Assembly (NCBI GenBank): GCA_016794465.1
Contig: JAEUKA010000053.1
Location: 83,999 to 147,998, forward strand
DNA length: 64,000 nucleotides
Source of the DNA: Myxococcales bacterium
Lineage (GTDB): Bacteria > Myxococcota_A > Polyangia > Palsa-1104 > JAEUJZ01
Reading direction: 5' to 3'
The notes under the pieces were generated by a model, which had not been told where the DNA came from, searched no databases, and saw only the letters and a program-made list of their open reading frames with translations. This document shows positions 1-64,000 of this stretch, piece after piece (position 1 is the stretch's first letter; the number at the start of each line of letters is the position of its first letter). The translations under genes were made by a program, and so were the position numbers.

Positions 1-1
1 G

Positions 2-820
2 GTGCGGGCGAGTCGCTCGTCGAGCACACCGCCGTCGCCACCGCCGGCAGCCGGGCAGCCGCCTGTCCCGGAAAAGGCCGCCTGGAAGTTCGCGGTCGAG
101 GTCTTTGATCCGTCGGTGGGCGACTTTTCGGGCCGTAGCTCGACGGGCTGCGACGACTGTGCGCCGGAGCAAGCCCTGCAGAGCGCGACGACGACGGTCG
201 GGACGGTCTTGCAGCAGGCGGCCAGTCGATCGCGGGGCAGCGTCGAGATCACCTCGCAGCCACCGGGCGCCGATGTCTTCTTGGCCGGTGAGAAGGTCGG
301 CGTGACCCCGTACAAGGCCAGTCGCTTCGTTGGCTCGGTGCCGGTCGAGGTTCGTCTGCTCGGGCGACCGCCGTTTACTGCGCAGCTCAACGTCGAGGCG
401 GGTCAAGTGGCTACCGTCGAAGCGCAGCTGACTACGCCCGGCGACGATGCACCAGAGCCTTCTCCGACGCTACCGCCGCCGCCCCCGAAGGCCATTGTCT
501 ATCGCACCGAGGTGGCGCCGCGTCCGAAGTGGCGACTGGCGCTGGGAGGCAGTCTGATCGGTGCGGGCGCGGTGGTGGCAGGCTTTGGCATTTCGGCGCT
601 GTCCATCGATGGCAATCCGGCTCCGTGTCTCAATGGTGTGACGGTATGTCGGCGGATCTACGACACCAAGTCGGTCGGTCGCGGCCTGGTGGTGCTCGGA
701 GTCGCGGCGGTGGTAGGTGGAGTGGTCACGATCGCCTTGCCCGGTCCCAAGCGACAGGTTCAAGTCACGGCGGCGCTGTCGCCCGAGTCGTTTGGGATGG
801 CGGCGCTGCTGCACTTTTAG
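2..820 (+). CDS. PEGA domain-containing membrane protein (5'-partial, runs off the window edge)
   Basis: Reading frame is open from the window start. The segment 'VEITSQPPGADVFLAGEKVGVTPYKASRFVGSVPVEVRL' is PEGA-like. The C-terminus has hydrophobic TM stretches. Stop at 818-820. Confidence 0.5.
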   Translation: MRASRSSSTPPSPPPAAGQPPVPEKAAWKFAVEVFDPSVGDFSGRSSTGCDDCAPEQALQSATTTVGTVLQQAASRSRGSVEITSQPPGADVFLAGEKVGVTPYKASRFVGSVPVEVRLLGRPPFTAQLNVEAGQVATVEAQLTTPGDDAPEPSPTLPPPPPKAIVYRTEVAPRPKWRLALGGSLIGAGAVVAGFGISALSIDGNPAPCLNGVTVCRRIYDTKSVGRGLVVLGVAAVVGGVVTIALPGPKRQVQVTAALSPESFGMAALLHF

Positions 821-870
821 GCGCTGGGTGACTCGGCTTTTCGATCCTCAAAGACGTGTAGTGTGAAGTC

Positions 871-2973
871 ATGGTGACGCGAGCCAAGCTTCCTGTTGGG
901 TTTGCTGTTTTTGTGGCACTGCTCTCCACTGCCGCCGCTGCTGCTGCCCCTCCACCGCCGGTGGTTGCGGTCAAAAAAGCTCCTGAGCCCGCTGCTGCAA
1001 TCGGGACTGCGCCCTCGCAGGTCACGCTGCCGCTGGCCGATTATCAGCAGCTGGTGGCGCGACCGGCGGTGACGGTGATCGAGACGCTCCGCGTCGAAGG
1101 CAGCTTCGAGCCGCGTAGTCTGTCAGTGACGCTGACGGGGCGGACGGCGGGCAGCGGGCCGACGGTCGAGGTCTTGGCAACCACGGCGGGCACTCGGCTG
1201 TGGGGCTGTGAAGGGGATGCGATCTTGTCGCGGGGCGGATCGGACAAGTACGAGCTGACGCCGCTTGCGCCACGCTTCTCGCTGCGCTGTCAGGTGGCAC
1301 TGCTGGGCGGTGATCGGCTGCAGCTCTCGACCTCGCCGCAGGTGCTGTGGATTGACTCGCAGGTTCGCGACGGTGAGCTGATTCGTGACGAGGAAGACGG
1401 CGGTAAGCAGCGACTGACGGTCGTGCATGTCAGCCGCGACCAGGCGGAAAAAGCGCTGGCGGTGTCGGCGGTGGGTCGCTATCACGTGACGCTGCTACCG
1501 GAAGGAGCGAGCTTTGTCTACACGCTGCTGGTGCGCAATCCCAACCGGGCTCATCAGCGCTTTGCAGTGGCGCCGCGCAGTGGCGAGCGGGTGCAGCGGC
1601 TCGACGCGGCGATCTCGTGCGAGCTGCAGACGGGAGAGTACGGCTGCAACGTGCCACCGGGAGAGCACACCCTGACCTTGCAAGGAAGCCTGCCGTCGAC
1701 GGCGTTTCGTCCGCCGGTACAGGCGAGTGCGCACTATCTGCTGCTCGATAGCCATCCGCTGCTGTGGCCCACCATCGAGACGGCGGTGCAGCGGCTGAGC
1801 GTGAGTGAGACGGGGATGACCCCGCAGTATCGCGGCGCGCAGGGCTTTTTGCTCGAGGATCGGCAGGTGGTGACGTGGCGGATCGGTCGGCTCGAGGCGC
1901 AGCGGACGCAGAGCTATGCGCTGACCTCGGCGGGGACGACGTTCTTCCTGGGCAGCGACGGTCAGGTCGTCGGAGAGACGACGCTGGAGCTGGACAACCA
2001 AGGGGCGGCGGAGCTGCTGTTGCCGATGCGAGCCGAGCCCAGCTATGCCAGCCTGCAGGGCGAGCCGCTGCTGCTGACCAAGAACGAAACCGGGTCGCTG
2101 GTAGTGCCGCTGTCCCAGGGCGCGCAGCGGGTGCAGCTGCAACATCATCAGCAGTTTTCTCGCACGCTGGGGATCGCGATCGGGACGCTGTGGCTGCCCG
2201 AGCTGACGGCGCCGGCGGCCTCGGCGTCGCTGGAGCTTCGTTACGAGCGCTCGTGGCTGCCGCTTTTTGAGGAGTTCTCGCCCGAGGTTCGCTTTCCCGC
2301 CGCGTCGATGGCAGAGCTGTTGCTCTTGCTGCTGCTGATGGGGATTGCCGAGCGACTGCTCAAAGCGCTGGGACTGTCGCCGGGGCTGCGGATTGGCGCG
2401 GTGGTGCTGCTCGGGGCAGCGGCGGCGGCAGCAGCGGTGTTTTTGGTGCTGCTCTGTCTGGGCGAGATGCTCGTCGCTGGACTGTATATCTTGCCGTGGC
2501 TGTTTGGGCAGCGGCGGATGTTCTGGCTGATCATCGGCGGACTGTGCCTTGGGGGAGTGTGGGCGCTGCTCTTCGGGTTGCTGCTCTTCGGGGGGAGGTC
2601 GTCTGACGCGCCGCCGGGTTCGAGCAGCGACGTGGCCTACACCCGCAAGGTCGCCAAGGAATCGAGCGGCTCTGACGAGACGGAAGGCAAGCCCAAGCTG
2701 CCGGCCCCGTCGTATCAGGGACTCCCCCCGCGTGAGACGATTCCGTGGGGAGCGCAGCGCAACCACTTCCATGGCGAGCGACTGGCGAGCGCTGGGCGGC
2801 CAGTGCAGGTGGTGATGCTGTGGCGACCGGCGGTGCAGCTTGTGGGAACCGCGTGTTTCTCGCTGGCGATGCTGCTTTTGGCGCTGCGCGGAGGCCTTCT
2901 GCGGATGGGCGTCAAGACTCGCTGGCGGCGGGTCCTCGAAGCCAAAGCTGCGTCGGAGAGTCCTTCTGCTTGA
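871..2973 (+). CDS. hypothetical secreted/membrane protein (N-terminal signal peptide, C-terminal multi-TM region)
   Basis: 700-aa ORF. N-terminal 'FAVFVALLSTAAAAAA' looks like a signal peptide. There are poly-L and poly-A TM blocks near residues 480-560. Codon usage is typical of a high-GC genome. I recognise no specific family. Confidence 0.45.
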   Translation: MVTRAKLPVGFAVFVALLSTAAAAAAPPPPVVAVKKAPEPAAAIGTAPSQVTLPLADYQQLVARPAVTVIETLRVEGSFEPRSLSVTLTGRTAGSGPTVEVLATTAGTRLWGCEGDAILSRGGSDKYELTPLAPRFSLRCQVALLGGDRLQLSTSPQVLWIDSQVRDGELIRDEEDGGKQRLTVVHVSRDQAEKALAVSAVGRYHVTLLPEGASFVYTLLVRNPNRAHQRFAVAPRSGERVQRLDAAISCELQTGEYGCNVPPGEHTLTLQGSLPSTAFRPPVQASAHYLLLDSHPLLWPTIETAVQRLSVSETGMTPQYRGAQGFLLEDRQVVTWRIGRLEAQRTQSYALTSAGTTFFLGSDGQVVGETTLELDNQGAAELLLPMRAEPSYASLQGEPLLLTKNETGSLVVPLSQGAQRVQLQHHQQFSRTLGIAIGTLWLPELTAPAASASLELRYERSWLPLFEEFSPEVRFPAASMAELLLLLLLMGIAERLLKALGLSPGLRIGAVVLLGAAAAAAAVFLVLLCLGEMLVAGLYILPWLFGQRRMFWLIIGGLCLGGVWALLFGLLLFGGRSSDAPPGSSSDVAYTRKVAKESSGSDETEGKPKLPAPSYQGLPPRETIPWGAQRNHFHGERLASAGRPVQVVMLWRPAVQLVGTACFSLAMLLLALRGGLLRMGVKTRWRRVLEAKAASESPSA

Positions 2974-3008
2974 CAGTGTACGGCTCAGGCTGTTAGGCCC
3001 AGGGCCGC

Positions 3009-3629
3009 ATGCGCATCTACTTTGTTGGTTCCCACGCTACCGGAAAGACCACCATGACTCGCTGGGTCAGCCGTCGCTACGGTCTGCCCATGATCACCGA
3101 GGTCGCTCGCGCTGTCCTTGCCGAGCTAGAGATCGATCTCGACTCGCTACGCACCGACATGGAGCGCGTCAGCGACTACCAAAGGCGGGTCTTCGAGCGT
3201 CAGATTGCGATCGAGCGGCTGCAAGAGAAGGGCTTTGTCTCCGATCGCGCGTTCGACAACCTCGCCTATGCCGCTGAGCACGCGCTGGTCCTCGGTGAGA
3301 TCATGTCCGGGCAGAGCGGCGAAGATGTCCGCAAGTACATGGAGTGGGTCGCCGAAGGAGTGGTGTTTTTCGTGCGACCGCATCGCTCGCTGCTGCGGGA
3401 AGACGGAGTCCGCGCCGGGGTCGATTGGGACTCGGTGGTGCGGATCGATGGCATGGTCAAGCTGCTGCTGGAGCAGTTCCGGATTCCCTATCTGCCGATT
3501 GATACCCCGTCGATGCAGGAGCGTGTGCGCGGCGTCGAGTTTGTACTCGGGCGGCTCGGTCTACAGCAGCAGGTCATCGAGCATGCGCCGCCGCAGCGCA
3601 ACATCGTGACGCTGGTCAAGCGCTCGTAG
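3009..3629 (+). CDS. P-loop NTPase (AAA_28 / NadR-C-terminal-like ATPase)
   Basis: Walker A 'GSHATGKTT' sits at the N-terminus. Size is 206 aa. Confidence 0.5.
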   Translation: MRIYFVGSHATGKTTMTRWVSRRYGLPMITEVARAVLAELEIDLDSLRTDMERVSDYQRRVFERQIAIERLQEKGFVSDRAFDNLAYAAEHALVLGEIMSGQSGEDVRKYMEWVAEGVVFFVRPHRSLLREDGVRAGVDWDSVVRIDGMVKLLLEQFRIPYLPIDTPSMQERVRGVEFVLGRLGLQQQVIEHAPPQRNIVTLVKRS

Positions 3630-3635
3630 GCGGTC

Positions 3636-4352
3636 ATGGCTCGTCGGTCGTCGCCGCCGTCGTCGGCCCATCACCTGCCCACCGTGGTAGAGGAAGTCCT
3701 CGCTGCGATTCCTCCGCTTCAAAAGCCACTCTTGCGCGGGGTGTCGCATCAGATCGCGTTCTTCCTTGCGTTTCCGCTTGCGTACTGGCTGGTTGGGCAG
3801 GCCGTTTCTTCGGAAGGAAGACTCTGCGCGATGATCTACAGTGCGTCGCTGATTGCCCTGTTGGGAGTGAGCGCGCTCTATCATCGCAAGCACTGGCAGC
3901 CGGCGGCGCGCGCCAAGATGAAGCGGCTCGATCACGCCAACATCTTCCTGTTCATCGCCGGCAGCTACACGCCCATTACCGTCGTCGGAGTCGGCGGTTC
4001 CTTTGGCAAGATCTTATGTGCGGTGCTGTGGATCGGGGCGCTGCTCGGAATTGGGCAGACTGTGTTTTGGCCGCAGGCGCCGCGCTGGCTGCATGTCGGA
4101 ATCTACGTCGTGCTGGGCTGGACCGGAGCGCTGGGACTGCCGATGGAGCTGCGCAATCTCGGACTCCAGACGGTCGCGCTGCACGTCGCTGGCGGCATTG
4201 TCTATACCCTGGGCGCGCTGACCTATGCCAAGAAGCGTCCCAATCCGCTGCCGAACGTCTTTGGCTATCACGAGGTCTTTCATCTGCTGGTGCTGATCGC
4301 CTGCGCAGCGCTGTTCGAGGTAGTCAGGCAATGCCTGCTTCATCCCGCGTAG
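3636..4352 (+). CDS. hemolysin III family (PAQR/YqfA-like) channel protein
   Basis: About seven hydrophobic segments. The C-terminal 'GYHEVFHLLVLIA' histidine motif is typical of Hly-III/PAQR. Size is 238 aa. Confidence 0.6.
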   Translation: MARRSSPPSSAHHLPTVVEEVLAAIPPLQKPLLRGVSHQIAFFLAFPLAYWLVGQAVSSEGRLCAMIYSASLIALLGVSALYHRKHWQPAARAKMKRLDHANIFLFIAGSYTPITVVGVGGSFGKILCAVLWIGALLGIGQTVFWPQAPRWLHVGIYVVLGWTGALGLPMELRNLGLQTVALHVAGGIVYTLGALTYAKKRPNPLPNVFGYHEVFHLLVLIACAALFEVVRQCLLHPA

Positions 4353-6025
4353 CGCCGTCCGTTTCGCTCTCTGTTTCGCTGGCTCTTGCGGCGGCACTGC
4401 TGGTCATTCATAGCCTTCAGTTCAACTTCGTCACCGACGATGCGTTCATCTCTTTTGTCTATGCCAAGAACTTGGTGAATCACGGCGCGCTGGTCTTCAA
4501 CTTGGGAGAGCGGGTCGAGGGTTACACCAACTTTTTGTGGACGCTCCTGGTGGCGCTTGGGCTGGCGCTACGGATTCCCGCCGAGCTGTCTTCCCGTGTC
4601 CTGGGAACTCTGTGTGCCGTCGCTACGATGGTATTTTCGGCCTGGCTGTTGCGGCGCCTGCGTGGCGGTTCCTATTCCTTGTGGGACTCGCTGCCGGCGT
4701 GGATCTTGGCGGGAATTCCCGGCTACGCGTGCTGGGCTTCCGGAGGCCTAGAGACGCAGCTCTTTGCCCTCCTGAGTACGCTTGCCATCGGTGGTTATCT
4801 GCATGCCGTGCTGACCGAAAAAGAGGCAGATAAGGCGCCTCTTATTGGTGTCGGAGTCGCGCTGGGCCTGGCGGCGCTAACACGTCCAGAAGGGTATCTG
4901 CTGTGTGCGCTGATCGGTCTGCATCGGCTGACTCTGAAGATCCAGCGGCGCGAGTGGTTGCCGACAAAAGAGGAGTGGAAGATGCTTCTTATTTTCCTTC
5001 TCCTGACGGTGCCGCACATTGTCTGGCGTCGCCTATATTATGGATACTATGTGCCTAATACGTTCTACATCAAGTCATCAGGAGGGCAGGGGACCTGGCA
5101 GCAAGGTGGCTACTATCTGTGGGCGTTTGCGCGCGATTTCAAGCTGTGGGTGCTGCCGCTGCTGTGGTTGTTGGGACTCCTGCGGCCCCTACCTGCATCA
5201 AGCCAGACCGCCATTCCCAACCAGCTTCCACAGTCCCAACAGAGTCCTGTGCTGGCGCAGACTCCGGAGTCATACAAGAGCGGTTACGGACTGTGTGGCG
5301 GACTCCTTTTGCTGTGGGCTGGGCCATTCCTTTTGTACGTCGCTTCCGTCGGTGGTGACTTCATGGGGCTGTATCGGTTTGTGATGCCGATTGTGCCTTT
5401 GGCGGTGCTCGCGGGCGGACTGGGAATCTGGCGACTCCTTCATGATCAACCGCTGCTGCTGCGGGTGGCGGTGCTGCTTTTGGGGGCGGGTCTGCATGGC
5501 GCCAATTCCTATGTGGTGGATCGGCATGCGCTGACGTTTCTTGGTGCCGATCGCGGCATTGATACACCGGGCTATCTGCGTCACTACACGGCGGACCGGG
5601 CGCTGATTGGCAAGTGGCTCGGGCAGCATGTCCAAAAGGATGACTACCAAGTCGTCGGAGGAGCGGGAGCGCAGGTCTATTACGCGGGGATTGCGGCGCT
5701 CGATAGCTTTGGACTGTCCGATGCCTATGTCGCGCATCACGCTCCGGCGGTGTCGAGTCGTCCGGGGCATCAGAAGTTTGCGCCGCTCGACTATGTGCTG
5801 TCGCGGAAGCCGACCATCCTGACCTACAACGTCTACAAGCTGGGCAACGCTCCGTATCGTCCGTCGGCGCAAGAGGAAGCAGAGTGGCGAGCGCGCGGCT
5901 TTCACTACGTCAGCGTGCAGATTCCCGGGCTGTCGCAGCCTTGGTATTCCTTTTTGAAGCGCGTGGATCGGACGCTCGGGCCGCTGCCGTTGGCGTCGGA
6001 CCTGAGCGGCGGAAGCGGTGGCTGA
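4331..6025 (+). CDS. polytopic membrane protein, putative GT-C-type glycosyltransferase
   Basis: The listed ORF 4016..6025 overlaps the upstream gene. The internal ATG at 4331 gives a signal/TM start 'MPASSRVAPSVSLSVSLALAAALLVI'. A 'DDAFISFVYAKN' acidic loop follows TM1, in the way of a GT-C DD/DE motif. There are many TM segments. Confidence 0.4.
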   Translation: MPASSRVAPSVSLSVSLALAAALLVIHSLQFNFVTDDAFISFVYAKNLVNHGALVFNLGERVEGYTNFLWTLLVALGLALRIPAELSSRVLGTLCAVATMVFSAWLLRRLRGGSYSLWDSLPAWILAGIPGYACWASGGLETQLFALLSTLAIGGYLHAVLTEKEADKAPLIGVGVALGLAALTRPEGYLLCALIGLHRLTLKIQRREWLPTKEEWKMLLIFLLLTVPHIVWRRLYYGYYVPNTFYIKSSGGQGTWQQGGYYLWAFARDFKLWVLPLLWLLGLLRPLPASSQTAIPNQLPQSQQSPVLAQTPESYKSGYGLCGGLLLLWAGPFLLYVASVGGDFMGLYRFVMPIVPLAVLAGGLGIWRLLHDQPLLLRVAVLLLGAGLHGANSYVVDRHALTFLGADRGIDTPGYLRHYTADRALIGKWLGQHVQKDDYQVVGGAGAQVYYAGIAALDSFGLSDAYVAHHAPAVSSRPGHQKFAPLDYVLSRKPTILTYNVYKLGNAPYRPSAQEEAEWRARGFHYVSVQIPGLSQPWYSFLKRVDRTLGPLPLASDLSGGSGG

Positions 6026-6091
6026 CAGCGGTCACGATTCGCGCTACAACGCCGACCTGTTTTCAAAACCTCAATCGAGACACACGACCCC

Positions 6092-6760
6092 ATGGAACTG
6101 CTGCGCTGGTTTTTTCACCTGATTCGCAACCCCGAGGACCTGATTGCCTCGGCGATCGCGACGGGATATCCGCTCCTGATCATGATGGCGATCATCTTTG
6201 CCGAGACGGGCGCAATGGTGTTTTTCCTGCCGGGCGACTCGCTGCTGGTGACGGCCGGGGTGTTTGCCGCCAATCCCAAGTACGGACTCGATCTGCTTCA
6301 GATGAACGTCGTGTTGTCGGTGATGGCGGTGCTCGGCGACGCGGTGTCGTACTACATCGGGAGACGGACCGGACCGGCGCTGTTTAATCGGCCCAAGTCG
6401 CGGCTGTTCAACCCCGAGCACATCAAGCAAGCGCACGCGTTTTACGAAAAACACGGCGGCAAGACCATCATCATTGCCCGCTTTATGCCGATCCTGCGCA
6501 CCTTCGTTCCCGTCGCTGCTGGCATTGGCGCGATGACCTACCGACGCTTTGCGCTCTACAACATCATCGGCGCGGTCAGCTGGGTGGTGTCGATGACCTT
6601 GCTCGGCTACTTCCTGGGCACGATGTTTCCCGCCATCGCCAAGCGCATCGAGCTGGTGATCATCTTGGTGGTGTTTGTGTCGATTCTTCCTGCCATCATT
6701 GCGTTTGTGCGCATGAGGCTTGGCAAAAAGGACAGCGACGCGAGCGCTCGTGGGGCGTAG
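6092..6760 (+). CDS. DedA/SNARE-associated (TVP38) family membrane protein
   Basis: Carries the 'VFFLPGDSLLVTAGVFAA' DedA signature. 222 aa with multiple TM segments. Confidence 0.7.
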   Translation: MELLRWFFHLIRNPEDLIASAIATGYPLLIMMAIIFAETGAMVFFLPGDSLLVTAGVFAANPKYGLDLLQMNVVLSVMAVLGDAVSYYIGRRTGPALFNRPKSRLFNPEHIKQAHAFYEKHGGKTIIIARFMPILRTFVPVAAGIGAMTYRRFALYNIIGAVSWVVSMTLLGYFLGTMFPAIAKRIELVIILVVFVSILPAIIAFVRMRLGKKDSDASARGA

Positions 6761-8552
6761 ACCGGACACGGCTCGGCTGGCGGGGCTGCTCGGCGGGCTC
6801 CTGGTTGGCGCGCCGGTCTTCGCGGAAAACAAGCCGCAGCTGCGCAGTCAGTACGAAGAGAAGCTCATTGCCGACGCGCTCGATCGGCGCAAGCTGTCGC
6901 AGCACGAGATCGATCCGCAGCCCGAGGGCAAGCTGATCGAAGAGATCCTGATCGACGCGGGCAAGGTGATCCTGCCGGGGGACTTTCCGCTCTCGCAGTA
7001 CATTCCGTGGACGTGGCTCAATGCGGTGCATGTCCGGACCCGCGACGAGGTAATTGCCCGCGAGCTGCTGTTTCACGTCGGTGAGCCGTTTCGGCGCGAT
7101 GTCTTCGAGGAGAGCGGTCGCAACCTGCGGACGCTGTTCATCCTGTCGGTGGCGCGGCTGGTCGCTTTGCGCGGCTCGACGCCCGACAAGGTCCGCGTGC
7201 TGGTCGTCACCAAAGATCAGTGGAGCCTGCGCCTGAACACCGAGTTTCGCTTCGATCAAGCGCGGCTCGACGTGCTGTCGTTTCAGTTTGCCGAGCACAA
7301 CCTCGCGGGGCGCAACAAGCGGCTGTCAGTCGACTTTGGCTTCGATCCGGGGCGCTTTTCGCTCGGGATGTCGTACAGCGATCCGCGCATCTGGGGCTCG
7401 CGACATCAGCTCAAGCTCATCGGTGGACTGTATCTGTCGCGCGAAACCAGCAACGTCGAGGGTGGCCAGCTCTTCTTTCAGGTCGGCAGGCCGCTGTTTT
7501 CGCTGCGCACCCGCTTTGGCTGGGAGGCCAAGCTCCAGGTGACCAAGGACATCGCGCGCTATTTTTCCGGCGGGGTGATCTATCTGCGCAAGGTCAAAGA
7601 CGAGGACGTTCCCGATGTCTATCGTCGCGAGCAGGTGGCCGGTCAGGTGCAGGTGCAGTACTCGGCGGGGATCGTCCACAAGCTCAACCTTAGCCTCGGC
7701 TGGCGGGTGCAGCATCAGCAGTACAACCTGCCCGACGACTTTCCCGACACGATCAGCGACGCGGCACGCACCGCCTATCGACAGCTGTTGCCACGCAGTG
7801 AGAGCGCGAGCGGCCCGTTTGTTGGACTAAATCTTTTTACGGCGCGCTTCATTCGGCTCAAAGACATCCAGACCTTGGCACTGACGGAGGATCTGCGGCT
7901 CGGCCCGGAGCTGAACCTGGAGCTGCGCTATGCCTGGCACGGCTTCGGCTTTTCGAGCGATTACCTGGAAGCGTCGGGGAGCCTGGCGAGTCAGCACTAC
8001 CTTGGCGACAACCTGTTTTCGTATCAGGTAAACGCGGGCGTGCGACTGCAGTACGGGATCGATCCACGGGGCGCGCTGCTCAATGAGTACTTAACTGCCC
8101 AAGTTCGCGAGATCACACCGGCGGTGGGGCCGCTGCGACTGCACCTGTCGGCCAAGCTGCAGCTGCGCGGTCGGGATCTGGAGCAGCAGCGGATGACGCT
8201 CGGCTCGGACAGTGGCCTGCGCGGGTATGCGCCGCGAGCGATCCAAGGCGGCAGCCTGTATCGCGTGAACGCCGAGCTGCGGACCAAGGGCCTCAATCTG
8301 TGGACGATTCACGTCGGTGGGGTGGTGTTCTACGACGGGGGAGACGCGCCGCCGGTGCTCAATGGCTATCTGCGCGACGGCAGCTACTTTGGGACGACCT
8401 ATCGGCACGATGTTGGCTTTGGGCTGCGCTTGGGTCTGCCACAGTTCAACCGCGAAGTGATCCGGCTCGACCTGGGTTTTCCGCTGGAGTCTCCGTCGCC
8501 CGGCAGTGTCTACGCACCGCGCTTTTCAGCCGAGTTCGGACAGGCGTTCTGA
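6750..8552 (+). CDS. Omp85-family outer-membrane beta-barrel protein (BamA/TamA/TpsB-like)
   Basis: Signal peptide '...LAGLLGGLLVGAPVFAENK'. Beta-rich sequence ending in a C-terminal aromatic residue ('...FGQAF'). The start is uncertain: TTG at 6720 or GTG at 6750. Confidence 0.5.
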   Translation: MGRRPDTARLAGLLGGLLVGAPVFAENKPQLRSQYEEKLIADALDRRKLSQHEIDPQPEGKLIEEILIDAGKVILPGDFPLSQYIPWTWLNAVHVRTRDEVIARELLFHVGEPFRRDVFEESGRNLRTLFILSVARLVALRGSTPDKVRVLVVTKDQWSLRLNTEFRFDQARLDVLSFQFAEHNLAGRNKRLSVDFGFDPGRFSLGMSYSDPRIWGSRHQLKLIGGLYLSRETSNVEGGQLFFQVGRPLFSLRTRFGWEAKLQVTKDIARYFSGGVIYLRKVKDEDVPDVYRREQVAGQVQVQYSAGIVHKLNLSLGWRVQHQQYNLPDDFPDTISDAARTAYRQLLPRSESASGPFVGLNLFTARFIRLKDIQTLALTEDLRLGPELNLELRYAWHGFGFSSDYLEASGSLASQHYLGDNLFSYQVNAGVRLQYGIDPRGALLNEYLTAQVREITPAVGPLRLHLSAKLQLRGRDLEQQRMTLGSDSGLRGYAPRAIQGGSLYRVNAELRTKGLNLWTIHVGGVVFYDGGDAPPVLNGYLRDGSYFGTTYRHDVGFGLRLGLPQFNREVIRLDLGFPLESPSPGSVYAPRFSAEFGQAF

Positions 8553-8626
8553 AGACTTCCCAAAAGTCAAAAAAACGCGCTTGCGACATCGCGGCAGCGT
8601 GCTCCACACTGCGCGATAGAGCGAGA

Positions 8627-10204
8627 ATGAAACACGGTTCCTCGGTGGCCAAGCTTGCCACTTCACGCACAAGTGTTCGATCAAGACGAGCGCCTCGGCC
8701 TCGTGCTCAGCAGCTGATCGAGAGGAACTCGCAGAGACGATCCAACGACGAGAGTGGCTTCACTCCGTCTCGCAAGCTGGGGCTGCGGGCACTGATTGCT
8801 ACGACGTTCTTTGTCGTCTCGGGCGGGCCGTACGGGCTCGAGGAGATCGTCTCGGGTCATGGCTTCGGCGGAGCGCTGCTGCTGCTCACCATCGTGCCGT
8901 TCATCTGGAGCCTGCCGATTACGCTGATGGTCGGTGAGCTGACGGCGGCGCTGCCGAGCGAAGGTGGTTATTACGCCTGGGCACGACGGGCGCTCGGACC
9001 GTTTTGGGGTGTACAGACGGCGTGGATGGCGCTGGCGATGAGCCTGTTCGACATGGCGATCTACCCGATGCTGGTGGTGACCTATCTGGGGCAGCTGTTT
9101 CCGGCGCTGACCGACTCTGCGGTGGGTGGAGCCGGCTGGTACGCGGCGCTTTCGATGATTGGCCTGTCGGTGTGGTGGAACCTGCGGGGCACCCGTGCCG
9201 TCGGAATTGCCAGTCAGCTGATGGCGGCGGCGCTGCTTCTGCCGTTTGTCATTCTCGTCGCCATTGCGCTCAGTGGACTTGGTCCGGTCACGATGTCCGA
9301 CGGGCTCACGCAGCATCTGCACATTCGCTCGCACAGCGACGGTACGGTCATGCCGTGGATCAACGGGATCTTGCTGTGTCTGTGGAACTACATGGGCTGG
9401 GAGAACGCCTCGCCCGTCGCCACCGAGGTCGAGAATCCGCAGCGAACCTATCCACGCGCGATGCTGTTGACGGTGCTGCTCGTCGCGGGCTGCTATGTGG
9501 TGCCGGTGCTGTGCGGGGTGGCCAGCGGGCTGCCGACGGACGAGTGGACGACGGGCAGCTGGGTCGAGGTTGGTCGCCGGCTTGGTGGACCGTATCTGGC
9601 CGTGGCGATAGCGATAGGCGGAGCGCTGTGTGGGCTCGGGATGTTCAATGCGCTCGTCGGAAGCTACTCGCGGCTGCCGCTGGCGATGGCCCGGGACGGA
9701 ATCTTGCCCAAGTGGCTGGGTCGCAAAGATCCGCAGACCGGCGCGCCGCGTCGCAGCATCCTGTTTGCGGCGGTGCTGTATACCGCGTGCCTGGGGCTGG
9801 GCTTTCAACGCCTGGTGCAGATCGACGTGATGCTGTATGGCGCGCTGGTGGTGCTGGAGTTCGTGTCGCTGATCGTCCTGCGCATTCGTGAGCCGGCGCT
9901 GCTGCGGCCGTTCCGAATGCCGGGTGGAATCGTCGGTGCGGCGCTGCTGGGGTCGATGCCGGTGGCGCTGCTCGGACTGTCGCTGTGGTACGGTCGCCAC
10001 GAGTCGGGCATGTGGGGTCTGTCGGCGGTGACGATCGGGGCTTTGGTGATCGCGCTGGGGCCGGTGTTCTATCTGCTCTCGTGGGGGCTTTCGCGATCTC
10101 GACGGAGTCAGTTGCGGACGGTTACGATCCCGCCCAGCAGCCCTCCAGTCACGCCGCTGCTACCGCCCGTACCGTCGACGCCTAACTTCTCATCTCTTCG
10201 TTGA
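8627..10204 (+). CDS. APC-superfamily amino acid permease
   Basis: ATG at 8627 lies inside the longer ORF 8300..10204, whose N-terminus overlaps the upstream gene. About 12 TM segments. 'TTFFVVSGGPYGLEEIVSG' and '...GGYYAWARRALGPFWG' are typical of amino acid/polyamine transporters. Confidence 0.65.
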   Translation: MKHGSSVAKLATSRTSVRSRRAPRPRAQQLIERNSQRRSNDESGFTPSRKLGLRALIATTFFVVSGGPYGLEEIVSGHGFGGALLLLTIVPFIWSLPITLMVGELTAALPSEGGYYAWARRALGPFWGVQTAWMALAMSLFDMAIYPMLVVTYLGQLFPALTDSAVGGAGWYAALSMIGLSVWWNLRGTRAVGIASQLMAAALLLPFVILVAIALSGLGPVTMSDGLTQHLHIRSHSDGTVMPWINGILLCLWNYMGWENASPVATEVENPQRTYPRAMLLTVLLVAGCYVVPVLCGVASGLPTDEWTTGSWVEVGRRLGGPYLAVAIAIGGALCGLGMFNALVGSYSRLPLAMARDGILPKWLGRKDPQTGAPRRSILFAAVLYTACLGLGFQRLVQIDVMLYGALVVLEFVSLIVLRIREPALLRPFRMPGGIVGAALLGSMPVALLGLSLWYGRHESGMWGLSAVTIGALVIALGPVFYLLSWGLSRSRRSQLRTVTIPPSSPPVTPLLPPVPSTPNFSSLR

Positions 10205-10415
10205 CAGCACATGCCGCTTGCCGTACCGTGATGTGGCTGTAACCAACCAAGATTCGTCCTGAGCAGCTTCTATCGTCATTATCCACACAACCAGCAGTTG
10301 ATTCCCTAAACGCTAGGGCAGACGTCTGCAAGACGAAGCGCGGCCACTTGGGTCAGCGCTGTCAATCGTCTTCGGTCGGCCCTACTTTCGCCCATCCAAC
10401 CGAGGAACGAACCCG
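10205..10415 (+). promoter_or_regulatory. long leader/promoter region upstream of rho
   Basis: 211-bp non-coding gap. 'ttgaca' at 10201-10206. 'gaggaa' RBS sits 8 nt before the rho ATG. rho genes typically have long autoregulatory leaders. Confidence 0.3.
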
Positions 10416-11663
10416 ATGAACCTGACTGAGCTGAAGCGCAAAAAGATGTCCGAGCTGATCCATATGGGTCAAGGGCTCAACATCGAGAACGTCTCTGGCA
10501 TGCGCCGCCAGGACTTGATCTTCGAGATCCTCCGTCATCACTCCTCGCATCGGGGCGAGGTCTTCGGTGATGGCGTGTTAGAGACGCTGCCCGACGGCTT
10601 TGGCTTCCTCCGCTCCCCCGATTACAACTACCTTCCCGGTCCCGATGACATCTATGTTTCGCCGTCGCAGATTCGCCGCTTTGGCCTGCGCACCGGTGAC
10701 ACGGTCGAAGGGCAGATTCGTCCCCCCAAAGACAGCGAGCGTTACTTCGCCCTCCTCAAGGTTGATCGTGTCAATGGCGACGCGCCCGACCACCAGGGCG
10801 AAAAGATCATGTTCGATAACCTGACGCCGCTGTATCCCAATAAGCGGCTCCGGCTCGAGTGGGATCATCGCAACTATTCGACGCGTATTGTCGATATGCT
10901 CGCGCCGATTGGCAAAGGTCAGCGCTGTCTGATTGTCTCGCCGCCGCGCGCTGGCAAGACCGTCCTGCTTCAGGACATCGCCCACGCGATTACCGCCAAT
11001 CATCCCGAGGTCTACCTCATGGTGCTGCTCATCGACGAGCGCCCCGAGGAAGTGACCGACATGCAGCGCACCGTCAAGGGAGAGGTCGTCTCCTCGACGT
11101 TTGACGAGCCACCGGCCCGCCACGTCCAGGTCGCCGAGATGGTAATCGAGAAGGCCAAGCGCCTCGCCGAGTGCAAGCGTGACGTGGTGATCCTGCTCGA
11201 CTCGATCACGCGCCTTGCCCGCGCCTACAACACGGTCGTGCCGCCGTCGGGCAAGATCCTGTCCGGTGGTGTTGACTCGAACGCGCTCCACAAGCCGAAG
11301 CGGTTCTTTGGCGCCGCCCGCAACATCGAGGAAGGCGGCTCGCTGACCATCATCGCCACCGCGCTCGTCGACACCGGCTCGCGCATGGACGAGGTCATCT
11401 TCGAGGAGTTCAAGGGCACCGGTAACTCGGAAATCCACCTTGATCGCAAGCTGATGGAAAAGCGCATCTTCCCGTGCCTCGACATCAACAAGTCGGGTAC
11501 TCGCAAGGAAGAGCTGCTCGTCGACGATCGCTATCTGAACCGCATCTGGATCTTGCGGCAGCTGCTCCACCCGCTCAACGTCGTCGATGCGATGGAGTTT
11601 ATGCGCGACAAGATCGCCAAGACCGACTCGAACGCCGACTTCATCGCTTCGATGTCCGGCTAG
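10416..11663 (+). CDS. rho: transcription termination factor Rho
   Basis: N-terminal '[39 protein letters not shown]' is followed by the RNA-binding and RecA-like ATPase core. 415 aa. Confidence 0.9.
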
Positions 11664-11668
11664 CCCGG

Positions 11669-13038
11669 CACTGTTGTCCCCTCGCACCGCACGACTTCTG
11701 CTCTGCTTCGGCTGCGCCGCGTATGCGGTCTTGTACGCGGTGCTGTCGCTGCTGCGCTTTCGCTCGTTTCACGGGCAGATCGATCTTTCCTATTACATCC
11801 GTATCGTCTGGGGGCTGGCACACGGTCGGCTCGACGTGCCGCTGGTGCAGGCGCCGCACCTTGTCGGTCTGCACCTAGAGCCGATCTTGCTGCCGTTTGC
11901 GATCCTGGCGAGGCTGGGGCTGCCGATTGCGCCGCTCTTGCTCATCGGACAAGCAGTGGCGGTGGCGCTGCTGCCGCTGCCGGTCTATCGGCTGGCCCGG
12001 CGTCGGCTCGGTAGTGACGGGTGGGCGCTGTGGCTTGCGCTCGGGTCGCTGCTGTATCCGACGGTGACGGTGGCGACGCTGCATGACTTTCATCCGGTGA
12101 CGGTGGCGCTGCCGCTGCTCGCCGCGTGGCTGGATGCGATCGATGAGGGGTCGTGGCGACGGGCGCTGGGCTTTGGTGCGCTGGCGCTGGCCTGTCGAGA
12201 GGACATCGCCCTGCAGCTCGCGCTGCCAGTCTTGGCCCTGTGGTGGCGGCATCCGCAGTGGCGCGCGCGGCTGGTCACGGTGGCGGGGCTGCTGCTGCTC
12301 TATTTCGGGGCCTATATCGTCGCGATCCAGCCGCACTTTCTGCCCAAGCTGGGCTCGTACGGCCTGCACTTTGCGAGCACTGGGACGAACGTGTCATCGG
12401 GTCGCGAGCTGCTGTTTTTGCTGCTGCGGCAGCCGCTGCGGTTTGTGGCCTCGTGGCTGACCTGGGACCGGCTGCGCTATGTGATCGAGCTGCTGTGGCC
12501 GCTCGGCTTCCTGCCGCTGCTGGGTGGTCGCTTGGCGGTCGGAGCGCTGCCGATCTTGGCGATCAACTTTCTGTCGTCGTTTCCGCGTGTGCGCAGCATT
12601 GAGTCGCACTACACCACCGCGATGGTGCCGTTCTTGGTGATGGCGGCGGTCGTCGGCCTCTCGCAGGTCCGTGACTTGTTGCGGATGCGCTCGCGCCGAG
12701 AGCTGGTGTGGCCGCTGCTCGCCGGGCTCATGCTGCTCCTTTCGGGGTCGCATCTTCTACACGGAGGCTCGCCGCTGGCCATATGGAGCAGTCGCTATTC
12801 GGTCGCGCAGTTTGGCGATGACTCAGAGGCCGAGTCGCTGCGCAGAGCGATTGCCGCTGTTCCTGCCGGCGCTTCGGTGGCGGCTCGTCCGGGCCCGCTG
12901 GCGCATCTTGCCGACCGACCGCGCGTCATCAGTCCACCCGAGTACGACGATGGCCAGCCGGTCGAGGTCGTCCTCACCCCCGACGCAGCCCCCAGCACCG
13001 AGGCACGAATCGGCAACCAAAAAGTAACCCCCCACTGA
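11669..13038 (+). CDS. DUF2079-like polytopic membrane protein
   Basis: The ORF frame is open from 11587 but overlaps the rho 3' end. The start is probably a TTG/GTG just after the rho stop. Many TM segments and no recognised catalytic motif. Confidence 0.4.
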
Positions 13039-13076
13039 CCGGCAGCCGAGGTCCGCAGTCGTTCTGGTAGGTGTTG

Positions 13077-14567
<1,491 letters not shown>

Positions 14568-14598
14568 CTGGGTGCGGTTCCTTTCGTGACAGGAGGGC

Positions 14599-16806
14599 TT
14601 ATTTTTGGCGGAGCAGCAGGGCCTCGCCGAGGAGTAGGACCAGCAGCAGCCAGCCCAAGGCGTGCCACAGCTCGACCTTTCGCTTGGGATTTTTGCCGCT
14701 GGGACTTACGTCGTTTTGCAGAAGGGGCCGCTGCAGTGCCGCCAGTCGCGAGGCCGGCGCCAGCTGCAGGTCCGACTCCGCAGCATCGAGGTTGACCGCG
14801 AAGTGCTCACTTGGCCGCGCCTTCAGCACACCGGTATCGCCCGCAGTCGCCACCCGATAGAACCCCGGCTCGCGCGTCTCGGTGAAGCTGAGCAGCTTGC
14901 GACCCTGCAAACGCTCGAACAGGCGGGTCTTCCCCGACGGCAGCGTCACTTCGACCCGGGTGTCCCCCGCCTGCAGCTTGATGTCGCGCGTCTGGCCAAT
15001 CAGCGTCTCCGTCTCGGCCTTTTGCAGCGGCGCCCGCGACAGGTGCCGCACCACCTGCTGCACCAGCGGCAGGAACGCCGGCTGAATCGGCAGATCATTC
15101 CAGTCCCGATCCAGCGTCGAGGTAAACAGCAGCACCCGGCCCCGTCCCACCGTTCGCTCGACCAGCGCCGGCGCCCCACTCTCGAACGACAGGAGCACGG
15201 TTGTCTCACCCTGGCTGCGTGGCGTCGGCTGTAGCAGCAGATAGCGCGCAAACGTCGCCGACAGCAGCGACTCACTGGCCCGGCCCGTCAAAAACGGCTG
15301 GAGCAGCGGATGCCGACGATCCAGCTGTCCCAGATGCTCACCCGGCCCTTGCGTCGAGGACTCCCCTTCGCTCGCCGGATGACTGGGCAGTGACCCCGCC
15401 GTCTTCACCACCGCCAGCGGCTGCGGCAAAAGCTCGGCCAGCACCCGGTTGTAGGCCTCGACCTCGACGTTGTCACCGAGGCCAATCATCAGCCCGCCGC
15501 CGCCCCGCACGTACTCGCTGAGCCCGCGCTCGATGCCCCGTCGCGACAGCTCTTGTGCCTTGGCGTTCAGCAGCACCACCGCGTCGAACTCGCTCAGGCT
15601 GCCCAGCCCTTCATCCAGCGACCGCGTTGACAGCTGTAGCGGCGAGTCGTCCCGCTCACTCGGGCGCAGCGCCGTCTCCAGGTAGTACGCCTCGTCATCA
15701 CGGCGCAGGTTGCGCGGATCGCCATCCAGCACCAGCACCCGCAGCACCGCTTGCACATCGACCCGCAGGTGGCGCTCGTTGTCGGCTTCCAGCGCGTCGG
15801 GAGACAGCCGCACCGCCAGGTGATGCAGGCCCGCGCTCGGTGCCACCTGGGCCTCGGTCTGCCCGGGACTCTGCGTCGGACTGGGCGTCGGCTGCAAGAT
15901 GTGAATGAAGCGCTTGATGGCCTGGCCGCGTGGTGCAAGGTCCACCAGCCCCTTGGCCACTGCCTGCCCGTCCACCAGCAGCGTCACCTGGAGCTCTCTT
16001 CTCGGCTCGTCCCCAAAGTTGCCCAGCTCCGCCATCACTCGCACGGCACGCGGGCCCATGCTGGTCGCCGGCTCGGCCCGCAGGTCCACCACCGCGCAGT
16101 TGGGCAGCGACTTGCCGTCTCGGACATCGACCAGCGACACCTCCGTCTCTGCCGGCGGCTGAAGCGACCCGTCCAGCGAGTGCGCCGAGGTATCGCCAAT
16201 CACGTAGATGCGCCGCAGCCCGCCCCGCTGCGTTGACAGGATCTGCGTCGCTCGCTTAAACGCCGATGGCAGGTCGCTGGGTCGGTAGCTCGGTCGCAGC
16301 GCCGAGATCGCCGAGTACAGCCGCGTCCTGTCCGAGGTCAGCTGCCCCACCGGCGCCTCTGCCGTCCGCGAGCCCAAGATCAGCGCCGCCTCGGCCCCCT
16401 GCGGCAGCGCATCGATGATTCGCGTCGCCAGCTTCCGCCCGCGCTCCAGCAAGATCGTCGAGCCCAGCTTTAAGTCCCCCGCCGGCTGATACATCATCGA
16501 CAAGCTGTCGTCGAAGATCAGCACCGCCCGCTGGGTCTGGCTCACTTGCACCGGCAGATCCGAGTCCGTCTCCGCAAACGGTCGCGCCAGCAGAAACGGA
16601 ATCGCCATCAGCAGCAGCATCCGCAGCAGCAGCAGCAGGATGTGGCGAAACTTGGTCCGCTGCGCCACCCGCCGGTTGCTCGCCTTCAGCAGCAGCAGCG
16701 TCGGCAGCTTGCGGATCTCGGCCCGCCGCCGGCCATGCAGGTGGATCAGCACCGGCAGCACGCCCAGCAAAAGAAAGATCGCGTAGGCCGGCGACAGCAG
16801 CTGCAT
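14599..16806 (-). CDS. BatA-N/VWA domain-containing protein (aerotolerance-type)
   Basis: N-terminal 'LLGVLPVLIHLHGRRRAEIRKLPTLLLLK' double-TM BatA_N motif. Large periplasmic region with vWA-like features. Sits directly downstream of DUF58 and MoxR. Confidence 0.6.
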   Translation of the reverse strand: MQLLSPAYAIFLLLGVLPVLIHLHGRRRAEIRKLPTLLLLKASNRRVAQRTKFRHILLLLLRMLLLMAIPFLLARPFAETDSDLPVQVSQTQRAVLIFDDSLSMMYQPAGDLKLGSTILLERGRKLATRIIDALPQGAEAALILGSRTAEAPVGQLTSDRTRLYSAISALRPSYRPSDLPSAFKRATQILSTQRGGLRRIYVIGDTSAHSLDGSLQPPAETEVSLVDVRDGKSLPNCAVVDLRAEPATSMGPRAVRVMAELGNFGDEPRRELQVTLLVDGQAVAKGLVDLAPRGQAIKRFIHILQPTPSPTQSPGQTEAQVAPSAGLHHLAVRLSPDALEADNERHLRVDVQAVLRVLVLDGDPRNLRRDDEAYYLETALRPSERDDSPLQLSTRSLDEGLGSLSEFDAVVLLNAKAQELSRRGIERGLSEYVRGGGGLMIGLGDNVEVEAYNRVLAELLPQPLAVVKTAGSLPSHPASEGESSTQGPGEHLGQLDRRHPLLQPFLTGRASESLLSATFARYLLLQPTPRSQGETTVLLSFESGAPALVERTVGRGRVLLFTSTLDRDWNDLPIQPAFLPLVQQVVRHLSRAPLQKAETETLIGQTRDIKLQAGDTRVEVTLPSGKTRLFERLQGRKLLSFTETREPGFYRVATAGDTGVLKARPSEHFAVNLDAAESDLQLAPASRLAALQRPLLQNDVSPSGKNPKRKVELWHALGWLLLVLLLGEALLLRQK

Positions 16807-16809
16807 CGC

Positions 16810-17769
16810 TTACCTCCGCACCTTCTGTCGCAGCGGCCCGCGCAGAAGGTCCAGCAGCACACTCTCTGGCGACCGCGACGTGGGAGTAAGCGAGTAGTCG
16901 ACATCACCCTCGCGCAGCCCCAGCCGCGTGTCGGTCAGGAACTGCCCCAGCTCGGTCAGGTAGGCCTTGCGGACATCGCCCGGATCGACAAACAGCCGCT
17001 CCTGACCGGCCAGGCCCGGCTCGACTTCCTCGAACCACGTCAGGCTCGTCCACGGCAGCTCCAGCTCATCGGCATCGAGGATCTGCAGCACGATCACGTC
17101 GTGTTTCTGCGCCCGCAGGCTGACCAGCTTCGCCCGCAAGAGCGCCGACTGCCGCCGCAGGTAGTCCCCGTAGTCCACCCCTTCATCGAGCGGCGGTGGC
17201 GGTAGCAGATCCGACAGCACCACAATCAGCGAGCGCCGCCGCGCCGTCTCGGACAGCAGGTGCAGCGCGTCGTCCAGCTCGGTCCGCCCCGCCGGCTCCG
17301 TGCTCTCCAGCGCCCGACACAGATCCCCCAGGTGCGCCGAGCCCCCACGCGGCGGGATGTACAGCGGCCCGGTGTCCTTGGCAATCACCAGCCCCGCCGG
17401 GTCATGCTGCCGCAGCAAGAGGTACGACAGCGACGCCCCAATCAGCGACGCAAAGTCCAGCTTGGTCAGCTGATCCTGCCGCCCATAGCCCATCGAGCCC
17501 GAGCTATCGACGACGATGTACGAGCGGACCTCGGCCTCTTCCTCGAAGCGCTTGACGTAGTACTTGTCCATCCGGCCCCAGGCCCGCCAGTCGATGTGGC
17601 GCAGCTCGTCGCCGGGTGCGTACTCCTTGTGCTCGGCAAACTCGACCGACGAGCCGTGATGCGCCGCCCGGTGCAGCCCCTGCAAGGCTCCCTCGGCGAC
17701 CAGGCGCGCGCGCAGCGTCAAGCTCTGAAGCTTGAGCAGCGACGGAAGGTCCAGCAGCCTCGAGGTCAT
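16810..17769 (-). CDS. DUF58 domain protein (MoxR partner)
   Basis: 'GSSVEFAEHKEYAPGDELRHIDWRAWGRMDKYYVKRFEEE' DUF58 signature. 4-nt gap to the VWA gene. Confidence 0.7.
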   Translation of the reverse strand: MTSRLLDLPSLLKLQSLTLRARLVAEGALQGLHRAAHHGSSVEFAEHKEYAPGDELRHIDWRAWGRMDKYYVKRFEEEAEVRSYIVVDSSGSMGYGRQDQLTKLDFASLIGASLSYLLLRQHDPAGLVIAKDTGPLYIPPRGGSAHLGDLCRALESTEPAGRTELDDALHLLSETARRRSLIVVLSDLLPPPPLDEGVDYGDYLRRQSALLRAKLVSLRAQKHDVIVLQILDADELELPWTSLTWFEEVEPGLAGQERLFVDPGDVRKAYLTELGQFLTDTRLGLREGDVDYSLTPTSRSPESVLLDLLRGPLRQKVRR

Positions 17770-17778
17770 GACGAAAGA

Positions 17779-18954
<1,176 letters not shown>

Positions 18955-18980
18955 GACCGCATTGTGACACAGAAATCCCC

Positions 18981-19835
18981 TTACGGAGTGCGCACACCAT
19001 CCACCGGCACAAGCGGCGCCGGAGCCGGCTCGGGCTCACCAGGGTCGCGGCGGCGGCTCTGGCGGGCGCCTAGGGTGGGGACTTTTTCATCGACGGCCTC
19101 GCCGAACAGGTAGAAGCCGGCCTTGCGCAGCTCACCGTGCCGCAGCAAAAGCAGCGAGAAGATGCGATCACGCTCGTCCTGCGCCTTCTGCGCCGCCACC
19201 GCCACCGTCGTCCGCGCGCCATCGGGCGTGACCAGCTTCATCAGCGCATGTCCAAGCTCTGCCGTCCGCGCCACCTGCGCATCGGTAAACGGGTGCTTGC
19301 CGGCAATCTGACTGCGATACGCCCCATACAAGTCCGCCAGCGCCACCCCATCCTGCGCCGCATCAAACAGCCCCTTGCCAGCCCGGATTTGGGCGACCAG
19401 CGACTCGGGGATGATGCCTTCCAAGGCAAACACCTCGGCTTGCAGGAGCAGCTTCTCGCGCAGGCGCAAAAGCTCGGTCAGCTTGGCATCGATCTCGGCG
19501 CGCTTGGCGGGCTGGGTCAGCCGGGCTGCTTCGGCGTGGGCGTAGAGCAGCGCCTCGGCCAGCGTCTGGAGCTTGGCCAGCTCTGCGGTCGGCAGCTTGG
19601 GCAGCTCGGCGGCCAAGCGATCGAGGAACGGCTGCACCGACTGCACGCCCTGCTGGACGTTGGCGAAGATCAGGTTCACGTCGAGCCGAAGCGGCAGGAC
19701 CTTCTCTTGGGGCAGTGCCAGGGCCGCCGCCACAAACGCCTCGTAGCTCTTCTTGAGCGAGGGGGCGTCGGGCGCGGCGGGCACTGGCTTGGGTGAGGTA
19801 GGGGCGGGTGACTTGGTTGTAGGTTTTTTGGCCAT
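18981..19835 (-). CDS. hypothetical protein (start at the internal ATG 'MAKKPTTKS')
   Basis: The ATG at 19835 is preceded by a P/A/T-rich low-complexity N-terminus. No recognised domain. Lies upstream of the MoxR operon on the same strand. Confidence 0.4.
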   Translation of the reverse strand: MAKKPTTKSPAPTSPKPVPAAPDAPSLKKSYEAFVAAALALPQEKVLPLRLDVNLIFANVQQGVQSVQPFLDRLAAELPKLPTAELAKLQTLAEALLYAHAEAARLTQPAKRAEIDAKLTELLRLREKLLLQAEVFALEGIIPESLVAQIRAGKGLFDAAQDGVALADLYGAYRSQIAGKHPFTDAQVARTAELGHALMKLVTPDGARTTVAVAAQKAQDERDRIFSLLLLRHGELRKAGFYLFGEAVDEKVPTLGARQSRRRDPGEPEPAPAPLVPVDGVRTP

Positions 19836-20220
19836 GTCACCTGAGGTAGCACCAGATCTGCGCGGCGCAACCCTCAAGCCCAAAATAGTCACGACTCGAT
19901 CCTGGCACCTTCCAGCTTGCGGCCCCAAAGGCGCAGGTCTTCCCCCGCCACCTTGCGCGAGTCACCCCAGCAAGCTTCCGATCATCCCCCGCCGCAATCC
20001 GGTAGGCGCCCGCCAAGACCCAAGTCATCCCCACCGCAACCCGCTACCCACCCCCCCAAGACCCAAATCATCCCCGTGCGCCTTCCGCTAGCTGCCGGTT
20101 TCCTGCCGTGCCTGGTTGGGTTGTTTCCGACCGATGGGGTTTCGCTGAGCGACCGGCCCCAGCCTCGGCGCCGTGCCGCACGTTCTTGAGGCTGACTCGC
20201 TCGCGTGCTACGTCACCGCC

Positions 20221-21558
20221 GTGTACATCAAGACCCTTACCGCCCAGAACTTCCGCTGCTTTACCGACCTCCAGATCGACTTCCAGCCTGGCTTCAACCT
20301 GCTGATCGGCGACAACATGTCCGGCAAAACAGCAGTCCTCGACGCCCTTCGGATTTGTCTCAACGGATATGTGAACACGTTTTTTCAAAGCAAAATAGAT
20401 ATTGAAAAGCTCGATGCCAGGTTGCTTCCAGTTCCGATGGGTGATGCCGTCGAAATGGTAAGCCAGTCTCCTGCATCTGTTCTAGCAACGGTTGAGTTTG
20501 AACAGAAATTTCTGGACCTCTGCAAGAGCATTTTCCCTGTAATGTCACATGATGAATCTGTGAGAACATGGGGGCAGACGCTCGCATCGACCAAAGAGGG
20601 AACGGTTCTTACGAAGAAAGGTGGTTTGGGAGGGATTGGCGTACTTGCTCAATCTGCTATTTCAAATATTGAGCTGATGTTGCCGATCTTCTCATTTCAC
20701 TCTACCAATCGAAATACGCAACCTATTCCTAGCGCACAAAATGAACAGATAGAGCAATCGGCTTTGGCCAATCGAGGGCGGGGTTATTTGAACAGCTTGA
20801 GCCATTACTCTATTTTGCAAACTATACATTCGTGGATTGAGCGTCGTACAATGTCTGAGATGCAGCGGAAGGGGCGTGGACTTCCGCTGCTTGCGGAAGG
20901 GCCGTTGCTTGGAATCGAGCGCGCAGTGTGTACCTGTCTGCCAGAGGTGAAACAGTTCTACTTTGACTTCGATTATCAACAGCTAGCGATCGTGTTTGCG
21001 GACGGGCGGCGGCTGCCGGTGAGCATGCTGAGCGATGGGATGCTCTGTGTACTGAGTTTGGCGCTCGAGCTGGCCTGGCGGGCGGTGGTGTTAAACCCGC
21101 ACCTGGGGGCGCAGGCGCCAGAGCGGGCGACGGGGATTGTGATGATTGATGAGCTGGATCTGGCGCTGCACCCGACCTGGCAGCGGCGGATTGTGGCGGA
21201 TCTGTCGCGGGCGTTTCCCCGCTTGCAGTTCATTGCGACGACGCACTCGCCGCAGATCATCGGCAGCGCCAAGAATGCGCTGGTCCAGAAGATCGACGGC
21301 GACAAGGTGCAGGCGGTGGCGCGGCCCTATGGGCTGGACAGCAACACCCTGCTGACGGAAGTGATGGGCGCCCAGGAGCGCGACCCGGCGATCGTCAAGC
21401 TGTTTGAGAAGGTAAATGACCTCATGAACGACAAGCGCTGGGACGAGGCCCGCGCCGCCCTGGCCCAGGTCACCGACCAGATCGACAGCCTGGATACCGA
21501 GGTCGTGGATCTACGGACTCGTATCGACTTCCTAAGCCGAGCCGCCAAGCGGAGCTAG
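20221..21558 (+). CDS. AAA_21/AAA_15-type P-loop ATPase, Septu PtuA-like
   Basis: 'IKTLTAQNFRCFTDLQIDFQPGFNLLIGDNMSGKTAVLDAL' is an SMC/ABC-like Walker A N-terminus. '...IDELDLALHPTWQRRIVADLSRAFPRLQFIATTHSPQIIGS' is a Walker B / D-loop / H-loop C-terminus. The start is either GTG 20221 or GTG 20173. The central part of the gene is markedly lower GC. Confidence 0.55.
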   Translation: MYIKTLTAQNFRCFTDLQIDFQPGFNLLIGDNMSGKTAVLDALRICLNGYVNTFFQSKIDIEKLDARLLPVPMGDAVEMVSQSPASVLATVEFEQKFLDLCKSIFPVMSHDESVRTWGQTLASTKEGTVLTKKGGLGGIGVLAQSAISNIELMLPIFSFHSTNRNTQPIPSAQNEQIEQSALANRGRGYLNSLSHYSILQTIHSWIERRTMSEMQRKGRGLPLLAEGPLLGIERAVCTCLPEVKQFYFDFDYQQLAIVFADGRRLPVSMLSDGMLCVLSLALELAWRAVVLNPHLGAQAPERATGIVMIDELDLALHPTWQRRIVADLSRAFPRLQFIATTHSPQIIGSAKNALVQKIDGDKVQAVARPYGLDSNTLLTEVMGAQERDPAIVKLFEKVNDLMNDKRWDEARAALAQVTDQIDSLDTEVVDLRTRIDFLSRAAKRS

Positions 21559-21560
21559 CA

Positions 21561-22208
21561 ATGCGTCGTATCGAGAAACGACCAGAGCCCAGCTCGCTTA
21601 CGCGAGAGCGGATGGATGGGAACTGTTACGGCGATCTACGCAAAGAAACGCGGCAGGCGATACAGAAACAGCTCTGCGACGAACAGAAATATCTGTGTAG
21701 CTTCTGTGAAAGCCGCATCGAACCTGACGGGAAGTCGATGAAGATTGCCCACTTTGTGCCCCGCTCGGTGGACCAGTCGCTGTCTTTGGTTTGGCACAAT
21801 CTGTACGGTGCCTGTTACGGAAACGAACCTTCATCGAACCAAGCCGAGAGTGAGAAGAGTATTGCCAGGCGAGATGTTACCGAAGACGTTGCCTTGCACT
21901 GTGATGCCAAGCAAGGTAGCAAGTGTCTAGATACACGACTACGTCCCGACTCGATAGCCACTGGCCTGATTCAATTTCAGCAAGATGGTACGGTCTATTG
22001 CCAGGATCTCAATCTTGACAAAGATATAAACGCAAAGCTCAACCTCAATCATCCCCGGCTCAAGAAGAATCGTCTGCGTGCGCTCAAGCGTCTTATTGCG
22101 GACGAAACGCTAACCGGGATACCTGCTGACGAGCTGGTCCAGCAAGGGCTGGCGGACGACGGACGGCTGCGTCCCTATCTGAGCTATTTGCTAGCAATGG
22201 TGGGATAA
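21561..22208 (+). CDS. HNH (His-Me finger) endonuclease, TIGR02646/PtuB-like
   Basis: 'CSFCESRIEP...KIAHFVPRSVDQS...WHNLYGAC' is an HNH-family motif pattern. The ATG lies 2 nt after the ATPase stop, so the two genes form an operon. Confidence 0.5.
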   Translation: MRRIEKRPEPSSLTRERMDGNCYGDLRKETRQAIQKQLCDEQKYLCSFCESRIEPDGKSMKIAHFVPRSVDQSLSLVWHNLYGACYGNEPSSNQAESEKSIARRDVTEDVALHCDAKQGSKCLDTRLRPDSIATGLIQFQQDGTVYCQDLNLDKDINAKLNLNHPRLKKNRLRALKRLIADETLTGIPADELVQQGLADDGRLRPYLSYLLAMVG

Positions 22209-22233
22209 GTGGGAAGACCCGCTGAGCTAACCC

Positions 22234-23019
22234 CTACCCGTGCACCTTCTTGCCGAACTCTCTTATCCACTTTTCTTCTTCGGGGGTGAGGGGGCCTTTT
22301 TCTAGGGCGTCGAGGTTTTGTTCTAGCTCGGCGCGGCTGGCGGGGCCGGTGAGGGCGAGGTCGACGTGGGGGCTGGAGAGCTGGAAGCGGTAGCAGTCGC
22401 CGGCAGACATGACCGGGCCGTCCCAGCCGCGCGGGCGCTTGAGGAGCTTGCCCCAGCGGGTGGCGGTGTAGGCGAGGATGCTCGGCTTCTTGTCTTTGAC
22501 GTGGGGGAAGATGTCGCGCTCGGCACCGGGGTGGGCGGCGTTGTAGCGGATCATCAAGAGGTCGAGCGGGGACGAGGCGGCGAGCTGGCCGGCGCGCTCG
22601 CGGTTGTGGATGCTGCAGCCGATGGCGCGGACCTTGCCGCTCTCGCGCAGGTGGACGAGCTCTTTTTCGGTGGCGGCGGTCCAGGCCGAGGTGATGCCAA
22701 GCCAGCCGAGGAGGTACACGTCGAGGTAATCGACCTTGAGCTCCTTGAGCAGGTTCTCGGCGCCCTGGCGGACGCCCCAGCCGAACCAGCCGATGGTGCT
22801 GTAGCCGATGACGGCGACCTGCTCGCGGCGGCTGTGCAGGGCCTCGCCGAGGGGGGCGCGGAAGGGCTTGTTCTTCATCGTCCACAGGAAGACGTTGACG
22901 CCGCGCTCCATGGCGAGGCGGACGCCGGACTCGTCGATGCCGTAGTTGCAGGCGAGCCCGAGGCGGTGCAGCTTCTTGCTTGGAAACGCGGTCGGGTGTC
23001 GGTAGAGCCAGTCGGTCAT
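22234..23019 (-). CDS. aldo/keto reductase family oxidoreductase
   Basis: '...VDYLDVYLLGWLG...' AKR-like TIM-barrel motifs. 261 aa. Confidence 0.65.
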   Translation of the reverse strand: MTDWLYRHPTAFPSKKLHRLGLACNYGIDESGVRLAMERGVNVFLWTMKNKPFRAPLGEALHSRREQVAVIGYSTIGWFGWGVRQGAENLLKELKVDYLDVYLLGWLGITSAWTAATEKELVHLRESGKVRAIGCSIHNRERAGQLAASSPLDLLMIRYNAAHPGAERDIFPHVKDKKPSILAYTATRWGKLLKRPRGWDGPVMSAGDCYRFQLSSPHVDLALTGPASRAELEQNLDALEKGPLTPEEEKWIREFGKKVHG

Positions 23020-23049
23020 GGGTGCCTCCAGGCGGTTGCGGCAGGGGAC

Positions 23050-23433
23050 TTAACTGTGGCGGAGGAATCCTATCGTGGCGCTAACGCCGTTGGCGAGTAA
23101 CGAGCACAGCAGGGCGTAGCGCAGGCCGGCAAAGTGCATCCAGCAGGCTTCGACGACCACCGCGAAGGTCTCGGCGACTGCGACCATCGGCCAGTAGTCG
23201 TCGATGAAGCGAGGAAAGACGTACCACACCCACGGATGGGTCAGGCTGCTGGCGGCAAAGGCGACCAGCAGGCGCAGGGCCAGACCGAGCGGTGGGACGG
23301 CGGGATCGGGCCTTCGCCACAGCGGTCGTGCCGGCAAGAGCGTCAGCAGCAGCGTGTAGATCGGCACCTCGATGGCCTGCGTCAGCCAAAAGGCGCGCCA
23401 CCACAGCTGCTCGTACGTCAAGGGGGCGGTCAT
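23050..23433 (-). CDS. small hypothetical membrane protein
   Basis: 127 aa with 3-4 hydrophobic helices. Placement is compact between the AKR and kinase genes. Confidence 0.35.
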   Translation of the reverse strand: MTAPLTYEQLWWRAFWLTQAIEVPIYTLLLTLLPARPLWRRPDPAVPPLGLALRLLVAFAASSLTHPWVWYVFPRFIDDYWPMVAVAETFAVVVEACWMHFAGLRYALLCSLLANGVSATIGFLRHS

Positions 23434-23442
23434 CGCAGCAGC

Positions 23443-24681
<1,239 letters not shown>

Positions 24682-24781
24682 GGTGGATGCGCGAGCAAAT
24701 CTCCGAAGCTCATTTACTTTATCAAACCATCGTCGAAAGATGGCTCGCTTTTTCAATCTTCACGGGCAAGGAGCCGCAGTC

Positions 24782-25837
24782 ATGCAGACCAGCACAAGCG
24801 CAACATCGGCGTCGGGAAGCCGGAAATCTGTGCGGGACAAGCGAGCCAAGCTCCGACTGTTTGGCGGCCTGGGCGCGAGCCTAAGCCTTTGCTTGGCCCT
24901 TTCCGGCTGCGGCCCTGTTGGCAGCGAGCTGGGCGGCGAGGAACCGGACACGCTGCTCCAGCCGCTCGGCTGCAAGGGCGCGCCGTATCCGGTCATCTTG
25001 GCCCACGGCTTTGCCGGCTTTGAGCGCATCGGCCCGCTGAACTACTTCTTTCAGGTCGGTGCCGATCTGCGCAGCCGGGGCGAGACGGTGGTCGAAGCGA
25101 AGGTGCCGCCCTACGAGTCGTCGGATGTCAGGGCCAAGGCGCTCGGGGTGATCATCGACGATACGCTGAAGACCTACAACGCCTGCAAGGTCAACCTGAT
25201 CGGGCACTCGCAAGGCGGTATCGATGGTCGCGCGGTGATAAGCGGCCTGGGCTACGGGTCGAAGGTGGCGTCGCTGACGACTGTCAGCAGTCCGCACCGA
25301 GGCACCGAGGTCGCCGACGTGGTCAGCGGGCTGGTGCCGGGCTTTTCGTACGATGTGATCAACGCGATCTTGAAGGCGCTGACGGGAGTGACCGACTCGC
25401 CGGGAAGTCCCAACCTGAAGGCGGCGCTGGGGCAGCTGACGACACCGGGCATGCAGCGCTGGAATGCCGCTCATCCCGACGACGTGCGGGTCAAGTATTA
25501 CAGCGTGGCGGGGCGATCGGTGGGGCGGATTGCCAGCAGTGAGTGTGCGGGTGGGGCGTGGGGAAACTCGGTGCGGATCGATCTGCTTGATCCGTTGCTG
25601 GCGATTCCCGAGGGTGTGTTTGCGCTCTACAGTGACAACCCGCTGCTGCCGCGTCCCAATGACGGCCTGGTGACAGTGCAGTCGTCAAAGTGGGGCAAGT
25701 TCCTGGGCTGTGTGCCGGCGGATCATCTTGACGAGGTCGGTCAGATTGGGCACCTGTTTCCCGACCTTATCAGCGGCTTTTCGCACAAAGAGCTGTATCG
25801 AAAGATCGTCGCCGAGCTTCGCAAGGACGGCTTCTAG
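24782..25837 (+). CDS. secreted triacylglycerol lipase-like alpha/beta hydrolase (lipoprotein)
   Basis: 'aaggag' RBS 8 nt upstream of the ATG at 24782. Lipobox 'LALSGC'. Nucleophile elbow 'GHSQGG'. Confidence 0.65.
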   Translation: MQTSTSATSASGSRKSVRDKRAKLRLFGGLGASLSLCLALSGCGPVGSELGGEEPDTLLQPLGCKGAPYPVILAHGFAGFERIGPLNYFFQVGADLRSRGETVVEAKVPPYESSDVRAKALGVIIDDTLKTYNACKVNLIGHSQGGIDGRAVISGLGYGSKVASLTTVSSPHRGTEVADVVSGLVPGFSYDVINAILKALTGVTDSPGSPNLKAALGQLTTPGMQRWNAAHPDDVRVKYYSVAGRSVGRIASSECAGGAWGNSVRIDLLDPLLAIPEGVFALYSDNPLLPRPNDGLVTVQSSKWGKFLGCVPADHLDEVGQIGHLFPDLISGFSHKELYRKIVAELRKDGF

Positions 25838-25849
25838 CAAGGACACGCT

Positions 25850-27517
25850 GTGGCGACTCAGGTAGAGATTTTTGTGCCGCTCACGGAGCTGGCGAAAGAC
25901 GAGGACGGGGCGGTTCATCACGATCCCGAGCAGGCGCTGTGGGCGCTGGCGATGCTCGAGGCGTCGCGGCGGGCAGGCATTCCCAAGGTGGGTGGGGTGC
26001 GGCTGCTGCGCAAGTCGCTCGATGCGCGCAAGGGCTTTCCGATCGGCTATCGGCTGCAAGTCGAGGTCTTTCCCGAGGGTGCTGAGCTGCCGCCGTCCTG
26101 TTCGCGCATCGAGCTTCATCGGCCCGGTGGACAGGGGAGCTGGCCGCTTCTGCAAGGGGGGAGCCTGCGCCTGCCGAAGGTTGCGCCGCTGACGGTGAAG
26201 AAGCGGGTGGTGATCGTCGGTAGTGGCCCGGCGGGAACGCTGTGTGCGAAGCGCCTGTGCGAGGCCGGAGTCGAGGTGATCTTGCTGGAGCAAGGGCAGC
26301 CGGTGCAGCCGCGTCGTCATGATCTGGCGCAGCTGGTGCGGGGCGCGCTGGTCGAGGACTCGAACTACTGCTTTGGCGAGGGCGGGGCGGGGACGTTTAG
26401 CGACGGCAAGCTCTACACCCGCAGCAAGGATCGGGCGGCGATTGGCGAGACGCTCTTGACCCTGGTCGAGCATGGCGCCGATCCGCGCATCAGTGTCGAG
26501 TCGCGACCGCACATTGGCAGCAACCGCTTGCCGAAGATCCTGCTCGGGCTGCGGGCCGATCTGACGGCGCGCGGGGTGGTCTATCACTTCGGGGAAAAGG
26601 TGGTCGATTTGCTGCGCTCGCCGTCGGGAAAGCTGCTCGGGGTGCGCTGTCAGTCGGGGATGGAGGTGCTGGCTGACGCGGTGGTGCTGGCGGTCGGACA
26701 CAGCGCGCGATCGATCTATGAGCTGATGGTGGCCCAGCACATTGTCGTCGAGCGCAAGGCGTTTGCGATCGGCGCGCGGATCGAGCATCCCCAGCCGCTC
26801 ATCGATCGCATCCAGTACGGTCCGGCGGCGGAGCATCCGGCCCTGCCAGCGGCGTTTTATCAAGTGGCAGCTTCCGTCGGTGATCGTGGCGTCTATAGCT
26901 TCTGCATGTGTCCCGGCGGCTGGGTGGTCCCAAGCGCCACCGAGCCCGGCGGTCTGTGCGTAAACGGCATGAGCCTGAAGCGTCGGGACTCGCCGCTGGC
27001 CAACAGTGCGCTGGTGGTTTCCGTCGAAGATCGCGATGTCGTACCGTTCGAGCGCTTTGCCGGAGATCCGCTGGCCGGGATGTTTTTTCAGCGCGCCATC
27101 GAGCAGGCGGCGTTTGTGGCCGGCGGTGGTCGCTTTGTGGCCCCGGCGCAGAAGCTGACCGACTTTTTGGCGGGCCGTCCCAGTACCGAGCTGCTGCCGA
27201 CGACCTATCGACCGGGCATTGCCTCTGGCAACCTCGCGGCGCTGCTGCCGCCGTTTGTCAGTGAGTCGCTGCGCCAAGCGGTCGGGCGGTTTCAGCGGAC
27301 CATGCCGGGCTTTGTGTCGCCGCAGGCGCAGCTGGTTGGGGTCGAGACGCGCACCTCGTCACCGCTGCGGATTGTCCGAGGCGAAGACCTGCAGTCGCCA
27401 TCGCTTCCTGGGCTGTTTCCCGTTGGTGAGGGTGCAGGTTATGCCGGTGGAATCGTCAGTGCTGCGATTGATGGGCTGCGCAGCGCGGATGCCGTCCTGT
27501 CGTATTTGCGAGGTTAA
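25850..27517 (+). CDS. FAD-dependent oxidoreductase (COG2509-like)
   Basis: 'VVIVGSGPAGTLCAKRLCEAGVEVILLE' dinucleotide-binding motif. 555 aa. Confidence 0.65.
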   Translation: MATQVEIFVPLTELAKDEDGAVHHDPEQALWALAMLEASRRAGIPKVGGVRLLRKSLDARKGFPIGYRLQVEVFPEGAELPPSCSRIELHRPGGQGSWPLLQGGSLRLPKVAPLTVKKRVVIVGSGPAGTLCAKRLCEAGVEVILLEQGQPVQPRRHDLAQLVRGALVEDSNYCFGEGGAGTFSDGKLYTRSKDRAAIGETLLTLVEHGADPRISVESRPHIGSNRLPKILLGLRADLTARGVVYHFGEKVVDLLRSPSGKLLGVRCQSGMEVLADAVVLAVGHSARSIYELMVAQHIVVERKAFAIGARIEHPQPLIDRIQYGPAAEHPALPAAFYQVAASVGDRGVYSFCMCPGGWVVPSATEPGGLCVNGMSLKRRDSPLANSALVVSVEDRDVVPFERFAGDPLAGMFFQRAIEQAAFVAGGGRFVAPAQKLTDFLAGRPSTELLPTTYRPGIASGNLAALLPPFVSESLRQAVGRFQRTMPGFVSPQAQLVGVETRTSSPLRIVRGEDLQSPSLPGLFPVGEGAGYAGGIVSAAIDGLRSADAVLSYLRG

Positions 27518-27671
27518 AAACCCAAGATTCCCTCGCTTCGCGGTAGTCTTTTGTGCCGCTGCTCTCGGGGCTGGGTCATGTGCTGACACCGACGGGAATG
27601 CCTCGCCGCAAGCCTTGACACGGACGAAAAGTCAAGGTAAATCCAGCCCTTCACCAATAGGAGTTTGCCTG

Positions 27672-28253
27672 ATGCCTTCTGGCCGGAACGCCATCTTCAA
27701 CATGGCGGGAATCGTTGCTCGCGCTGCTTGCTTTGCCTTCGGGGCGCTGCTCTGCTCGTCCGTGAGCGCCTACGCCTCCGAAGTTGTCACCCTCGCGGAC
27801 AACACCCAGATCGCAGGCAAGCTGACCCACTACTTCGACGGGATCGTCGTCATGGAAACGAGCGGTGGCCAGAAGCTGGAGCTGCCGCGCGACAAGATCA
27901 AGTCGATCACCTTCAAGCTGCCGCCGCCACGGGCAGAGTTCTCGACGCCGGAAAAGACGTTCGAGCGCTGGCGGGGGGCGATGCTCAAAGGCGAGGTTCA
28001 AAAGGCGATCGACTGCTACGCGCTGCTCTATCAAGGGCAGGTGGGGCAGCAGATGATGCAGTCTGCCGACGACCTCAAGCGCGCGCAGAAAGACCTCGAG
28101 GGGGTGCAGTTTGAGCTTCGCGGCAGCACCTTTAAGGCCCAGGGCGAGTTCAAGCTGGCGACGCTGAAGGTCAAGCGCAGCAAGGGCGAAAACGTCCAGA
28201 CCGACGAAGTGAACCTTGTACTGGAGAACGGCGAGTGGAAGATGACGCCGTAA
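27672..28253 (+). CDS. hypothetical secreted protein
   Basis: ATG at 27672 with an 'aggag' RBS. Signal peptide 'AGIVARAACFAFGALLCSSVSAYASE'. Its 3' end overlaps the giant repeat gene by 19 nt. Confidence 0.5.
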   Translation: MPSGRNAIFNMAGIVARAACFAFGALLCSSVSAYASEVVTLADNTQIAGKLTHYFDGIVVMETSGGQKLELPRDKIKSITFKLPPPRAEFSTPEKTFERWRGAMLKGEVQKAIDCYALLYQGQVGQQMMQSADDLKRAQKDLEGVQFELRGSTFKAQGEFKLATLKVKRSKGENVQTDEVNLVLENGEWKMTP

Positions 28254-31200
28254 CATCTTCCCGTCGCTGGCTTTGGCGTGTTGTGCTTGCGTGGGCCCTC
28301 TTGTGTGGGGTCACGACGGGCTCGCTTCACGCTGCGCCGCGTCCATCGGGAATTGTGCTCCTGCCGCGCAGTGCGGACACGTCTGCGCCGAAGACTGCGC
28401 TGTCGCCGCTGCCGCTGTTTGCCCAGGCGCAGCAGGTGACCACCAAAGTCCCCGAGCCGGACGAAGGCCAGCGCTTTGCCACGCCAGCTCCGGGTCAGGT
28501 TGTCGAAGAGGAAGAGGAAGAGTCCGAAGAAGAAAAGCAGAAGAAGCGCGAAGCGGCCAAGAAGCCCAAGCCCGAGTGTGACAGCGACGGTCAGTGCCCG
28601 GACAAGACAATCTGCGTCAAGCAGTCCTGTCAGAGCATCCAGCGGCCGCTGTCGGCGATCTTCTACTTTCACCGCAAGGGGCCGATTGGCTACCGAATGG
28701 TGTTGCCGCTCTATTACAGCTTTTGGCGGCCCGAGCGGACGACGCGACTGCTTCTACCGCTGTTCGCCGATCGCAAAGACGACAAAGAAAAGACCCGCGA
28801 CGTGTGGGTGTTCCCGACCTATCAATATCGACGGGAACCGGGGATGGTGGCCCACCGGATCTGGCCGCTGTTTTTCTATCAGAACTACGGCTCGCGGGGG
28901 AGCTCGGGGGGTCTGCTGCCGCTGCTGTGGGTGACGCGGACGACTGAGGCCCAGACGGTGGTGCTGCCGCCGCTGCTGTTTTGGCATCACCGCAACTTCG
29001 AGGAAAAGCGGACCGATACGGGCTTCTTGCCGCTGCTGCTGTTTGTGCGCAAGCAGCCGGAGCTGACGCAGGCGTTTTTCCTTGCGCTCGGGTTTTATCG
29101 CAAGACGCCGGAGCGGACGCTCGGTGGGTTCTTGCCGCTGGTGTTTCACTCGCGGACCAGTGAGAAGCGTCAGACGATGGTGCTGCCGCTGTTCTACGAC
29201 GCCGAGAACTACCAGAGCGGTACGCGAACCTCGACGCTGTTTCCGCTGTATCTCTATCACCGAGGGGCGGACAAGAGCCGGCTCATCATCACGCCGCTCG
29301 GTGGCTCGTACAAGAACCCGGAGGAAGAGTCGACGACGACGGTGCTGCTGACGCCGCCGACGTTCCATCGGGATGATCCGCAGCGGCGCTTTACGACGGT
29401 GCTGCCGCCGCTGGCGATGTGGTATCGCAACAAGACGACGGGCGCGGCCTGGGGTTATACCGGGCCGTTCTTTTTCACGCGCGACGAGGAAGGGGGCAGC
29501 GAGGGGCTGCTGCCGCTGTACCTACACTTCTCCAGTCGACGGGCGCAGAGTGACACGCATGTGCTGTTGCCGCTGCTGGCGGCGCTGCACACCTCGCCGA
29601 AGCGCAAGTTTGGCTTCCTGGGTCCGATCTATGGCTGGTCGTCGGAGACGGGCTCGGGCGGAGGACTGCTGCCGCTGATCTCGGTGGCGCGCGGGACCCG
29701 GCCACATGTCGCGCTGTTGCCACCGCTGTTCATTTATTCGGCGGACAAAGAGGCGGGCAGCTATCACGTCTCGGTCGGTCCGGTGTTCGCGCGGGTGAAG
29801 ACGCGGGGAGAGGATGCAGGCTATACCGCCGGAGTGTTCCCGCTGCTGTGGCTGCACCGTCAGGGACAAGGGCAGAGCCAGACCAGTACGCAGGCGCTGT
29901 TCCCGCTGCTGTATCACCACAAGCGGCGGTTTCAAGAGACGCTGCAGCTTGGGCCGTTTTACTACTTCCGCAAGTGTCCCGAGTTCATCGGTGACAAGCG
30001 CGCCGAGGTGCGATCGGGCCTTGTGCCGCTGCTGTTCTGGAAGCGCTCGCCCGAGCACAGCTACACCGTGCTGTTCCCGCTGATTTGGCAGACCCGGACC
30101 CCGCAGAAGTCGGCGCTGGTAGTTGGTCCATTCTTCCACACCACCGAGAAGCGTCCCGACGGCGAGGTCAAGACGACCGGCCTGGTTCCGCTGTTTTATG
30201 TCTCGCAGTCGCCCAAATCGACGTTTGCGATCGCGCCCCTGTTTGCCTACACCCGCACACCTGAGCGCAAGACCTTGTGGCTGGGTCCGTACATCGAGAA
30301 TGTCAGCGGGCTTGGCACCAAGAATCAGGTCATCACCCGCGCGGTGCTGCCGCTGTTCTTTTTTCACTGCAGCCCCGGTCGGCGCGCCACTGTGCTGTTT
30401 CCGCTGTTCATGAATGTGCGCGACGAGGACACCACGTTCCGCTCGGTCGCGATGCTCTACTTCGGCGTGCAGAACAAAGAGCGCTCGGCGCATGTGCTGC
30501 TGCCGCTGTTCTTCCATGTCGCGAGCAAAGAGCGAACCTCGACGGTGCTTTTGCCGTTCTTCTACTCGAAGAACCGCAAGACCGACTCGGTGCAGGCGGG
30601 ACTGTTGCCGCTGTTTGCGTTTGGTCGCAGCAAGGAAACCACCTGGGCGACCACGCCGCTTGGCTTCTTCTACAAAGACGAGAAGGCGACGCGGGCGGCA
30701 GCGCTGCTGTTCTATGCCGACCTGCGACGGGACCGCGAGGACTTTGGTGTGTTTCCGCTGTGGTTCTATACCCGGCGAGACACGGCGCATGCGCTGTTTG
30801 TGCTGCCGTTCTTCTATCACTCGCACGACTCAGCGCGCAGTCGGTCGACGACGGTGCTGGGGCCGCTGTACTTTGGGCGACGGGGGCCGGCGACGTTCGG
30901 AGGCTTCCTGCCGCTGTTCTACGGGCGCAACGACGGGGACGGCTCGTATCGGTTTATGGCGCTGCCGCTGCTCTATTTTTCGCACCGAGCGGGCAAGGCG
31001 CCGGAGGACTGGGTGATTACGCCGCTGTTTGGCGTCAACAAGAGTCCGGTCGGTGTGCGCTTCTGGCTGGGGCCGCTGTATGTGCGTCGGCAAGATCCAG
31101 TGACCTCGGCGGCGCTGTTCCCGCTGTTCTATTACACCCGCGACGACAAGGCGAAGACCTCGACCAGCTTCGTGCTGCCGCTGTTTTTGCACACTCGCTC

Positions 31201-32023
31201 GCCCGAGCGCAGCGTGACGATGGTGACGCCGCTGTTCTGGCACGAGCGGACGCTGACGCGGCGGATCTCGACGCTGTTGCCGCTTATGCTCGATGTCCAT
31301 CACCTGCACAGTGACCGGCTGACGGCGGTGGGACCGCTGGTGCCGTTGGTGGTGCGCTTTGCCGACTATGCGAACAAGACCACGAGCTGGGTGTTTCCGC
31401 CGCTTTTGACCTACGTCAAAAAGCGCGCCGATGGCTATCACAACGCGGTGGTGTTTCCGCTGCTGTGGCACTTCGGGGGCAAGGATCGCTCGACGACGGT
31501 GCTGTTCCCGCTGTTCTTCCACGTGCGCCGTCCGGCGACGCAGTTTACGGCCCTGCTTCCGTTCTTTGCCTACCGTCGCGACGAGCAAGGCACAAAGTCG
31601 CTGCTCTTGCCGCCGCTCCTCACCTGGGTGCGCAACTTCGAGGACGGCAGCCGCGACCGCGTGGTCTTCCCGTTTGTGTGGCACTTCAAGCGACCCCAGC
31701 AGACGACGACGGTGTTCTTCCCGATCGGCGCACACTGGAGCAACGACAAGGGCCACTACACGCTGGTGCTCAACAGCTACTACTACAAGGGCATTGGCGC
31801 GCGAGCCGGGGCCTATCGCTTCGAGTTCTGGCCGCTGTTCCACGTCGGTCGGCCACGTGCGGGCGATCTTGAGTGGAGCGTGCTGTCGGGACTCCTCGGC
31901 TACTCCCGAGACGGCATTCGTCGCACCCTGCGGCTCTTGTGGGGCGTCTTCATTCCGCTTGAGCCCGTCGGCGCGCAGACCAGCTGGTACGGCGCAAGCT
32001 GGCGTATGGCCTCGGATCGCTAA
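28235..32023 (+). CDS. giant secreted repeat protein (~45 degenerate ~21-aa 'LLPLF' repeats)
   Basis: Signal peptide. An E/K-rich acidic-basic segment and a Cys-rich knot ('CDSDGQCPDKTICVKQSCQSI'). After that, over 1000 aa of periodic 'TxVLLPLF(F/W/Y)Hx(R/K)...' units. Confidence 0.55.
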   Translation: MEDDAVTSSRRWLWRVVLAWALLCGVTTGSLHAAPRPSGIVLLPRSADTSAPKTALSPLPLFAQAQQVTTKVPEPDEGQRFATPAPGQVVEEEEEESEEEKQKKREAAKKPKPECDSDGQCPDKTICVKQSCQSIQRPLSAIFYFHRKGPIGYRMVLPLYYSFWRPERTTRLLLPLFADRKDDKEKTRDVWVFPTYQYRREPGMVAHRIWPLFFYQNYGSRGSSGGLLPLLWVTRTTEAQTVVLPPLLFWHHRNFEEKRTDTGFLPLLLFVRKQPELTQAFFLALGFYRKTPERTLGGFLPLVFHSRTSEKRQTMVLPLFYDAENYQSGTRTSTLFPLYLYHRGADKSRLIITPLGGSYKNPEEESTTTVLLTPPTFHRDDPQRRFTTVLPPLAMWYRNKTTGAAWGYTGPFFFTRDEEGGSEGLLPLYLHFSSRRAQSDTHVLLPLLAALHTSPKRKFGFLGPIYGWSSETGSGGGLLPLISVARGTRPHVALLPPLFIYSADKEAGSYHVSVGPVFARVKTRGEDAGYTAGVFPLLWLHRQGQGQSQTSTQALFPLLYHHKRRFQETLQLGPFYYFRKCPEFIGDKRAEVRSGLVPLLFWKRSPEHSYTVLFPLIWQTRTPQKSALVVGPFFHTTEKRPDGEVKTTGLVPLFYVSQSPKSTFAIAPLFAYTRTPERKTLWLGPYIENVSGLGTKNQVITRAVLPLFFFHCSPGRRATVLFPLFMNVRDEDTTFRSVAMLYFGVQNKERSAHVLLPLFFHVASKERTSTVLLPFFYSKNRKTDSVQAGLLPLFAFGRSKETTWATTPLGFFYKDEKATRAAALLFYADLRRDREDFGVFPLWFYTRRDTAHALFVLPFFYHSHDSARSRSTTVLGPLYFGRRGPATFGGFLPLFYGRNDGDGSYRFMALPLLYFSHRAGKAPEDWVITPLFGVNKSPVGVRFWLGPLYVRRQDPVTSAALFPLFYYTRDDKAKTSTSFVLPLFLHTRSPERSVTMVTPLFWHERTLTRRISTLLPLMLDVHHLHSDRLTAVGPLVPLVVRFADYANKTTSWVFPPLLTYVKKRADGYHNAVVFPLLWHFGGKDRSTTVLFPLFFHVRRPATQFTALLPFFAYRRDEQGTKSLLLPPLLTWVRNFEDGSRDRVVFPFVWHFKRPQQTTTVFFPIGAHWSNDKGHYTLVLNSYYYKGIGARAGAYRFEFWPLFHVGRPRAGDLEWSVLSGLLGYSRDGIRRTLRLLWGVFIPLEPVGAQTSWYGASWRMASDR

Positions 32024-32049
32024 CCGCGAGTCAGGATCGCAGCGCGGCG

Positions 32050-32805
32050 ATGGCAACCCGGGCTCGACTGTTCATCTCTCCTCACAAGCTGGGTTCGCAC
32101 GTCATTCTCGACGGTGCGGATCATCACTATCTGGTCCATGTGCTGCGGCTGAAGCCAGGCGCCAAGGTCACGCTGCTCGACGGGCAAGGTCACGCTGCCG
32201 AGGCAGAGCTGACCGAGATCACTGCGGATCGGGTCGAGCTGGCGGCGGCGACCCTCGAGCCGGTGACGCAGGAGTGGCCACGGCTGGTGCTGTTGTGTGG
32301 GCTGCTCAAGGGCGACAAGCAGGACTTTGTGATGCAGAAAGCGACCGAGCTGGGGGTGGCGCGGATTGTGCCGGTGGCGTGCGAGCGAAGTGTGCCGCAG
32401 CTGCAAGGGGAGCGGGCCGAGCACAAGCGCCGTCGCTGGATTGACATCGTTCGCCATGCCGCGCAGCAGTGCCGTCGTGCCGATGTGCCCGAGGTTGCCC
32501 TGCCGCAGTCGCTGTCCGAGGCGCTCGCCGATGCGGAAGGCCAGAAGCTGCTCTTGTACGAAGGCAGCGCGCCGCCGCTGGGTCAGCAGCTGTCGTCGGT
32601 CGAGAGCGGTGATCCGGTGACGATGCTGATTGGACCCGAGGGCGGTCTTCATCCCGACGAGGTTGCAGCGGCAGAGGCGGCTGGCTTTGCGAAGGTGAGC
32701 CTGGGACCGCTCGTCCTCCGGGCCGAGACTGCCGTCGTCGCTGCGCTGGCTGTGATAGGGTACCACCTGCATTCCCAAGGAGCGCCCGTTGCTTCGTCCC
32801 GCTGA
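32050..32805 (+). CDS. rsmE: 16S rRNA (uracil1498-N3)-methyltransferase
   Basis: PUA-like N-terminus. '...MLIGPEGGLHPDEV...' RsmE/SPOUT C-terminal motifs. 251 aa. Confidence 0.75.
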   Translation: MATRARLFISPHKLGSHVILDGADHHYLVHVLRLKPGAKVTLLDGQGHAAEAELTEITADRVELAAATLEPVTQEWPRLVLLCGLLKGDKQDFVMQKATELGVARIVPVACERSVPQLQGERAEHKRRRWIDIVRHAAQQCRRADVPEVALPQSLSEALADAEGQKLLLYEGSAPPLGQQLSSVESGDPVTMLIGPEGGLHPDEVAAAEAAGFAKVSLGPLVLRAETAVVAALAVIGYHLHSQGAPVASSR

Positions 32806-33865
32806 GCTGTTCATTGTTGGCTATCAGGGCTACCGGCTCCCCGTCGAGCTGGCGACGCGCTTTGCCCGAGGTGACTTTGCCGGGCTGATCTTCTTTCGTC
32901 GCAACTTCGCAAGTCCCGACGATGCCCAAGCGATCGCTGCCGAGCTGCAAGCAGTGATGGCGGACTACCGAGCTGCGCTGCCGTCGCCGATCCTCGCGAT
33001 CGATCACGAAGGGGGTCGGGTGCAGCGACTGCGTGGGCAGGTGACGGTGTGGCCGCCGATGATGAGCCTTGGCGACAAGTCGCTGGCGCTGGCGGAGTCC
33101 GTCGGGCGGGCGATGGCGTGGGAGCTGCGGGCGCTCGGGCTCAATGTCAGCTTTGCGCCGGTGCTCGATGTGCATACCAATCCCGCCAACCCGATCATCG
33201 GCGATCGCGCGTTTGGGACGGCTCCCGACGCGGCGGTCGAGCGAGCGCTCGCCTATCTGCGTGGACTGGAGAGCGAGCCGGGCTTGCGAGGCTGCGGCAA
33301 GCACTTCCCCGGGCACGGCGACACCGCGACGGACTCGCACCTGACGCTGCCGGTGGTTAGGCGAGACTGGCCGACGCTGGAAGCGGTCGAGCTCTTGCCG
33401 TTCCGGCGCGCGATTTCGGCCAGCATCGGCATGCTGATGACCGCGCACGTGGTCTATCCCGCCGTCGACGAGCGACCGGCGACACTGTCACGAAAGTGGC
33501 TACATGACGTTCTGCGTACGCAGCTTGGTTACACCGGGCTGGTGGTGTCTGATGACCTCGATATGAAGGCGGTGACGGCGGAAAAGCTCGGGATCGCCGA
33601 CGACAGCGGTGTGGTGGTCGAGAGCCTGCTCGCCGGCTGCGACGCGTTTCTGTTCTGTCAGGAGCCGGAGCGACTGGCGCGTGCCGAGGAAGCGCTCATC
33701 CGGGCCGCCGAGCGCAGCTCCACCGTGCGTGACCGCATCGCCGAGAGTGCCGCCCGCCTGGCCACGTTTCGTCGCACCTTGGGGGACGGTCGACCGATGT
33801 GGAACCGACTCGCGCAGTTTCCGGTGGCGGAGCACTTACACCTCCGTGAGCAGCTGTTGCGCTGA
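32789..33865 (+). CDS. nagZ: beta-N-acetylhexosaminidase (GH3)
   Basis: 'ILAIDHEGGRVQRL', 'GDRAFG', 'KHFPGHGDTATDSH' GH3 NagZ signatures. 17-nt overlap with rsmE. Confidence 0.75.
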   Translation: MLRPAELFIVGYQGYRLPVELATRFARGDFAGLIFFRRNFASPDDAQAIAAELQAVMADYRAALPSPILAIDHEGGRVQRLRGQVTVWPPMMSLGDKSLALAESVGRAMAWELRALGLNVSFAPVLDVHTNPANPIIGDRAFGTAPDAAVERALAYLRGLESEPGLRGCGKHFPGHGDTATDSHLTLPVVRRDWPTLEAVELLPFRRAISASIGMLMTAHVVYPAVDERPATLSRKWLHDVLRTQLGYTGLVVSDDLDMKAVTAEKLGIADDSGVVVESLLAGCDAFLFCQEPERLARAEEALIRAAERSSTVRDRIAESAARLATFRRTLGDGRPMWNRLAQFPVAEHLHLREQLLR

Positions 33866-34015
33866 CGCTTCGCGAGGGGACGCAGGCCAATGCACGGGGG
33901 CAGCTGCCGAAACCATCAACGACTGAGCCGACCTAGCCGATGCCTTGACAGGAGGGCCGTCGCCGTGGCTGGAATCGTAACAAGCTTGGACAAGCGGATT
34001 GTGAAGTAGGCGGGC

Positions 34016-35515
34016 ATGGACACACACGACGCCATCGTCAGAAGCTACGTCGCTGCCCATCAGCCCGTCACCCAAGAGGTTTCCGCCGTCTTGTCGGTGA
34101 GCGAAGGCCAGCTCCCTGCCGAGCTGCGCGGGGTGCTGTTTCGCAACGGGCCGGGGCGGTTTTCCAATCACGGGCAGACCTACGGACACCTCATCGACGG
34201 CGATGGCATGGTGACCCGCTTTGCGATTGGCGCCAGCGGCCCCGGTGGTACGCCCTGCATTCGCTACCGCAACTGCTACGTCCGCACCACCGAGTTTGTC
34301 TACGAGCAGCGCGCTGGCCGACTCCTCTATCGCAACTTTGGCACGAACCGCGCCGGCGGATTTTTCGGCAACTTCTTCCGCACCCACCTCAAAAACGTCG
34401 CCAACACCAGCGTCATCTATCACCACGGTCGCCTGTTTGCGCTGTGGGAGGGCGGGCTGCCGCACCTGCTCGATCCGGTGACGCTCGATACCATTGAGCG
34501 CTACGACTTTTTTGGCGCGCTGAAAAATCGCGGGCCGCTCCTCGAGCGAGTGCTGCTGCCCGAGCTGCCGTTTTCGGCGCATCCCAAGGTCGATCCGCAG
34601 ACCGGCGAGCTGTACAACTTTGGACTGTATCTTGGACCCAATCCCAAGATCCTCCTGTACGCGATCCGCTCCGGGGTTGCACTGACGGTAACGCGTGAGA
34701 TTCCGCTGCCGCTGCCGCTGCTTGCGCATGACTTTCTGCTGACCAAAAATTGGCAGATTCTGTTTCTGTTTCCGGCCTCGCTGCGGTATCTGCCGACGCT
34801 GATGGGTCGTCCTCCGTCCGCCTCGGTGCAGGAAGTGGCCGGCGGCATGACGCGCATTCTGCTGGTGCCACGCGACGGTGGGCCGGTGCGGCAGTACCAA
34901 GCGGCGCCGTGCTTTGTGCTGCACTTTGTCAATGCCTATGAAGATGAGAACGGTCACCTTGTCGTCGACGCTTGTCGTCAGGAACACTTTCCCGATGCGC
35001 CGCGACCGGGCGAGCTTTTGGCTGGACACATCTCGGACATTCCGCACGTGCAGCTGACCCGCTACGTCATCGATCCGCGCGCAGAAGAAGAGTCGGCGGT
35101 ACGCGAGCAGTCCCTCGGCGGTTTCTCGTCGGAGCTGCCGCGCATTCATCCCGCCTATCAGGGGCTTCCCTATCGCTATGCGTATACGGTGTCGGCGACT
35201 CCGGATGCGCCCCACGGACTGTTTTCGGCGATTGCGCGCATCGACCACCACAGCGACGACACCAAGCTGCGCGACTTTTCCCCCGGAATTCCGGGCGAGC
35301 CGGTGATGGTGCCCCGCCCCGACTCGGTCAGCGAGGACGATGGCTGGATTCTCACGGTCGTCTATCACGGCAGTGAGCATCGCTCGGCGCTCTACATCCT
35401 CGACGCCCGCGATCTGTCGACCGTCTGCGTCGCTGAGCTACCCCACCACGTCCCCCCCGGCTTCCACGGCACCTTCGTCCCCTCGTCGCACTGTCCCCCC
35501 GGCTGGAACTCTTAG
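34016..35515 (+). CDS. carotenoid oxygenase family (RPE65/CCD) dioxygenase
   Basis: 499 aa. 'FRNGPGRF', 'HHGRLFALWEGG', and His-bearing beta-propeller blade motifs. Confidence 0.7.
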   Translation: MDTHDAIVRSYVAAHQPVTQEVSAVLSVSEGQLPAELRGVLFRNGPGRFSNHGQTYGHLIDGDGMVTRFAIGASGPGGTPCIRYRNCYVRTTEFVYEQRAGRLLYRNFGTNRAGGFFGNFFRTHLKNVANTSVIYHHGRLFALWEGGLPHLLDPVTLDTIERYDFFGALKNRGPLLERVLLPELPFSAHPKVDPQTGELYNFGLYLGPNPKILLYAIRSGVALTVTREIPLPLPLLAHDFLLTKNWQILFLFPASLRYLPTLMGRPPSASVQEVAGGMTRILLVPRDGGPVRQYQAAPCFVLHFVNAYEDENGHLVVDACRQEHFPDAPRPGELLAGHISDIPHVQLTRYVIDPRAEEESAVREQSLGGFSSELPRIHPAYQGLPYRYAYTVSATPDAPHGLFSAIARIDHHSDDTKLRDFSPGIPGEPVMVPRPDSVSEDDGWILTVVYHGSEHRSALYILDARDLSTVCVAELPHHVPPGFHGTFVPSSHCPPGWNS

Positions 35516-35520
35516 TTTCG

Positions 35521-35584
35521 CCAATATGAATCATTTGATATGCCTCATATTGGAATATGAGGCATGCAAGATGATTCATATTGG
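35521..35584. terminator. AT-rich nested inverted repeat in a convergent intergenic gap (candidate bidirectional terminator or operator)
   Basis: 'ccaatatgaatcat' at 35521-35534 pairs perfectly with 'atgattcatattgg' at 35571-35584. The inner pair 'tatgcctcatatt' / 'aatatgaggcata' is nested between them. Confidence 0.3.
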
Positions 35585-35608
35585 TGGCGGGTGCAGCGGC
35601 TGCGTCGG

Positions 35609-37054
35609 TTATTGCGGACGGAGTCCGGTCGGGCTGGGATGTTGGGGCCAGTCCGAAGGATAGATCAGGTAGGCCGTGCGGTGGGAGTGGGCCCACGCCG
35701 CCTCAAGTGCCGCGCGAGGATAAGTAAGCTGCACCGAAGCATCGTCGCGTGCCGCCGGATCGTTTACGATCACGTCACCGTTTTTCGCAAAGCCGCGCAC
35801 CACAATCAGGTGTCCGTTGGTCTTGCTGATTGGCGCACCGGGCAGCTCGCCGGCCTTGAACGCAATGCTGATGATGAGCGGGACTTTCGCCGCGATCCAC
35901 GGTGCCGCATGGGCAAAGGAATAGAAGCGCGTCACATAGCCGATCATTCCGAAGTTTGCTGCGTACGCGGTGTTAAACGGCCAGTTTCCGGTGCCCTTGT
36001 AGACCCAGTCATAACAGCCGATCGCAGCGTCGGGAACAGAGACGCTTTTGCGGGCATCTTTGGTGACCTGACTCCAGTACTCCATCACCATGCTGGTCGA
36101 GGTCGGACTGCACCAGACCTGGCCACCGCCACCATACGGCTGGTATTCCGGCTTCTTGTACTCTGCCAGCTCTTGGGAGCGCTGCGGAACCGCCAAGTTG
36201 GTGCCAAAGACACTCTCATCCGCTGCCATCGTGGGATACGCGGACTTGTCCATCGAGGCCACCGCTCCGATGAGATACACCGTCGGAAACGTCGCTCCGT
36301 CCGCACTAAACAGAGTCGCCGCCAGCTGATAGGAAGTCGCGGTTTTTTGATTGCGCAGCTCGAAGGTATCGGTGTCTACGTAACCCGTATCATCGGCGGC
36401 TACTTTGATGCTGTGACGCTTGACTGTCCCGGGATCACTTGCCCACACCGGCAGCCGATACCAGCTGCTTAGACCGCTTGGGAGTCGCACCCGGACCCGC
36501 AGCTGTAGCCACGTTCCCGGCGGTGTGATCGCATTCCAAGAGGCAATCAGGTGATCGATAGGAGCCCGCAGGGGAACCTCTTTGGACACCATCGTTCCAT
36601 AATAAAATGCGCCACCATTGTAGTGAGTGACGCCGCTTGGGAGTCCGCTGGGGAGCGGATCTTGGCCGGCACAGAGTCCGACTGCGGCATCAAAGTGAGC
36701 GGCTCCCCCGTCGATGTCTTCGCCCTGGCAGGACAGAGTTCCGGACTTTTGAGGAGACAGCGTGACACCGACCGGACTGGCAGGACCGCCACCGCGCGAA
36801 AGCCCGACACCTTGCCTTGACCACGCGGCAAAGTCCTGCTCTCCCTGCTGCAAAAAGGTGTGGTTGTACTGCAAGTTGGGATCAAGCGGCAGCGTCGGCA
36901 GATCGACTCCGGAAGTAGACGGAATCACCGCGCTCGGATCGGTCGGCGGCGGACTGCGGGTACAGCCTGTCGCAGTCAAAAGCAGTGCGAAAGGGAGTGC
37001 GAAAGGGAGTGCGAACAGAGAGCAACAGCGACGAAGAGCGTAGGGTCTGGACAT
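35609..37054 (-). CDS. Peptidase_C39_2-like cysteine peptidase lipoprotein
   Basis: Lipoprotein signal 'LFALPFALPFALLLTATGC' from the Met at 37054. 'GGGQVWCSPTSTSMVMEYW' fits the C39-like catalytic Cys motif. 'NGHLIVVRGF' fits the His motif. Confidence 0.5.
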   Translation of the reverse strand: MSRPYALRRCCSLFALPFALPFALLLTATGCTRSPPPTDPSAVIPSTSGVDLPTLPLDPNLQYNHTFLQQGEQDFAAWSRQGVGLSRGGGPASPVGVTLSPQKSGTLSCQGEDIDGGAAHFDAAVGLCAGQDPLPSGLPSGVTHYNGGAFYYGTMVSKEVPLRAPIDHLIASWNAITPPGTWLQLRVRVRLPSGLSSWYRLPVWASDPGTVKRHSIKVAADDTGYVDTDTFELRNQKTATSYQLAATLFSADGATFPTVYLIGAVASMDKSAYPTMAADESVFGTNLAVPQRSQELAEYKKPEYQPYGGGGQVWCSPTSTSMVMEYWSQVTKDARKSVSVPDAAIGCYDWVYKGTGNWPFNTAYAANFGMIGYVTRFYSFAHAAPWIAAKVPLIISIAFKAGELPGAPISKTNGHLIVVRGFAKNGDVIVNDPAARDDASVQLTYPRAALEAAWAHSHRTAYLIYPSDWPQHPSPTGLRPQ

Positions 37055-37160
37055 CGGAGTCCTCGCGGTGTGGGGAAAGAAAAAGTCCGCTTCAGCTGGC
37101 GGCATCATAGCGGTCGACAGCGCGCCGTAAAGTCGTACGCTAGACCGAACGGTCCCGCAC

Positions 37161-38006
37161 ATGCGAACAGGTGTCTGGCAGCACTCCGAGGTCGTAAGCC
37201 ACTGGGATCGCGACGAGAACGCGGCGGCCTATCAGCGCTTCTGCGAAGACTTTGCCTACTATCCAAGCGGCAGTGCGGCGCTGGTGCGGGCGGCGGCGAT
37301 TGCGACGGGGGAAAAGGTCGCGGACCTTGGCTGTGGGACGGGCGTGACGACGCGGGCGCTGGTGAGTCGGCTCGGTGATTCGGGGGCGCTGTGGGCGGTC
37401 GATCCGGCGGCGGCGATGCTGCGGGTGGCGCAGGCGGCGAAGTGGCCGCAGCAGGTTCGGTTTGTGCTCGGGGACATCGCGACGCTGGTGGCGCAGGTGC
37501 CGCCGGAGAGCCTGGATGTGATCGTCTGTGCCTCGGCGGTGTGGCTGCCGCCGAATCGACACGCGCTGCTGCGGAAGGTGGCGCAGGCGCTGCGGCCGGG
37601 CGGTCGGTTTGCGCTGTCGATTCCGAGTGAGTTCATCGGTGAGTCGACGCATCTCCTCGACGAGTCAGCGACGCGCTTTTTGACGACGCTGGTGCAGGTT
37701 CGGCAGGAGCTGGCGCTTGCGCCGCCCTTACCGCCTCAGCTGCCGATCGAGCCGCCGAGTCTTGGGGCCTGGCGCGAGTCGCTCTCGTCGGTCGGCTTTG
37801 CGCGGATCGAGGTCGGTGTGCATCCCTACGTGATGACCCATGCCGAGTGGGCGGCGCACCTGTGTCTGCCGGTGGTGCTCGATGGCCTGCTGCCGCTGGC
37901 GCGGGAGAGTCAGCGGCAGCAGTTTGCGCAGCAGCTTCTGGCGCGGCTTGACCCGATTGCCCCGGCGGCCCGACCATGGCACATCCTCGTCGCCTGGCGC
38001 GGCTAG
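37161..38006 (+). CDS. class I SAM-dependent methyltransferase
   Basis: 'VADLGCGTGVTTRAL' motif I. 281 aa. Confidence 0.65.
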   Translation: MRTGVWQHSEVVSHWDRDENAAAYQRFCEDFAYYPSGSAALVRAAAIATGEKVADLGCGTGVTTRALVSRLGDSGALWAVDPAAAMLRVAQAAKWPQQVRFVLGDIATLVAQVPPESLDVIVCASAVWLPPNRHALLRKVAQALRPGGRFALSIPSEFIGESTHLLDESATRFLTTLVQVRQELALAPPLPPQLPIEPPSLGAWRESLSSVGFARIEVGVHPYVMTHAEWAAHLCLPVVLDGLLPLARESQRQQFAQQLLARLDPIAPAARPWHILVAWRG

Positions 38007-38099
38007 ATTCGGCCAGCAACCGGCCTCGCGGAGTCCAGGCTGCTCACATCGGGCTGCTTGCTTCCCGTTTCGCCAGGTTCGTAGTAGCTTCGTCCGACC

Positions 38100-41000
38100 A
38101 TGACCCCGTCTGCTCCTCCTCTTGACGTTGCCGCGACGCTCGAAGGCAAGCGCATCCTGTTCATTGGCGGTACCGGCTTCGTCGGCAAAGTGACGATGTC
38201 GATGCTGCTCTGCAAGTATCCGCAGCTTGGTCGGCTGTACGCGCTGGTGCGGCCCGGATCGGGCTTCACCGCCGAGACGCGCTTCTTTCAAAAGATTGCC
38301 AAGTCGCGGCCATTTGATCCGGTGCGGCAGACGTTTGGCGACGCGACCGAGCAGTATCTGCGCGAAAAAGTGGTGCCGCTGGCCGGCGATGTGTCGCGGG
38401 TGAATGTCGGGCTGTCCGACGCGGATGTGGCGCTGCTGACGCAAGACGGGCCGCTCGATGTGATCCTCAACTCGGCGGGGCTGGTGTCGTTCAATCCGTC
38501 GCTGGAGTCGGCGCTGCGCATCAACGTTCACGGCGTTCGCTATGTCATGGACTTGGCGCGTGCGACGGGGGCCAAGGTGGTTCACGTCTCGACCTGTTTT
38601 GTGGCGGGACGGCGCGAAGGCGAGGTCTGGGAAGACGAGCAGCTGATTGGCTATTTTCCGAGGCGACCAGGGCATCAGCGCTCGGAGTCGGCGGGCTCGG
38701 CGCTGCGCAAAGGGGACTTTGATCCCGAGGCCGAGATTGCCGACTGTGAGCGACTGATCGAGCAGACCCGCCAGCGCGCCGAAGATCGGGCTCGGCTGTC
38801 GATGTTTCGCGATCAAGGCGCCGACCGGCTGCGGGCCGAGGGGCGTGATCCCGAGGACGAGCGGCACCTCAAAGCGGCGCTGCAGCGGGAAAAGAAGACC
38901 TGGACCGCCGAGCGACTGACCGAGCTGGGCATGGAGCGCGCGCAGCACTGGGGCTTTACCAACACCTACACCTACACCAAGAGCCTTGGTGATCAGCTGT
39001 GTGCGCTGGCGGCGCTGCCCGAGTCGGAGCGCAAGGATGGCAAGAAGCCGGTCCGCGTCGCGATTGTTCGGCCCGCGATCGTCGAGTCGGCGATGAGCTT
39101 CCCGTTCCCCGGCTGGAACGAGGGCTTTAACACCACCGCCCCGATGATCTTCATGGTCTTAAAAGGCCACATCCAGGTGCCGGCGTCGCACAACACGATC
39201 TTGGACATGATCCCGGTCGATATGGTGTCGGCGGCGACGATTGCGGCGGTGGCAGCGACGATTGCCGAGCGCAACGAGCTTATCTATCACGTCGGATCGA
39301 GTGACTCGAGTCCGCTGCGGATGCCGCGCTCCGTCGAGCTGACCGGCCTTTATAAGCGTCGTCACTACCGCGACAAGATCGAGCAAGGCCAGGGCGACGC
39401 GATCATGAACCGGGTGCGCTCGCGGCTGGAGTCGATTCCCGTCAGCAAAGCCCGCTATCAGCGCCTGAGTGTGCCGCTGTTGCGCGGGGTGGCCGAGGCG
39501 GCTAGCTCGGCGATTGGCGACGCGCTCGAAAAGCTGTGGGGCATGCCGAGGCTGACGGCGCTGGGCGAGCGGGCCCGCGAGACGCTGGATGCGACGGCGC
39601 AGCTGGCCAAGCAAGGCGAGTCGATCTTCGACCTGTTTTTGCCGTTTGTTCACGACAACGCGCCGATCTTCCGCGCCGACAACACCCGTCGCTTGTATCG
39701 CAGCCTGACGCCGCACGACCAGACGATCCTGCGCTGGAATCCCGAGACGATCAACTGGCGCGAGTACATGCTCGGGGTTCACATTCCTGGCCTGGAAAAG
39801 TGGATCTTCCCGTCGCTCGATGAGGAGTTTCAGGCCCGCGCCAAGGCGGTCTACACCTATCGCGACCTGCTCGAGATGCTGGAGTCGGCGGCCAAGGCCT
39901 ATCGGGGGCGGACGGCGATGCGGCTGTTGCCACCGCTCGATCCCGACGGTGAGCCGGTCGGCTACGGCCAGCGCTACACCTATCGCGACCTGAGCGAGCG
40001 CTCGGCGCGGGTCGGAGAGACGCTGCGGCGACTGGGAATGCCGGTGTCGGGCAAGGTCCTGCTTTTGGCGGAAAATCGTCCCGAGTGGGCGATCTCGTAC
40101 TTTGGCGTGCTGAAGGCGGCGGGCGTGGTGGTTCCCGTCGACAAAGATGCGTCGCTCGACGAAGTGCTGAACATCTGTCGCTGGGCGGATGTCTACGCAG
40201 CGATCGTCTCGGACAAGGTGCAGGCGCGGATCGATGTGCGGGGAGCGCTCTCGCAGGCGATGCCGCAGGTCAAGGTGCTCAGCTTCGGCGAAGTCCTCGG
40301 TGGAGAGACGCCGCACGCGCTGATTCCCGCGAGCAGCCTGCCGACGCTGACGCTGACGGGTCGGGCCGAGGAGATGGCGTCGCTGATCTTTACCTCGGGC
40401 ACCACCGGGAGGCCGAAGGGCGTGATGCTGTCACACCGCAACTTCACGTCGCTGCTGGCCAAGATGGGCGGGGTCTTCGATGTCGACAAGCACGACGGAC
40501 TGCTGTCGGTGCTGCCGCTGCATCACACCTTCGAGTTTTCGGCGGGCCTGCTGATGCCGCTGTCGCAGGGCGCGCAGATTGCCTACCTGCCCGAAGTCAA
40601 CGCGGACTCGCTGCAGCATGCGTTTTCGTCGGCGCACATCACTGGCATGGTCGGTGTGCCGGCGCTGTATCAGCTGCTCTACCGTCGCATTACCAAGCAG
40701 ATCTCGGATCGGCTGCCGTCGCGGGCGGTGCCGTGGGTGCTGCGACTGCTCGAGCGGCTGTATGACCTGACGAGGGCGGCACGGGAGCGGACGCGCAAGG
40801 CGCTGGGCTTCGAGCTGAACCTGCCTCGGGCGCTGTTCTTGCCGGTGCACTCGCGGTTTGGCGGCAAGCTGCGACTGCTGATCAGCGGCGGCTCGGCGCT
40901 GCCCGTCGAGACGATGAAAGAGTATCGAGGCCTTGGCTTCAACCTCTATGAAGGCTATGGCATGACCGAGAGCTCGCCGGTGCTGACGGTGACGCGACCC

Positions 41001-42680
41001 GGCACGCCGCTTTTGCTCGGTAGCGTCGGTGAGCCGCTGCCCGGCATCGATGTCAAGATTCACGAACCCGATGCGAGTGGCGTCGGTGAGATCATCGCCT
41101 CGGGTCCCAACGTCATGCTCGGTTACTACAACGACCCCGAGCTGACCGCCGAGACGATCAAGCGCGGCTACCTGCACACCGGCGACCTCGGCCGCACCGA
41201 CAGCAAAGGCCACCTGTACATCGTCGGACGCAAGAAGGACGTGATCATTGGCCTCAACGGCGAAAACGTCTATCCCGACGAGCTAGAAGAGCGCTATCGC
41301 GAGTCGCCGTTTGTCAAAGAGCTGTGCGTCGTCGGACTGCCCGAGGCGGAGCTAAAAGATTCGCCGTCTGCCGATGACAAGGGTGAAACGGTGGCGTGCT
41401 TGATTGTGCCGGCGTACGACGCACCGCAGGCCGAGGGTCTGTTGCGAGAAGAAGTCCGCAATAAGGTCCGCGAGCACGTCCGACAGGTGTCGGGCAAGCT
41501 GTCGGTGGCCAAGCGCGTCAAGATCCTGCACCTGACCGACCTGGAGCTGCCGAAGACGGCGACGCGCAAGGTCAAGCGCAAGCAAGTGGTCGAGGAGCTG
41601 CGACGGCTGGAGCGGACGCGGCGACAGGCCCAGGCCGAAGCGCAGGTCGGTGGCTCGACGGCGCCGGGAGACTGGCTGCTCAGCCTGCTCGCCGATGTGA
41701 CGGGCAAGCCGCGCTCGGCGGTTCGTCCTGACTCGACGCTGCAAGAGCTGGGGCTCGACTCGCTGTCGTTTGCCGAGCTGGGCGTGGCGCTTGAGGCTGC
41801 GGGCGTTTCTGTACCGGAAAATCTTGACATTTCCAGCCTGGTGAGCGTGCCCGAGCTGCAGAAGGCGGTGGCGCAGTGGGGCCGTCGCAAGCCGAGCAAA
41901 GACGCGCAGCCGGTCCAGTCGAAGAAGAAGAAGCCCGAGACAGAGAGCACCGACGATCGCTTGGTCCTGCCGCGCTGGCTGGTGCGGGCCGGCAATCACG
42001 GGCTCAACGTCGGCCAGCGCGCGCTGTACGAGCGGGTGCTGAAGACGCGGGTCACGGGGCGAGCATATCTGCCGGCGGCGCGACAGTTTATCGTCGCTGC
42101 GAACCACAGCAGTCACCTCGATATGGGGCTGGTCAAGCATGCCTTGGGCGACTGGGGCGATCGGCTGGTGGCGCTGGCGGCGAAGGACTATTTCTTCGAC
42201 GATCCGCTCAAGCGCGTCTACTTCGAGAACTTCACCAACCTGATTCCGATGGATCGCACCGGATCGCTGCGCGAGTCACTGCGGCTGGCGGCGCGGGTGA
42301 TCGAGGACGGCTACGTGCTGCTCATCTTCCCCGAGGGGACGCGCAGTGAAAACGGCGTGATGCAGTCGTTTAAGGCGTCGATTGGCTACCTGTCCCTACA
42401 CCATCGGATCGACGTGCTGCCGATGTACTTGGAAGGAACCCACGACGCGATGCCGAAGGGCAATGTGCTGCCCAAGCAGGGAACGAAGGTGGCGGCGCAC
42501 ATTGGGCCGGTGCTCAGCTTCGAGAGCCTGCAAAGAGCGGTCGCCAAGGTGCCCCGGACCGAGCAGAACCGCGAGGCGGCGCGACTCGTCGAGCTGGCGG
42601 TGCGCAAGCTGGCGCCCATCGGTCCCAATCGCCACATGCCGACCTCGTCTGAGGAAGCCGGCGACGGGAAGTCGAGCTAG
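38100..42680 (+). CDS. elbD: multidomain ether-lipid biosynthesis enzyme ElbD-like (reductase - AMP-ligase - ACP - AGPAT)
   Basis: Four domains in order. (1) 'ILFIGGTGFVGKVTMSML' NAD(P)-binding fatty-acyl reductase/thioester-reductase domain. (2) 'IFTSGTTGRPKGVMLSHRNF' AMP-binding domain. (3) 'LGLDSLSFAELGVALE' phosphopantetheine site. (4) '...ANHSSHLDMGLV...FPEGTRSENG' PlsC-type acyltransferase. 1526 aa. Confidence 0.75.
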   Translation: MTPSAPPLDVAATLEGKRILFIGGTGFVGKVTMSMLLCKYPQLGRLYALVRPGSGFTAETRFFQKIAKSRPFDPVRQTFGDATEQYLREKVVPLAGDVSRVNVGLSDADVALLTQDGPLDVILNSAGLVSFNPSLESALRINVHGVRYVMDLARATGAKVVHVSTCFVAGRREGEVWEDEQLIGYFPRRPGHQRSESAGSALRKGDFDPEAEIADCERLIEQTRQRAEDRARLSMFRDQGADRLRAEGRDPEDERHLKAALQREKKTWTAERLTELGMERAQHWGFTNTYTYTKSLGDQLCALAALPESERKDGKKPVRVAIVRPAIVESAMSFPFPGWNEGFNTTAPMIFMVLKGHIQVPASHNTILDMIPVDMVSAATIAAVAATIAERNELIYHVGSSDSSPLRMPRSVELTGLYKRRHYRDKIEQGQGDAIMNRVRSRLESIPVSKARYQRLSVPLLRGVAEAASSAIGDALEKLWGMPRLTALGERARETLDATAQLAKQGESIFDLFLPFVHDNAPIFRADNTRRLYRSLTPHDQTILRWNPETINWREYMLGVHIPGLEKWIFPSLDEEFQARAKAVYTYRDLLEMLESAAKAYRGRTAMRLLPPLDPDGEPVGYGQRYTYRDLSERSARVGETLRRLGMPVSGKVLLLAENRPEWAISYFGVLKAAGVVVPVDKDASLDEVLNICRWADVYAAIVSDKVQARIDVRGALSQAMPQVKVLSFGEVLGGETPHALIPASSLPTLTLTGRAEEMASLIFTSGTTGRPKGVMLSHRNFTSLLAKMGGVFDVDKHDGLLSVLPLHHTFEFSAGLLMPLSQGAQIAYLPEVNADSLQHAFSSAHITGMVGVPALYQLLYRRITKQISDRLPSRAVPWVLRLLERLYDLTRAARERTRKALGFELNLPRALFLPVHSRFGGKLRLLISGGSALPVETMKEYRGLGFNLYEGYGMTESSPVLTVTRPGTPLLLGSVGEPLPGIDVKIHEPDASGVGEIIASGPNVMLGYYNDPELTAETIKRGYLHTGDLGRTDSKGHLYIVGRKKDVIIGLNGENVYPDELEERYRESPFVKELCVVGLPEAELKDSPSADDKGETVACLIVPAYDAPQAEGLLREEVRNKVREHVRQVSGKLSVAKRVKILHLTDLELPKTATRKVKRKQVVEELRRLERTRRQAQAEAQVGGSTAPGDWLLSLLADVTGKPRSAVRPDSTLQELGLDSLSFAELGVALEAAGVSVPENLDISSLVSVPELQKAVAQWGRRKPSKDAQPVQSKKKKPETESTDDRLVLPRWLVRAGNHGLNVGQRALYERVLKTRVTGRAYLPAARQFIVAANHSSHLDMGLVKHALGDWGDRLVALAAKDYFFDDPLKRVYFENFTNLIPMDRTGSLRESLRLAARVIEDGYVLLIFPEGTRSENGVMQSFKASIGYLSLHHRIDVLPMYLEGTHDAMPKGNVLPKQGTKVAAHIGPVLSFESLQRAVAKVPRTEQNREAARLVELAVRKLAPIGPNRHMPTSSEEAGDGKSS

Positions 42681-44929
42681 TACTTCACCTTGAGCTTGGT
42701 GCCCTTCTTTTTGACCTTGAGCGACTTTTCGTGAAGCTCGTCGGAAGAAGGGTTGAGGAAGCCGAGCGTGTACTTGCCGGGCTTGAGCATCAGCTCGTCG
42801 GTGGGGCAGCTTAAGCCGCTGTCGTTGCCGTTGACCAGGATGCGCAGCTCGCCGTCGCGCTTGCACTTGACCTTGACCTGCGCGCTGCCGGCGACATCGT
42901 CGGGGAGGCCGGCTTTGACTAGCTTGGCGCTGATGTGCTGACCGCCGCTTGCTTCTTGGCGGAACAGCTTCCACGAGTCAGCGACGAGCAGCAGCTTGTG
43001 AGAACCGGGCTTGACCTTGAGCTTGAGCGGCGCTTTGCCCTTGGCTTCTCCGTCGAGAAATACGGTGGCGGCGGGCGTGCTGTCCACTTGCAGCTCGTCG
43101 CTTGGCGTCTTGGCGATGGCTGGCTCGATGCTTGCCGCTGATCCGTCGGGTTTGTCGCCACCATCGGCCACAGACTTGCCACCATCGGGGCTGCGACCAA
43201 TCAGGGCAAACATCACGACCCCCGCGAGGAGAGCTGCGCCAACCCCGATGCCGATAAAAGCGGGAGTGCCGAGCCGCTTGGGCTCCGTCGGTGGAGGGGA
43301 TGGTTCTACCGGCGCAGCGGACTGACTGACGGCGGCGGACGAGGGCGCCATGACCACGTCATCGTCCTTGGCGATCGCGGGCAGATCTGGCTTCGAGTAG
43401 TTCCCCGTCGAGTCGAGCGCGGGATTTTCTTCTTCCTCCAGCACTCCAGCGTCGAGCGTCGAGGGATCAGCTTGCTGGGCCTGCTGGGCTTCCTCGGCCT
43501 GCCGGCGCGCTTCTTCCGCGAGCCTAAACTGATCGGTCGGCTCATCACCGACGGCACCCGAGGGCCGCGCGGTCCGTCGCGGAGTGGCTCGAGGCAGCGG
43601 CTTCATCGCCGGATTGGTATCGGTCACCGAGATCGTATCCGTCTCGGGCGGCGGCGCTGTCGACGGACGCTTCTTGGCGGTGGCGATGATCCGGCTGGAG
43701 ATGTCATCCGCACTATTGACAGCGGCAGCCTCAGCGGCATCGACATCTGCCGTCGGAGTGACGGCTGACGCTGCCGAGCCAGCCATCCCGGCTCCAAAGG
43801 CTGCGCGCGGATTGATCGACACCGGACTGGCCGTTGGCTTGGCTGGAGACTCCGTCGCTGCTTTGGCCACCGCATCGGGCGCATCAGGCTGCTTCGCGGC
43901 GGCGGCGGGCGTTGGCACAGCGGGCTTGGCGGCTGCTTTGGCTCCGCTGGTTCCCGGCTTGGCAGCAGCTTCACCCGGCTTACCGACGGCAATGCGCATG
44001 CTCGGCGGCGGCGGCAGCGGCTCGGCACTCGAGCGATCGCTGGTGGTCACGGGCTGCGGCACGGTGTCGCCGGCCAGCTCGAACAGCTGTCCAAAGCGCT
44101 GTAGCTGCGTCTGGGCGTGATCGACCACTCGGATCGCGTCCAGCTGCGCTTTGAGTTCCAGGATGTTCGACTGTCGCTGGCCCGCCGTTTTTTGGGTCGC
44201 CTTTTGACAGAGCGCTTGCAGCGTCGACAGCGCCGCTCTTGACTCTGCGGTCAGCTTGTCGATGGGGGCAAGGCGCAACAGCTCGGCGAGCAGGCTGCCC
44301 AGACCGAACACCTCACTGCGCGGGCCTGGGACGCCACTGTCGACCAGCTCGGGGGCCAGATAGCTCGCCAGCGGCTTCAGCGCTCCGTCGAGCTTCCACT
44401 GTCCTTGCGGCAGCACCGACCACAGCCCAAGCTCGGCCAGGTGTGCTTCCCCGCTCTGATCGATCCAGACGCACGACGGACCGAGCAGTCCGTGCATCAC
44501 CCCGCGCTCTTGGGCCGCCGCCAGCGCTCGCGCCAGCTGCTGGCCAATCAGCGCCACCAGCTGTGGCAACAGCGCCTTGGCCTCGTCGCCGAGTAGATCG
44601 AGCCCAGCCTTCAGCTTCCCCAGATCGGCAAAGCCGACAAACTCGTAGGCGACGAACGTATCGCTGCCTTGGCTGCCAAACTCTTCGAGCCGCAGCAGGT
44701 TTTGCTGCTGGATCTCTGCCACGCTGCGCAGCGCCGCCTGAAGCCGTAGGTTCGCCGTCGGATCTTGCGCCAGCACCGCCGCGCCGATTCGATAGACCAG
44801 ATACGGTCGGTCCAGACCGGCCAGCCCGAAGCGCTTGGCTCGCCACACCTCGCCGGCGGGGCCTTGGCCAAGTCGCTCGACGCAGGTATAGCGCCCGAGC
44901 GTGAAGGTACGCGATAGCACGGGACTCAT
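42677..44929 (-). CDS. pseudokinase domain + TM + PEGA domain protein
   Basis: The N-terminal kinase-like fold has 'HGLLGPSCVW' in place of HRDLKPxN and 'AELGL' in place of DFG. There is a long P/A-rich linker. The C-terminus has '...LKVKCKRDGELRILVNGNDSGLSCPTDELMLKPGKYTLGF' PEGA. Confidence 0.55.
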   Translation of the reverse strand: MSPVLSRTFTLGRYTCVERLGQGPAGEVWRAKRFGLAGLDRPYLVYRIGAAVLAQDPTANLRLQAALRSVAEIQQQNLLRLEEFGSQGSDTFVAYEFVGFADLGKLKAGLDLLGDEAKALLPQLVALIGQQLARALAAAQERGVMHGLLGPSCVWIDQSGEAHLAELGLWSVLPQGQWKLDGALKPLASYLAPELVDSGVPGPRSEVFGLGSLLAELLRLAPIDKLTAESRAALSTLQALCQKATQKTAGQRQSNILELKAQLDAIRVVDHAQTQLQRFGQLFELAGDTVPQPVTTSDRSSAEPLPPPPSMRIAVGKPGEAAAKPGTSGAKAAAKPAVPTPAAAAKQPDAPDAVAKAATESPAKPTASPVSINPRAAFGAGMAGSAASAVTPTADVDAAEAAAVNSADDISSRIIATAKKRPSTAPPPETDTISVTDTNPAMKPLPRATPRRTARPSGAVGDEPTDQFRLAEEARRQAEEAQQAQQADPSTLDAGVLEEEENPALDSTGNYSKPDLPAIAKDDDVVMAPSSAAVSQSAAPVEPSPPPTEPKRLGTPAFIGIGVGAALLAGVVMFALIGRSPDGGKSVADGGDKPDGSAASIEPAIAKTPSDELQVDSTPAATVFLDGEAKGKAPLKLKVKPGSHKLLLVADSWKLFRQEASGGQHISAKLVKAGLPDDVAGSAQVKVKCKRDGELRILVNGNDSGLSCPTDELMLKPGKYTLGFLNPSSDELHEKSLKVKKKGTKLKVKY

Positions 44930-45015
44930 GTTATCACGTCTTCACGTGAAAAAATTGTTTGTTAGCTTAATGTTTCTCGGAGCTTAGACGAGATCGGAAG
45001 GGCGGGTCTACGGGC

Positions 45016-46080
45016 CTACATGGAGGCAGCGGCCGCTGGGGCCTTCTTGCGGCGCAGACGCATCTGTGGCAGCCGAATGCGCGGTGGCTTGGGCTGCTTG
45101 GGCTGCTGCACCTTGCCTCGCACTGGCGGCAAGAACGGAATGATCGGCAGGTCCACCGGCTGCGGCTCGGCGAGATCGTCAATGCCGGCCTGCGCCAAAA
45201 ACGCCGTCTGCGACGCCGCCGAGAAGTCGCCATTCACAAAGTAGTCGTGCGCCAGGGTGCTGATCTTGCCGAGTCGCCGCTCCGCCGCCGAGAAGAAGTC
45301 GCGGGTATCGAACTCCGAGTTGACGAAGTAGCGCTCGCGGATCGCATCGGTGCGGGTGCGGACACTGTTCTTGGCCACCCACGGCGTTGACAGCAGCAGG
45401 CCAAACTGGCGGAAGTTGCGAACCCACTTGCTAAACTGCACCACCGACGGAGCCGAGCCGTACGCCTCGCGGAACGCACTCGTCATCAGGTCGAGAATCG
45501 GCTGCTCGATCTTGAGCGACAGCGACGTGCCACGCTTGGTGATCCGGCAGCGCTCGGCAAACGCCGGCAGACCAATCTGATCGTCGCCGAGCCGCCACAG
45601 GTGAAGAAACAGCGCCTGGTATTTTTCGGTCAGGCGGTGGTGGGTGCTCTCGTGGCCGCCGTGACGCAGGACATCGCGTCGGGCGCAGTAGTTGACCAGC
45701 GGGTGCATCGCCAGATCGATCGCACAGTGCGACAGCAGGCCTCCGACGAGAGCGAGGCGCTCTTGATCGGTCAGCCCCGGCACGGTGCGGGCGGCGCGGA
45801 TGTACGAAGCCACCAGGCGATCGGGATGGACCGAGTGCAGCCGGTAGCCCCACGGCTCATCGAGAGCGGGCGCGCCCAGACCGTAGCGCACCGCCTCGAA
45901 GACCATCGGCGCGTAGTAATAGGGAAGATCGTGAAAAATCGAGCCCAGGCGGGCGTAGACCGGCTCTGCTGCACAGGCCCGACGCATCGCGACTGGGACG
46001 AGCGGGTTGTGCTGAACGAGATCGCCGAACGTGAGGTGAAGCTGCGGCGCAGGCATGCGGACGATTCTATCAGCACGCAT
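45016..46080 (-). CDS. hypothetical protein (His-rich, possible metal-dependent phospholipase C/HD-like fold)
   Basis: 354 aa with several conserved-looking His/Asp clusters ('IFHDLPYYY', 'SHCAIDLAMHP'). No firm family call. Confidence 0.3.
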   Translation of the reverse strand: MRADRIVRMPAPQLHLTFGDLVQHNPLVPVAMRRACAAEPVYARLGSIFHDLPYYYAPMVFEAVRYGLGAPALDEPWGYRLHSVHPDRLVASYIRAARTVPGLTDQERLALVGGLLSHCAIDLAMHPLVNYCARRDVLRHGGHESTHHRLTEKYQALFLHLWRLGDDQIGLPAFAERCRITKRGTSLSLKIEQPILDLMTSAFREAYGSAPSVVQFSKWVRNFRQFGLLLSTPWVAKNSVRTRTDAIRERYFVNSEFDTRDFFSAAERRLGKISTLAHDYFVNGDFSAASQTAFLAQAGIDDLAEPQPVDLPIIPFLPPVRGKVQQPKQPKPPRIRLPQMRLRRKKAPAAAASM

Positions 46081-46181
46081 CTACTTCGGCGTGGTGATCT
46101 CCGTCGCAAGTGCCAAAAGCACCTGACGATGACCCGACCAGTTGGCCAGCGCTGCGGGCGAAAGTGTCTCCACACGCACTG

Positions 46182-48455
46182 CTAGGCGGCGGGACGCTCT
46201 TTGCTGGCGGCAAGCTCGCGATAACTGACGACCCGGTTGCGACCGCGATGCTTGGCGGCATAGAGCGCAGCGTCGGCGTGGGCGATCAGCTCGATGGTGG
46301 TGCGGCCGTCACCGGGGAACGTCGCCAGACCCAGCGACAGCGTGCACGAGAACGCGCCTTTTTCACTTGACAGCTGCAACTTTTCTGCTTCGTGACGGAT
46401 GCGCTCGGCCAGAAGCTGCGCGCCTTCCTCTTCGGTGGCCTCGAGCAAAATCGCGAACTCTTCCCCGCCGTAACGGGCCGCCACATCGACCTTGCGCACC
46501 GTCTCCGCAAGCAGCCGCGCGATCTGCCGCAAGACCTCATCCCCGACGAGATGTCCGCGCGTGTCGTTGATCTTCTTAAAGTGGTCGATGTCGCACATGA
46601 TGAGCGACAGGGTGCGTCCTTGTCGGTGGGCGCGCTCGCGCATCTCGTCGATGCGCTGCTGGAACGTCCGCCGATTGAAGAGGCCGGTCAGTCCATCGGT
46701 GGTCGCCAGCGACTCGACGGCTTGATACATGCGGGCGTTGTCGAGAGAGACGGCAATCTGGTTGGCCAACACTTTGAGCTGCGCCTGCCGCTCCGGCATC
46801 GACTTTTCACTGCGTCCAGCGACGATCAGCGTGCCGCGCGGTCGCTTGTGAAGCAGAAGCGGCACCACCATCAGCCACTGATAGCCCCGCAGGCGCGTCG
46901 TGTCGTCGAAGACCTGGGTGTCTTCGCCGTGATCGCGCAGGATGCCGAACGCCGGAAGGATGATCTGCCTCCGAATCACCGACGAGCACAGCCCTTCGTT
47001 GTCGGGAAAGCGCAGCGCCTTGACTTGCAGGCACAGGGCCGGGTCGCCGCTCGCCGACAGGACGCTGTGCTGGCCGAGCTTGTCGTCGTACTCGGTCAGC
47101 GCCGCAAAGTCGAACGGACACAGCCGCAACGTGGCCTGGAGCGCCGACTGCACCACTTCCTCGGGACGCAGCGCGGCGGACAGCAGGCCCGAGGCAACGG
47201 CGAGGCTAAGACTGGCATCCCGAACTCGCTCGACCGAGCGGAAGACCCGCTCCGACTGCACGCTGCGCAGGATCACCGGCACTGCCGCTCGCAGCGCTTC
47301 TTCGTCGCGAGACGAGAACGGCGTCGGCTGATCACTGGCGCTCTCAAAGCGGTCGACACACAGGACCCCACAGAGCGCACCTTCCTCGAACAGCGGCAGC
47401 AGCATCGTCGCGGTGCAGCGGAGGTGCGCGGTGTCCCCCAGCGAGTCGGGCCGCTCGTAATACGACAGCTGCGAGGGCTTCGGCGCCGTCACGGACAGCG
47501 GGGCGCGGGTCTTGCGCACCGAGCCGAGCAGCCCCGCGCTTGCCGGCACCGAGCGGCGCAGCTGCAGCGGGCTGTCCGTCGATGCAGCGACCACTTCGAG
47601 CTTGGTGCCATCCTCGCTCTGCCACAGCACCGCACACGTCGACAGGCCCATCGCCCGACGCAGCAGCCCGACCAGCGCGTCGAGATTCTGCCGCACCATC
47701 ACCACCGCACTGTGCAGCTGCCGATTCTCGGGCTCGCTGTGATCGATAGAAGTGACGGTCTTGACGCTGCCGTGATCGGTCCAGTCGGTCGCTTGGGCGA
47801 GCAGCGCGTCCTCGGTCAGGTTCAAGCGAAACAGCTCGGCCTGCCGCTCGATATCGAGGATCGCGGCTCTCATCCGCTGCTTGTGCGCCAGCTGTTGTCG
47901 CAGCAGCTCGCCTCGGAACACCGCCTCGCGCAGGCCCATGAACAGCCCCAGGATGAGCAGCGAGCCGAGGATCTCGCGCAGCTGATGTTGCCCCGTCGCA
48001 TAGCGAAACAGACCCTCGCAGCACAGCGACAGCACGACCAGTCCGAAAAGGTGCAGGCCGCGATGAAAGCCGAGCACCACCGCGACCAGCGCATAGCGAA
48101 CCACCGCCGCCTCTCCCCACAGCCCGCCCAGTCCCTGGGCCAGCGCAAAGCCGAGTGTCAGCTGCGCCGCTCCCGTCGCCAAGTGCCTCTCGGGCGCGAC
48201 CTCGTCGGGCTGTTCCGAGCGACCCGGCCACATCCGCACGAGCAGCAGCCCCAAAAGCAGCAGCGACGCCAGGATCGTCCCCAGCCCAGCGGTTCCCGCG
48301 CCCAGCTCGCGAAACTTTCCGTCCGCCAGCAGCAGCAGCACCGTCCCAAGCAGACCCCACAGCGCCCACCACTGCAGGCGGCGCACGATCGGACGGTGCA
48401 GCAGCTCGGTCCAGGTCTTCAGCAGCGAGGGCAGTTCGAGAGGACGCGACGGCAC
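46182..48455 (-). CDS. membrane-anchored GAF-GGDEF diguanylate cyclase
   Basis: '...GLTGLFNRRTFQ...IMCDIDHFKKINDTRGHLVGDEVL...RYGGEEFAILL' GGDEF motif. N-terminal multi-TM region with GAF-like segments. Confidence 0.8.
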   Translation of the reverse strand: MPSRPLELPSLLKTWTELLHRPIVRRLQWWALWGLLGTVLLLLADGKFRELGAGTAGLGTILASLLLLGLLLVRMWPGRSEQPDEVAPERHLATGAAQLTLGFALAQGLGGLWGEAAVVRYALVAVVLGFHRGLHLFGLVVLSLCCEGLFRYATGQHQLREILGSLLILGLFMGLREAVFRGELLRQQLAHKQRMRAAILDIERQAELFRLNLTEDALLAQATDWTDHGSVKTVTSIDHSEPENRQLHSAVVMVRQNLDALVGLLRRAMGLSTCAVLWQSEDGTKLEVVAASTDSPLQLRRSVPASAGLLGSVRKTRAPLSVTAPKPSQLSYYERPDSLGDTAHLRCTATMLLPLFEEGALCGVLCVDRFESASDQPTPFSSRDEEALRAAVPVILRSVQSERVFRSVERVRDASLSLAVASGLLSAALRPEEVVQSALQATLRLCPFDFAALTEYDDKLGQHSVLSASGDPALCLQVKALRFPDNEGLCSSVIRRQIILPAFGILRDHGEDTQVFDDTTRLRGYQWLMVVPLLLHKRPRGTLIVAGRSEKSMPERQAQLKVLANQIAVSLDNARMYQAVESLATTDGLTGLFNRRTFQQRIDEMRERAHRQGRTLSLIMCDIDHFKKINDTRGHLVGDEVLRQIARLLAETVRKVDVAARYGGEEFAILLEATEEEGAQLLAERIRHEAEKLQLSSEKGAFSCTLSLGLATFPGDGRTTIELIAHADAALYAAKHRGRNRVVSYRELAASKERPAA

Positions 48456-48458
48456 GAG

Positions 48459-48794
48459 TTACTCCACCTTGAACAGCAGCTCATCGCTGTGGATAAGGCC
48501 CAGCTCATCGCGGGCGACTCGCTCGATCTCGGTGTCGTCTTCCTGCACCCGCAACAGCTGGAGCCGCAGCTCGCTGTTTTCGCGTCGCACCTTGTCATTG
48601 CGCTCGACGAGCTGCCGCAGCTCGCGACGCAGCTGGATGTGCTGCTGTAGCCCGGTGCGCACGTACAGTCGATACGGGACGTAGCCGACAAAGGCCGCCA
48701 GCGACAGCGCCGCGCAGGTGCGCAGGGTCCAGACGGTAATCAGCCACGACGGACGAGAGCGCCGCACCGAGGCTGCGACATGGGAAGCGTACAT
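48459..48794 (-). CDS. FtsB/DivIC-family septum formation initiator
   Basis: Start at the internal Met (48794). A single TM is followed by a coiled coil '...LRRELRQLVERNDKVRRENSELRLQLLRV' and a C-terminal 'ARDELGLIHSDELLFKV'. The longer upstream extension is Cys/Pro-rich and looks non-genic. Confidence 0.5.
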   Translation of the reverse strand: MYASHVAASVRRSRPSWLITVWTLRTCAALSLAAFVGYVPYRLYVRTGLQQHIQLRRELRQLVERNDKVRRENSELRLQLLRVQEDDTEIERVARDELGLIHSDELLFKVE

Positions 48795-48864
48795 TGCCCC
48801 GATCCTTGCGTCAGACGGCCCCGATCTCAAATTTTTCGACGAGGCCAGCAAGCACTGCGGGGGG

Positions 48865-50493
48865 CTAGCGCAGCGGGACGTGCTCGCGGGCTGCGGCGAG
48901 GAGGCTGCCGTTTTCGCACAGGGAGCGCACCGCCTCGATCTCTTGGTAGAGGGGGCGGTCGCAGACCAGCTCGGGCACTCTCGACCGGACGACCCGATGG
49001 ACTGCGGACAGTGCGGCGGCTGGCATGAGGGGCGCTCGCAGCGAGATGCCTTGGGTCGCGCAGCACAGCTCAATCGCCAGCACGGTACGGACGTTGTCAA
49101 CGATGCGGGTCAGCTTGTCGGCGGCATGAACGCCCATCGAGACGTGATCTTCGCGCCCTGCCGACGAAGGAATCGAGTCCACCGACGCCGGATGCGCGAG
49201 GATCTTGTTCTCTGACACCAAGGCCGCCGCCGTCACCTGCGCAATCATGTAGCCGGAGTGAAGGCCGCTGTGGCGGACCAAAAACGCCGGCAGTCCCGAC
49301 GACAAGTGCGGGTTGACAAGCTGCTCGATGCGGCGCTCTGCGATGTTGGCCAGCTCGGCGGTGGCAATGGCCGCAAAGTCGAGCGCCTGCGCCACCGGCT
49401 GTCCGTGGAAGTTGCCGCCACTGACGATGTCAAAGCGCAGTCCGCCGCCGCCATCGCCGCCGCCATCGCCTGGGGCCGGCTCGTCCTCGACGAAGATCAG
49501 CGGATTGTCGGTCGCACTGCGCGACTCTTGCAGCAGCACATTCTGGGCGTAGCCGAGTCCATCGCGGGTGGCACCATGAACCTGCGGCATACAGCGCAGC
49601 GAGTACGGATCTTGGACCTTGCCGCAGCCACGGTGCGAATCGACGATCGGACTGTCCGCCAGGAGCGCGCGCAGGTTCTGCGCCGACACCGCCTGACCCG
49701 GCTGCGGTCGGGCGGCATGAATCCGGGGGTCAAACGCACGCGGCGTCCCGAGCAGGGCTTCCAGCGACATCGCCCCAATGACATCGGCGAGCGTACACAG
49801 ATCCAGCGCATCGGCGACGGCCAGCATTCCCATCGCGGTCATACACTGGGTGCCGTTGATCAGCGCCAGGCCTTCCTTCGCCGCCAGCACGATCGGCTGA
49901 AGCCCCGCCTCATCGTGAGCCTGCGCCGAGGTCTTGAGCTGCACCCGACCGGGCAGACCGACCTGCACCTCGCCTTCGCCGATCAGCCCGAGCGTCAGAT
50001 GCGCCAGCGGGGCCAGATCTCCCGACGCACCGACCGAGCCACGACTCGGCACGCAGGGCGAGATGCGCTGATTGAGCAGCTGACACAGGCGCTCTGCGAC
50101 GAAGAGCCGGACTCCACTGTGACCGAGCGAGAGCGTACAAGCGCGCAGCAGCAGCATCCCGCGCACCACCGGAATCGGCAGCAGTGGCCCCACCCCGGCG
50201 GCGTGCGAGCGAACCAAGTTGTACTGCAGCTCGACGATCTGCGTGGCCGAGATCCGGACATCGGCCAGAAAGCCAAAGCCGGTGTTGATGCCATAGACAC
50301 TGGCCGCGCTGTCTCCGCCTGCGATCAGCTGATCCACCACCGCCCGCGAGCGCTCGATCCGCTGCTTGGCAGCGTCGGAGAGCACGACCTCGCGACCTTC
50401 GTGACAGATCTGGCGCATCGCAGGGAAGTCCAGCTCATCGTGACCAATGCGGAACGGCGTGACGAGTGATCGGCTTGGCTTCGAGATCGACAT
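48865..50493 (-). CDS. histidine/aromatic amino acid ammonia-lyase (MIO enzyme)
   Basis: 'GSVGASGDLAPLAH' Ala-Ser-Gly MIO motif. 'VYGINTGFG' N-terminus. Start at 'MSISKPS' (50493). The listed 737-aa ORF runs upstream through the 21-bp tandem repeat and I treat that extension as an artefact. Confidence 0.8.
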   Translation of the reverse strand: MSISKPSRSLVTPFRIGHDELDFPAMRQICHEGREVVLSDAAKQRIERSRAVVDQLIAGGDSAASVYGINTGFGFLADVRISATQIVELQYNLVRSHAAGVGPLLPIPVVRGMLLLRACTLSLGHSGVRLFVAERLCQLLNQRISPCVPSRGSVGASGDLAPLAHLTLGLIGEGEVQVGLPGRVQLKTSAQAHDEAGLQPIVLAAKEGLALINGTQCMTAMGMLAVADALDLCTLADVIGAMSLEALLGTPRAFDPRIHAARPQPGQAVSAQNLRALLADSPIVDSHRGCGKVQDPYSLRCMPQVHGATRDGLGYAQNVLLQESRSATDNPLIFVEDEPAPGDGGGDGGGGLRFDIVSGGNFHGQPVAQALDFAAIATAELANIAERRIEQLVNPHLSSGLPAFLVRHSGLHSGYMIAQVTAAALVSENKILAHPASVDSIPSSAGREDHVSMGVHAADKLTRIVDNVRTVLAIELCCATQGISLRAPLMPAAALSAVHRVVRSRVPELVCDRPLYQEIEAVRSLCENGSLLAAAREHVPLR

Positions 50494-50589
50494 AGCGGCG
50501 TTCGTAGCACAGGGTCGGGGGATGTGTATTTTTCGCGGCTTTCTCTGGCGTCGCCGCCGCTGAAGGTGCGGTTTGTGCACTGTGGGCTC

Positions 50590-50725
50590 TTGCAAAGGAA
50601 AAAACCTGGCGGTTTTCTCCTTTGGAACCTCTTTCCCTTTGCGGACCTGAGAGGTCAACCCCCCCATCCCCCCTTGGAAGGGGGCAGCCCCTAACCCCAG
50701 CCCTTTCCCCGCTGGGGGAAAGGGA
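50590..50725. other. cluster of GC-rich hairpins in the ammonia-lyase upstream region
   Basis: Three paired elements. 'caaaggaaaaaacc'/'ggttttctcctttg' (50593-50624). 'ccccctt gg aaggggg' (50669-50684). 'ccctttcccc gctg ggggaaaggg' (50701-50724), a perfect 10-bp stem. Confidence 0.35.
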
Positions 50726-50818
50726 GCACGAGCCTCGGTGGAGGCTTTGGATGTAAACAGAGCTTTCGCTGACTTTGGGTTGTCTGGGCTCGCTTCGCTT
50801 TGCTTCCTGTTGCGGACA

Positions 50819-51222
50819 CTGGGCAAGACAAAACAAACCCCGGGCAAGACGAACCAGACACCGGGCAAGACAAAACGGACCCCGGGCAAGACGAAACGGA
50901 CCCCGGGCAAGACGAAACGAACCCCGGGCAAGACAAAACAAACCCCGGGCAAGACAAAACGGACCCCGGGCAGGACAAAACGGACACCGGGCAAGACGAA
51001 ACAAACACCGGGCAAGACAAAACGAACCCCGGGCAAGACGAAATGGACACCGGGCAAGACAAAACGAACCCCGGGCAAGACAAATCAAACACCGGGCAAG
51101 ACGAAACGAACACCGGGCAAGACAAAACGGACACCGGGCAAGACAAAACGGACACCGGGCAAGACGAACCGAACCCCGGGCAAGACGAAACAAACACCGG
51201 GCAAGACAAAACGGACCCCGGG
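50819..51222. repeat. tandem repeat, 19 copies of a 21-bp unit (consensus ccgggcaagacRaaacRRacM)
   Basis: Head-to-tail units, every one exactly 21 bp. Substitutions fall at fixed positions. A-rich, atypical for the genome. Open in all six frames. Confidence 0.9.
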
Positions 51223-51358
51223 CTGTATTTTTTTGGGTTCTTGCTTGCGTGGCTGCTGGCGACTGTGGAATCGATGAAGAGACAGCTATCCGCAGAAATG
51301 GCCGGTAACGCCGCTTGGATCTTCTTCGTGGGACCGAGACGGCAAGGAGGCAGTGCAG

Positions 51359-52324
51359 ATGTCCGTTCACAGCGCCCGGCGCGGCAAGGTCACGCACCTC
51401 GAGCTGCGCAAGATGAAGGAGCAAGGCGAGCGAATCGCCATGCTCACCGCCTACGACTACAGCTTCGCCCGCTTGTGCGATCAGGCCGGCACCGACATCT
51501 TGCTTGTCGGGGACTCGCTCGGCATGGTCATCCAGGGGCAGAAAAACACGCTGCCGGTGACGATGGAGCACATGATCTACCACTGCCAGGCCGTCGCTCG
51601 GGGGGTTGAAGCGGCGAGCGGTCGGGCGATGGTGGTCGGGGATCTGCCGTTTATGTCGTACCAGTCCGACCTCGACGAGGCGATGAAGAACGCCGGGCGG
51701 CTGATCAAGGAAGGCCAGGCCGAAGCGGTCAAGCTAGAGGGTGGGGCCGAGTACTGCGAGCTGGTGCGCAGGCTGACGCGCGTCGGCATTCCGGTGATGG
51801 GGCACATTGGGCTGACTCCGCAGTCGCTGCACGCGCTCGGCGGGTTCAAAGTGCAAGGTCGCGACGATCTGGCCGGGCAGCGGCTGAAGAGTGACGCGCT
51901 GGCGCTCGCCGAGGCCGGCTGTTTTTCGCTGGTGCTGGAAGGCATTCCGCAAGAGCTGGGCGCCGAGATCACCGAGTCGCTGGCGATTCCCACCATCGGC
52001 ATTGGCGCTGGCCCCGAGTGCGACGGTCAGGTCCTGGTCATCTACGATTTGCTCGGCATGAATGAGGAGTTTCGGCCTCGCTTCGTCAAGCGCTATGAAA
52101 ACTTTGCGGTCCGCGTCCGCACCGCCATCGACAGCTACATCGGCGAGGTCCGCAGCGGCGCCTTCCCGGGCCCAGAGCACTCCTTTTCCCGGGTCGAAAA
52201 GAGCAAGGATCGCCCGCGTGCCGTTGCCGTCGGCGGGGTCGTGGCCGAGAGCGAGGGTCGCCAGGTTGACTCGATCGGCGTCGGCTGCATCCCGATTCGG
52301 CCTCTCGGTCCCAAGGCGACGTAA
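51359..52324 (+). CDS. panB: 3-methyl-2-oxobutanoate hydroxymethyltransferase
   Basis: 'ERIAMLTAYDYSFARLCDQAGTDILLVGDSLGMV' is the PanB signature. 'GHIGLTPQS' is also present. Confidence 0.8.
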   Translation: MSVHSARRGKVTHLELRKMKEQGERIAMLTAYDYSFARLCDQAGTDILLVGDSLGMVIQGQKNTLPVTMEHMIYHCQAVARGVEAASGRAMVVGDLPFMSYQSDLDEAMKNAGRLIKEGQAEAVKLEGGAEYCELVRRLTRVGIPVMGHIGLTPQSLHALGGFKVQGRDDLAGQRLKSDALALAEAGCFSLVLEGIPQELGAEITESLAIPTIGIGAGPECDGQVLVIYDLLGMNEEFRPRFVKRYENFAVRVRTAIDSYIGEVRSGAFPGPEHSFSRVEKSKDRPRAVAVGGVVAESEGRQVDSIGVGCIPIRPLGPKAT

Positions 52325-52425
52325 CAGCGGGTCGAAAGAGGGCTGCGGACAGCGGTCGAAAAAGAGGTTTCCAAGCAGGTTCTTTTGGTCTGTGATGAAG
52401 TGAGCGCTGAAAGAAGGTGCCCAAC

Positions 52426-52917
52426 ATGTCCGATGACACTGCCTCGCGTGAGCTGAGCCAGTCTGCGTTTCAAGAGTCGTTTGGCAAGCTTTCGCCGGTG
52501 ATCCTCGCCGAGTGGCAGCAGCTCGATGCCGGGGCGCTGACCGCGACGGGGGGTGAGCTGGACAAGGTGGTGGCGCTGATCGCCGAGCGGACGGCGCACA
52601 CCAAGGTGCTGGTTCGTCGCCAGCTAGAGGAGCTGTGGCAGGTTACAGCGGAGCCGCCGCGTCGTCGCAAGGGGGCCACCGGGGCCTCGCGACTGCGCGA
52701 CAACCTGCACGCGGTCCTGCCCGACGCCGCCGATGAGGTCCTGCAAGAGCTGGAGCAGCGCACCGCCGAGCTGATTCGCGAGCTGCGCGGCGGCCTGCTG
52801 AAAGACACGCGGACCCGGGTCAAAGACAACCTGCTGTTTTCGCTGCTGGTGACCCTGGGGCTGGGCTTTATCGTCGGGGTGATCTTCACCGGATGGAACT
52901 TTCGCCGTGATCGCTAA
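52426..52917 (+). CDS. YqjD/ElaB-like (DUF883) C-tail-anchored stress protein
   Basis: The ATG at 52426 is preceded by an 'aaggtg' RBS. Coiled-coil body with a single C-terminal TM 'LLFSLLVTLGLGFIVGVIFTGW'. Confidence 0.4.
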   Translation: MSDDTASRELSQSAFQESFGKLSPVILAEWQQLDAGALTATGGELDKVVALIAERTAHTKVLVRRQLEELWQVTAEPPRRRKGATGASRLRDNLHAVLPDAADEVLQELEQRTAELIRELRGGLLKDTRTRVKDNLLFSLLVTLGLGFIVGVIFTGWNFRRDR

Positions 52918-53338
52918 CGCAAATGCCAGAGAAGTCTCGGCAGAGGACGCGTCGGGCGAGCTTCCCGGCAGTGGCGAGGGTGGCAGTCCCAGTGGCAGCT
53001 CGCGGGTGATGCGCCTCCTCAGTGGGCTATTTTCCGTCCACGCCGAGGTCGCGCGGCAAGAGCTAGGTCGTGAGCAGAGTCGGCTCTTTGGCGGCGTGAT
53101 CCTGCTGTTTGTCGGGCTGACCTGCTTGGCGATGCTGATCCTGCTGCTGCAAGGCTTTGGCGTGTGGCTGCTGCTGCAGCGTGGTCTGGCACTCGGGTGG
53201 GCGCTGCTGACGATGGGCGGCATCGATGCCTTGGTGGGAGTGGTCGCGATCCTGCTCGGGCGACGGGCACTGGCCAGGCCGCTGCTTCCCGAGACGCGCG
53301 CGCTGATTCGGCGGACCCTCGCAACGGTGATTTCCTAG
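52907..53338 (+). CDS. YqjE-like small membrane protein (DUF1469/holin-superfamily-III fold)
   Basis: 143 aa with two TM helices. Overlaps the upstream gene by 11 nt. This pairing is typical of yqjD-yqjE. Confidence 0.4.
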   Translation: MIANANAREVSAEDASGELPGSGEGGSPSGSSRVMRLLSGLFSVHAEVARQELGREQSRLFGGVILLFVGLTCLAMLILLLQGFGVWLLLQRGLALGWALLTMGGIDALVGVVAILLGRRALARPLLPETRALIRRTLATVIS

Positions 53339-53350
53339 CTTCGGTGGCTC

Positions 53351-54361
53351 ATGCGGCGCTTGGTGCTGGTGCTTGGGGTCTTGGGGCCGCTCGGCTGTCA
53401 TCCGTCGGTGATGCCGTCAGATCAGCCGGTTGTCTCTGTCCATCGATTGCCACAGACGCAGACGCAGACGCAGACGCCTGCCCAAGAGCCAGCGCTTCCC
53501 GCCTCGCCCCAAGGTCTTGCGGGAACGTGGGACTGGCTGTATCGCGGCACCACCCAGCAGGGCGATCTGCGCATCGAGGAGGAAGAGTGGCACCTGTCCC
53601 AGCAGGGCACCAAGCTGTCCGGCGACTATCTGCGCCAGGTGACGACGCTGTCGCTCGATCAGAGGCCGTTTCGCTGCAACGGGCTGCTGGGGTTTTTGGT
53701 GACGACGCGGGTGCGGCTGCACGGCGAGCTACAGGGTGACAAAGTTCACTTGCAAGAGACAGCGGTAGAGCAGCAGAAGAACCCGTGCAGCGATGACCCG
53801 CTGCGTCCCAAGACCTATGAAGGGACGCTGGCCGATGGGAAGCTCTCGCTGCGCTGGCCGGGGGGCGAACAGCAGCTTCTGCGGCGACCTGCTGATAGCA
53901 AGCTGCCCTCGCTGACGCCTCCGCAAGGGGAATCGGCGGAGCGGCTGTCCGCTGCCGAGCTGCACCTGACCGGAGTCTGGGAGTGGCAGGCGCGCGCGAG
54001 CGGCGTGACCTACGGTGAGAGCGAAAGCGAAGAGGTCAGCGAGACAGAGGAGTGGCACCTTGTCGACCTGGGCGGCAAGCTGGCCGGCTACTACGATCGC
54101 ATCGTCGAGCGCAGCCGATCGAAAGGAATCTTTGCTTGCAGCGGCAGCTCGCGCAGTCGCTCGGTGACGCGCTACACCTTGCGTGGCCGACGCACCGGCG
54201 ATCACTTCTTTTTGAACGAGCAGGACTACAAAGCGGAGCCCAGTCCCTGTGACAACGGCGGGCGGCGCATCGATACCTATCGCGGCACGATCCTGCCGAT
54301 GCAGCGGCTGCTGATCGAGTGGAGTGGTGGTCAGCAGATCCTGAAGCGGCGGCGCGAGTAG
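53351..54361 (+). CDS. hypothetical lipoprotein with internally duplicated domain
   Basis: 'VLGVLGPLGC' lipobox. Two homologous halves ('EEEWHLSQQGTKLSGDY...' and 'TEEWHLVDLGGKLAGYY...'). A (QT)3 linker is encoded by a (cagacg)n microsatellite. Confidence 0.45.
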   Translation: MRRLVLVLGVLGPLGCHPSVMPSDQPVVSVHRLPQTQTQTQTPAQEPALPASPQGLAGTWDWLYRGTTQQGDLRIEEEEWHLSQQGTKLSGDYLRQVTTLSLDQRPFRCNGLLGFLVTTRVRLHGELQGDKVHLQETAVEQQKNPCSDDPLRPKTYEGTLADGKLSLRWPGGEQQLLRRPADSKLPSLTPPQGESAERLSAAELHLTGVWEWQARASGVTYGESESEEVSETEEWHLVDLGGKLAGYYDRIVERSRSKGIFACSGSSRSRSVTRYTLRGRRTGDHFFLNEQDYKAEPSPCDNGGRRIDTYRGTILPMQRLLIEWSGGQQILKRRRE

Positions 54362-54427
54362 CGTTTTTTTCCTGCGAGCGCAAAAGAGTTTTCGTAGGTC
54401 GCGCGGGCCGATTCCTATAATCCGCCC

Positions 54428-55438
54428 ATGAAGCGTGACGATCAGTTTCTCCGTGATGTGCAGCTGGGAATCCTGGGGCTCTTTGGCGGTTCGCTGCTGG
54501 CGGGCTGTGTGGCGACGAGCTCCGACCTGCCGGTGCTGACAGATGAAGTCGATGCCGCAACACCGACCAGCGAGGATCTGGCGCCGCCCGACTTGGCGCA
54601 GCCCGATCTTCTGCCACCCGCGCCGCGCTGTACCGGAAAAGGGGCGATGACGGCGGGGACGACCACGCTCAAGATGATGTCGCGCGGCAAGGAGCGGACC
54701 TATCTGCTCCACATTCCGACTGGGTATGATCCAACCAAGCCCTCGTCGCTGGTGTTGGCGTTTCACGGCATGTCGGACAAAGCGCCCGACTTCTTCAAGA
54801 TGATCGATCTCGGCAAGGAAGCGGACAAGCGCAACCTAATCGGGATCATTCCGCAGGGCTTGGGAATCATCGCCGGCTGGAACGCGGGCAACTGCTGTGG
54901 CGAGCCGCAGCTGTTCAAGGTGGATGACGTTGGCTTTGTGAGCGACCTCATCGACTCTGCCAAGCGCGATCTCTGCATCGATGACAAGCGAATCTACGCG
55001 ATGGGATTTTCCAACGGCGGCATGTTTACTCACCGCTTGGCGTGCGAGCTGTCGTCGGTGTTTTCAGCCGTCGGTCCGGTCGCGGGGACGCTCATGTTTC
55101 CTGCGTGCAAGCCGGATCGTCCGGTGTCGATCCTGCACCTGCACGGCAACGCCGATCCAGTGGTCGGCTATGGTGGCGGAGGCAGCGGCAGCTTTCCCAA
55201 AGTGTCGGAGGTCATCGCCGACTGGGCGCGCCGCGACAGCTGCATGGGCATGGCGCAGCAGACCTACAAGAGTGGTTCTGTGACGTGTGACACCTATCGT
55301 ACCTGTGCAGAGTCGTCCGAAGTCTCGCTGTGTACAATCGATCAAGGGAAGCACACCTGGCCCGGTGCTGGCGACGGAAACAAGGACCTCTCTGCCACCG
55401 CAGCCCTGCTCGATTTCTTCGCCAAGCACTCACGTTAG
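54428..55438 (+). CDS. PHB-depolymerase-family esterase (LpqC-like) lipoprotein
   Basis: Lipobox 'LLAGC'. 'LVLAFHGMSD', 'GFSNGGMF', 'LHLHGNADPVV' esterase motifs. Confidence 0.6.
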   Translation: MKRDDQFLRDVQLGILGLFGGSLLAGCVATSSDLPVLTDEVDAATPTSEDLAPPDLAQPDLLPPAPRCTGKGAMTAGTTTLKMMSRGKERTYLLHIPTGYDPTKPSSLVLAFHGMSDKAPDFFKMIDLGKEADKRNLIGIIPQGLGIIAGWNAGNCCGEPQLFKVDDVGFVSDLIDSAKRDLCIDDKRIYAMGFSNGGMFTHRLACELSSVFSAVGPVAGTLMFPACKPDRPVSILHLHGNADPVVGYGGGGSGSFPKVSEVIADWARRDSCMGMAQQTYKSGSVTCDTYRTCAESSEVSLCTIDQGKHTWPGAGDGNKDLSATAALLDFFAKHSR

Positions 55439-55450
55439 GAATCACTCCCA

Positions 55451-57061
55451 ATGACTGTAGGAAGAGCGGTCTATCAGCCGGTTTCAGCAAGTGACAGTGT
55501 GCCGCTGCTGCTCGATCGGAGTGCGGCGCGGTGTCCGTCTCACACGGCGATCTCGATTGGCGAGACGCGCATTTCCTACGCCGAGCTGCTGCAGCGGGTC
55601 CGTTCCCTGGCACAGGGTCTGGTCGAGCTGGGAGTCCGTCCCGGCGATCGGGTCGCGCTGATGCTCCCGAACACCCCCGCGTACGTGATGACCAGCTACG
55701 CACTGCTGCGCCTGGGAGCGGTGATCGTCAACGTCAGTCCCCAAAGCCAAGGCAGTGAGCTTGTCTACATCCTTCGTCAGAGTGAAGCGGTGGCGCTGTT
55801 TGCGCTGGATGTGTTTCTGCCCGGACTCTACAAAGCGCTGGATAAGAGTCCTATAAAATACCTCTATATCTCCTCTGTGCAGGGTCTGGAAAAGAAGCTG
55901 CCGGTTCCGCCAGGCGTTCCTTCCCCGCGTCCACTAGAGTCTCTGTTTCGGACTCCGCAAGAGTCCGTAGCTGTGCCGCATGCCGTCGCTGATGATCTGG
56001 CGGTGATCCAGTTTACCAGCGGCTCGACCGGGACTCCCAAAGGGGTGATGCTCAGTCATCGCAACGTGCTGGCGAGCGTGCGACAGAGTGCGCTGTGGAT
56101 GAACGCGGCAGAGCTTCCCAATGCTGGCGTGCTGTGTGTGATTCCGTTCTTCCATGTCTTCGGAATGTCTATAGGACTGCACCTGACGATCGCGAAAGCG
56201 TATCGGATGATCTTGGTGCCGCGCTTTGATGCGCTCGATCTGATGCCGATCGTCCGGCTGATCGAGCAGGAGCGGCCGCTGTCCTTTCCGGCGGTCCCGA
56301 CGCTGTGGGCGGCGCTGATGTCGCATCCTGCGGTCACCAAAGAGCTGCTCTCCAGCATCCATGTGGCGTCGAGTGGTGGCGCCTCCCTTCCAGAGTGGGT
56401 CCAGCAAAGCTATCGCGCGCTGACCGGGAGGCCGATTTATGAAGCGTACGGACTCTCGGAAGCGGGCGGAGCCACCCACGCATCGCCGTTTCCGCAAGGA
56501 GGCGCGCTCGGATCGATTGGGAGTCCGCTCGCGGCGGTGAAGGCCAAGCTGGTCGATCCCGAGGACGGAGCCCGAGAAGTTGCCGTCGGTGAAGTCGGTG
56601 AGCTGCTGGTGTCGGGCGAGGTCGTGATGCGCGGCTACCTGGGCAATGACGAACTGACGCGCAAGGTGCTGCGGGATGGCTGGCTCTGTACGGGCGACCT
56701 CGCGCGGTGCGATGCGGACGGTCAGTACTTCATCGTCGATCGCAAGGATGACCTGATCATCACCAGTGGCTACAACGTCTACCCGAGCGAAGTGGAAGCG
56801 GTGCTGGTGCAGCATCCGGCGGTGCAAGATGTCGCGGTGGTGGGACGGGAAGATCGGCTGCGCGGTCAGGTGGTGATTGCGCACGTGGTGCTGCGTCCGG
56901 GGCTGGCTGCTACTTCCGAGACGCTGATTGAGCTGTGTCGCGCCAACCTGCCCGACTACAAAGTACCGCGCAGCATCGTGTTTGCAGACAAGGTACCGCG
57001 CAATCCGGCGGGCAAGACGCTGCGCAAAGACCTGTCGACGGGTGCTGAGTCGGCGTCGTAA
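55451..57061 (+). CDS. AMP-dependent synthetase/ligase (long-chain acyl-CoA synthetase-like)
   Basis: 'IQFTSGSTGTPKGVMLSHRNV', 'YGLSEAGG', 'TGDLARCDADGQYFIVDRKDDLII' adenylation motifs. Confidence 0.8.
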   Translation: MTVGRAVYQPVSASDSVPLLLDRSAARCPSHTAISIGETRISYAELLQRVRSLAQGLVELGVRPGDRVALMLPNTPAYVMTSYALLRLGAVIVNVSPQSQGSELVYILRQSEAVALFALDVFLPGLYKALDKSPIKYLYISSVQGLEKKLPVPPGVPSPRPLESLFRTPQESVAVPHAVADDLAVIQFTSGSTGTPKGVMLSHRNVLASVRQSALWMNAAELPNAGVLCVIPFFHVFGMSIGLHLTIAKAYRMILVPRFDALDLMPIVRLIEQERPLSFPAVPTLWAALMSHPAVTKELLSSIHVASSGGASLPEWVQQSYRALTGRPIYEAYGLSEAGGATHASPFPQGGALGSIGSPLAAVKAKLVDPEDGAREVAVGEVGELLVSGEVVMRGYLGNDELTRKVLRDGWLCTGDLARCDADGQYFIVDRKDDLIITSGYNVYPSEVEAVLVQHPAVQDVAVVGREDRLRGQVVIAHVVLRPGLAATSETLIELCRANLPDYKVPRSIVFADKVPRNPAGKTLRKDLSTGAESAS

Positions 57062-57100
57062 CGGGCGCTTGCTGGAGGTGGGTGCAGGTAGGGGGCGCGA

Positions 57101-57784
57101 CTACTTGAGGCTGAAAAACAGGCCGGCGTCGAGGACGTAGGCACCGTCGAAGAAGTCGTCGCTGGAGTAGCGGCCGATCATGCCGGAGCGGACGAGAATG
57201 CCGACGGGAAGACCGGCCTTGGGACGAAGGTCGTAGCCGAGTCCGAGCATCACCGACGGCATAAAGTGACTGGTCGATAGGGCCGGCTGGGGCCGCGACA
57301 CCGACTCGTCCCAGGCGATGTTCAAGTAACCGGCGCCGAGTCGCAGATCGAACAGCAGGCCCGAGCCGGTGAGCAGGCGTCCGCCGGTTTCGACGAGTCC
57401 GAAGAAGCCGCGACGGGCGCTCGGCTCGACGAACATTCCCAGGCTGCCAGCGACGACAAACTCGAACGGGCCGGTCTGCCACAGCGAGCCTTCATAGCCG
57501 ATGCGGGCGCCCGGGTTGGAAAATGACTCGCCAAAGTACGACACCGAGAGCCGCTGGCTGGGTAGAGGCTCCTGGGCGTCAGTCGGAAAGGCGGTGAGAA
57601 GCACCGACAGTGCGCCCCAGATCGCCAGCTGCGGTAGACGCCTGAGATTTACGTAATTTTTATTACGCAAAGTACCAATTTTACCAAGCTTTTCCTTCGC
57701 CCTGTGCGTCACGTCACAAGCCTCTTCTCGACGAAGTTTGCCATTGAAAATAGGGGCTCTTTTAAAATAGCCTTTAATATGCAA
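57101..57784 (-). CDS. outer-membrane beta-barrel protein (small porin-like)
   Basis: Signal-like 'LAIWGALSVLLTAFPTDAQE'. Alternating beta-strand pattern with a C-terminal 'LFFSLK'. The true start is uncertain: the listed ORF starts at TTG 57784 inside the divergent promoter. Confidence 0.4.
   Translation of the reverse strand: MHIKGYFKRAPIFNGKLRREEACDVTHRAKEKLGKIGTLRNKNYVNLRRLPQLAIWGALSVLLTAFPTDAQEPLPSQRLSVSYFGESFSNPGARIGYEGSLWQTGPFEFVVAGSLGMFVEPSARRGFFGLVETGGRLLTGSGLLFDLRLGAGYLNIAWDESVSRPQPALSTSHFMPSVMLGLGYDLRPKAGLPVGILVRSGMIGRYSSDDFFDGAYVLDAGLFFSLK
57651..57666. promoter_or_regulatory. AT-rich palindrome in a divergent promoter region
   Basis: 'cgtaat tttt attacg' is a perfect 6-bp inverted repeat. 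It lies in the only AT-rich stretch (57640-57790), between the divergent OMP and TonB-receptor genes. Confidence 0.3.
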
Positions 57785-59961
57785 TGAAAGTCACAAAATC
57801 AGCGATGCACTGGCTGGGTTACCTGGCCGGAAGCTGGCTCTGCGCGACCAGTGCAGCTGCGCAGCCGCTCGCTGAGGCTGGCTCGTCTACCGGCAGCGAG
57901 CTGGATCTGTTCAAGCTCGACTCGCTGGTGAATGCGGCGGTGGTGACAGCCTCGGGTGGGGAAGAGGAAGATCGGGCCGTCGCTGCTGCCACGATCTACA
58001 CCATCCCTCGCGAGGAGATCTTGCAGCACGGCTACACCACGGTGGCCGAGGCGCTGGCGACGGTGCCGGGCCTGTATGTGATCGACGATCTGGTGCTGCC
58101 GTCGCTGAGCGTGCGGGGCATCAACGGCGGACTCAATGCCGGGACGCGGCTCGTCAAGCTGATGATCGACGGCAATACCGTCGCGTTTCGTCCCGAGCAG
58201 TCGGCGTTTCTGGGTCTGGAGTTCATTCCCATCGACGCGATTGAGCGGATCGAGGTCGCCAAAGGTCCGCTGTCGGCGGTCTACGGTGCCAATGCCTTTG
58301 TCGCGACGATCAACGTCATTACGCGGCGCAGTCAGGACGGCACACTCGGGGCTCTGACGGCGAACCTGACTTATCTGCGGCAGCCGGGCGTCAGCGGGTC
58401 GGCGTTTCTAAGCTACGGGAGTGCGCGCGGTTATGTGATGGCGGCCATTGGCGGAGGTCGGCTTGATCGCTCGGGGCTGACGGTGCCGAAGACGCTTAGC
58501 GACTCGGCGTCGACGGGAGTTGTGCATGACCGAGCGACGCAGAATGACATCTCGCAGCCGGTGTCGGCGGTGCTGCTCGCTGGGGTGCGCAGTCAGTCAC
58601 TCGGAGAGCTGTCGCTGCAGGCCGGTCTGCAGCGCCTCGACTCGGTGGGGCAGTTTCGGGTCAACAGCCTGCTCGCGGAGTCGAACCGGATTGCTCTTAT
58701 CAACCTGTGGAGCACGCTGCGGTACGAGAAAAACTGGTCGAAAGTGGGCCTGTCCGCGTCGACGGCGCTCAATGCGGGGCAGCCTCTGCGCGAGTATGAG
58801 CTGCAGCTGGCCGGCAACAGCAACTACAGCTTTCGGCCCAACTACGACTACCTGTCGAGCACGAGCAGCGTCGCGGTAAGCTACAGTCCGTTTGGTCAAA
58901 AGCTGTCGTTTCGCGTCGGTGGTGAGCTGGAATTTGCCCAGGAACGGATCGCCTACTACACCCAAATTTTCCGTCGCTCCGAGGGAGTCCACCAGCCAGG
59001 CGATACCCTCGACCTGATTGAAGACCATCCACGCGACCGGCAGTACCTTGGCGGGGCCGGCTATCTGTCGGTGACGAGCGCGCCGTTCACCAAGCGGCTC
59101 AAGGGGCTGCGCCTGAGCGGCGATCTGCGCATCGACAAGATCACCTTTGGGCCGATTACGTTCGATCCGCAGGTCAGCTTTCGCGCCGCAGTTGCCTATC
59201 GGTTTACGCCGCTGATCGTCGCCAAAGTCGTTGCGGGCCAGGCCTTTCAGATGCCGTCGGGAACGCTGCTGTTTTCCGAGGCTGGCTTTGGCAATCGCAA
59301 CAACATCATTGGCGCGTACGAGTTCAATGCCAACAAGCCGCTGCAGCCGCAGAAGAGCAACATTGTCGAGCTGTCGGTGTCGGCAGTGGTCTTGAAGCAC
59401 TGGGCGCTGGAAGCTTCGGCGTACAGTCAAAGAATCCTTGACAAAGTTGAGTTTGTGTCGGTTGGTGGTGACTTCGTCGCCAAGAACCAATCTCCACAGG
59501 CGTCGTTTGGCTTTGAGGCGCTGTCCCGGCTGCTCTTTGGGCGCTTTTCGGCGTACGGCTGGCTGTGCGGCCACTTCGATGTCGAGCTGAACAAGAGCGT
59601 CGCGGTGCGCAACCCGCCGCCGCTGTATCCGAACTGGCAGGGCCTGCTGGGGCTCGACTTGGATGTGCCCGAGGTGCGGCTGCATGCCAATGCCCAGGTG
59701 CGGCTGGTGGGCCCGCGTGGGGCCTCATCGAGCAATGTCCTGCTCAACAATGAAGAGCCGTACACGCTGCCTGGCTATGGCGTGCTCGACGTGACGCTGT
59801 CAACGCAGGCGCTGCATCCCCTGGGACCGACGGCGGACACTCGGCTGGTGCTGACGGCGCGCAACCTGGGACCTGTGCGCTGGGCCGAGCCTGGCAACGC
59901 GGGATTTGATCTACCGGTGATTGGGCCGAGCTTTCATCTGGCCCTCAAGCAGAGCTTCTAA
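57784..59961 (+). CDS. TonB-dependent outer-membrane receptor
   Basis: Signal peptide. Plug-domain 'TIYTIPREEILQHGYTTVAEALATVPGLYV'. 'IERIEVAKGPLSAVYGANA'. C-terminal '...KQSF'. Confidence 0.75.
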   Translation: MKVTKSAMHWLGYLAGSWLCATSAAAQPLAEAGSSTGSELDLFKLDSLVNAAVVTASGGEEEDRAVAAATIYTIPREEILQHGYTTVAEALATVPGLYVIDDLVLPSLSVRGINGGLNAGTRLVKLMIDGNTVAFRPEQSAFLGLEFIPIDAIERIEVAKGPLSAVYGANAFVATINVITRRSQDGTLGALTANLTYLRQPGVSGSAFLSYGSARGYVMAAIGGGRLDRSGLTVPKTLSDSASTGVVHDRATQNDISQPVSAVLLAGVRSQSLGELSLQAGLQRLDSVGQFRVNSLLAESNRIALINLWSTLRYEKNWSKVGLSASTALNAGQPLREYELQLAGNSNYSFRPNYDYLSSTSSVAVSYSPFGQKLSFRVGGELEFAQERIAYYTQIFRRSEGVHQPGDTLDLIEDHPRDRQYLGGAGYLSVTSAPFTKRLKGLRLSGDLRIDKITFGPITFDPQVSFRAAVAYRFTPLIVAKVVAGQAFQMPSGTLLFSEAGFGNRNNIIGAYEFNANKPLQPQKSNIVELSVSAVVLKHWALEASAYSQRILDKVEFVSVGGDFVAKNQSPQASFGFEALSRLLFGRFSAYGWLCGHFDVELNKSVAVRNPPPLYPNWQGLLGLDLDVPEVRLHANAQVRLVGPRGASSSNVLLNNEEPYTLPGYGVLDVTLSTQALHPLGPTADTRLVLTARNLGPVRWAEPGNAGFDLPVIGPSFHLALKQSF

Positions 59962-59970
59962 CGAGGAACC

Positions 59971-60348
59971 ATGAGCGCAGACCGCAAGAAGATCCTGCTC
60001 GTTGACGACTCGATGACCATCCGCAAGCTGGCCCGAGCGATTCTCGGCGCGGACTACGACTTCGTCGAGGCTGAGAACGGCGCAGATGCCAGCACCGTCG
60101 CACGCGCTGAGCGGCCGGATCTGATCGTCATGGACCTCAACATGCCGGTAAAAGATGGCATCGAGGGACTGGCCGACCTCAAGAGCGAGCCCGACACCCA
60201 GGGCATTCCGGTCATCATCTTGACCTCGGAAACGGAGGAGTCGAAGCGCACTCGCTGCCTGGCGCTGGGCTGTGCCGAGTTTCTGCGCAAGCCACTCGAT
60301 CGCACCCAGATCCGAGGCGCGGTCACGAGGTGGCTGGGAGAGCGATGA
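59971..60348 (+). CDS. CheY-like response regulator (receiver only)
   Basis: 'ILLVDDSMTIRKL...DLIVMDLNMPVKDG...'. 125 aa. Confidence 0.8.
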   Translation: MSADRKKILLVDDSMTIRKLARAILGADYDFVEAENGADASTVARAERPDLIVMDLNMPVKDGIEGLADLKSEPDTQGIPVIILTSETEESKRTRCLALGCAEFLRKPLDRTQIRGAVTRWLGER

Positions 60349-60821
60349 AGCACGGCTGCCTCATCCTGAGCTGCGGGTCAGTGCAGCTGGCACTGCCAGT
60401 CGAGTGCATCGTCGAGGTGTCACGGATGGTTGCGCCCTGTGCGCGGCTGCTGCGGGTGCCAGGATATGTGCTGGGGGTGGTCGATTTTCATGGTGACTTG
60501 GTGCCGCTTATCGACCTGCCGGCCCGCTTGGGACTGACGGCGCCGCGTACGCCGGAAGCGCTGATTCTTGGGCACATCGTGTTTACCGAGCTGCCGAGTG
60601 GTCTGTGGGGCCTGGCTGTCGATGGCGTCTACGATCTGAGTGAGCTGCCGGTCGAGCCGCTGCCGGTCGAGCCGCGTCATCTGGTCGGGCTGCTGCTGGG
60701 CGCGCTGAGAGTGTCGGCGACGGAGCGCGCGCTGGTCCTGAATCCGGTGCAGCTGATCTCGGTGGTGACGCGGGCGCGGATTCGTGACGAGCTGGCCGAG
60801 CTGGCGGGAGGGCAGCTATGA
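60345..60821 (+). CDS. CheW-like coupling protein
   Basis: 'LALPVECIVEV...VPGYVLGVVDFHGDLVPLIDL' CheW fold. ATGA overlap with the upstream gene. Confidence 0.6.
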   Translation: MKHGCLILSCGSVQLALPVECIVEVSRMVAPCARLLRVPGYVLGVVDFHGDLVPLIDLPARLGLTAPRTPEALILGHIVFTELPSGLWGLAVDGVYDLSELPVEPLPVEPRHLVGLLLGALRVSATERALVLNPVQLISVVTRARIRDELAELAGGQL

Positions 60822-62113
60822 AGACCGTCGCCGAGCTGCTTGCCGCCCGCTATGGACTGCTGTTTGCGGGACACAACGTCGATCTGCTGGAGCGCGGCCT
60901 TGTGCGGCTGGCCGACTCGCTGGGGCTCTCGCTGGAAGTGCTGTGCAGTCGGCTCGCGACGGATGACCCCAAGGCCGAGCTGTGGCAGCGGCTGATTGGT
61001 ACTGTCACCGTCAATGAAACCTACCTCTACCGACATCCGGAACAGCTACAGCTGGTGCTTCAGCGGCTGGTTCCGGAGCGGCTCGGGACCGGTCAGCGCA
61101 GCCTGCGCGCCTGGAGTGCTGGCTGTGCGACGGGTGAAGAGGCCTACTCGCTGGCGATGGTGATGCGCTATGCGGCGCCGGGCTGCGAGATCTCGGTCCT
61201 GGGTACGGATATCAGTGAGCCGGCACTTGCCGTCGCCCAGCGGGGAAAGTATGGCCCCAACTCCCTGCGCGAGCCGATTCCGCCGCTGCTTCAGCAAGCC
61301 TATCTCTTGCCCACCACCGACGGTTCTGTCGAGGTCAGCCTGAGCATTCGCGAGCTGGTCGAGTTTCGCCGCGTCAACCTCATCGATCCTGAGCACTTGG
61401 CGACGGTGCCGAGCGGCTTCGACATCATCTTTTGCCGCAATGTCCTCATTTACTTCACCCCGGAGCACAGTCGGCAGGTCTTGATGATGCTGCGCGATCA
61501 CCTGGCCGACGGTGGAGTGCTGGTGCTCACGGCGCTCGATCAGCGCGAAAAGATCCCCGGTCTGGAGCCGCTGGTCCTAGACGGTGTGCCGGTGCTGCGA
61601 CGGAGTGAGCCACCGCGTGTGCCGCCACTTCCAAGCCGCCGTGAGCCGCCTACCGCCACTTCGGCTTCTGCTTCGTCGTCGCAGCTGCGCCTGTCGGTAC
61701 TGTCCATCGATCTGGCCGAGCGCGCCGCCGAGGTCAAAGCCGCTGCCGATCAAGGCGATCTGGCGCGAGCCACCCAGCTGGCGCGACGGCTGCTACAGTC
61801 GGATCGAACGCCGGAAGCGCTGCATCTTTTGGCAATGATCCTGAGTGAGCAAGGCAAGCACGCGGAAGCCGAGCAGCTGCTGCTCGAAGCGCTGAAGTCG
61901 AGTCCCAGCTATGTGCTGGGTCACTTGAGCCTCGGGCTGCTCGATCGACCGCAGCATCAAAGATGGCGTGGGGCTCAGCACCTGCAGACGGTAATCACGC
62001 TGCTCAAACAGCGCGCAGACGATGAGATCTTGCACGGTCCAGAGCCGCTGCAGGTCGCGATGGCGCGCCGACTGGCTTCAGCTGGTCTGGCCAACTTGGA
62101 GAGACGCTCGTGA
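60818..62113 (+). CDS. cheR: chemotaxis protein methyltransferase CheR with C-terminal TPR
   Basis: 'LRAWSAGCATGEEAYSLAM', 'IFCRNVLIYF' CheR SAM-binding motifs. A TPR-like C-terminus. Confidence 0.8.
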   Translation: MKTVAELLAARYGLLFAGHNVDLLERGLVRLADSLGLSLEVLCSRLATDDPKAELWQRLIGTVTVNETYLYRHPEQLQLVLQRLVPERLGTGQRSLRAWSAGCATGEEAYSLAMVMRYAAPGCEISVLGTDISEPALAVAQRGKYGPNSLREPIPPLLQQAYLLPTTDGSVEVSLSIRELVEFRRVNLIDPEHLATVPSGFDIIFCRNVLIYFTPEHSRQVLMMLRDHLADGGVLVLTALDQREKIPGLEPLVLDGVPVLRRSEPPRVPPLPSRREPPTATSASASSSQLRLSVLSIDLAERAAEVKAAADQGDLARATQLARRLLQSDRTPEALHLLAMILSEQGKHAEAEQLLLEALKSSPSYVLGHLSLGLLDRPQHQRWRGAQHLQTVITLLKQRADDEILHGPEPLQVAMARRLASAGLANLERRS

Positions 62114-62481
62114 AGAAAGTCCTAATCGTTGATGACTCACCGACTACTCGTGCCGTCGTCAAGGTCTACCTGAGCGGGCAGTCGCTGGTTTTTCTCGAGG
62201 CTGACAACGGCACCGACGCGATGCGACTAGCGCTCGACGAGCGCCCGGAGGCCATCATCATCGACTTGAAGATGCCGGGCATGGATGGCCTGACGTTCAT
62301 CCGTCGAGCCCGCATGAGCTTGGCCCTCAAAGCCACGCCGATCATCCTCATCACCGGCCAGAAAGCGCCCGAGATCAAAGCCGAGGCGATGCGCTGTGGC
62401 GCCAGTCACTTTATGACCAAGCCGATCGACGTGCCGATGCTGGCGAAGCTGATCATGAAGTCGGTGGGGCTGGAGAAGTAG
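62110..62481 (+). CDS. cheY: CheY-like response regulator
   Basis: 'VLIVDDSPTTRAV...IIIDLKMPGMDG...'. 123 aa. Confidence 0.8.
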   Translation: MKKVLIVDDSPTTRAVVKVYLSGQSLVFLEADNGTDAMRLALDERPEAIIIDLKMPGMDGLTFIRRARMSLALKATPIILITGQKAPEIKAEAMRCGASHFMTKPIDVPMLAKLIMKSVGLEK

Positions 62482-62485
62482 CCCC

Positions 62486-63013
62486 GTGGCCGAGGATGTC
62501 GCAACTGGCCTCGCGGAGGTGACCAGGCTGCTCAACGAGCGGGCCTCGCTGCTGGCTCGTCGGGAGCGCGGGACCGATGCCTCGACGCTGCTGCCGCATG
62601 TGGCATTTGCCGCCGCTGGAGAGCAGTTTGCGGTGCCGCTGCAGCATGTCGTGTATGCCAGCCGACTGCGTCACTTGACGCCGATTCCCGGGGCGCCGCC
62701 GTATCTGCTCGGGATCTGTGCGCTGGCCGGCCATCTTGTCTCGGTACTCGACGTGGCGGCGTTCTTGGACCTGCGTCACCGAGGCATTCACGATGTCGCC
62801 TGCTGCTTGGTGGTCAGCGTCGATGGTCGCGAGCTTGGACTGTGTGCCGAGCGACTGCTTGGGATTGAAGACATTCCGTCGACGGCGATCCTGTCGTGGA
62901 TGAGCGGCATCGCGGCGATTCCTCAGGTTGCGACGACGGAGCAGCAGCGGCTTTTGATCTTGGATCTGCCACAGCTACTCCTCGATCCCCGGCTGCAAGA
63001 GGAAAGGCAGTAG
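62486..63013 (+). CDS. cheW: CheW coupling protein
   Basis: CheW domain 'FAVPLQHVVYASRL...PPYLLGICALAGHLVSVLDVAAFL'. Confidence 0.75.
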   Translation: MAEDVATGLAEVTRLLNERASLLARRERGTDASTLLPHVAFAAAGEQFAVPLQHVVYASRLRHLTPIPGAPPYLLGICALAGHLVSVLDVAAFLDLRHRGIHDVACCLVVSVDGRELGLCAERLLGIEDIPSTAILSWMSGIAAIPQVATTEQQRLLILDLPQLLLDPRLQEERQ

Positions 63014-63016
63014 GCG

Positions 63017-64000
63017 ATGGATGACCTGCTTCGCGAAGTCATCGATATCTTCGTCGCTGAAGTGCGCGAGCAGGCCGATCGTATTTCCCAAGCGCTGCTC
63101 ACCATGGAGCAGAAGCCCGACACGATTCCGACGGAGATCGAGGAGCTGTATCGGCAGGCCCACAGCATGAAAGGCTCGTCGGCGTCACTCGGGGTTGATG
63201 AGCTGTCGCAGCTGGCCCACCACTTCGAGAGTGCGCTGCTGCCAGTTCGACGCAGTCGCGGTCAGCTCACCGCCGAGATGGTCGACTTGGGACTGCGGGC
63301 GATGGATGCCGCCAAGCTGCGGGTCGTCGGGCTGCAGGCCGATAGCGACGTAGGACTCTCGGAGCTGCGGCAGCTGACCGAGCGCTTAGAGAAGCTCTCG
63401 CAGTCGTATTCTGAGCATTTATCGACGGAGCCGACCGAAAAGGCGGCACTGCCGCAGCGCAGCGAGCCCGCTCGACCCCCGACCGAAGAGGTCGCCGAGC
63501 CCGTCTTTCCCGGTCAGTCCGCCGCTGCTGACTCGCCCGATACGGTGCGGGTGGCGATTGACAAGCTGGCGGCACTGGTTCAGCACACCGACGATCTGCG
63601 CCGACTGCGTGGTCAGCTGGAGCGCCATCAGAGCGAAGTGACGACGATGCTGCGTGGCCTGGAAAAGCTGCTGCGCGCGGCGGGCAAGACCAGCGACGCC
63701 ATCATCAAGCGCGGCAGTGAGGAACTGCAGCATGTCACGCGCGGACTGCGGGCGCTGCGCCGCGATCTGCTCGATGACATCGAAGGGCTACAGTCCACCA
63801 CCGGCGAGCTTGACGACGGGCTGCGGGCGATGCAGCTGCTGCCGGCGGCGTTGCTGTCTCAGCCTCTGCATCGGGCGATTCGCGAAGCCTGTCGATCGAC
63901 CGGCAAGGAAGCGCTGCTGACGCTGCGCGGCGAGGATGTCTTCCTGGATCGCACGCTCCTGGAGGCGATCAAGACGCCGCTTCTGCATCTGGTCCGCAAC
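63017..64000 (+). CDS. cheA: chemotaxis histidine kinase CheA (3'-partial, runs off the window edge)
   Basis: ATG at 63017. HPt 'YRQAHSMKGSSASLG'. The frame is open to the window end, finishing in '...LEAIKTPLLHLVRN', which is the start of the HATPase region. Not in the ORF track because it has no stop. Confidence 0.7.
   Translation, partial: MDDLLREVIDIFVAEVREQADRISQALLTMEQKPDTIPTEIEELYRQAHSMKGSSASLGVDELSQLAHHFESALLPVRRSRGQLTAEMVDLGLRAMDAAKLRVVGLQADSDVGLSELRQLTERLEKLSQSYSEHLSTEPTEKAALPQRSEPARPPTEEVAEPVFPGQSAAADSPDTVRVAIDKLAALVQHTDDLRRLRGQLERHQSEVTTMLRGLEKLLRAAGKTSDAIIKRGSEELQHVTRGLRALRRDLLDDIEGLQSTTGELDDGLRAMQLLPAALLSQPLHRAIREACRSTGKEALLTLRGEDVFLDRTLLEAIKTPLLHLVRN

Follow-up and report, generated by a model that had tools for sequence, protein, structure and literature searches.

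The 64,000-nucleotide stretch of DNA analysed here (the window) raises the question of what is encoded by an ATPase gene and a small nuclease gene flanked on one side by a hypothetical gene and on the other by a gene for an aldo/keto reductase, and whether this pair is a foreign insertion or a regular occupant of its site. The locus is very probably an ordinary stand-alone type I Septu system (PtuA ATPase and PtuB HNH nuclease), carried as accessory cargo in a defence slot. Besides ptuA and the ptuB coupled to it in translation, the module (approximately 20114-22228) includes a short upstream stretch of its own (Table 1). An earlier note, made from the sequence alone, had described an adjacent two-gene pair, and this layout is borne out: the first open reading frame (ORF) on the plus strand begins at 20173 or 20221, the second starts 2 nt past its stop (GGAG lies 6 nt 5′ of the ATG), and 25 bp separate the ptuB stop (22206-22208) from the stop of the convergent aldo/keto reductase gene (22234-22236, minus strand). 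The peptides quoted in that note were also located, namely NFRCF (residues 10-14), GDNMSGKT, VMIDE (307-311) and TTHSP in PtuA, and CSFC (46-49), HFVPR (64-68) and WHNL (78-81) in PtuB. The start of ptuA is likely to be GTG 20221, since profile and structure alignments start there and several homologs begin at the equivalent MHIKTL, while gene callers lengthen the ORF to GTG 20173.

Table 1. Coordinates of the Septu module and its borders in the window.
Feature	Position	Strand	Basis
284-aa hypothetical gene, left slot anchor, not Septu	18981..19835	-	ORF
Common intergenic stretch 5′ of the 284-aa gene	19836..20113	.	Repeats; kept with or without Septu
Left junction motif CCGTGCCTGG	20104..20113	+	Junction alignments of the window, L014 and L023
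Septu-specific 5′ non-coding region	20114..20220	+	Conserved block; missing from HEC-02-only contigs
ptuA, 445 aa, ABC/SMC-type ATPase	20221..21558	+	PADLOC, Pfam, PDB, AlphaFold2/Foldseek
Walker A GDNMSGKT, residues 30-37	20308..20331	+	G35 and K36 invariant, 68 homologs
Hypervariable low-GC PtuA core, residues 54-200	20380..20820	+	Allele identity, GC3
Walker B and D-loop VMIDELDLALHP, residues 307-318	21139..21174	+	D310, E311, H317 and P318 invariant, 68 homologs
H-loop TTHSP, residues 340-344	21238..21252	+	H342 and P344 invariant
PtuA C-terminal three-helix extension, residues 389-445	21385..21555	+	Model helices
ptuB, 215 aa, HNH nuclease and zinc finger	21561..22208	+	PADLOC, TIGR02646, PDB
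PtuB HNH/zinc-finger core, residues 46-115, with hypervariable loop 88-111	21696..21905	+	Alignment to Eco7 PtuB
Spacer to aldo/keto reductase stop, 25 bp	22209..22233	.	Variable cargo right edge ~22219-22228
Aldo/keto reductase gene, right slot anchor, not Septu	22234..23019	-	Pfam Aldo_ket_red

The profile searches proposed in the earlier note returned AAA_15, AAA_21, TIGR02646 and the PADLOC models of both Septu subunits, which upholds its Septu reading. PDLC00278 matched PtuA with E=1.4e-97, model positions 2-427 of 436 aligning with residues 18-453 in the ORF of 461 aa, and AAA_15, AAA_21 and SMC_N were the Pfam families above their cutoffs. By sequence, its closest solved relative is the PtuA of an Escherichia coli stand-alone Septu system (PDB 8ee4; E=2.7e-40, residues 3-413), at an identity to E. 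coli PtuA of only 24-27%. The AlphaFold2 model of the protein (pLDDT 94.2, pTM 0.91) has 8eea as its top Foldseek match (E=2e-30, TM 0.77-0.78), and every retron PtuA ranks below it. Residues G35, K36, D310, E311, H317 and H342 are invariant across 68 homologs, and a Pfam search found neither TOPRIM nor any other fused nuclease domain in PtuA. [quoted passage not shown] PtuA is the predicted sensor and scaffold subunit of the system.

PtuB was matched by PADLOC model PDLC00322 over its full length (E=5.2e-40) and by TIGR02646 at 57.5 bits, above the curated cutoff of 52.15, while no Pfam family matched it. Residues C46, C49, H64, C85 and C114 are invariant among alleles and N80 is nearly so. 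On alignment to the Eco7 PtuB, C46/C49/H64/C85 fall on the published C43/C46/H57/C78, and the allele alignments suggest that C114 pairs with Eco7 C90; C43, C46, H57, C78 and C90 of Eco7 PtuB are all required for defence (PMC12673091). Between the third and fourth cysteines, the loop exceeds that of Eco7 by about 17 aa. The structure model is poor (pLDDT 64), which accounts for the weakness of its fold matches: the top ten are all PtuB chains, at TM values of only 0.35-0.49. Three C-terminal helices are predicted in this model as well. The pairing of ptuA with ptuB was seen in every homologous locus examined (including L014, L017, L020, L041 and L042), and the neighbours differ among these loci, so that no third core gene accompanies the pair.

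Since homologous ATPase-HNH pairs also serve as effectors of type I-A retrons (Ec78/Eco7, Ec83), the pair might be the effector half of such a retron, with its reverse transcriptase (RT) and ncRNA lost or with a partner retron encoded elsewhere. The PADLOC retron I-A models do match (ATPase_I-A, E=2e-57; HNH_I-A, E=2e-30), the NCBIfam models for the PtuA and PtuB of retron Ec78 match partially, and retron PtuBs are the best PDB sequence matches of PtuB, the search not reaching the E. coli Septu PtuB. However, the retron PtuA models cover only the C-terminal half of the protein (residues 248-453, or 248-452 for NF041760) at 191.7 bits against a cutoff of 500, the NCBIfam retron PtuB model attains 87.6 bits against a cutoff of 150, and the retron PtuAs in the PDB likewise align to the C-terminal half of PtuA only, whereas the best full-length matches by sequence and by fold are the stand-alone Septu structures 8ee4 and 8eea. 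Furthermore, PtuA lacks the N-terminal extension (a domain of ~63 aa; 445 vs 550 aa in total) and the coiled-coil/helical flap, the features that adapt retron PtuAs to msDNA (PMC12819146, PMC12673091). The annotation of L001 shows no RVT gene in the ~10 kb on each side and Rfam returned no match in the window, in agreement with the earlier remark that neither an RT nor msr/msd is visible; the upstream neighbour is the divergent 284-aa gene, which has no similarity to RTs, and none of the homologous loci examined contains an RT. A retron origin is thus extremely unlikely. The resemblance to the PtuABs of Retron-Eco7/Ec78 and Retron-Eco4/Ec83 lies in the homologous pair itself and in the catalytic His and four zinc-binding Cys of PtuB, and docking of PtuA to PtuB through C-terminal elements is probably the same in both.

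As in the E. coli Septu structures (8EE4, 8EE7, 8EEA) and Septu EcB88, ptuA and ptuB form a two-gene operon without an RT. PtuA also agrees with its E. coli counterpart in size (~450 aa), fold, Walker A, Walker B and H-loop motifs and a C-terminal extension of three helices, and in both systems PtuB combines an HNH nuclease and a zinc finger with a helical C-terminal domain (predicted here). The differences are the divergence of both proteins noted above and the host, which is a high-GC myxobacterium. Another ATPase-nuclease defence system (Gabija, PARIS, OLD/AbiL-like or HEC-type) could in principle cross-match the Septu models, and AriA, GajA, Old and MADS3 models do match weakly, mostly via the Walker A or Walker B regions; in addition, sister strains have a genuine HEC-02 pair at this site. 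Such a misassignment is nonetheless exceedingly improbable, as these matches are partial and weaker by tens of orders of magnitude in E-value, PtuA carries no TOPRIM domain, and its partner belongs to the HNH proteins of TIGR02646 instead of being a TOPRIM protein or helicase. HEC-02 (a PADLOC candidate system) resembles the present module in being a two-gene unit with an AAA_15/AAA_21 ATPase first, in using the same slot and in having a similar left-edge junction motif; it differs in that its second protein is not HNH/TIGR02646, its HMM families are different and it is not found in this window.

The slot itself is the chromosomal interval between the 284-aa hypothetical gene and the aldo/keto reductase gene in an uncultured Polyangia/Myxococcales lineage, and it occurs in four states of occupancy, i.e., Septu, Septu with HEC-02, HEC-02, and an unknown gene pair. 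The earlier note had suggested comparing syntenic regions of related genomes, and ptuAB is indeed missing from contigs L022 and L023, whose flanks are 99-99.9% identical to the window and where 20114-22228 is replaced by HEC-02A/B, a call that rests on the 95%-identical copy in L014 (PADLOC E=2e-120 and 1e-31). A divergent Septu together with HEC-02 is present in L014 and L040, a pair of unknown genes (182 aa and 160 aa) in L021 and L043, and a HEC-02-like pair, as judged from gene sizes and AAA_15/AAA_21 domains, in L044, where the flank protein is 70% identical. Different occupants coexist within the same sample (SRR23073212 and JGI 3300056999); an identical 284-aa protein is found beside Septu in some contigs and beside HEC-02 in others, and an identical aldo/keto reductase beside Septu, HEC-02 or the unknown gene pair in different contigs. 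The description of the locus as a foreign insertion therefore stands with respect to its accessory nature, but not as a one-off recent event: the slot also houses Septu in lineages with only 61-65% identity in the flanking protein, and the module is thus one occupant of a long-lived defence slot. As no empty slot was found among the contigs compared, insertion is deduced from replacement of one cargo by another.

The same comparisons bear on the alternative that the pair does not act against phage at all and serves instead as a selfish addiction module or in housekeeping DNA repair, as a RecF/RecN/SbcC-like ATPase and nuclease. The N-terminus of PtuA does resemble RecF, RecN, Rad50 and SMC heads, and PtuAB is toxic in E. 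coli when deprived of its retron (PMC12819146), which would fit toxin-like behaviour. The matches to repair proteins, however, span only ~45 residues around Walker A; ptuAB is not a housekeeping pair, since it is missing from contigs with 99%-identical flanks; the slot is shared with other defence candidates; and stand-alone Septu systems that were tested protect against phage (PMC13096335). A role of this kind is consequently quite unlikely.

Core defence hotspots are reported for Pseudomonas aeruginosa (PMC10250203). The present slot resembles such hotspots in its boundary of core genes, in defence systems that vary among strains and in the lack of an integrase or transposase nearby. For the slot, neither was annotated within 7-10 kb on each side in L001, L043 and L044, and the window contains no tRNA. 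It differs in that it belongs to Myxococcota and is evidenced by metagenome contigs instead of isolate genomes, in that the tandem array of 42-44-nt units that accompanies the 284-aa gene forms one of its borders, and in that a second slot is located on the opposite side of that gene. The product of the 284-aa gene has no match in Pfam, PADLOC, NCBIfam or PDB; its family comprises 42 members, all hypothetical, and the named ones come from Myxococcales MAGs.

Apart from its accessory nature, the module had been noted for a nucleotide composition distinct from its flanks. The low GC is real (0.47 at 20250-21000, where the flanks have 0.66-0.69; among the kilobase bins of the 64-kb window, 20001-21000 has the lowest GC), but it is unevenly spread over a mosaic module. 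In PtuA, GC3 is 0.79 for residues 1-53, 0.44 for 54-200, 0.68 for 201-297 and 0.85 for 298-445; in PtuB it is 0.58, and in the neighbouring genes 0.76-0.92. The two ends of PtuA (Walker A, and Walker B to the C-terminal extension) are hence conserved and host-like in codon usage, while the divergent low-GC parts are residues 54-200 and PtuB. Conservation follows the same boundaries, with mean pairwise identities of 0.80, 0.25, 0.78 and 0.83 for the four PtuA regions among 7 alleles, the value of 0.25 belonging to residues 54-200; at the DNA level, ptuA is 28-57% identical to that of L014 in this core and 91-99% identical on either side. Within the ATPase head, the core belongs to lobe I, where it lies after the Walker A helix and before a conserved LPxxxxxGTxR strand.

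Extreme divergence and atypical codon usage of residues 54-200 and PtuB, together with a PtuA core for which no match was found among 1.84 billion representative proteins, might be expected of a decaying or inactive remnant, whose low GC and divergence in the core would follow from relaxed constraint on a gene that had ceased to function. Such decay is very unlikely, given that both ORFs are intact with all catalytic residues conserved, and that the exact PtuB protein recurs (it is indexed in 34 blocks of a public assembly collection, from which 23 contigs were read). Furthermore, the core is confidently modelled (block-mean pLDDT 73-98) and constant in length among alleles, and the conserved-variable-conserved pattern is repeated in at least 7 alleles without frameshifts.

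The origin of the mosaic is illustrated by L040, which is ~100% L014-like in the leader, the 3′ end of ptuA, ptuB and HEC-02, and 96-100% window-like over 20212-21110. This contig is a natural recombinant that combines the PtuA core of the window with the PtuB of another allele. Since conserved arms flank the variable segment, the latter is movable between backbones by recombination, and at least the PtuA core has moved in this manner by homologous recombination. It is possible, although we consider it rather doubtful, that residues 54-200 constitute a swappable specificity cassette, exchanged independently of PtuB, hypervariable in sequence on a preserved fold, and setting the nucleic acid or phage cue to which Septu responds. 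Homology arms through which co-existing strains swap segments would in that case be provided by the conserved 5′ and 3′ parts of ptuA, the L040 chimera would be a product of such an exchange, and the persistence of low GC3 would point to balanced alleles of long standing, which do not recombine internally and are spared the GC-enriching forces of the genome. As an alternative to a specificity role, the rapid divergence could result from weakened constraint on an insert exposed at the surface. A search of the window for inverted or silent cassettes found none, and no recombinase is linked to the locus.

Target-recognition domains are shuffled in HsdS, the type I restriction subunit. The analogy with ptuA lies in a variable segment between conserved arms of one gene, for which L040 is the natural example here; the protein family is unrelated. 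If the cassette proposal were true, the sensor architecture of Septu would be modular in a way comparable to the target-recognition domains of HsdS.

With regard to the mode of action, homology to solved and tested Septu systems suggests that PtuA, as an ATP-binding ABC-type ATPase, would oligomerise and hold PtuB by its C-terminal helices, and that the activity of PtuB (HNH nuclease and zinc finger) would be withheld as long as no infection occurs. When ATP falls or a cue from the phage is perceived, the nuclease may be released on phage DNA or a tRNA, by which phage production would be stopped. PtuAB has been characterised as an ATP-inhibited DNase with a 6:2 PtuA:PtuB assembly (PMC12673091, PMC12819146), while stand-alone Septu cleaves tRNA-Tyr and needs its Walker A/B and HNH residues (PMC13096335). 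Publications on Septu and on retron PtuAB differ as to the target, which is either DNA or tRNA-Tyr, and as to ATP hydrolysis, so that their mechanisms are not transferable in detail. For the present locus, the defence phenotype, ATP-gated activation, nucleic-acid target and any specificity role of the variable core are predictions.

As a Septu system, the locus is nothing new in kind and extends a known family to an uncultured, high-GC myxobacterial lineage; what is unusual is the presence of other defence genes in the same slot of sister strains, along with the cassette-like swap of the middle of PtuA. Its value lies in natural variation, with one public metagenome set offering a single slot with four kinds of content. 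Both sensing and cutting by stand-alone Septu are disputed (ATP depletion or tail fibre as trigger, DNA or tRNA-Tyr as target), and the Septu alleles, which differ almost only in one PtuA segment and PtuB, provide a ready-made series of chimeras for finding which part of the complex sets specificity.

The sequences around the two genes further define the module. A terminator-like hairpin was not found in the 22209-22233 spacer. Upstream of ptuA, the earlier note had assigned a 385-bp C-rich leader to the locus; 19836-20220 is non-coding and C-rich as stated, but the Septu module accounts for no more than 20114-20220 of it, since 19836-20113 is kept at ~99% identity in contigs without ptuAB (98.98% in the HEC-02-only contig L023). 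Within the Septu-specific part, a conserved block TTCTTGAGG (20183-20191) is followed after 17 nt by TACGTC (20209-20214) and, 6 nt further, by the GTG start. The block is retained in L014, L017, L041 and L042 despite diverged surroundings, and the arrangement would suit a promoter whose mRNA is leaderless or near-leaderless; it is termed a candidate because a scan for the sigma-70 consensus did not call it. Related copies (CCGYGCCTKG) of the left junction motif CCGTGCCTGG border every cargo module on that side, and, the copies being few, the motif may represent microhomology only. Four degenerate repeats of 43-44 nt (19922-20095; core TCATCCCC) are found in the shared region, and a tandem array of 42-44-nt units lies upstream of every examined homolog of the 284-aa gene.

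The earlier note had likened the gene pair to a Septu (PtuA/PtuB) system and had proposed HMM searches of both proteins as a check. Both proteins matched their PADLOC models over the full length (PtuA, PDLC00278, E=1.4e-97; PtuB, PDLC00322, E=5.2e-40), PtuA carries the Pfam domains AAA_15, AAA_21 and SMC_N, and PtuB scores above the curated TIGR02646 cutoff. The closest solved sequence to PtuA is 8ee4 (E=2.7e-40, residues 3-413), the PtuA of a stand-alone Septu system of E. coli, and the retron PtuAs in the same PDB search aligned to its C-terminal half only. Furthermore, when a confident AlphaFold2 model of PtuA (68 homologs; pLDDT 94.2, pTM 0.91) was compared with the PDB by Foldseek, the E. 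coli Septu PtuA chains came first (8eea, E=2e-30, TM 0.77-0.78) and all retron PtuAs ranked below them. The locus shares about 25% identity with the solved E. coli Septu proteins, and it agrees with type I Septu in every respect that could be assessed here. The Septu reading is thus supported.

The catalytic residues of both proteins are intact. The quoted peptides of the ATPase (NFRCF, Walker A GDNMSGKT at 30-37, Walker B VMIDE at 307-311 and TTHSP at 340-344) and of the second protein (CSFC, HFVPR and WHNL) were all found, and the nucleotide-binding residues G35, K36, D310, E311, H317 and H342 of PtuA are invariant across the 68 homologs. In PtuB, C46, C49, H64, C85 and C114 are invariant among the alleles and N80 is nearly so; the first four align to C43, C46, H57 and C78 of the PtuB of Eco7 (a type I-A retron whose effector is PtuAB), and C114 probably matches Eco7 C90. 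Eco7 loses its defence activity when H57 or the four cysteines are mutated (PMC12673091). The structure predicted for PtuB is of low quality (pLDDT 64), and its top fold matches (all PtuB chains, then Cas9 HNH domains) lend weak support. Conserved patches of PtuB include KLNLNHPRLKKNR and the C-terminal GRLxxYxSxLLAMV. [quoted passage not shown]

The ORF and gene coordinates (table) confirm the adjacency of the two ORFs and the short spacer between the convergent stops of ptuB and the aldo/keto reductase gene, as originally described. Alignments to profiles and structures set in at GTG 20221, the probable start of ptuA, and MHIKTL at the equivalent position opens several of the homologs. The two genes form a coupled operon; promoter and terminator scans of the leader and the 25-bp spacer gave no match in either. 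GC content reaches its minimum at the module (0.47, against 0.66-0.69 in the flanks), and of all 1-kb bins in the window, 20001-21000 has the lowest GC.

A retron remnant was considered as an alternative origin, PtuAB being also a retron effector, and was rejected, as no reverse transcriptase (RT) or Rfam match was found, the NCBIfam scores lie below cutoff and the best matches are to stand-alone Septu. The scores against the NCBIfam retron equivalogs are far below the cutoffs (PtuA, 191.7 bits against 500; PtuB, 87.6 against 150). PtuA, at 445 aa, lacks the elements that adapt retron PtuAs to msDNA, namely an N-terminal domain and a coiled-coil or helical flap (PMC12819146, PMC12673091). The remark that neither RT nor msr/msd is seen was borne out: no RVT-domain gene lies within 10 kb on either side in the pre-annotated contig L001, neither the Rfam nor the tRNA scan gave a match anywhere in the window, and none of the homologous loci fetched carries an RT. 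The locus therefore does not show the defining features of a type I-A retron, and the stand-alone Septu assignment is retained.

Coordinates, occupancy and composition of the features (L handles, homologous loci or contigs fetched for comparison, many metagenomic; L014, divergent Septu allele with HEC-02; L023, contig with HEC-02 only)
Feature	Locus	Position	Strand	Remarks
ptuA ORF	window	20173 or 20221 to 21558	+	ORF scan
ptuB ORF	window	21561-22208	+	begins 2 nt past ptuA stop; GGAG 6 nt upstream of ATG
aldo/keto reductase gene	window	22234-23019	-	convergent; its stop 25 bp from ptuB stop
Slot, state A	window, L001-L010, L024, L028, L031, L036-L038			ptuA-ptuB
Slot, state B	L014, L015, L040			divergent ptuA-ptuB, then HEC-02A/B
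Slot, state C	L022, L023 (BLAST); L025-L027, L033-L035 (gene layout)			HEC-02 only
Slot, state D	L021; L043	6186-7209; 5594-6617		182-aa + 160-aa pair, co-oriented, 8-nt overlap
Second-slot Septu-like pair	L043; L021; L040	7853-10272; 8454-10017; 5219-6716
CCGYGCCTKG	window; L014; L023	20104-20113; ~793-802 and 2988-2997; 1368-1377		L023 copy in reverse complement
42-44-nt arrays	window; L017; L021; L041	19922-20095; 708-866; 7324-7543; 1671-1863
42-44-nt arrays	L043; L044; L045; L011	6684-6930; 6746-6939; 6504-6843; 9626-9824
Flank, leader, first ~150 nt of ptuA	window vs L014			91-98% identity
ptuA segment	window vs L014	20412-20811		41-50% identity
ptuA segment	window vs L014	21112-21511		90-97% identity
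ptuB	window vs L014			55-74% identity
Reductase	window vs L014			93-100% identity
PtuA residues 1-53	seven alleles			mean pairwise identity 0.80; GC3 0.79 (window)
PtuA residues 54-200	seven alleles	20380-20820		mean pairwise identity 0.25; GC3 0.44 (position and GC3, window)
PtuA residues 201-297	seven alleles			mean pairwise identity 0.78; GC3 0.68 (window)
PtuA residues 298-445	seven alleles			mean pairwise identity 0.83; GC3 0.85 (window)
PtuB	window	21561-22205		GC3 0.58; other alleles 51-59% identical to window PtuB
Neighbouring genes	window			GC3 0.76-0.92

The module, in an uncultured bacterium of the Polyangia/Myxococcales, occupies a slot between the reductase gene and a gene for a 284-aa hypothetical protein (18981-19835, minus strand). 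Exact-protein look-ups of both flanking genes led to many metagenome contigs of the same population, and the occupants, read from BLAST of these contigs against the window, fall into four states (table). The possibility that all relatives conserve the pair at this position did not hold: L022 and L023 share 99-99.9% identity with the window in their flanks, yet HEC-02 cargo replaces exactly 20114-22228 there, and the pair is therefore accessory. HEC-02, a candidate defence system of PADLOC, was identified with its models in L014 (3037-4683; A, E=2e-120; B, E=1e-31). The two proteins of state D, which occupy the slot in another lineage, matched nothing in PADLOC, Pfam or NCBIfam and are, through guilt by association, a candidate uncharacterised defence system. 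Further afield, the long contig L044 (flank protein 70% identical) keeps the whole synteny with a HEC-02-like pair in the slot (4986-6644; called from gene sizes and AAA_15/AAA_21 domains), and L017 and L041 (flank proteins 61-65% identical) carry Septu there. Several states occur within single samples (SRR23073212, JGI 3300056999). No empty slot was found among the contigs compared, and no integrase, transposase or tRNA near it. The slot is long-resident and repeatedly exchanged, following the same pattern as a core defence hotspot, namely differing defence cargo between fixed flanks.

The left edge of each cargo module is marked by the short motif CCGYGCCTKG, and a looser version of it, CCGTGCACCTT, occurs in the right flank (window 22238-22248). 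With so few junctions, the motif may be either a site of recombination or simple microhomology; no recombinase was found near the cargo borders. Beyond the 284-aa gene, between it and MoxR, there is a second variable slot. In three of the loci it contains a Septu-like pair: one protein, of 455 aa, has the same AAA_15/AAA_21 domains as PtuA, and the other, of 351 aa, is PtuB-like (PDLC00339, E=7e-44). At the equivalent gap (~18955-18980), the window has nothing and runs straight into the MoxR-DUF58-BatA operon.

The 385-bp C-rich leader assigned to the system in the earlier note belongs to it only in part: 20114-20220 is specific to Septu, while 19836-20113, which comprises four degenerate repeats of 43-44 nt (missed by TRF at default stringency), is common to contigs without Septu. 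All examined homologs of the 284-aa gene have a tandem array upstream of the start (period 42-44 nt, about 2-6 copies), down to 38%-identical homologs and including non-syntenic genomes without Septu nearby. A Septu-specific regulatory RNA or repeat element was accordingly rejected, and the C-rich leader goes with the neighbouring gene, or with the slot border, and not with Septu. The sequence of the arrays drifts and their period and position are conserved; small inverted repeats are frequent (for example, GGATGATCC|GGATCATCC or CGCAAA-CCTC-TTTGCG), and the arrays look operator-, iteron- or centromere-like, or like a structured 5' UTR. The 284-aa protein itself has no match in Pfam, PADLOC, NCBIfam or PDB, and the only name it carries is that of a hypothetical protein in a Myxococcales MAG. 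One scan of reference genome contigs with this protein returned only distant loci (the nearest homolog being 38% identical and non-syntenic), and a metagenome scan with degenerate patterns from the family alignment yielded at least one locus, L040. The Septu-specific part is laid out as the block TTCTTGAGG, 17 nt, TACGTC, 6 nt and GTG. This block is conserved in L014, L017, L041 and L042 amid diverged surrounding sequence and may be a promoter giving a leaderless transcript, although it was not picked up by a consensus scan.

Identity along the alignment of window and L014, taken in sliding steps, and identity among seven alleles (table) reveal a mosaic, in which a hypervariable, low-GC core of PtuA (residues 54-200) lies between conserved segments. 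The core gave no match at E<=0.001 among 1.84 billion representative proteins. In the PtuA model it nevertheless forms confidently predicted beta-strands and helices, placed after the Walker A helix and before the next conserved strand, which indicates that its fold is kept despite rapid sequence change. L040 is, from its sequence, a natural recombinant with a window-type PtuA core on an L014-type backbone: its ptuA (2644-4029) is 96-100% window-like across window 20212-21110, and its leader, 3' portion of ptuA, ptuB and HEC-02 match those of L014 at ~100% identity. Known from one assembled contig, this mosaic implies that the PtuA core and PtuB reassort, and the module has undergone modular recombination. 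A diversity-generating retroelement or silent cassettes were considered as the source of core diversity and rejected, as no part of the module is duplicated in the 64-kb window (hence neither cassettes nor a template) and no RT was found.

The foreign composition ascribed to the whole locus is confined to the PtuA core and PtuB, whereas the conserved PtuA segments at either end are host-like (GC3 0.79-0.85). The same GC3 pattern is seen in the L014 and L017 alleles and is absent from the more distant L020 (0.80 throughout). Low GC3 could reflect import from foreign lower-GC donors; alternatively, it could mark old, balanced alleles that lack internal recombination and so escape GC-biased conversion.

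By analogy with characterised family members (PMC12673091, PMC12819146, PMC13096335), PtuA would bind ATP, oligomerise and hold PtuB; infection would activate the HNH nuclease via ATP depletion or a phage protein, and the activated nuclease would cut phage DNA or a tRNA, thereby blocking phage production. More speculatively, residues 54-200 of PtuA might determine which trigger or target is recognised. Retron PtuA touches msDNA through loops of its helix-grip fold, one of which is longer in stand-alone PtuA. As a member of a known family the system itself is of modest interest, to which the natural allele series and the hotspot add somewhat.

Elsewhere in the window, a tandem repeat at 50821-51223 (21-nt unit GGGCAAGACAAAACGAACCCC, 19.2 copies, 86% matches) coincides with or precedes the 5' end of the long ORF 48865-51078 (minus strand); several overlapping ORFs would translate it as a repeat of 7 aa.

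Follow-up and report, generated by a model that had tools for sequence, protein, structure and literature searches.

Why would a single gene in a GC-rich genome have a sharply AT-rich middle? We addressed this question in a 64,000-nucleotide stretch of DNA (hereafter, the window) from an uncultured lineage labelled Myxococcales. A sequence-only reading of the window had proposed that the central part of an ATPase gene was either acquired from a low-GC donor or was under diversifying pressure. All of the features that we describe are on the forward strand. The patch is real: positions 20340-20960 have a GC content of 0.477, as compared to about 64% for the window as a whole (not the 70% or so that had been supposed). 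Across 621-bp sliding windows of the entire 64 kb, the mean GC content is 0.640 (sd 0.032), and the minimum, 0.469 at 20361-20981, is about 5 sd below that mean. The second-lowest stretch (21661-22281, at 0.52) lies in the region of the HNH gene just downstream, which does have reduced GC, as had been remarked (0.528, with a GC3 of 0.574).

The compositional fall is located at synonymous sites. GC3, the GC content at third codon positions, is 0.476 in the patch (206 codons) versus 0.835 in the rest of the open reading frame (255 codons; Fisher p = 1.9e-16). As a control, 207-codon windows in 24 other open reading frames of the window have a mean GC3 of 0.807 (sd 0.052) and a minimum of 0.647. 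Along the gene, GC3 is 0.83-0.90 until about 20350, 0.37-0.50 at about 20330-20900, and about 0.6 until 21010, and then it is 0.77-0.93, so the gene has high GC at both ends, as the sequence-only reading had it.

The gene is ptuA, which encodes the ABC-type ATPase of Septu. Together with ptuB, it forms a Septu (PtuA-PtuB) anti-phage operon whose defence activity we predict from the genes. ptuA spans 20173..21558 and could begin at the GTG at 20173 (the JGI call, 461 amino acids) or the GTG at 20221 (the NCBI call, 445 amino acids). ptuB, which encodes the HNH nuclease, spans 21561..22208, and its reading frame begins 3 nt beyond the ptuA stop. Every sequence or fold feature of Septu that we looked for was found. 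First, the PADLOC profile for PtuA (PDLC00278) matches the ptuA product at full length (residues 18-453 of 461, E = 1.4e-97), and Pfam finds AAA_15, AAA_21, and SMC_N domains. Second, the expected motifs are present: Walker A (GDNMSGKT, 20308..20331), which is invariant in our alignment of the clade; the ABC signature motif (LSDGM, 21028..21042, from the translation and the clade alignment); Walker B (IVMIDELD, 21136..21159); and the H-loop histidine (in TTHSP, codon 21244..21246), which is H342 and is also invariant. Third, the adjacent ptuB matches the PADLOC profile for PtuB (PDLC00322, E = 5.2e-40) and NCBIfam TIGR02646 (score 57.5, cutoff 52.15). Finally, the AlphaFold model of PtuA (pLDDT 94.8) has as its best PDB matches the PtuA of Septu from E. 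coli (8EEA and 8EE4; TM 0.70-0.78, E down to 1.9e-30), with the PtuA proteins of retrons ranking behind these. The E. coli system (8EE4, 8EE7, and 8EEA; Li et al. 2024, as cited in PMC13096335) likewise pairs an ABC-type ATPase gene with an HNH nuclease gene directly behind it. The family profile matches the full-length PtuA of 8EE4 (E = 1e-108), the predicted fold matches best to 8EEA (TM 0.78), and both proteins are without N-terminal or coiled-coil additions, although they share only about 25% of their sequence. Elsewhere, Septu is described as a hexamer of PtuA with PtuB, as an ATP-inhibited nuclease, and as protecting against phage.

The middle of PtuA is hypervariable. Our comparison covers seven types of this segment, and the relatives of the window are all short metagenome contigs. 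Across the seven alleles, the core of the variable segment (20340..20800, with GC remaining low to about 20960) has amino acid identities of just 18-45%, as compared to 79-99% in the backbone. Similarly, the six closest relatives have 76-92% amino acid identity in the flanks and 33-44% in the middle. Identity at four-fold degenerate sites is near random in the middle (0.29-0.33) versus 0.54-0.80 in the flanks. The dip in GC3 is present in all six of these relatives (0.2-0.5 versus 0.8-0.95), and the core has a GC3 of 0.2-0.5 in each of the seven alleles. Local nucleotide identity correlates with GC3 (Spearman 0.83, p = 2e-8).

These comparisons make it very improbable that the middle was acquired once, from a low-GC donor, in the lineage of the window. 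Such an event could explain the sharp step in composition near 20340 and the high GC at both ends of the gene. But the same dip occurs in 6/6 relatives, each with a different middle, and the seven alleles of the clade do not differ in how AT-rich they are. Also, the N-terminal, middle, and C-terminal thirds of the gene have the same closest relatives, and searches with HMMER and of phage and plasmid collections (see below) did not identify a donor. Finally, the cassette of the window is found on another backbone as well.

This last point brings us to the evidence for recombination. Contigs L092 and L001 share 98-100% nucleotide identity along 5.3 kb, apart from about 20320-21105 (in the coordinates of the window), where L092 is instead 97-100% identical to the window. 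The same window-type tract sits on L001-type operons in L109 and L110, and in all three contigs it includes over 300 consecutive informative sites of the window type between runs of L001-type sites. The left breakpoint falls after 20295, where the last L001-type site lies, and before 20337, where window-type sites begin (an interval of 20296-20336), which spans the DNA that encodes Walker A. The right breakpoint is at 21072/21075, just 3' of the signature motif, which sits where the cassette is conserved at its right margin; the conserved backbone with high GC3 restarts at Walker B. The exchanged cassette is 20337..21072, or amino acids 39-284 of the 445-amino-acid protein. There are other swaps. 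L007 and L009 have 98-100% nucleotide identity at the ends of ptuA and 95-100% in ptuB, with 28-50% in the middle, and their swap terminates at the equivalent of 21060. L004 and L005 show the same pattern.

Could these mosaics be chimeras that formed when co-occurring strains were assembled across conserved stretches? Every relative comes from a short-read assembly, and one sample (Ga0154020) contains both the L092-type contig and a contig with the ptuB type of the window (L095). However, the breakpoints of L092 are identical in L109 and L110, which are independent ENA assemblies from different projects, so they are not an assembly artefact. Furthermore, the P0002, P0004, P0005, and P0006 alleles and that of the window were each seen in at least two independent samples. 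We consider chimeras to be barely conceivable as the explanation.

Another idea is that point mutation and selection diversified the middle in place, with no recombination. The middle is indeed the least conserved part of PtuA across the family (17-30% identity in distant relatives). Nevertheless, fast amino acid change cannot saturate the synonymous sites of the middle while flanks are up to 100% identical at the nucleotide level, nor does it account for discrete breakpoints that are common to several assemblies or for the runs of informative sites in three-way comparisons. And within a cassette type, changes at third codon positions predominate: across the 621 nt of the patch, the window and L092 differ by 12 substitutions, of which 8 are at third positions. 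This suggests that evolution within a type is conservative, instead of continuous hypermutation. We strongly doubt the point-mutation scenario. As for the broader proposal of diversifying pressure, it holds up in spirit, in that the high polymorphism is as would be expected under diversifying or balancing pressure.

The variation might also be programmed, by a diversity-generating retroelement, by a shufflon or invertase, or by silent donor cassettes like those of pilins. There is a superficial likeness, as each would give a hypervariable segment inside a conserved gene. But neither blastn nor tblastx turned up another copy of the patch, whole or partial, within the 64 kb, and its flanks have no convincing inverted repeats. 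We scanned ten neighbouring proteins (13077-19928 and 22234-27517) with Pfam. Nine of them, with the five nearest among these, showed no reverse transcriptase or recombinase, matching other families or, for the upstream gene, nothing; the tenth (23050-23433) has no Pfam match. Also, copies of the window-type cassette are 98-99.9% identical across samples, which implies that it is stable. Programmed diversification seems hardly credible here.

A second part of the operon is exchangeable as well. Although the window and L092 are 97-100% identical at the nucleotide level across the cassette, identity falls to 42-80% over about 21330-22200. This second module, the 3' tail of ptuA and all of ptuB (21329..22228), is an allele unlike that of L092 and L001 despite the shared cassette; conversely, L095 has the window's type of ptuB (94%). 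The identity matrices for the cassette, the backbone, and PtuB are mutually incongruent. The cassette and the ptuB module reassort independently. The description of ptuA as a mosaic gene, with a middle whose history is unlike that of its P-loop and H-loop ends, is thus borne out by breakpoints in conserved DNA, by saturation that is confined to the middle, and by swaps in independent assemblies.

What does the variable segment do? It had been taken for a central insertion domain, perhaps a coiled coil. Instead, in the predicted structure, it forms the main part of the ABC-ATPase head, from Walker A up to the signature motif, and contains both strands and helices. Stand-alone Septu PtuA proteins are without the coiled-coil domain found in retron PtuA (PMC12673091), and unlike retron PtuA, the model of our protein lacks both the N-terminal domain and the coiled-coil or helical flap. 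The PtuA of type I-A retrons (Ec78/Eco7 and Ec83; 9KJX, 9NNB, and 9E8Z) does have a homologous ATPase head and a PtuB partner, and the lobe that follows its Walker A bears the loops that contact msDNA (PMC12819146). That lobe corresponds to the hypervariable region here. For example, the residues of Ec78 PtuA that contact msDNA (K119, R126, and R163; PMC12819146) map to about amino acids 56-100, within the cassette, given an approximate profile offset of 63 (this is not a structural superposition). The structural position and the mapping of these contacts suggest that the cassette sets what Septu recognises. On the other hand, PMC12673091 cites a proposal of Li et al. 2024 that the E. coli system responds to ATP depletion and not to a protein trigger. 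In that case, the hypervariable lobe could serve in escape from inhibitors or in contacts within the oligomer, not in sensing.

Taken together, we think that the patch is quite probably the hypervariable core of a recombining allelic cassette of about 0.75 kb in ptuA. This clade has many deeply diverged alleles of the cassette on near-identical operon backbones. Homologous recombination swaps them, with crossovers in the conserved Walker A DNA on the left and in the DNA of the signature motif or of the helix before Walker B on the right, and the 3' tail of ptuA and ptuB reassort as a second, independent module. The cassette would encode the exposed lobe of the ATPase head, the counterpart of the part of retron-type PtuA to which the regulatory msDNA binds, so this surface is probably where PtuA engages a trigger, substrate, or inhibitor that derives from phage. 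In that case, balancing or negative-frequency-dependent selection, driven by phage, would keep many old alleles in circulation.

Why would such a cassette be AT-rich? Higher GC3 has been described for bacterial genes that recombine (PMC4450053). Our preferred reading is that the old alleles have become too diverged to recombine internally, so that they may escape the force, selective or linked to recombination, that holds GC3 near 0.8 in this genome and then drift towards an AT-biased mutational equilibrium. In its strongest form, the lobe after Walker A would be the specificity determinant of Septu, drawn from a shuffled library of ancient alleles, and the AT-richness would be the decay of balanced alleles that are cold for recombination. 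We rate this combined reading as rather unlikely.

Alternatively, the pool of cassettes may pass through lower-GC hosts or mobile elements, in which case repeated imports would have left a foreign composition that has yet to ameliorate. This would account for each cassette having a GC1, as well as a GC3, that is much lower than in the host. It is also in keeping with the finding of PtuA homologues in hosts of all GC contents (including L108, a relative from the sister clade, at 49% GC) and with the mobility of the Septu module in a defence hotspot (see below). Yet no relative of the cassette turned up outside of the clade. When we compared the 150-amino-acid core to 1.84 billion representative proteins with HMMER, there was one marginal match (E = 7e-4), to an unrelated protein of 1858 amino acids; this is a weak negative for a donor because the library has one representative per cluster at 50% identity. 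No relative of the cassette was found in a phage collection, and a plasmid collection gave just a match from Bacillus, at 28% identity. The GTDB genomes that we scanned contained no member of the clade, and the best match there was 35% identical. (A word-indexed database of 5.8 billion proteins returned nothing for the middle segment, not even the self match, which is uninformative.) Furthermore, donors of lower GC would be expected to have low-GC flanks that match poorly, but the observed crossovers are in near-identical DNA, and the documented swaps are between high-GC backbones. Last, import does not easily explain why seven mutually saturated cassettes have one composition, with T > A ~ G > C at third positions. 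We view a lower-GC pool as possible but doubtful.

It is also conceivable that the nucleic acid itself, as DNA or RNA, has a function that preserves the AT-rich stretch. For example, a xenogeneic silencer might bind it and hold a toxic operon in check, or it might contain an internal ptuB promoter. Silencers typically target AT-rich tracts in GC-rich genomes, and there is a sigma-70-like site inside the patch, at 20823-20852. However, the two promoter-like sites are not significant, as 0.8 are expected and chance matches are common in AT-rich DNA, and Rfam has no match. Also, GC3 tracks the divergence of the alleles window by window, a pattern that speaks for an evolutionary process and not for an element in a set position. 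This alternative seems improbable to us.

How general is this pattern? In an unrelated clade of Septu from Pseudomonas, L022 and L043 have 78-92% nucleotide identity in the flanks and 31-57% in the middle, with a GC3 dip as well, which suggests that such cassettes are a general property of the family. A strong dip is absent from the sister clade (L106 and L107) and from most of the 78 diverse PtuA loci, from the GTDB scan, that we used as a family-wide control. What sets the clade studied here apart from E. coli Septu is an exchangeable cassette, AT-rich and hypervariable, that runs from Walker A to the signature motif; a limited search of the Septu literature gave no account of one in PtuA.

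Outside of Septu, the closest parallel may be the mod genes of Type III restriction-modification systems in Haemophilus and Neisseria (PMC1557822). These have a hypervariable central target recognition domain, alleles that recombine through their flanks, and mosaic isolates with mapped breakpoints, and the variable region was read as the determinant of specificity. The target recognition domains of hsdS, in Type I systems, are another parallel. The ptuA cassette shares the deeply diverged alleles, the conserved flanks, and the homologous exchange. The likeness is an analogy in evolutionary mode and not family membership: the variable domain of mod recognises DNA for a methyltransferase, it is not the head of an ABC ATPase, and mod phase-varies via repeat tracts. 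Where the text of PMC1557822 uses GC-content terms, base composition is treated for whole mod-res genes only and not for the hypervariable region.

If the decay reading is true, then ptuA would be a natural demonstration, within a single gene, that forces linked to recombination actively maintain high GC3 in bacteria. Separately, the tight coupling of divergence to GC3 within one gene offers a clean test of what keeps GC-rich genomes GC-rich, and it is a caution that a low-GC patch need not imply recent foreign import. Septu is widespread, and it is debated whether the signal that it recognises is ATP depletion, phage DNA, or tRNA-Tyr. Nature has provided near-isogenic pairs of operons that differ in the 0.75-kb cassette (L007/L009 and L001/L109/L110), so the question of specificity is directly testable, and the mapped junctions are defined cut points for engineering chimeras.

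The Septu module as a whole (the leader, ptuA, and ptuB; 20114..22228) is an accessory insertion. Contigs L096, L099, L100, and L101 are 99% identical to the window and track it through 20113, beyond which they have a HEC-02 gene pair in place of the Septu genes, and from 22229 on they match the window again. So the module itself is mobile within a defence hotspot. There are no tRNA genes nearby. We considered whether the upstream gene, which encodes 284 amino acids, might be a third component of Septu, but it heads a MoxR/DUF58/BatA operon of the host and has the same sequence in strains without Septu. It has no match in PADLOC or Pfam.

We also considered a type I-A retron, given some 43-nt repeats in the area and PADLOC matches to retron I-A. 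We rejected this because Pfam finds no reverse transcriptase in the ten neighbours, no Rfam family matches 19700-22400 at E <= 1, the score against the NCBIfam model for retron PtuA (NF041760) is 191.7 bits versus a cutoff of 500, and the repeats are outside the module. The 43-nt repeats are upstream of the operon. They are degenerate: Tandem Repeats Finder missed them in the window and detected them in its relatives.

The ATPase gene ptuA (20173-21558) contains the most AT-rich stretch of the window. Averaged over 200 bp, GC is 0.63-0.70 ahead of it, drops to 0.45-0.50 at about 20300-20950, and is back to 0.66-0.68 by 21000. The patch itself, at 20340-20960, has a GC of 0.477, and it overlaps the lowest 621-bp value in the 64 kb (0.469 at 20361-20981; average 0.640, sd 0.032). 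So the patch that was noticed in the sequence-only reading is real, although the background is about 64% GC and not about 70%. Most of the drop is at silent sites: GC3 along the ORF is 0.83-0.90, then 0.37-0.50, then 0.77-0.93, which bears out the claim that both ends of the gene are high in GC. GC3 in the 206 codons of the patch is 0.476, versus 0.835 in the other 255 codons of ptuA (Fisher p = 1.9e-16), and 207-codon windows of 24 other ORFs average 0.807 (sd 0.052, minimum 0.647). The next gene, ptuB, holds the second-lowest GC stretch (0.52 at 21661-22281). The next-lowest stretches, at 4781-5401, 50751-51371, and 10201-10821 (0.567-0.573), are far milder.

The system belongs to Septu. PtuA matches PADLOC PDLC00278 over its full length (E = 1.4e-97) and Pfam AAA_15, AAA_21, and SMC_N; ptuB (21561-22208) encodes an HNH nuclease that matches PADLOC (E = 5.2e-40) and exceeds the TIGR02646 cutoff. 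The top PDB match of PtuA, by sequence and by profile, is the E. coli Septu PtuA, and its AlphaFold model (pLDDT 94.8) matches 8EEA at a TM of 0.78, above every retron PtuA. A retron-Septu was ruled out: there is no reverse transcriptase among the neighbors (Pfam) and no RNA family (Rfam), PtuA has neither an N-terminal domain nor a coiled coil, and its score of 191.7 is well short of NCBIfam's retron-PtuA cutoff of 500. NCBI lists this protein as MBL9043029.1, from a "Myxococcales bacterium" MAG. The start calls differ, with 461 amino acids at JGI and 445 at NCBI. Ahead of the GTG at 20221, 48 nt (20173-20220) are kept in several relatives both as DNA and in translation (LEADSLACYV); they may be coding sequence that extends the N terminus, or a conserved leader.

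To its six closest relatives (P0002-P0007), the PtuA of the window is 82-92% identical across the N-terminal 39 residues, 76-84% across the Walker-B/H-loop block, and 65-89% across the C-terminal tail, but only 33-44% identical in the middle. Every within-clade pair has this pattern: amino acid identity is 18-45% in the hypervariable core (20340-20800) versus 79-99% in the backbone. When codons are aligned, four-fold sites agree at a rate of 0.54-0.80 in the flanks but of 0.29-0.33, or nearly random, in the middle, so the middles must be far older than the flanks. All six relatives' operons have a GC3 trough in ptuA (0.2-0.5 versus 0.8-0.95), followed by a milder one in ptuB, and all seven cassettes have the same third-position composition (T > A ~ G > C). 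Because the trough is found in six of six relatives, each with a divergent middle, we rule out a one-off import; the low-GC donor that had been suggested is not demonstrated, and acquisition from one in a single event is unlikely. Also, when the N-terminal, middle, and C-terminal thirds of PtuA are searched separately, they share the same nearest relatives.

On the other hand, the description of ptuA as a mosaic gene was right, as recombination can be seen directly among the loci that we compared (labeled with L numbers). For example, L007 and L009 are 98-100% identical at the 5' end of ptuA, have two mismatches in its last 500 nt, and are 95-100% identical in ptuB, but are 28-50% identical in the middle of ptuA, and the block of dense differences stops at the equivalent of 21060. 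L004 and L005 are 93-100% identical in most flanking windows and 25-50% in the middle. L092 and L001 are 98-100% identical over 5.3 kb, but identity falls to 27-80% around 20320-21105, a stretch in which L092 instead matches the window at 97-100%. Judged by informative sites, L092 switches type between 20295 and 20337 and again between 21072 and 21075. These breakpoints recur unchanged in L109 and L110, which are independent ENA assemblies, and the remaining combinations of cassette and backbone were found again in separate samples, so assembly chimerism is unlikely.

The cassette (20337-21072) is not the only module. L092 and the window share a cassette but differ in the 3' tail of ptuA and in ptuB (42-80% nucleotide identity from about 21330; 42-75% within ptuB). 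The ptuB gene has modules of its own: between L004 and L005, the N-terminal two-thirds differ and the 3' end is 95-100% identical. Thus, the modules reassort independently. The ptuA tail moves together with ptuB as a second module (21329-22228), in keeping with the C terminus of PtuA being known to contact PtuB (PMC12819146). Within one cassette type there are few changes (12 in 621 nt between the window and L092, 8 of them at third positions), which argues against ongoing hypermutation. A search of the window found no silent copies of the patch and no convincing flanking inverted repeats, and there are no tRNA genes nearby.

The exchanged tract encodes amino acids 39-284 of the 445-residue PtuA. 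It begins where the Walker A helix ends, takes in several strands and helices, and stops just beyond the signature motif. It includes a conserved TNR motif (residues 162-164), while its hypervariable core (about 47-203) has only a handful of invariant residues. It had been proposed that this was an insertion domain, perhaps a coiled coil, but that is wrong: the predicted structure places these strands and helices in the ATPase head. The coiled-coil domain found in retron PtuA is absent from stand-alone Septu PtuA (PMC12673091). For P0005, the most divergent allele, the model retains the overall fold (pLDDT 90.8); its predicted secondary structure differs at about 95-150, with low confidence. 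The msDNA-contacting residues of the retron-type Ec78 PtuA (K119, R126, and R163; PMC12819146) map approximately, with a profile offset of 63, to residues 56-100, which suggests that the cassette may form a surface that faces a ligand, trigger, or inhibitor.

The closest likeness in evolutionary mode is to the Type III mod genes, whose hypervariable central region of 594-750 nt is exchanged by recombination while its flanks are conserved, and has been read as a target recognition domain (PMC1557822). The target recognition domains of hsdS are also alike in this respect. Among the Septu and retron-Septu papers that we consulted, none mentions such a cassette in PtuA. These natural isogenic swaps make the specificity of Septu testable.

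Why are the cassettes AT-rich? Old alleles that cannot recombine internally might escape a force that holds GC3 high, which would be either linked to recombination (compare PMC4450053) or selective, and drift to an AT-biased mutational equilibrium. This drift would fit the composition that all of the cassettes share, the graded right boundary (20800-21100, with identity of 65-80% and GC3 of 0.5-0.75), and the correlation across the clade between local nucleotide identity and GC3 (Spearman 0.83, p = 2e-8). Within a single gene, ptuA gives a clear example of GC3 that follows the age of the alleles. Alternatively, the cassettes could circulate in lower-GC hosts or mobile elements. We found no such source among HMMER cluster representatives or in phage and plasmid collections, but these are weak negatives, and a word-index search with the middle segment failed even to match itself. 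The DNA itself could also have a function, for instance in binding a silencer or as an internal promoter, though this lacks support.

Near-identical ptuA ends with a hypervariable middle also occur in independent Septu clades from Pseudomonas (L022, L043, and L016) and Methylococcaceae (L028 and L085). L022 and L043 are 78-92% identical at the nucleotide level in the flanks and 31-57% in the middle, with GC3 of about 0.3-0.5 in the middle versus 0.65-0.8. The Methylococcaceae pair has no dip, as GC3 in the host is about 0.45 to begin with, and a sister clade in high-GC hosts (L106 and L107) has none either. So the dip accompanies hypervariability in GC-rich hosts. Across 78 diverse PtuA loci from GTDB, the middle-minus-flank difference in GC3 has a mean of just -0.06 for hosts with more than 60% GC, and the minimum over all 78 is -0.24. 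The Pseudomonas and Methylococcaceae clades would be tractable systems for testing what the cassette does.

Septu itself comes and goes. Among contigs that are 99% identical to the window, four (L097, L102, L103, and L104) have the same ptuA, while four others (L096, L099, L100, and L101) lack Septu: they diverge at 20113, rejoin at 22229, and in between have two genes that PADLOC identifies as a HEC-02 pair. Both systems are present on a backbone that is about 95% identical (L092, L001, L109, and L110), so this lineage has at least three states: Septu only, as in the window, the HEC-02 pair only, or both. L109 also has an AbiEii gene, and at its left end L092 carries coding sequence for the tail of a further AAA_15/21-type ATPase. 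Because Septu is present, absent, or replaced among near-identical contigs, 20114-22228 is an accessory module in a defense hotspot. The module junctions (20113/20114 and 22228/22229 in the window) have in common a short motif resembling CCG(T/A)G(C/T)CT.

To the right of the module is an aldo-keto reductase. To the left, on the minus strand, a gene for a 284-amino-acid protein (18981-19835) heads an operon of MoxR, DUF58, and BatA/VWA genes. This protein is conserved, with a Lys/Pro-rich N-terminal tail, and has homologs in many metagenomes (43-100% identity) but no match in Pfam or PADLOC. The divergent promoter region between this gene and ptuA contains a tandem array of 42- to 44-nt repeats (19938-20090), which lies outside the Septu module, as strains without Septu retain it. 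There are 5.2 copies in L004 (156-374), 3.7 in L009 (708-866), and 4.4 in L011 (1671-1863); in the window, L001, and L092, the 3-4 copies are degenerate and escape TRF. The units vary by backbone group, but the period and a ATCATCCC-like start are conserved.

Follow-up and report, generated by a model that had tools for sequence, protein, structure and literature searches.

The window analyzed here, the whole 64-kb stretch of DNA from an uncultured member of the class Polyangia, contains one large gene whose product was described in the original prediction as a four-domain enzyme like ElbD of the myxobacterial ether-lipid pathway. The locus raises the question of whether this gene is an orthologue of elbD and what its separation from the other elb genes means for its function. 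From the comparisons below, we consider it probable (at about 0.88) that the gene is a functional orthologue of ElbD, an enzyme central to the aerobic myxobacterial pathway of alkyl-ether-lipid synthesis.

Domain architecture of the predicted protein

The gene starts with ATG and forms one uninterrupted ORF with a GC3 of 0.83, and its codon-position GC is like that of the real genes of the window (Table 1). A Pfam search bore out the claim that four domains are combined in this single ORF: PF07993, PF00501, PF00550 and PF01553 were recovered in this order, 4/4 with none missed, and all of them scored over the curated cut-offs. Within the adenylation region, PF00501 (AMP-binding) covers aa 595-1010 (E 6.8e-74) and PF13193 (AMP-binding_C) covers aa 1061-1157 (E 1.2e-6). 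The match to PF03015 falls under the cut-off of this family, which is 35.4 bits; despite this, the whole FAR fold is covered, since the alignment with the best solved relative of the reductase domain, the fatty acyl-CoA reductase 7eoz (E 5.6e-43), spans aa 270-570. The only solved relative of the acyltransferase domain found by sequence was PlsC of T. maritima (5kym, E 1.2e-12), and the best NCBIfam matches of the protein were fatty-acid CoA ligases.

Table 1. Features of the predicted elbD gene and its surroundings, in positions of the 64-kb window
Feature	Position	Strand	Evidence
RPE65/carotenoid-cleavage-type oxygenase	34016-35515	+	
C39-like peptidase	35609-37162	-	
Class I SAM methyltransferase, directly upstream of elbD	37161..38006	+	PF13649/PF08241
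Predicted elbD orthologue, complete ORF, 1526 aa + stop	38100..42680	+	ORF list, translation
FAR-type NAD(P)H reductase domain, aa 23-379	38166..39236	+	PF07993 NAD_binding_4, E 6.5e-46
FAR C-terminal ('Sterile', FAR_C) domain, aa 504-570	39609..39809	+	PF03015, 30.9 bits, sub-threshold
Adenylation / long-chain acyl-CoA-synthetase-type domain	39882..41570	+	PF00501 + PF13193
Acyl carrier protein domain, aa 1191-1241	41670..41822	+	PF00550 PP-binding, E 2.7e-9
PlsC/AGPAT-type acyltransferase domain, aa 1316-1444	42045..42431	+	PF01553, E 3e-20
Kinase-like + PEGA protein	42677-44929	-	

The catalytic motifs of all four domains are intact (Rossmann/YxxxK; A3/A5/A7/A8/A10; the DSL serine; HX4D and FPEGTR), and the strings GLDSLSFAEL, HSSHLD and FPEGTR, quoted in the prediction, were each found in the translation. 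The reductase domain carries the Rossmann motif GGTGFVGK (aa 23-30) and the catalytic YTYTK (Y290, K294), and the adenylation domain carries SGTTGRPKG (766-774), GYGMTE (952-957), TGD (1027-1029) and K1157. The predicted site of phosphopantetheine attachment is Ser1221 in GLDSLSFAEL (codon at nt 41760-41762), and the acyltransferase domain has the HX4D motif (NHSSHLD, H1336...D1341) and FPEGTR (1410-1415). Across 70 full-length relatives, the key catalytic residues were conserved at 0.89-1.00: the FAR motifs at 0.89-0.99 (only the second Rossmann G varies more), the D-S-L of GLDSLS at 0.99, and the acyltransferase motifs at 0.96-1.00.

Orthology to ElbD

We compared the protein with ElbDs from class Myxococcia. 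With ElbD of M. xanthus DK1622 (MXAN_1528; UniProt Q1DC43; ABF88003.1, the accession given for ElbD in PMC11868695), there was a single collinear alignment with 705/1505 identities (47%), covering aa 6-1504, end to end. One alignment also covered the whole length of the Stigmatella aurantiaca protein (ADO70106.1, 46% identity), and the Corallococcus ElbD, which sits in a canonical Epimerase-HAD-Lar_N-ElbD-Epimerase operon, shared 45% identity across 97% of the length. The order FAR-ACS-ACP-AGPAT described for ElbD (PMC9131029) was also found by us in the M. xanthus protein and is the same as that of the window protein.

In a rough neighbour-joining distance tree of 70 sequences, which has no support values and contains no FARAT or Aas outgroups, the clade of the window protein falls in a Polyangia group and nests within sequences flanked by elbC/elbE (L007, L014, L012, L016), and these sequences themselves nest among loci of the BCDE type. 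The tree is midpoint-rooted on the unusually long branch of L030, which may have arisen artificially because ORFs were extracted from stop to stop. Note that this long branch leaves the placement of the window clade unaffected. The whole-gene dN/dS of elbD against its closest relatives (L001-L004) was about 0.08-0.12, which shows that the solo gene is under strong purifying selection.

The same domain order, the collinear alignment, the intact motifs, the position in the tree and the low dN/dS are together the reason why we regard the gene as a probable orthologue of elbD. The proposed ElbD-like identity thus holds, with 47% identity over the full length and a position among operon-linked ElbDs, and the protein did not group with carboxylic acid reductases. 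The family has already been described; what is new here is an intact, ordinary member of it from uncultured Polyangia, and its sole unusual feature is the separation of the gene from its usual operon partners.

Gene neighbourhood and separation from the elb partners

The usual partners of elbD are elbB (HAD), elbC (LarA-like) and elbE (NAD-dependent reductase), and in this lineage they are separated from it. A tblastn search with Corallococcus ElbA/B/C/E (E 1e-8) found none of elbA, elbB, elbC and elbE in the 64-kb window or in L001-L006, and a Pfam search that took in essentially every large window ORF found no HAD, Lar_N or stand-alone Epimerase proteins. The window elbD is therefore not a member of an elbB-elbC-elbD-elbE cluster, and the check suggested with the original prediction, a gene order shared with the elb cluster of M. 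xanthus, fails within the window. AGPS-type (FAD_binding_4) and CarF-type genes were likewise not found within the 64 kb, and neither the Rfam nor the tRNA scan of the window gave a match. With no elbA/B/C/E, AGPS-type or CarF-type gene in the 64 kb, the local sequence does not allow the pathway context to be confirmed; elbB, elbC and elbE must lie at other sites of the genome, or the lineage can do without them. Unlinked arrangements of elbD are already allowed for in the literature. Other solo-elbD loci, from a clade with 70% identity (L008-L011, L013), have two conserved downstream genes, both encoding TPR proteins, and an opposite-strand ThiG gene upstream; no recurrent enzyme partner common to the solo-elbD loci emerged. 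In the lineage, the elb operon has been dismantled step by step, from BCDE through CDE or CD to D alone, and the present arrangement is a derived one.

The genes around elbD are those that had been described, namely a methyltransferase, a carotenoid-cleavage oxygenase and a pseudokinase-PEGA protein; a C39-like peptidase between the oxygenase and the methyltransferase, on the opposite strand, had gone unmentioned. The 'pseudokinase' label is reasonable, because 'HGL' replaces HRD and 'ELG' replaces DFG in the kinase-like protein and the VAIK lysine is missing. The suggestion that these neighbours could be functionally linked to elbD did not survive the comparison of loci. The present neighbourhood, with the shared order GH3 - oxygenase - C39 peptidase - (methyltransferase) - elbD - pseudokinase-PEGA - PLC-like - GGDEF, is common only to relatives with 88-92% ElbD identity. 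The oxygenase cannot be co-transcribed with elbD because an opposite-strand gene lies in between, nor can the pseudokinase, whose gene is convergent. This leaves the methyltransferase as the only co-directional neighbour that could be co-transcribed with elbD, across a gap of 93 nt in which the promoter/terminator scan, whose counts were no higher than the shuffled expectation, found no terminator-like hairpin. The methyltransferase was tried as a conserved functional partner and rejected: it is only 50-59% identical in L001, L002 and L006, it is absent in the close relative L003, and it evolves fast, with a dN/dS of 0.43-0.66 versus about 0.1 for elbD. The present neighbours give no sign of functional linkage to elbD.

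Proposed reactions and alternative interpretations

The domains suggest a scheme of three steps. In step 1, the ACS-type adenylation domain would, by homology, convert a long-chain fatty acid to acyl-AMP, whose acyl group would then pass to the phosphopantetheine arm at Ser1221 of the ACP in cis; for M. xanthus ElbD, both the ACS and the ACP activity were shown in vitro. In step 2, the N-terminal FAR1-like domain may reduce the tethered or CoA-bound acyl thioester with NAD(P)H to a fatty aldehyde or alcohol, and M. xanthus elbD mutants lose the i15:0 aldehyde. In step 3, the PlsC-type domain, with its HX4D motif, would acylate an acceptor of the glycerol-phosphate or DHAP type. Purified M. xanthus ElbD gave neither detectable acyltransferase activity nor fatty alcohol (PMC9131029), and the acyltransferase step has been detected in vitro for no ElbD. 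Both substrates of a 1-O-alkyl glycerolipid would come from these three steps, which do not include formation of the ether bond. A requirement of elbD for alkyl and vinyl ether lipids has been shown only in M. xanthus and S. aurantiaca (PMC9131029), and one survey, citing Pontiella, considered an elbD homologue no guarantee of ether lipids. Against a functional elbD orthologue also speaks that inactivation of elbE in M. xanthus lowered the ether lipids (PMC9131029), with no elbE in the window.

It seems unlikely that ElbD of this lineage is a self-sufficient ether-lipid (or fatty alcohol/aldehyde) synthase that works without ElbB, ElbC and ElbE and, in those relatives that have the fast-evolving SAM methyltransferase, is perhaps co-transcribed with it, the methyltransferase modifying the product. 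If it were so, the accessory Elb proteins would lie outside the core chemistry and the ether-forming step would be narrowed to ElbD itself.

The loss of the partners could also mean that the protein no longer makes ether lipids and is instead an Aas-like salvage enzyme, which would charge its own ACP with free fatty acids and re-acylate lysophospholipids, with the FAR domain redundant or producing alcohol for another purpose. The missing elbB/C/E genes and the lack of detectable acyltransferase activity and fatty alcohol with the purified M. xanthus protein fit such a role, as do strong partial NCBIfam matches to NF006386 (1e-62) and NF005291 (1.3e-45). We nevertheless find it very improbable: both matches are far under their cut-offs (212 vs 1221 bits and 156 vs 1349 bits), for which membership in Aas was rejected; the FAR motifs GxTGFVGK and YxxxK are intact; the gene-wide dN/dS of about 0.1, which is not a per-domain value, gives no hint of a decaying domain; the domain order of Aas differs, with an N-terminal acyltransferase and neither ACP nor FAR; and deletion of orthologues removes ether lipids (PMC9131029). 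The absence of elbC and elbE from the locus could equally be taken to mean that the protein follows a eukaryote-like route and not the Elb route, supplying fatty alcohol and acyl-DHAP, as FARAT does, to an AGPS encoded elsewhere. Its FAR and GNPAT/AGPAT-like domains on one protein resemble FARAT, and according to a survey, many Myxococcota MAGs hold elbD together with agps homologues. There is, however, no AGPS gene in the 64-kb window, and deletion of the M. xanthus AGPS gene MXAN_1676 lowered ether lipids only slightly, elbD being the main route (PMC9131029). The window protein also has the ACS and ACP domains that FARAT does not, and membership in FARAT was rejected because about 650 aa of AMP-binding and PP-binding sequence lie between FAR and the acyltransferase. 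We therefore regard this route as highly unlikely.

An NRPS-like carboxylic acid reductase or other secondary-metabolite enzyme, unrelated to membrane lipids, would likewise combine adenylation, carrier and reductase domains, all of which are in the window protein, and the PDB matches include linear gramicidin synthase and other NRPS adenylation domains. This interpretation is effectively refuted, because the reductase is N-terminal and of the FAR type (7eoz at 5.6e-43 versus 6e-5 to 6e-4 for NRPS terminal reductases), and not C-terminal as in the order A-PCP-R; on this ground membership in the carboxylic acid reductases was rejected. A PlsC-type acyltransferase is fused at the C-terminus, and the best NCBIfam families as well as the full-length orthology to ElbD also argue against it. 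A Pfam search of the window ORFs found no NRPS/PKS or tailoring genes near elbD. Orthology to ElbD of the ether-lipid pathway is thus the reading that we prefer.

Distribution and significance

The best 80 genome matches to the window ElbD were almost all from Myxococcota. The gene had been called a strong lineage marker, which is overstated, as published surveys place ElbD homologues, some of them standalone, in Acidobacteriota, Poribacteria, Latescibacterota and other phyla. Among uncultured Polyangia, the homologue in the MAG contig JBGAUT010000004.1 (L001) is 92% identical and three metagenome proteins (P0001-P0003) are 99% identical. The annotations of these Polyangia homologues go no further than 'AMP-binding protein' or 'long-chain acyl-CoA synthetase'.

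The finding alone is of little importance, and its modest value is comparative. It extends a known enzyme family into an uncultured Polyangia lineage of wastewater and environmental metagenomes. With the elb operon dismantled and elbD still constrained, the lineage is a natural experiment for asking which of the other Elb proteins are needed by ElbD, and it could guide work on the step that forms the ether bond in the aerobic bacterial pathway. The locus also suggests caution in surveys that infer ether-lipid capacity from elbD matches or from cluster-based searches.

Comparison with known systems

The closest known systems are the reference ElbDs of M. xanthus DK1622 and Stigmatella aurantiaca DW4/3-1, which share the domain order and the catalytic motifs with the window protein. 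They come from Myxococcia, whereas the window protein comes from Polyangia; it is 56 aa longer than M. xanthus ElbD, owing to small insertions and a longer C-terminal tail, and unlike elbD of the elb cluster (MIBiG BGC0000871), its gene lies outside any elbABCDE operon within the window. The homologues from uncultured Polyangia have the same protein and the same neighbourhood, with the methyltransferase 50-59% identical or, in L003, absent. FARAT, a FAR-GNPAT fusion known from M. xanthus (MXAN_1675), Tetrahymena and Dictyostelium, is similar in that a single polypeptide, implicated in the synthesis of ether-lipid precursors, has a FAR-type reductase at its N-terminus and a glycerolipid acyltransferase at its C-terminus, but it has no adenylation or ACP domain, both of which the window protein carries, and works with AGPS. 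E. coli Aas has its acyltransferase at the N-terminus, relies on an ACP that is a protein of its own and lacks a reductase. The likeness to Aas, the bifunctional acyl-ACP synthetase / 2-acylglycerophosphoethanolamine acyltransferase (NF006386, NF005291), lies in an AMP-binding acyl-activating domain together with an acyltransferase of the PlsC type, which takes its acyl chain from ACP. Finally, the N-terminal 570 aa align with 7eoz, a eukaryotic/plant FAR1-type enzyme, over the Rossmann and FAR_C regions including the NTYTYTK active-site region; the segment at aa 185-269 is longer than its 7eoz counterpart (residues 184-225), and FAR is only one of the four domains of the window enzyme.

Domain architecture of the window protein

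The elbD orthologue of the window (38100-42680, +) is one ORF with an ATG start and 1526 codons, and its GC content by codon position (GC1 0.67, GC2 0.45, GC3 0.83) matches that of real genes in a sequence of about 64% GC. The original prediction had claimed a reductase, an adenylation domain, a carrier domain and an acyltransferase in this order; all four were found by Pfam above the curated thresholds, and the peptide strings quoted at that time are present in the translated ORF. A fatty acyl-CoA reductase of solved structure (PDB 7eoz, E 5.6e-43) matches the first 570 residues over both the Rossmann and the FAR C-terminal parts, including the NTYTYTK active-site segment, whereas NRPS terminal reductases matched the reductase domain only at 6e-5 to 6e-4; membership in the carboxylic acid reductases was rejected because of this FAR-type N-terminal reductase. 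The adenylation domain most resembles fatty-acid CoA ligases (2.1e-80 for the best NCBIfam family, with PDB matches as well), and the C-terminal domain can be aligned to PlsC of Thermotoga maritima (5kym, 1.2e-12). FARAT and Aas memberships were also tested and rejected, using Pfam domain content and NCBIfam. The window protein has all the catalytic motifs, whose key residues show a conservation of 0.89-1.00 when 70 full-length relatives are aligned.

Table. Domains and motifs of the window protein (aa) and other window genes (nt)
Feature	Position	Strand	E value	Remark
NAD_binding_4	aa 23-379		6.5e-46	Pfam, above curated threshold
Rossmann motif	aa 23-30
YxxxK	Y290, K294
Sterile/FAR_C	aa 504-570			Pfam, below threshold
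AMP-binding	aa 595-1010		6.8e-74	Pfam, above curated threshold
Adenylation SGTTGxPKG	aa 766-774
Adenylation GYGxTE	aa 952-957
Adenylation TGD	aa 1027-1029
Adenylation GRKKD	aa 1043-1047
AMP-binding_C	aa 1061-1157			Pfam
Adenylation lysine	K1157
PP-binding	aa 1191-1241		2.7e-9	Pfam, above curated threshold
Carrier serine	S1221
Acyltransferase	aa 1316-1444		3e-20	Pfam, above curated threshold
HX4D	H1336...D1341
FPEGTR	aa 1410-1415
rho	10416-11663
Glycerol-kinase-type FGGY kinase	13077-14567
MoxR AAA ATPase - DUF58 - BatA/VWA cluster	14599-18954	-
panB	51353-52324
Chemotaxis-like set (response regulator, CheW, CheR-TPR, response regulator, CheW)	59971-63013	+

Stepwise dispersal of the elb operon

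To compare gene order, the window neighbours and Corallococcus ElbA, ElbB, ElbC and ElbE were searched by tblastn against the window and 80 loci (the best 80 of 329 relatives from a genome scan). The canonical operon of Corallococcus coralloides (L054) reads Epimerase - HAD - Lar_N - ElbD - Epimerase. The dominant arrangement was elbB-elbC-elbD-elbE, complete in 32 loci and compatible with many more in which contig ends intervene, and it was found across Myxococcia, Haliangiales/Kofleriaceae and many Polyangia; loci with elbD and elbE only occur in some Myxococcia and others (L052, L075, L076, L080, L015 and L017). Using the Corallococcus queries, no elb partner was found within 10 kb of elbD in the window, L001, L002, L003 and L006, and in a Pfam search none of the large ORFs of the 64-kb window proved to encode a HAD, Lar_N, stand-alone Epimerase, AGPS-type or CarF-type protein. 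Of the ElbD criteria tested, operon context, which is treated as variable in the literature (PMC9131029), is the only one from which the window gene departs.

We mapped these synteny states onto a rough neighbour-joining distance tree of 70 sequences. The successive outgroups of the window clade were L004 (elbD alone, or solo), L007 (elbC-elbD-elbE), L014 (elbC-elbD) and a second solo clade (L008-L011 and L013), beyond which stand L012 and L016 (elbC-elbD-elbE) and then loci with elbB to elbE. The tree with the mapped synteny shows solo elbD to be a derived state, the operon having been taken apart stepwise in one Polyangia lineage, from elbB-elbC-elbD-elbE through elbC-elbD-elbE (L012, L016, L007) and elbC-elbD (L014) to elbD alone (the window clade with L004, and the second solo clade). 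The neighbours of elbD in the second solo clade are ThiG and two TPR proteins, so that there is no recurring alternative enzyme partner. The dN/dS values of the window elbD against L001-L004 were 0.08-0.12, comparable to those of the oxygenase neighbour (0.11-0.13), although dS is near or beyond saturation in the more distant pairs, for which the values are rough. These values indicate strong purifying selection on the solo elbD, and its persistence while the operon was dispersed step by step is of modest interest.

Among the partners, ElbC is the most conserved (53-63% identity across classes). A Lar_N domain (lactate racemase N-terminal, PF09861) is clear in the products of elbC in L054 (8361-9971; 7e-35) and L007 (8390-9988; 7.5e-37), and no mention of it was found in the searchable open-access literature. 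A LarA-like enzyme beside ElbD may bear on the ether-forming or redox step.

Genes around elbD and elsewhere in the window

The window, L001, L002, L003 and L006 share a neighbourhood of genes for a GH3 hydrolase, an RPE65-type oxygenase, a C39-like peptidase on the opposite strand, a methyltransferase (not in L003) and elbD, followed by pseudokinase-PEGA (convergent), PLC-like and GAF-GGDEF genes; L005 shows the downstream part only, owing to a contig end upstream. A functional link of elbD with the methyltransferase, the oxygenase and the pseudokinase-PEGA gene had been suggested as a possibility, but we found no evidence for it. The opposite-strand gene stands between the oxygenase and elbD, and the pseudokinase-PEGA gene is convergent, with the stops of both overlapping. 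The only co-directional neighbour is the methyltransferase (93-nt gap, in which a terminator-like hairpin was not found), which is 50-59% identical in L001, L002 and L006 against about 90% for ElbD, evolves far faster (dN/dS 0.43-0.66 versus about 0.1 for neighbours) and is absent from L003, in which elbD and the C39 gene lie directly side by side. Moreover, the neighbourhood is common to very close relatives only, as would be expected from recent common ancestry by itself.

The methyltransferase gene as annotated (37161-38006, +) and the divergent C39 peptidase gene in its longest ORF overlap by 2 nt at their starts, and thus one or both starts are probably mis-called. The kinase-PEGA neighbour (42677-44929, -) has PEGA as its C-terminal domain and a long Ala/Pro linker of low complexity, and is probably a pseudokinase since the HRD aspartate, DFG aspartate and VAIK lysine are missing. 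Another PEGA protein is encoded at the beginning of the window (2-820, +), and a canonical-looking Ser/Thr kinase at 23443-24756 (-).

The MoxR and chemotaxis-like clusters are ordinary housekeeping sets and, together with rho, the FGGY kinase and panB, are consistent with a core chromosomal context. An islet of lower GC (20173-22208, +; 0.56 against about 0.65 in the flanks) has two products, an AAA_15/AAA_21 ATPase (461 aa) and a protein of 215 aa; with their PADLOC matches (PtuA 1.4e-97, PtuB 5.2e-40) they resemble a Septu anti-phage defence pair that was probably gained by horizontal transfer. Two large ORFs with gene-like codon composition (28235-32023, +, 1262 aa; 871-2973, +, 700 aa) gave no Pfam matches. 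An aromatic amino acid lyase (48865-51078, -; HAL/PAL family, 1.2e-187) is a TTG-start ORF of 737 aa in which the match begins at aa 219, reflecting either about 200 additional aa at the N-terminus or an over-called start codon. A separate stand-alone AMP-binding acyl-CoA synthetase (55451-57061, +; 536 aa, 2.7e-90), upstream of a TonB-dependent receptor gene, was missed by the GC3-based gene filter.

Distribution and comparison with ElbD of Myxococcus xanthus

The best 80 of the 329 relatives are nearly all from Myxococcota (full-length identity 41-92%), and among them the full four-domain form comes overwhelmingly from myxobacteria. Uncultured Polyangia MAGs stand nearest (L001, 92%), which marks the source organism as an uncultured member of Polyangia; metagenome proteins with 99% identity also exist. 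However, ElbD homologues, some of them split or standalone, were reported by published surveys (among them PMC11868695) for Acidobacteriota, Poribacteria, Latescibacterota, Chloroflexota and other phyla, so that calling the gene a strong lineage marker was an overstatement unless thresholds of identity and architecture are set. Most homologues outside myxobacteria are without the FAR domain, according to an earlier review (PMC9131029). One locus labelled Acidobacteriota (L045, JBLMXA010000970.1; a 4.5-kb contig, ElbD 49% identity) is placed by the tree within the group of Haliangiales/Kofleriaceae; the contig may be myxobacterial and mis-binned, in which case its ElbD is not acidobacterial.

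In M. xanthus, ElbD is encoded in elbABCDE (MXAN_1531 to MXAN_1527), in which ElbA and ElbE belong to the NAD-dependent epimerase/dehydratase family, ElbB is a HAD-type hydrolase and ElbC was termed 'of unknown function'. According to reviews, ElbD has a FAR1-like domain at its N-terminus, after which come ACS, ACP and AGPAT-like domains; its ACS and ACP activities were shown in vitro, and disruption of elbD strongly lowered alkyl and vinyl ether lipids, with loss of the i15:0 aldehyde (PMC9131029). Judging from orthology and the intact motifs, the adenylation domain of the window protein would charge Ser1221 of the ACP with a long-chain fatty acid, the FAR-type domain with NAD(P)H would convert the thioester to an aldehyde or alcohol, and the PlsC-type domain would acylate an acceptor of the glycerol-phosphate or DHAP type. 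By every sequence-level criterion tested, the window protein belongs to the ElbD family, as had been predicted. It shares 45% identity with ElbD of C. coralloides across 97% of the length and 46% with the protein of Stigmatella aurantiaca DW4/3-1, and it aligns with M. xanthus DK1622 ElbD (ABF88003.1, the ElbD query of a published survey, PMC11868695) in one collinear alignment over aa 6-1504 (705/1505 identities, 47%), with an identical order of Pfam domains.

Follow-up and report, generated by a model that had tools for sequence, protein, structure and literature searches.

The divergent spacer between an ammonia-lyase gene (HAL) and panB in the DNA analysed here, a stretch of 64 kb which we call the window, contains a strictly phased 21-bp tandem repeat. 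The question raised by this locus is what such an array represents: a gene for a repetitive protein, a regulatory device of the neighbouring genes, a part of a mobile element or a minisatellite. The placement of the array between these two genes, as given in an earlier note on this DNA, was confirmed by the Pfam matches of both neighbours (Table 1). The true start of HAL is ATG 50493, and the exact 542-aa protein is also called on an NCBI contig; the real start of panB is ATG 51359, and the HAL-panB spacer of the window comprises 865 bp. The exact PanB protein was present on at least 23 contigs. The PanB homologues with source names came from Myxococcales or Polyangia MAGs, which implies that the organism is an uncultured myxobacterium. 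The earlier note had also regarded the extension of the ammonia-lyase ORF by 195 codons as artificial, and we came to the same view: the ORF grows from 542 to 737 codons by running into the array, and this 737-aa reading is an artefact.

Table 1. Features of the HAL-panB locus and their positions in the window.
Feature	Position	Strand	Description or basis
HAL, histidine/aromatic ammonia-lyase, 542 aa	48865..50493	-	Pfam Lyase_aromatic, E 4.4e-188, residues 24-503
HAL-proximal spacer, "copy A"	50494..50590	.	collinear with first ~40-80 nt of relatives' native spacer
Strain-specific hairpin-rich segment	50590..50761	.	counterpart absent in relatives
T-rich pre-array segment	50762..50818	.	read off sequence
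19 tandem 21-bp units	50819..51217	+	unit = CCGGGCAAGAC-R-AAA-C-RR-AC-M
Partial 20th unit CCGGGC	51218..51223	+	read off sequence
Native spacer, right copy, native positions ~24-155	51224..51358	+	alignment with six relatives
panB, 3-methyl-2-oxobutanoate hydroxymethyltransferase, 321 aa	51359..52324	+	Pfam Pantoate_transf, E 1.3e-115

When the sequence was cut in 21-nt steps from 50819, all 19 units followed head to tail with zero indels. TRF reported a single array (50821-51223; period 21, 19.2 copies, 86% matches, 0% indels, score 547), which was by a wide margin the strongest tandem repeat in the 64-kb window, and the 19 matches to CCGGGCAAGACRAAACRRAC with at most three mismatches all fell inside it, compared with 0.03 expected. 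The three approaches together bear out the earlier description of 19 indel-free units of 21 bp, and TRF and the pattern search agree that there is only one array in the 64-kb window. The units are contiguous, lie within the 10-100-bp range of a VNTR or minisatellite and go far beyond chance. Substitutions recur at unit positions 12 (A11/G8), 17 (A6/G13), 18 (A10/G9) and 21 (C10/A9), while position 15 varies less often (A16/C2/T1) and positions 2, 8 and 16 show one-off variants; the claim that substitutions are restricted to four or five fixed positions is thus correct for the recurrent sites, with singletons besides. The 11-nt core of the window units is constant except for two singletons, and it is unchanged in 34 of the 36 units of the window and the related contig L021 taken together, in which four to five other positions vary. 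CRISPR, which the earlier note had discounted, was rejected here as well, because a CRISPR array requires repeats separated by spacers and the units of this array are directly contiguous.

The base counts of the plus strand over 405 nt (A165, C127, G110, T3) and a GC content of 0.55-0.60 versus 0.64-0.73 in the flanking genes agree with the earlier picture of an A-rich array on a GC-rich background. They also account for the open reading frames. Any stop codon on either strand needs a plus-strand T, and the near-absence of stops in the six frames is due to the almost T-free plus strand; the openness of the array is therefore automatic and provides no evidence of coding. Moreover, the statement that all six frames are open holds for five of them, whereas the frame of the HAL extension contains one TGA that arises from the T in unit 13.

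A gene within the array is very unlikely, judging from its sequence. The reading that would have to be accepted is a small basic heptad-repeat protein of 179 aa (GTG 50738 to 51277) with a hydrophobic N-terminus followed by (TPGKTKR)19 and a Cys-rich tail, and we give it a very small chance. The ORF is intact and frame-preserving (21 bp equal seven codons) in the window, L021 and the contig L011, AGGGAG lies 11 nt upstream of the GTG, and third codon positions make up three of the four recurrent variable sites, the fourth leading to Q/R. However, by our own calculation the chance of at least three of four sites falling in one codon phase is about 1/3, and the same pattern is equally true of a minus-strand frame. 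The codon usage, trained on 17 high-GC3 ORFs of the window, also speaks against this protein: the log2-odds per codon were +0.36 for HAL and panB, -0.005 to -1.04 for the six array frames and -0.09 to -0.21 for the GTG-50738 frame (-0.21 for the full ORF). The rare codons that had been pointed out in this frame are rare indeed, ACA, which frame 1 uses heavily, occurring at 1.3 per 1000 codons in real genes. A search of 5.8 billion (5.8e9) proteins returned zero homologues of the 179-aa ORF at E ≤ 0.001. As not even the ORF itself was found, gene callers have left it uncalled in every assembly of the locus; likewise, no gene is called between HAL and panB on L021 or L011. The sole Pfam match was below threshold (22.7 vs 26.4 bits).

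The comparison of strains pointed in the same direction. Within the first eight codons of the ORF, 10 of 29 nt differ between strains with about 1% difference in HAL DNA, which changes the N-terminus (E2R, L4S, N7D), and in the contig L022 the repeat reads PGTSFQT instead of PGKTKRT in the ORF frame and the tail is in another frame. The locus is missing in relatives. The third positions of CCG, GGC and AAG are constant across the 36 units; in the array L007, which is coding, nearly all synonymous sites vary and the peptide GQDN[E/D]PP is kept. This positive control is a 20-copy 21-bp array from an Anaerolineae MAG (L007, 1922-2346), clearly coding and ending in a stop. The earlier judgement that coding is less likely is thus supported by the codon usage, the missing homologues, the unconserved ORF ends and the absence in relatives; neither genome-typical codon usage nor conserved homologues, as for a heptad-repeat protein gene, were found, and the array is intergenic and non-coding, as in a VNTR of the intergenic class. 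Coding in frame 3 (DKTDPGQ followed by a hydrophobic stretch) was rejected as well, given that a proper start is missing, the overlap with panB amounts to 250 nt, strain differences are non-conservative and the codon score is about 0.

Several other identities were considered and set aside. Rfam 15 gave only a spurious 17.9-bit match to a viral UTR model (gathering threshold 100), folding of the array strand showed no excess over shuffles (z +0.13), and the one terminator-like site was within shuffle expectation; a structured RNA or a terminator was rejected, as nothing significant was found for the array in Rfam or folding. The folding of the 5' part (z -2.5) is due to the upstream hairpins at 50701-50724 and 50732-50772. 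The variable sites are mostly A/G, as in DGR-like adenine mutagenesis, but six adenines per unit never vary, and there is no reverse transcriptase near the array. A CsrA/Rsm-type sponge RNA was dismissed because the only GGA lies at variable positions. A G-quadruplex and H-DNA were set aside by inspection, as the G-runs are 18 nt apart and the strand is not homopurine. Plasmid, phage and viral collections gave no match, and an origin from a plasmid, phage or virus was rejected on the same grounds.

The wedge-model curvature predicted for the array was above that of any other 399-bp window of the 64 kb, with end-to-end/contour ratios of 0.08 and 0.70, whereas the genomic minima were 0.65 and 0.78 (Bolshoy-type parameters; we give these values low weight). 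Random 21-bp-period units of the same composition gave a mean ratio of 0.43-0.50. Arrays of shuffled units are thus similarly curved on average, which implies that the curvature is generic to a period of two helical turns.

The strain comparisons, all drawn from metagenome assemblies of unspecified read type, revealed copy-number differences among close strains, as in a VNTR: 19 units in the window, 17 in L021 and 4 in L011, the last being a k=141 assembly that may be collapsed. The differences seen are all between samples. The contig L021 (GCA_009612975.1) encodes a HAL protein identical to that of the window (HAL DNA 99.1% identical), and its array has eight unit types in common with the window, with shared blocks in permuted order, as well as a run of four consecutive AAAG-variant units that is absent from the window. 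The last one to five units beside panB differ among L012, L014, L016, L021 and the window. In L022, whose PanB is 99% identical, the same position upstream of panB holds one window-type unit and units of a diverged type (CCGGGCACGTCRTTYCAAACM). The presence of diverged units beside a near-identical PanB implies that the array turns over much faster than its flanks. The proposal of a length-polymorphic VNTR, for which the earlier note had recommended comparing copy number across strains, is upheld by the different copy numbers, the permuted unit order and the different unit type in L022, and the array is a true VNTR.

Nearly all Logan contigs with identical PanB begin 176-184 nt upstream of panB, inside the array. 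We also observed that the Logan short-read unitigs L012-L020 and L022, which derive from many samples, end inside the array 176-264 nt upstream of panB. Contig breaks of this kind are expected for a repeat longer than the assembler k-mer. Metagenome assembly is prone to errors in repeats, and L011 has just four units, which could suggest that the array is an assembly artefact; however, the same units recur at the same junctions in independent assemblies from many samples. The alternative of a transcribed structured or sponge RNA fails on the missing Rfam match, the absence of excess folding and the lack of a conserved GGA-type motif, and we attach next to no credence to either of these two readings.

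Six relatives with PanB proteins 89-93% identical to that of the window (L023, L024, L145, L147, L148 and L149) keep the gene order GGDEF-DivIC-HAL<>panB-hypothetical-holin-like. The array is absent in all six, and their HAL-panB spacers are only 150-160 bp long. Local alignment placed native positions 8-39 of this spacer on window 50501-50540 (score 37 vs a shuffle maximum of 26) and positions 45-151 on window 51240-51354 (score 90). Copy A is also collinear with other HAL-upstream variants; its collinearity further out was judged by eye against L175 and L176. The sequence TGYATTTTTYGYGGSTT flanks the extra DNA left and right (50525-50540 and 51224-51239), and in L022 the right-hand copy extends over about 45 nt, as far back as the position that corresponds to the HAL start codon. 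These alignments indicate that about 700 bp, consisting of the hairpin-rich and pre-array segments and the array, are lineage-specific and have a partly duplicated native spacer at their borders, so that each gene keeps its own proximal upstream region. The lineage-specific block had been missed in the earlier note, as had T-poverty as the cause of the open frames and the second homologous locus described below.

The right copy retains blocks that are kept in all relatives, namely GG-N8-TTGC/CTTGC, TGTGGAATCGAT, GCCGCTTGGATC and AGGACCGAGACGGCAAGGAGG with the panB ribosome-binding site, and presumably these include the panB promoter. The conserved (C/T)GG-N8-TTGC block reads TGGGTTCTTGCTTGC in the window (51233-51247) and CGCGGCTTCCCCCTTGCTG in the native spacers of L023, L024, L145, L147 and L149, and the array ends about 17 nt upstream of it. 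For panB, the block may represent a -35-like CTTGC or a sigma-54-type -24/-12 element. The sigma-54 reading was set aside, since the motif is too low in information to judge it; a search for a sigma-70 consensus promoter found none.

The hairpin-rich segment contains an inverted repeat at 50590-50627 (17-nt arms, 88% complementarity, 4-nt loop) and another at 50701-50724 with perfect 10-nt arms (CCCTTTCCCC/GGGGAAAGGG) and a 4-nt loop. It matched no Rfam family, and the only other sequence matches were to the same locus in same-species contigs. Both hairpins look like REP palindromes, although further copies were not found; C-runs flank both of them, and short-read contigs including L178 and L181 end at the C-run around 50660-50673. 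In the pre-array segment, the final 6 nt (CGGACA) already match the end of the repeat unit, and weak direct repeats connect this segment with 50538-50646. Ten of the 12 left-spacer differences from L021 fall in a hypervariable patch at 50733-50761. In this patch, about 60 nt upstream of the array, the window and L177 differ from L021 and L011 at 10 of 29 nt, while the 240 nt around it are identical and HAL differs by about 1%, giving two discrete haplotypes. The window allele forms a perfect 6-bp stem, AGCCTC-GGTG-GAGGCT. Its appearance is that of a gene-conversion patch or a localised switch.

The region upstream of HAL varied further among contigs encoding an identical DivIC. The arrangement of the window recurs in L177, L178 and L181; in the other arrangements the sequence upstream of HAL is homologous to the window only over the 70-100 nt next to the ATG. 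As separate observations, L175 carries a 755-aa ribonuclease-domain protein and barstar upstream of HAL, L176 has a DUF6258 gene there, and in L174 and L179 a defence-system-like pair (AAA_15/SMC_N ATPase and DUF4276) lies between HAL and DivIC. The region upstream of HAL is thus a strain-level rearrangement hotspot with differing accessory DNA.

Smaller tandem repeats were noticed elsewhere in the window. HAL contains a perfect 12-bp x 2.3 repeat on the minus strand (49443-49470, CGCCGCCGCCAT) that encodes a Gly/Asp-rich insert (...PGDGGGDGGGG...); the protein has 542 aa compared with 531-539 aa in relatives, which may reflect a lineage-specific in-frame expansion at this site. Perfect repeats were also seen at 36984-37015 (12 bp x 2.7), 60644-60675 (15 bp x 2.1) and 53453-53477 (6 bp x 4.2), the last encoding QTQTQTQT near the N-terminus of a 336-aa protein (53351-54361).

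In the wider search for the repeat, metagenomes were scanned for CCGGGCA cores occurring three times at 21-bp spacing, which gave at least 120 stretches. In almost all of them the units were unrelated beyond the core used for searching. A cross-phylum "CCGGGCAAG 21-bp family" was therefore rejected: the genome and metagenome matches share only the searched core, and this by construction. Among the matches listed, the only truly homologous array was L052. Among its 14.5 units, CCGGGCACGTCGTTCCAAACA agrees with an L022 unit at 20/21 positions and CCGGGCACGTCAAAACGAACA with a window unit at 19/21. The DNA on either side has no relationship to the window, and 6-8 nt separate the end of the array from the TTGACC -35 of a mazEF operon. 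Upstream of mazE, an array is missing in relatives whose MazF proteins are 88% and 74% identical. The repeat family thus appears to occupy at least two unrelated promoter-proximal sites and to be strain-specific at both; the two loci, the HAL-panB spacer of the window and the mazEF locus of L052, lie on different metagenome contigs, each with one array.

Another pair of arrays came from the MAG MFD09495.bin.2.10, labelled "uncultured delta proteobacterium", in which two contigs carry 33 and 29 copies (L001, 6589-7283; L006, 1553-2158) of near-identical 21-bp units (CCGGGCAAGGCRGCGTCGWCG). These arrays look intergenic, the one on L006 being upstream of an IscA-like gene, and +1 indels (CAAGAAC) shift their register. 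We considered them as relatives of the window array and rejected this, since only 4 of 10 free positions match beyond the searched core; they are an independent multi-locus 21-bp minisatellite family. A literature search for 21-bp repeats or minisatellites in myxobacteria found nothing relevant.

We weighed a regulatory role and mobility as alternatives to a minisatellite of little function. The array may have a regulatory role, the candidate forms being a contingency locus or a binding-site array, both raised in the earlier note, or curved DNA. The specific form of this view is that a functional promoter-associated repeat tunes panB (and HAL) through regulator sites or curved DNA, with copy number modulating expression; we consider it rather unlikely, and the same applies to the variant in which putative sites for a regulator recognising CCGGGCAAGAC would lie on one helix face. 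Such a role is suggested by the constant core beside varying positions, by the period of two helical turns, by the predicted curvature, and by the ends of the arrays, which lie next to the block kept in all relatives at one locus and next to the mazEF -35 at the other. There is also a precedent, since promoter tandem repeats with variable copy number and documented expression effects are known from M. tuberculosis (PMC12817950). However, the array is missing from six sister lineages with the same genes and from the mazEF relatives. It is thus not needed for regulating these genes, and its absence from the six close relatives implies that it is not a conserved regulatory device. In addition, the L022 units are drastically changed outside CCGGGCA, the curvature is generic to 21-bp periodic arrays, no regulator gene is adjacent, and the orientation of the array to the nearest promoter differs between the two loci.

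That the array is part or a relic of a mobile or integrative element carrying the 21-bp family, with the duplicated spacer as a target duplication or att-like ends, we regard as unlikely, though worth keeping in mind. The L052 units are nearly identical to those of L022 (13-14 of the 14 unconstrained positions), and CCGGGCACGTCAAAACGAACA at the mazEF locus is almost a window unit. The extra block is bounded by duplicated native spacer (at least 16 nt in the window, about 45 nt in L022), and the region upstream of HAL holds different cargo in different strains. At the same time, integrase, transposase and terminal inverted repeats are all absent, a second copy of the segment 50585-50818 was found neither in the window nor at any of the other loci compared, and nothing matched in plasmid and phage collections or viral contigs. 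Moreover, the L052 array abuts native DNA on the opposite side compared with the window, and there is no common element structure. A further proposal would combine elements of both views: the CCGGGCA-N14 repeat may be a dispersed, transferable minisatellite of the Polyangia that settles or grows immediately before promoters (of panB in the window, of mazEF in L052) and acts as a length-tunable expression module. We think this improbable.

The best explanation of the array, which we consider quite probable, is a non-coding hypervariable minisatellite (VNTR) within about 700 bp of accessory-type DNA, an insertion in the short divergent spacer between HAL and panB. As a minisatellite it is ordinary for bacteria, of a kind already known, while the array itself is new. 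We infer the mechanism of its change from four features: shared units form a permuted mosaic, L021 has a run of identical units, the 21-bp register is strict and the core is homogenised. The array would change through slipped-strand mispairing at replication and through unequal recombination or gene conversion among its units. In this way the 11-nt core would be kept uniform, while a few old variant sites would be reshuffled. The array would have little or no selected function. At most, it may alter DNA geometry upstream of the presumed panB promoter, since with a period of two helical turns any bend in the unit is in phase. However, the constant core beside freely varying positions is a counterpoint to this explanation, as it could stem from selection for a protein-binding site and not from homogenisation alone, and the promoter-side placement at both loci might indicate a promoter-associated role.

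The array resembles several known systems. Like the MIRU minisatellites of Mycobacterium tuberculosis, which are bacterial VNTR loci as used in MLVA typing (PMC3635867), it consists of head-to-tail intergenic repeats with a unit of tens of bp and strain-variable copy number, its family occurs at more than one locus, and short-read assemblies fail on it. Unlike MIRU, it has a unit of 21 bp rather than 40-100 bp, unit order and sequence vary between strains in addition to copy number, the loci come from separate metagenome contigs instead of one genome, and there is no evidence here for small ORFs coupled to the flanking genes. With the promoter repeats of M. tuberculosis (PMC12817950) and classical contingency loci it shares a copy-number-variable repeat in a divergent spacer near a likely promoter; it differs from these in that an effect on expression is hypothetical here, the promoter itself is not duplicated and sister lineages lack the array. 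The staphylococcal STAR elements (PMC3532100) are likewise GC-rich short direct repeats at several intergenic loci that expand and contract and whose locations are not conserved between species, but STAR repeats are separated by spacers, whereas the units of the array are contiguous, and the sequences are unrelated. By analogy, the direct repeats of about 20 bp in helical phase with a core that would suit cooperative protein binding also recall iteron or centromere-like (parC/parS-type) arrays. In contrast to these, the array is chromosomal and located between housekeeping genes, and no Rep/ParR/ParB-type gene is adjacent, the neighbours being HAL, DivIC, GGDEF, PanB, holin-like and hypothetical proteins; the same neighbours are found in relatives without the array, and it is not an iteron or partition site by these findings.

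For this uncultured soil myxobacterial lineage, the array represents a hypervariable strain marker, and it explains why short-read assemblies of the lineage break at panB. It is also an annotation hazard, producing a false 195-codon N-terminal extension of the ammonia-lyase and spurious ORFs in the five other frames. If the CCGGGCA-N14 module did act as helix-phased regulator sites or curved DNA, it would generate expression variation at the strain level and possibly within populations. Should the promoter-adjacent dispersed family prove functional, it would be a case of minisatellite-based expression tuning outside pathogens.
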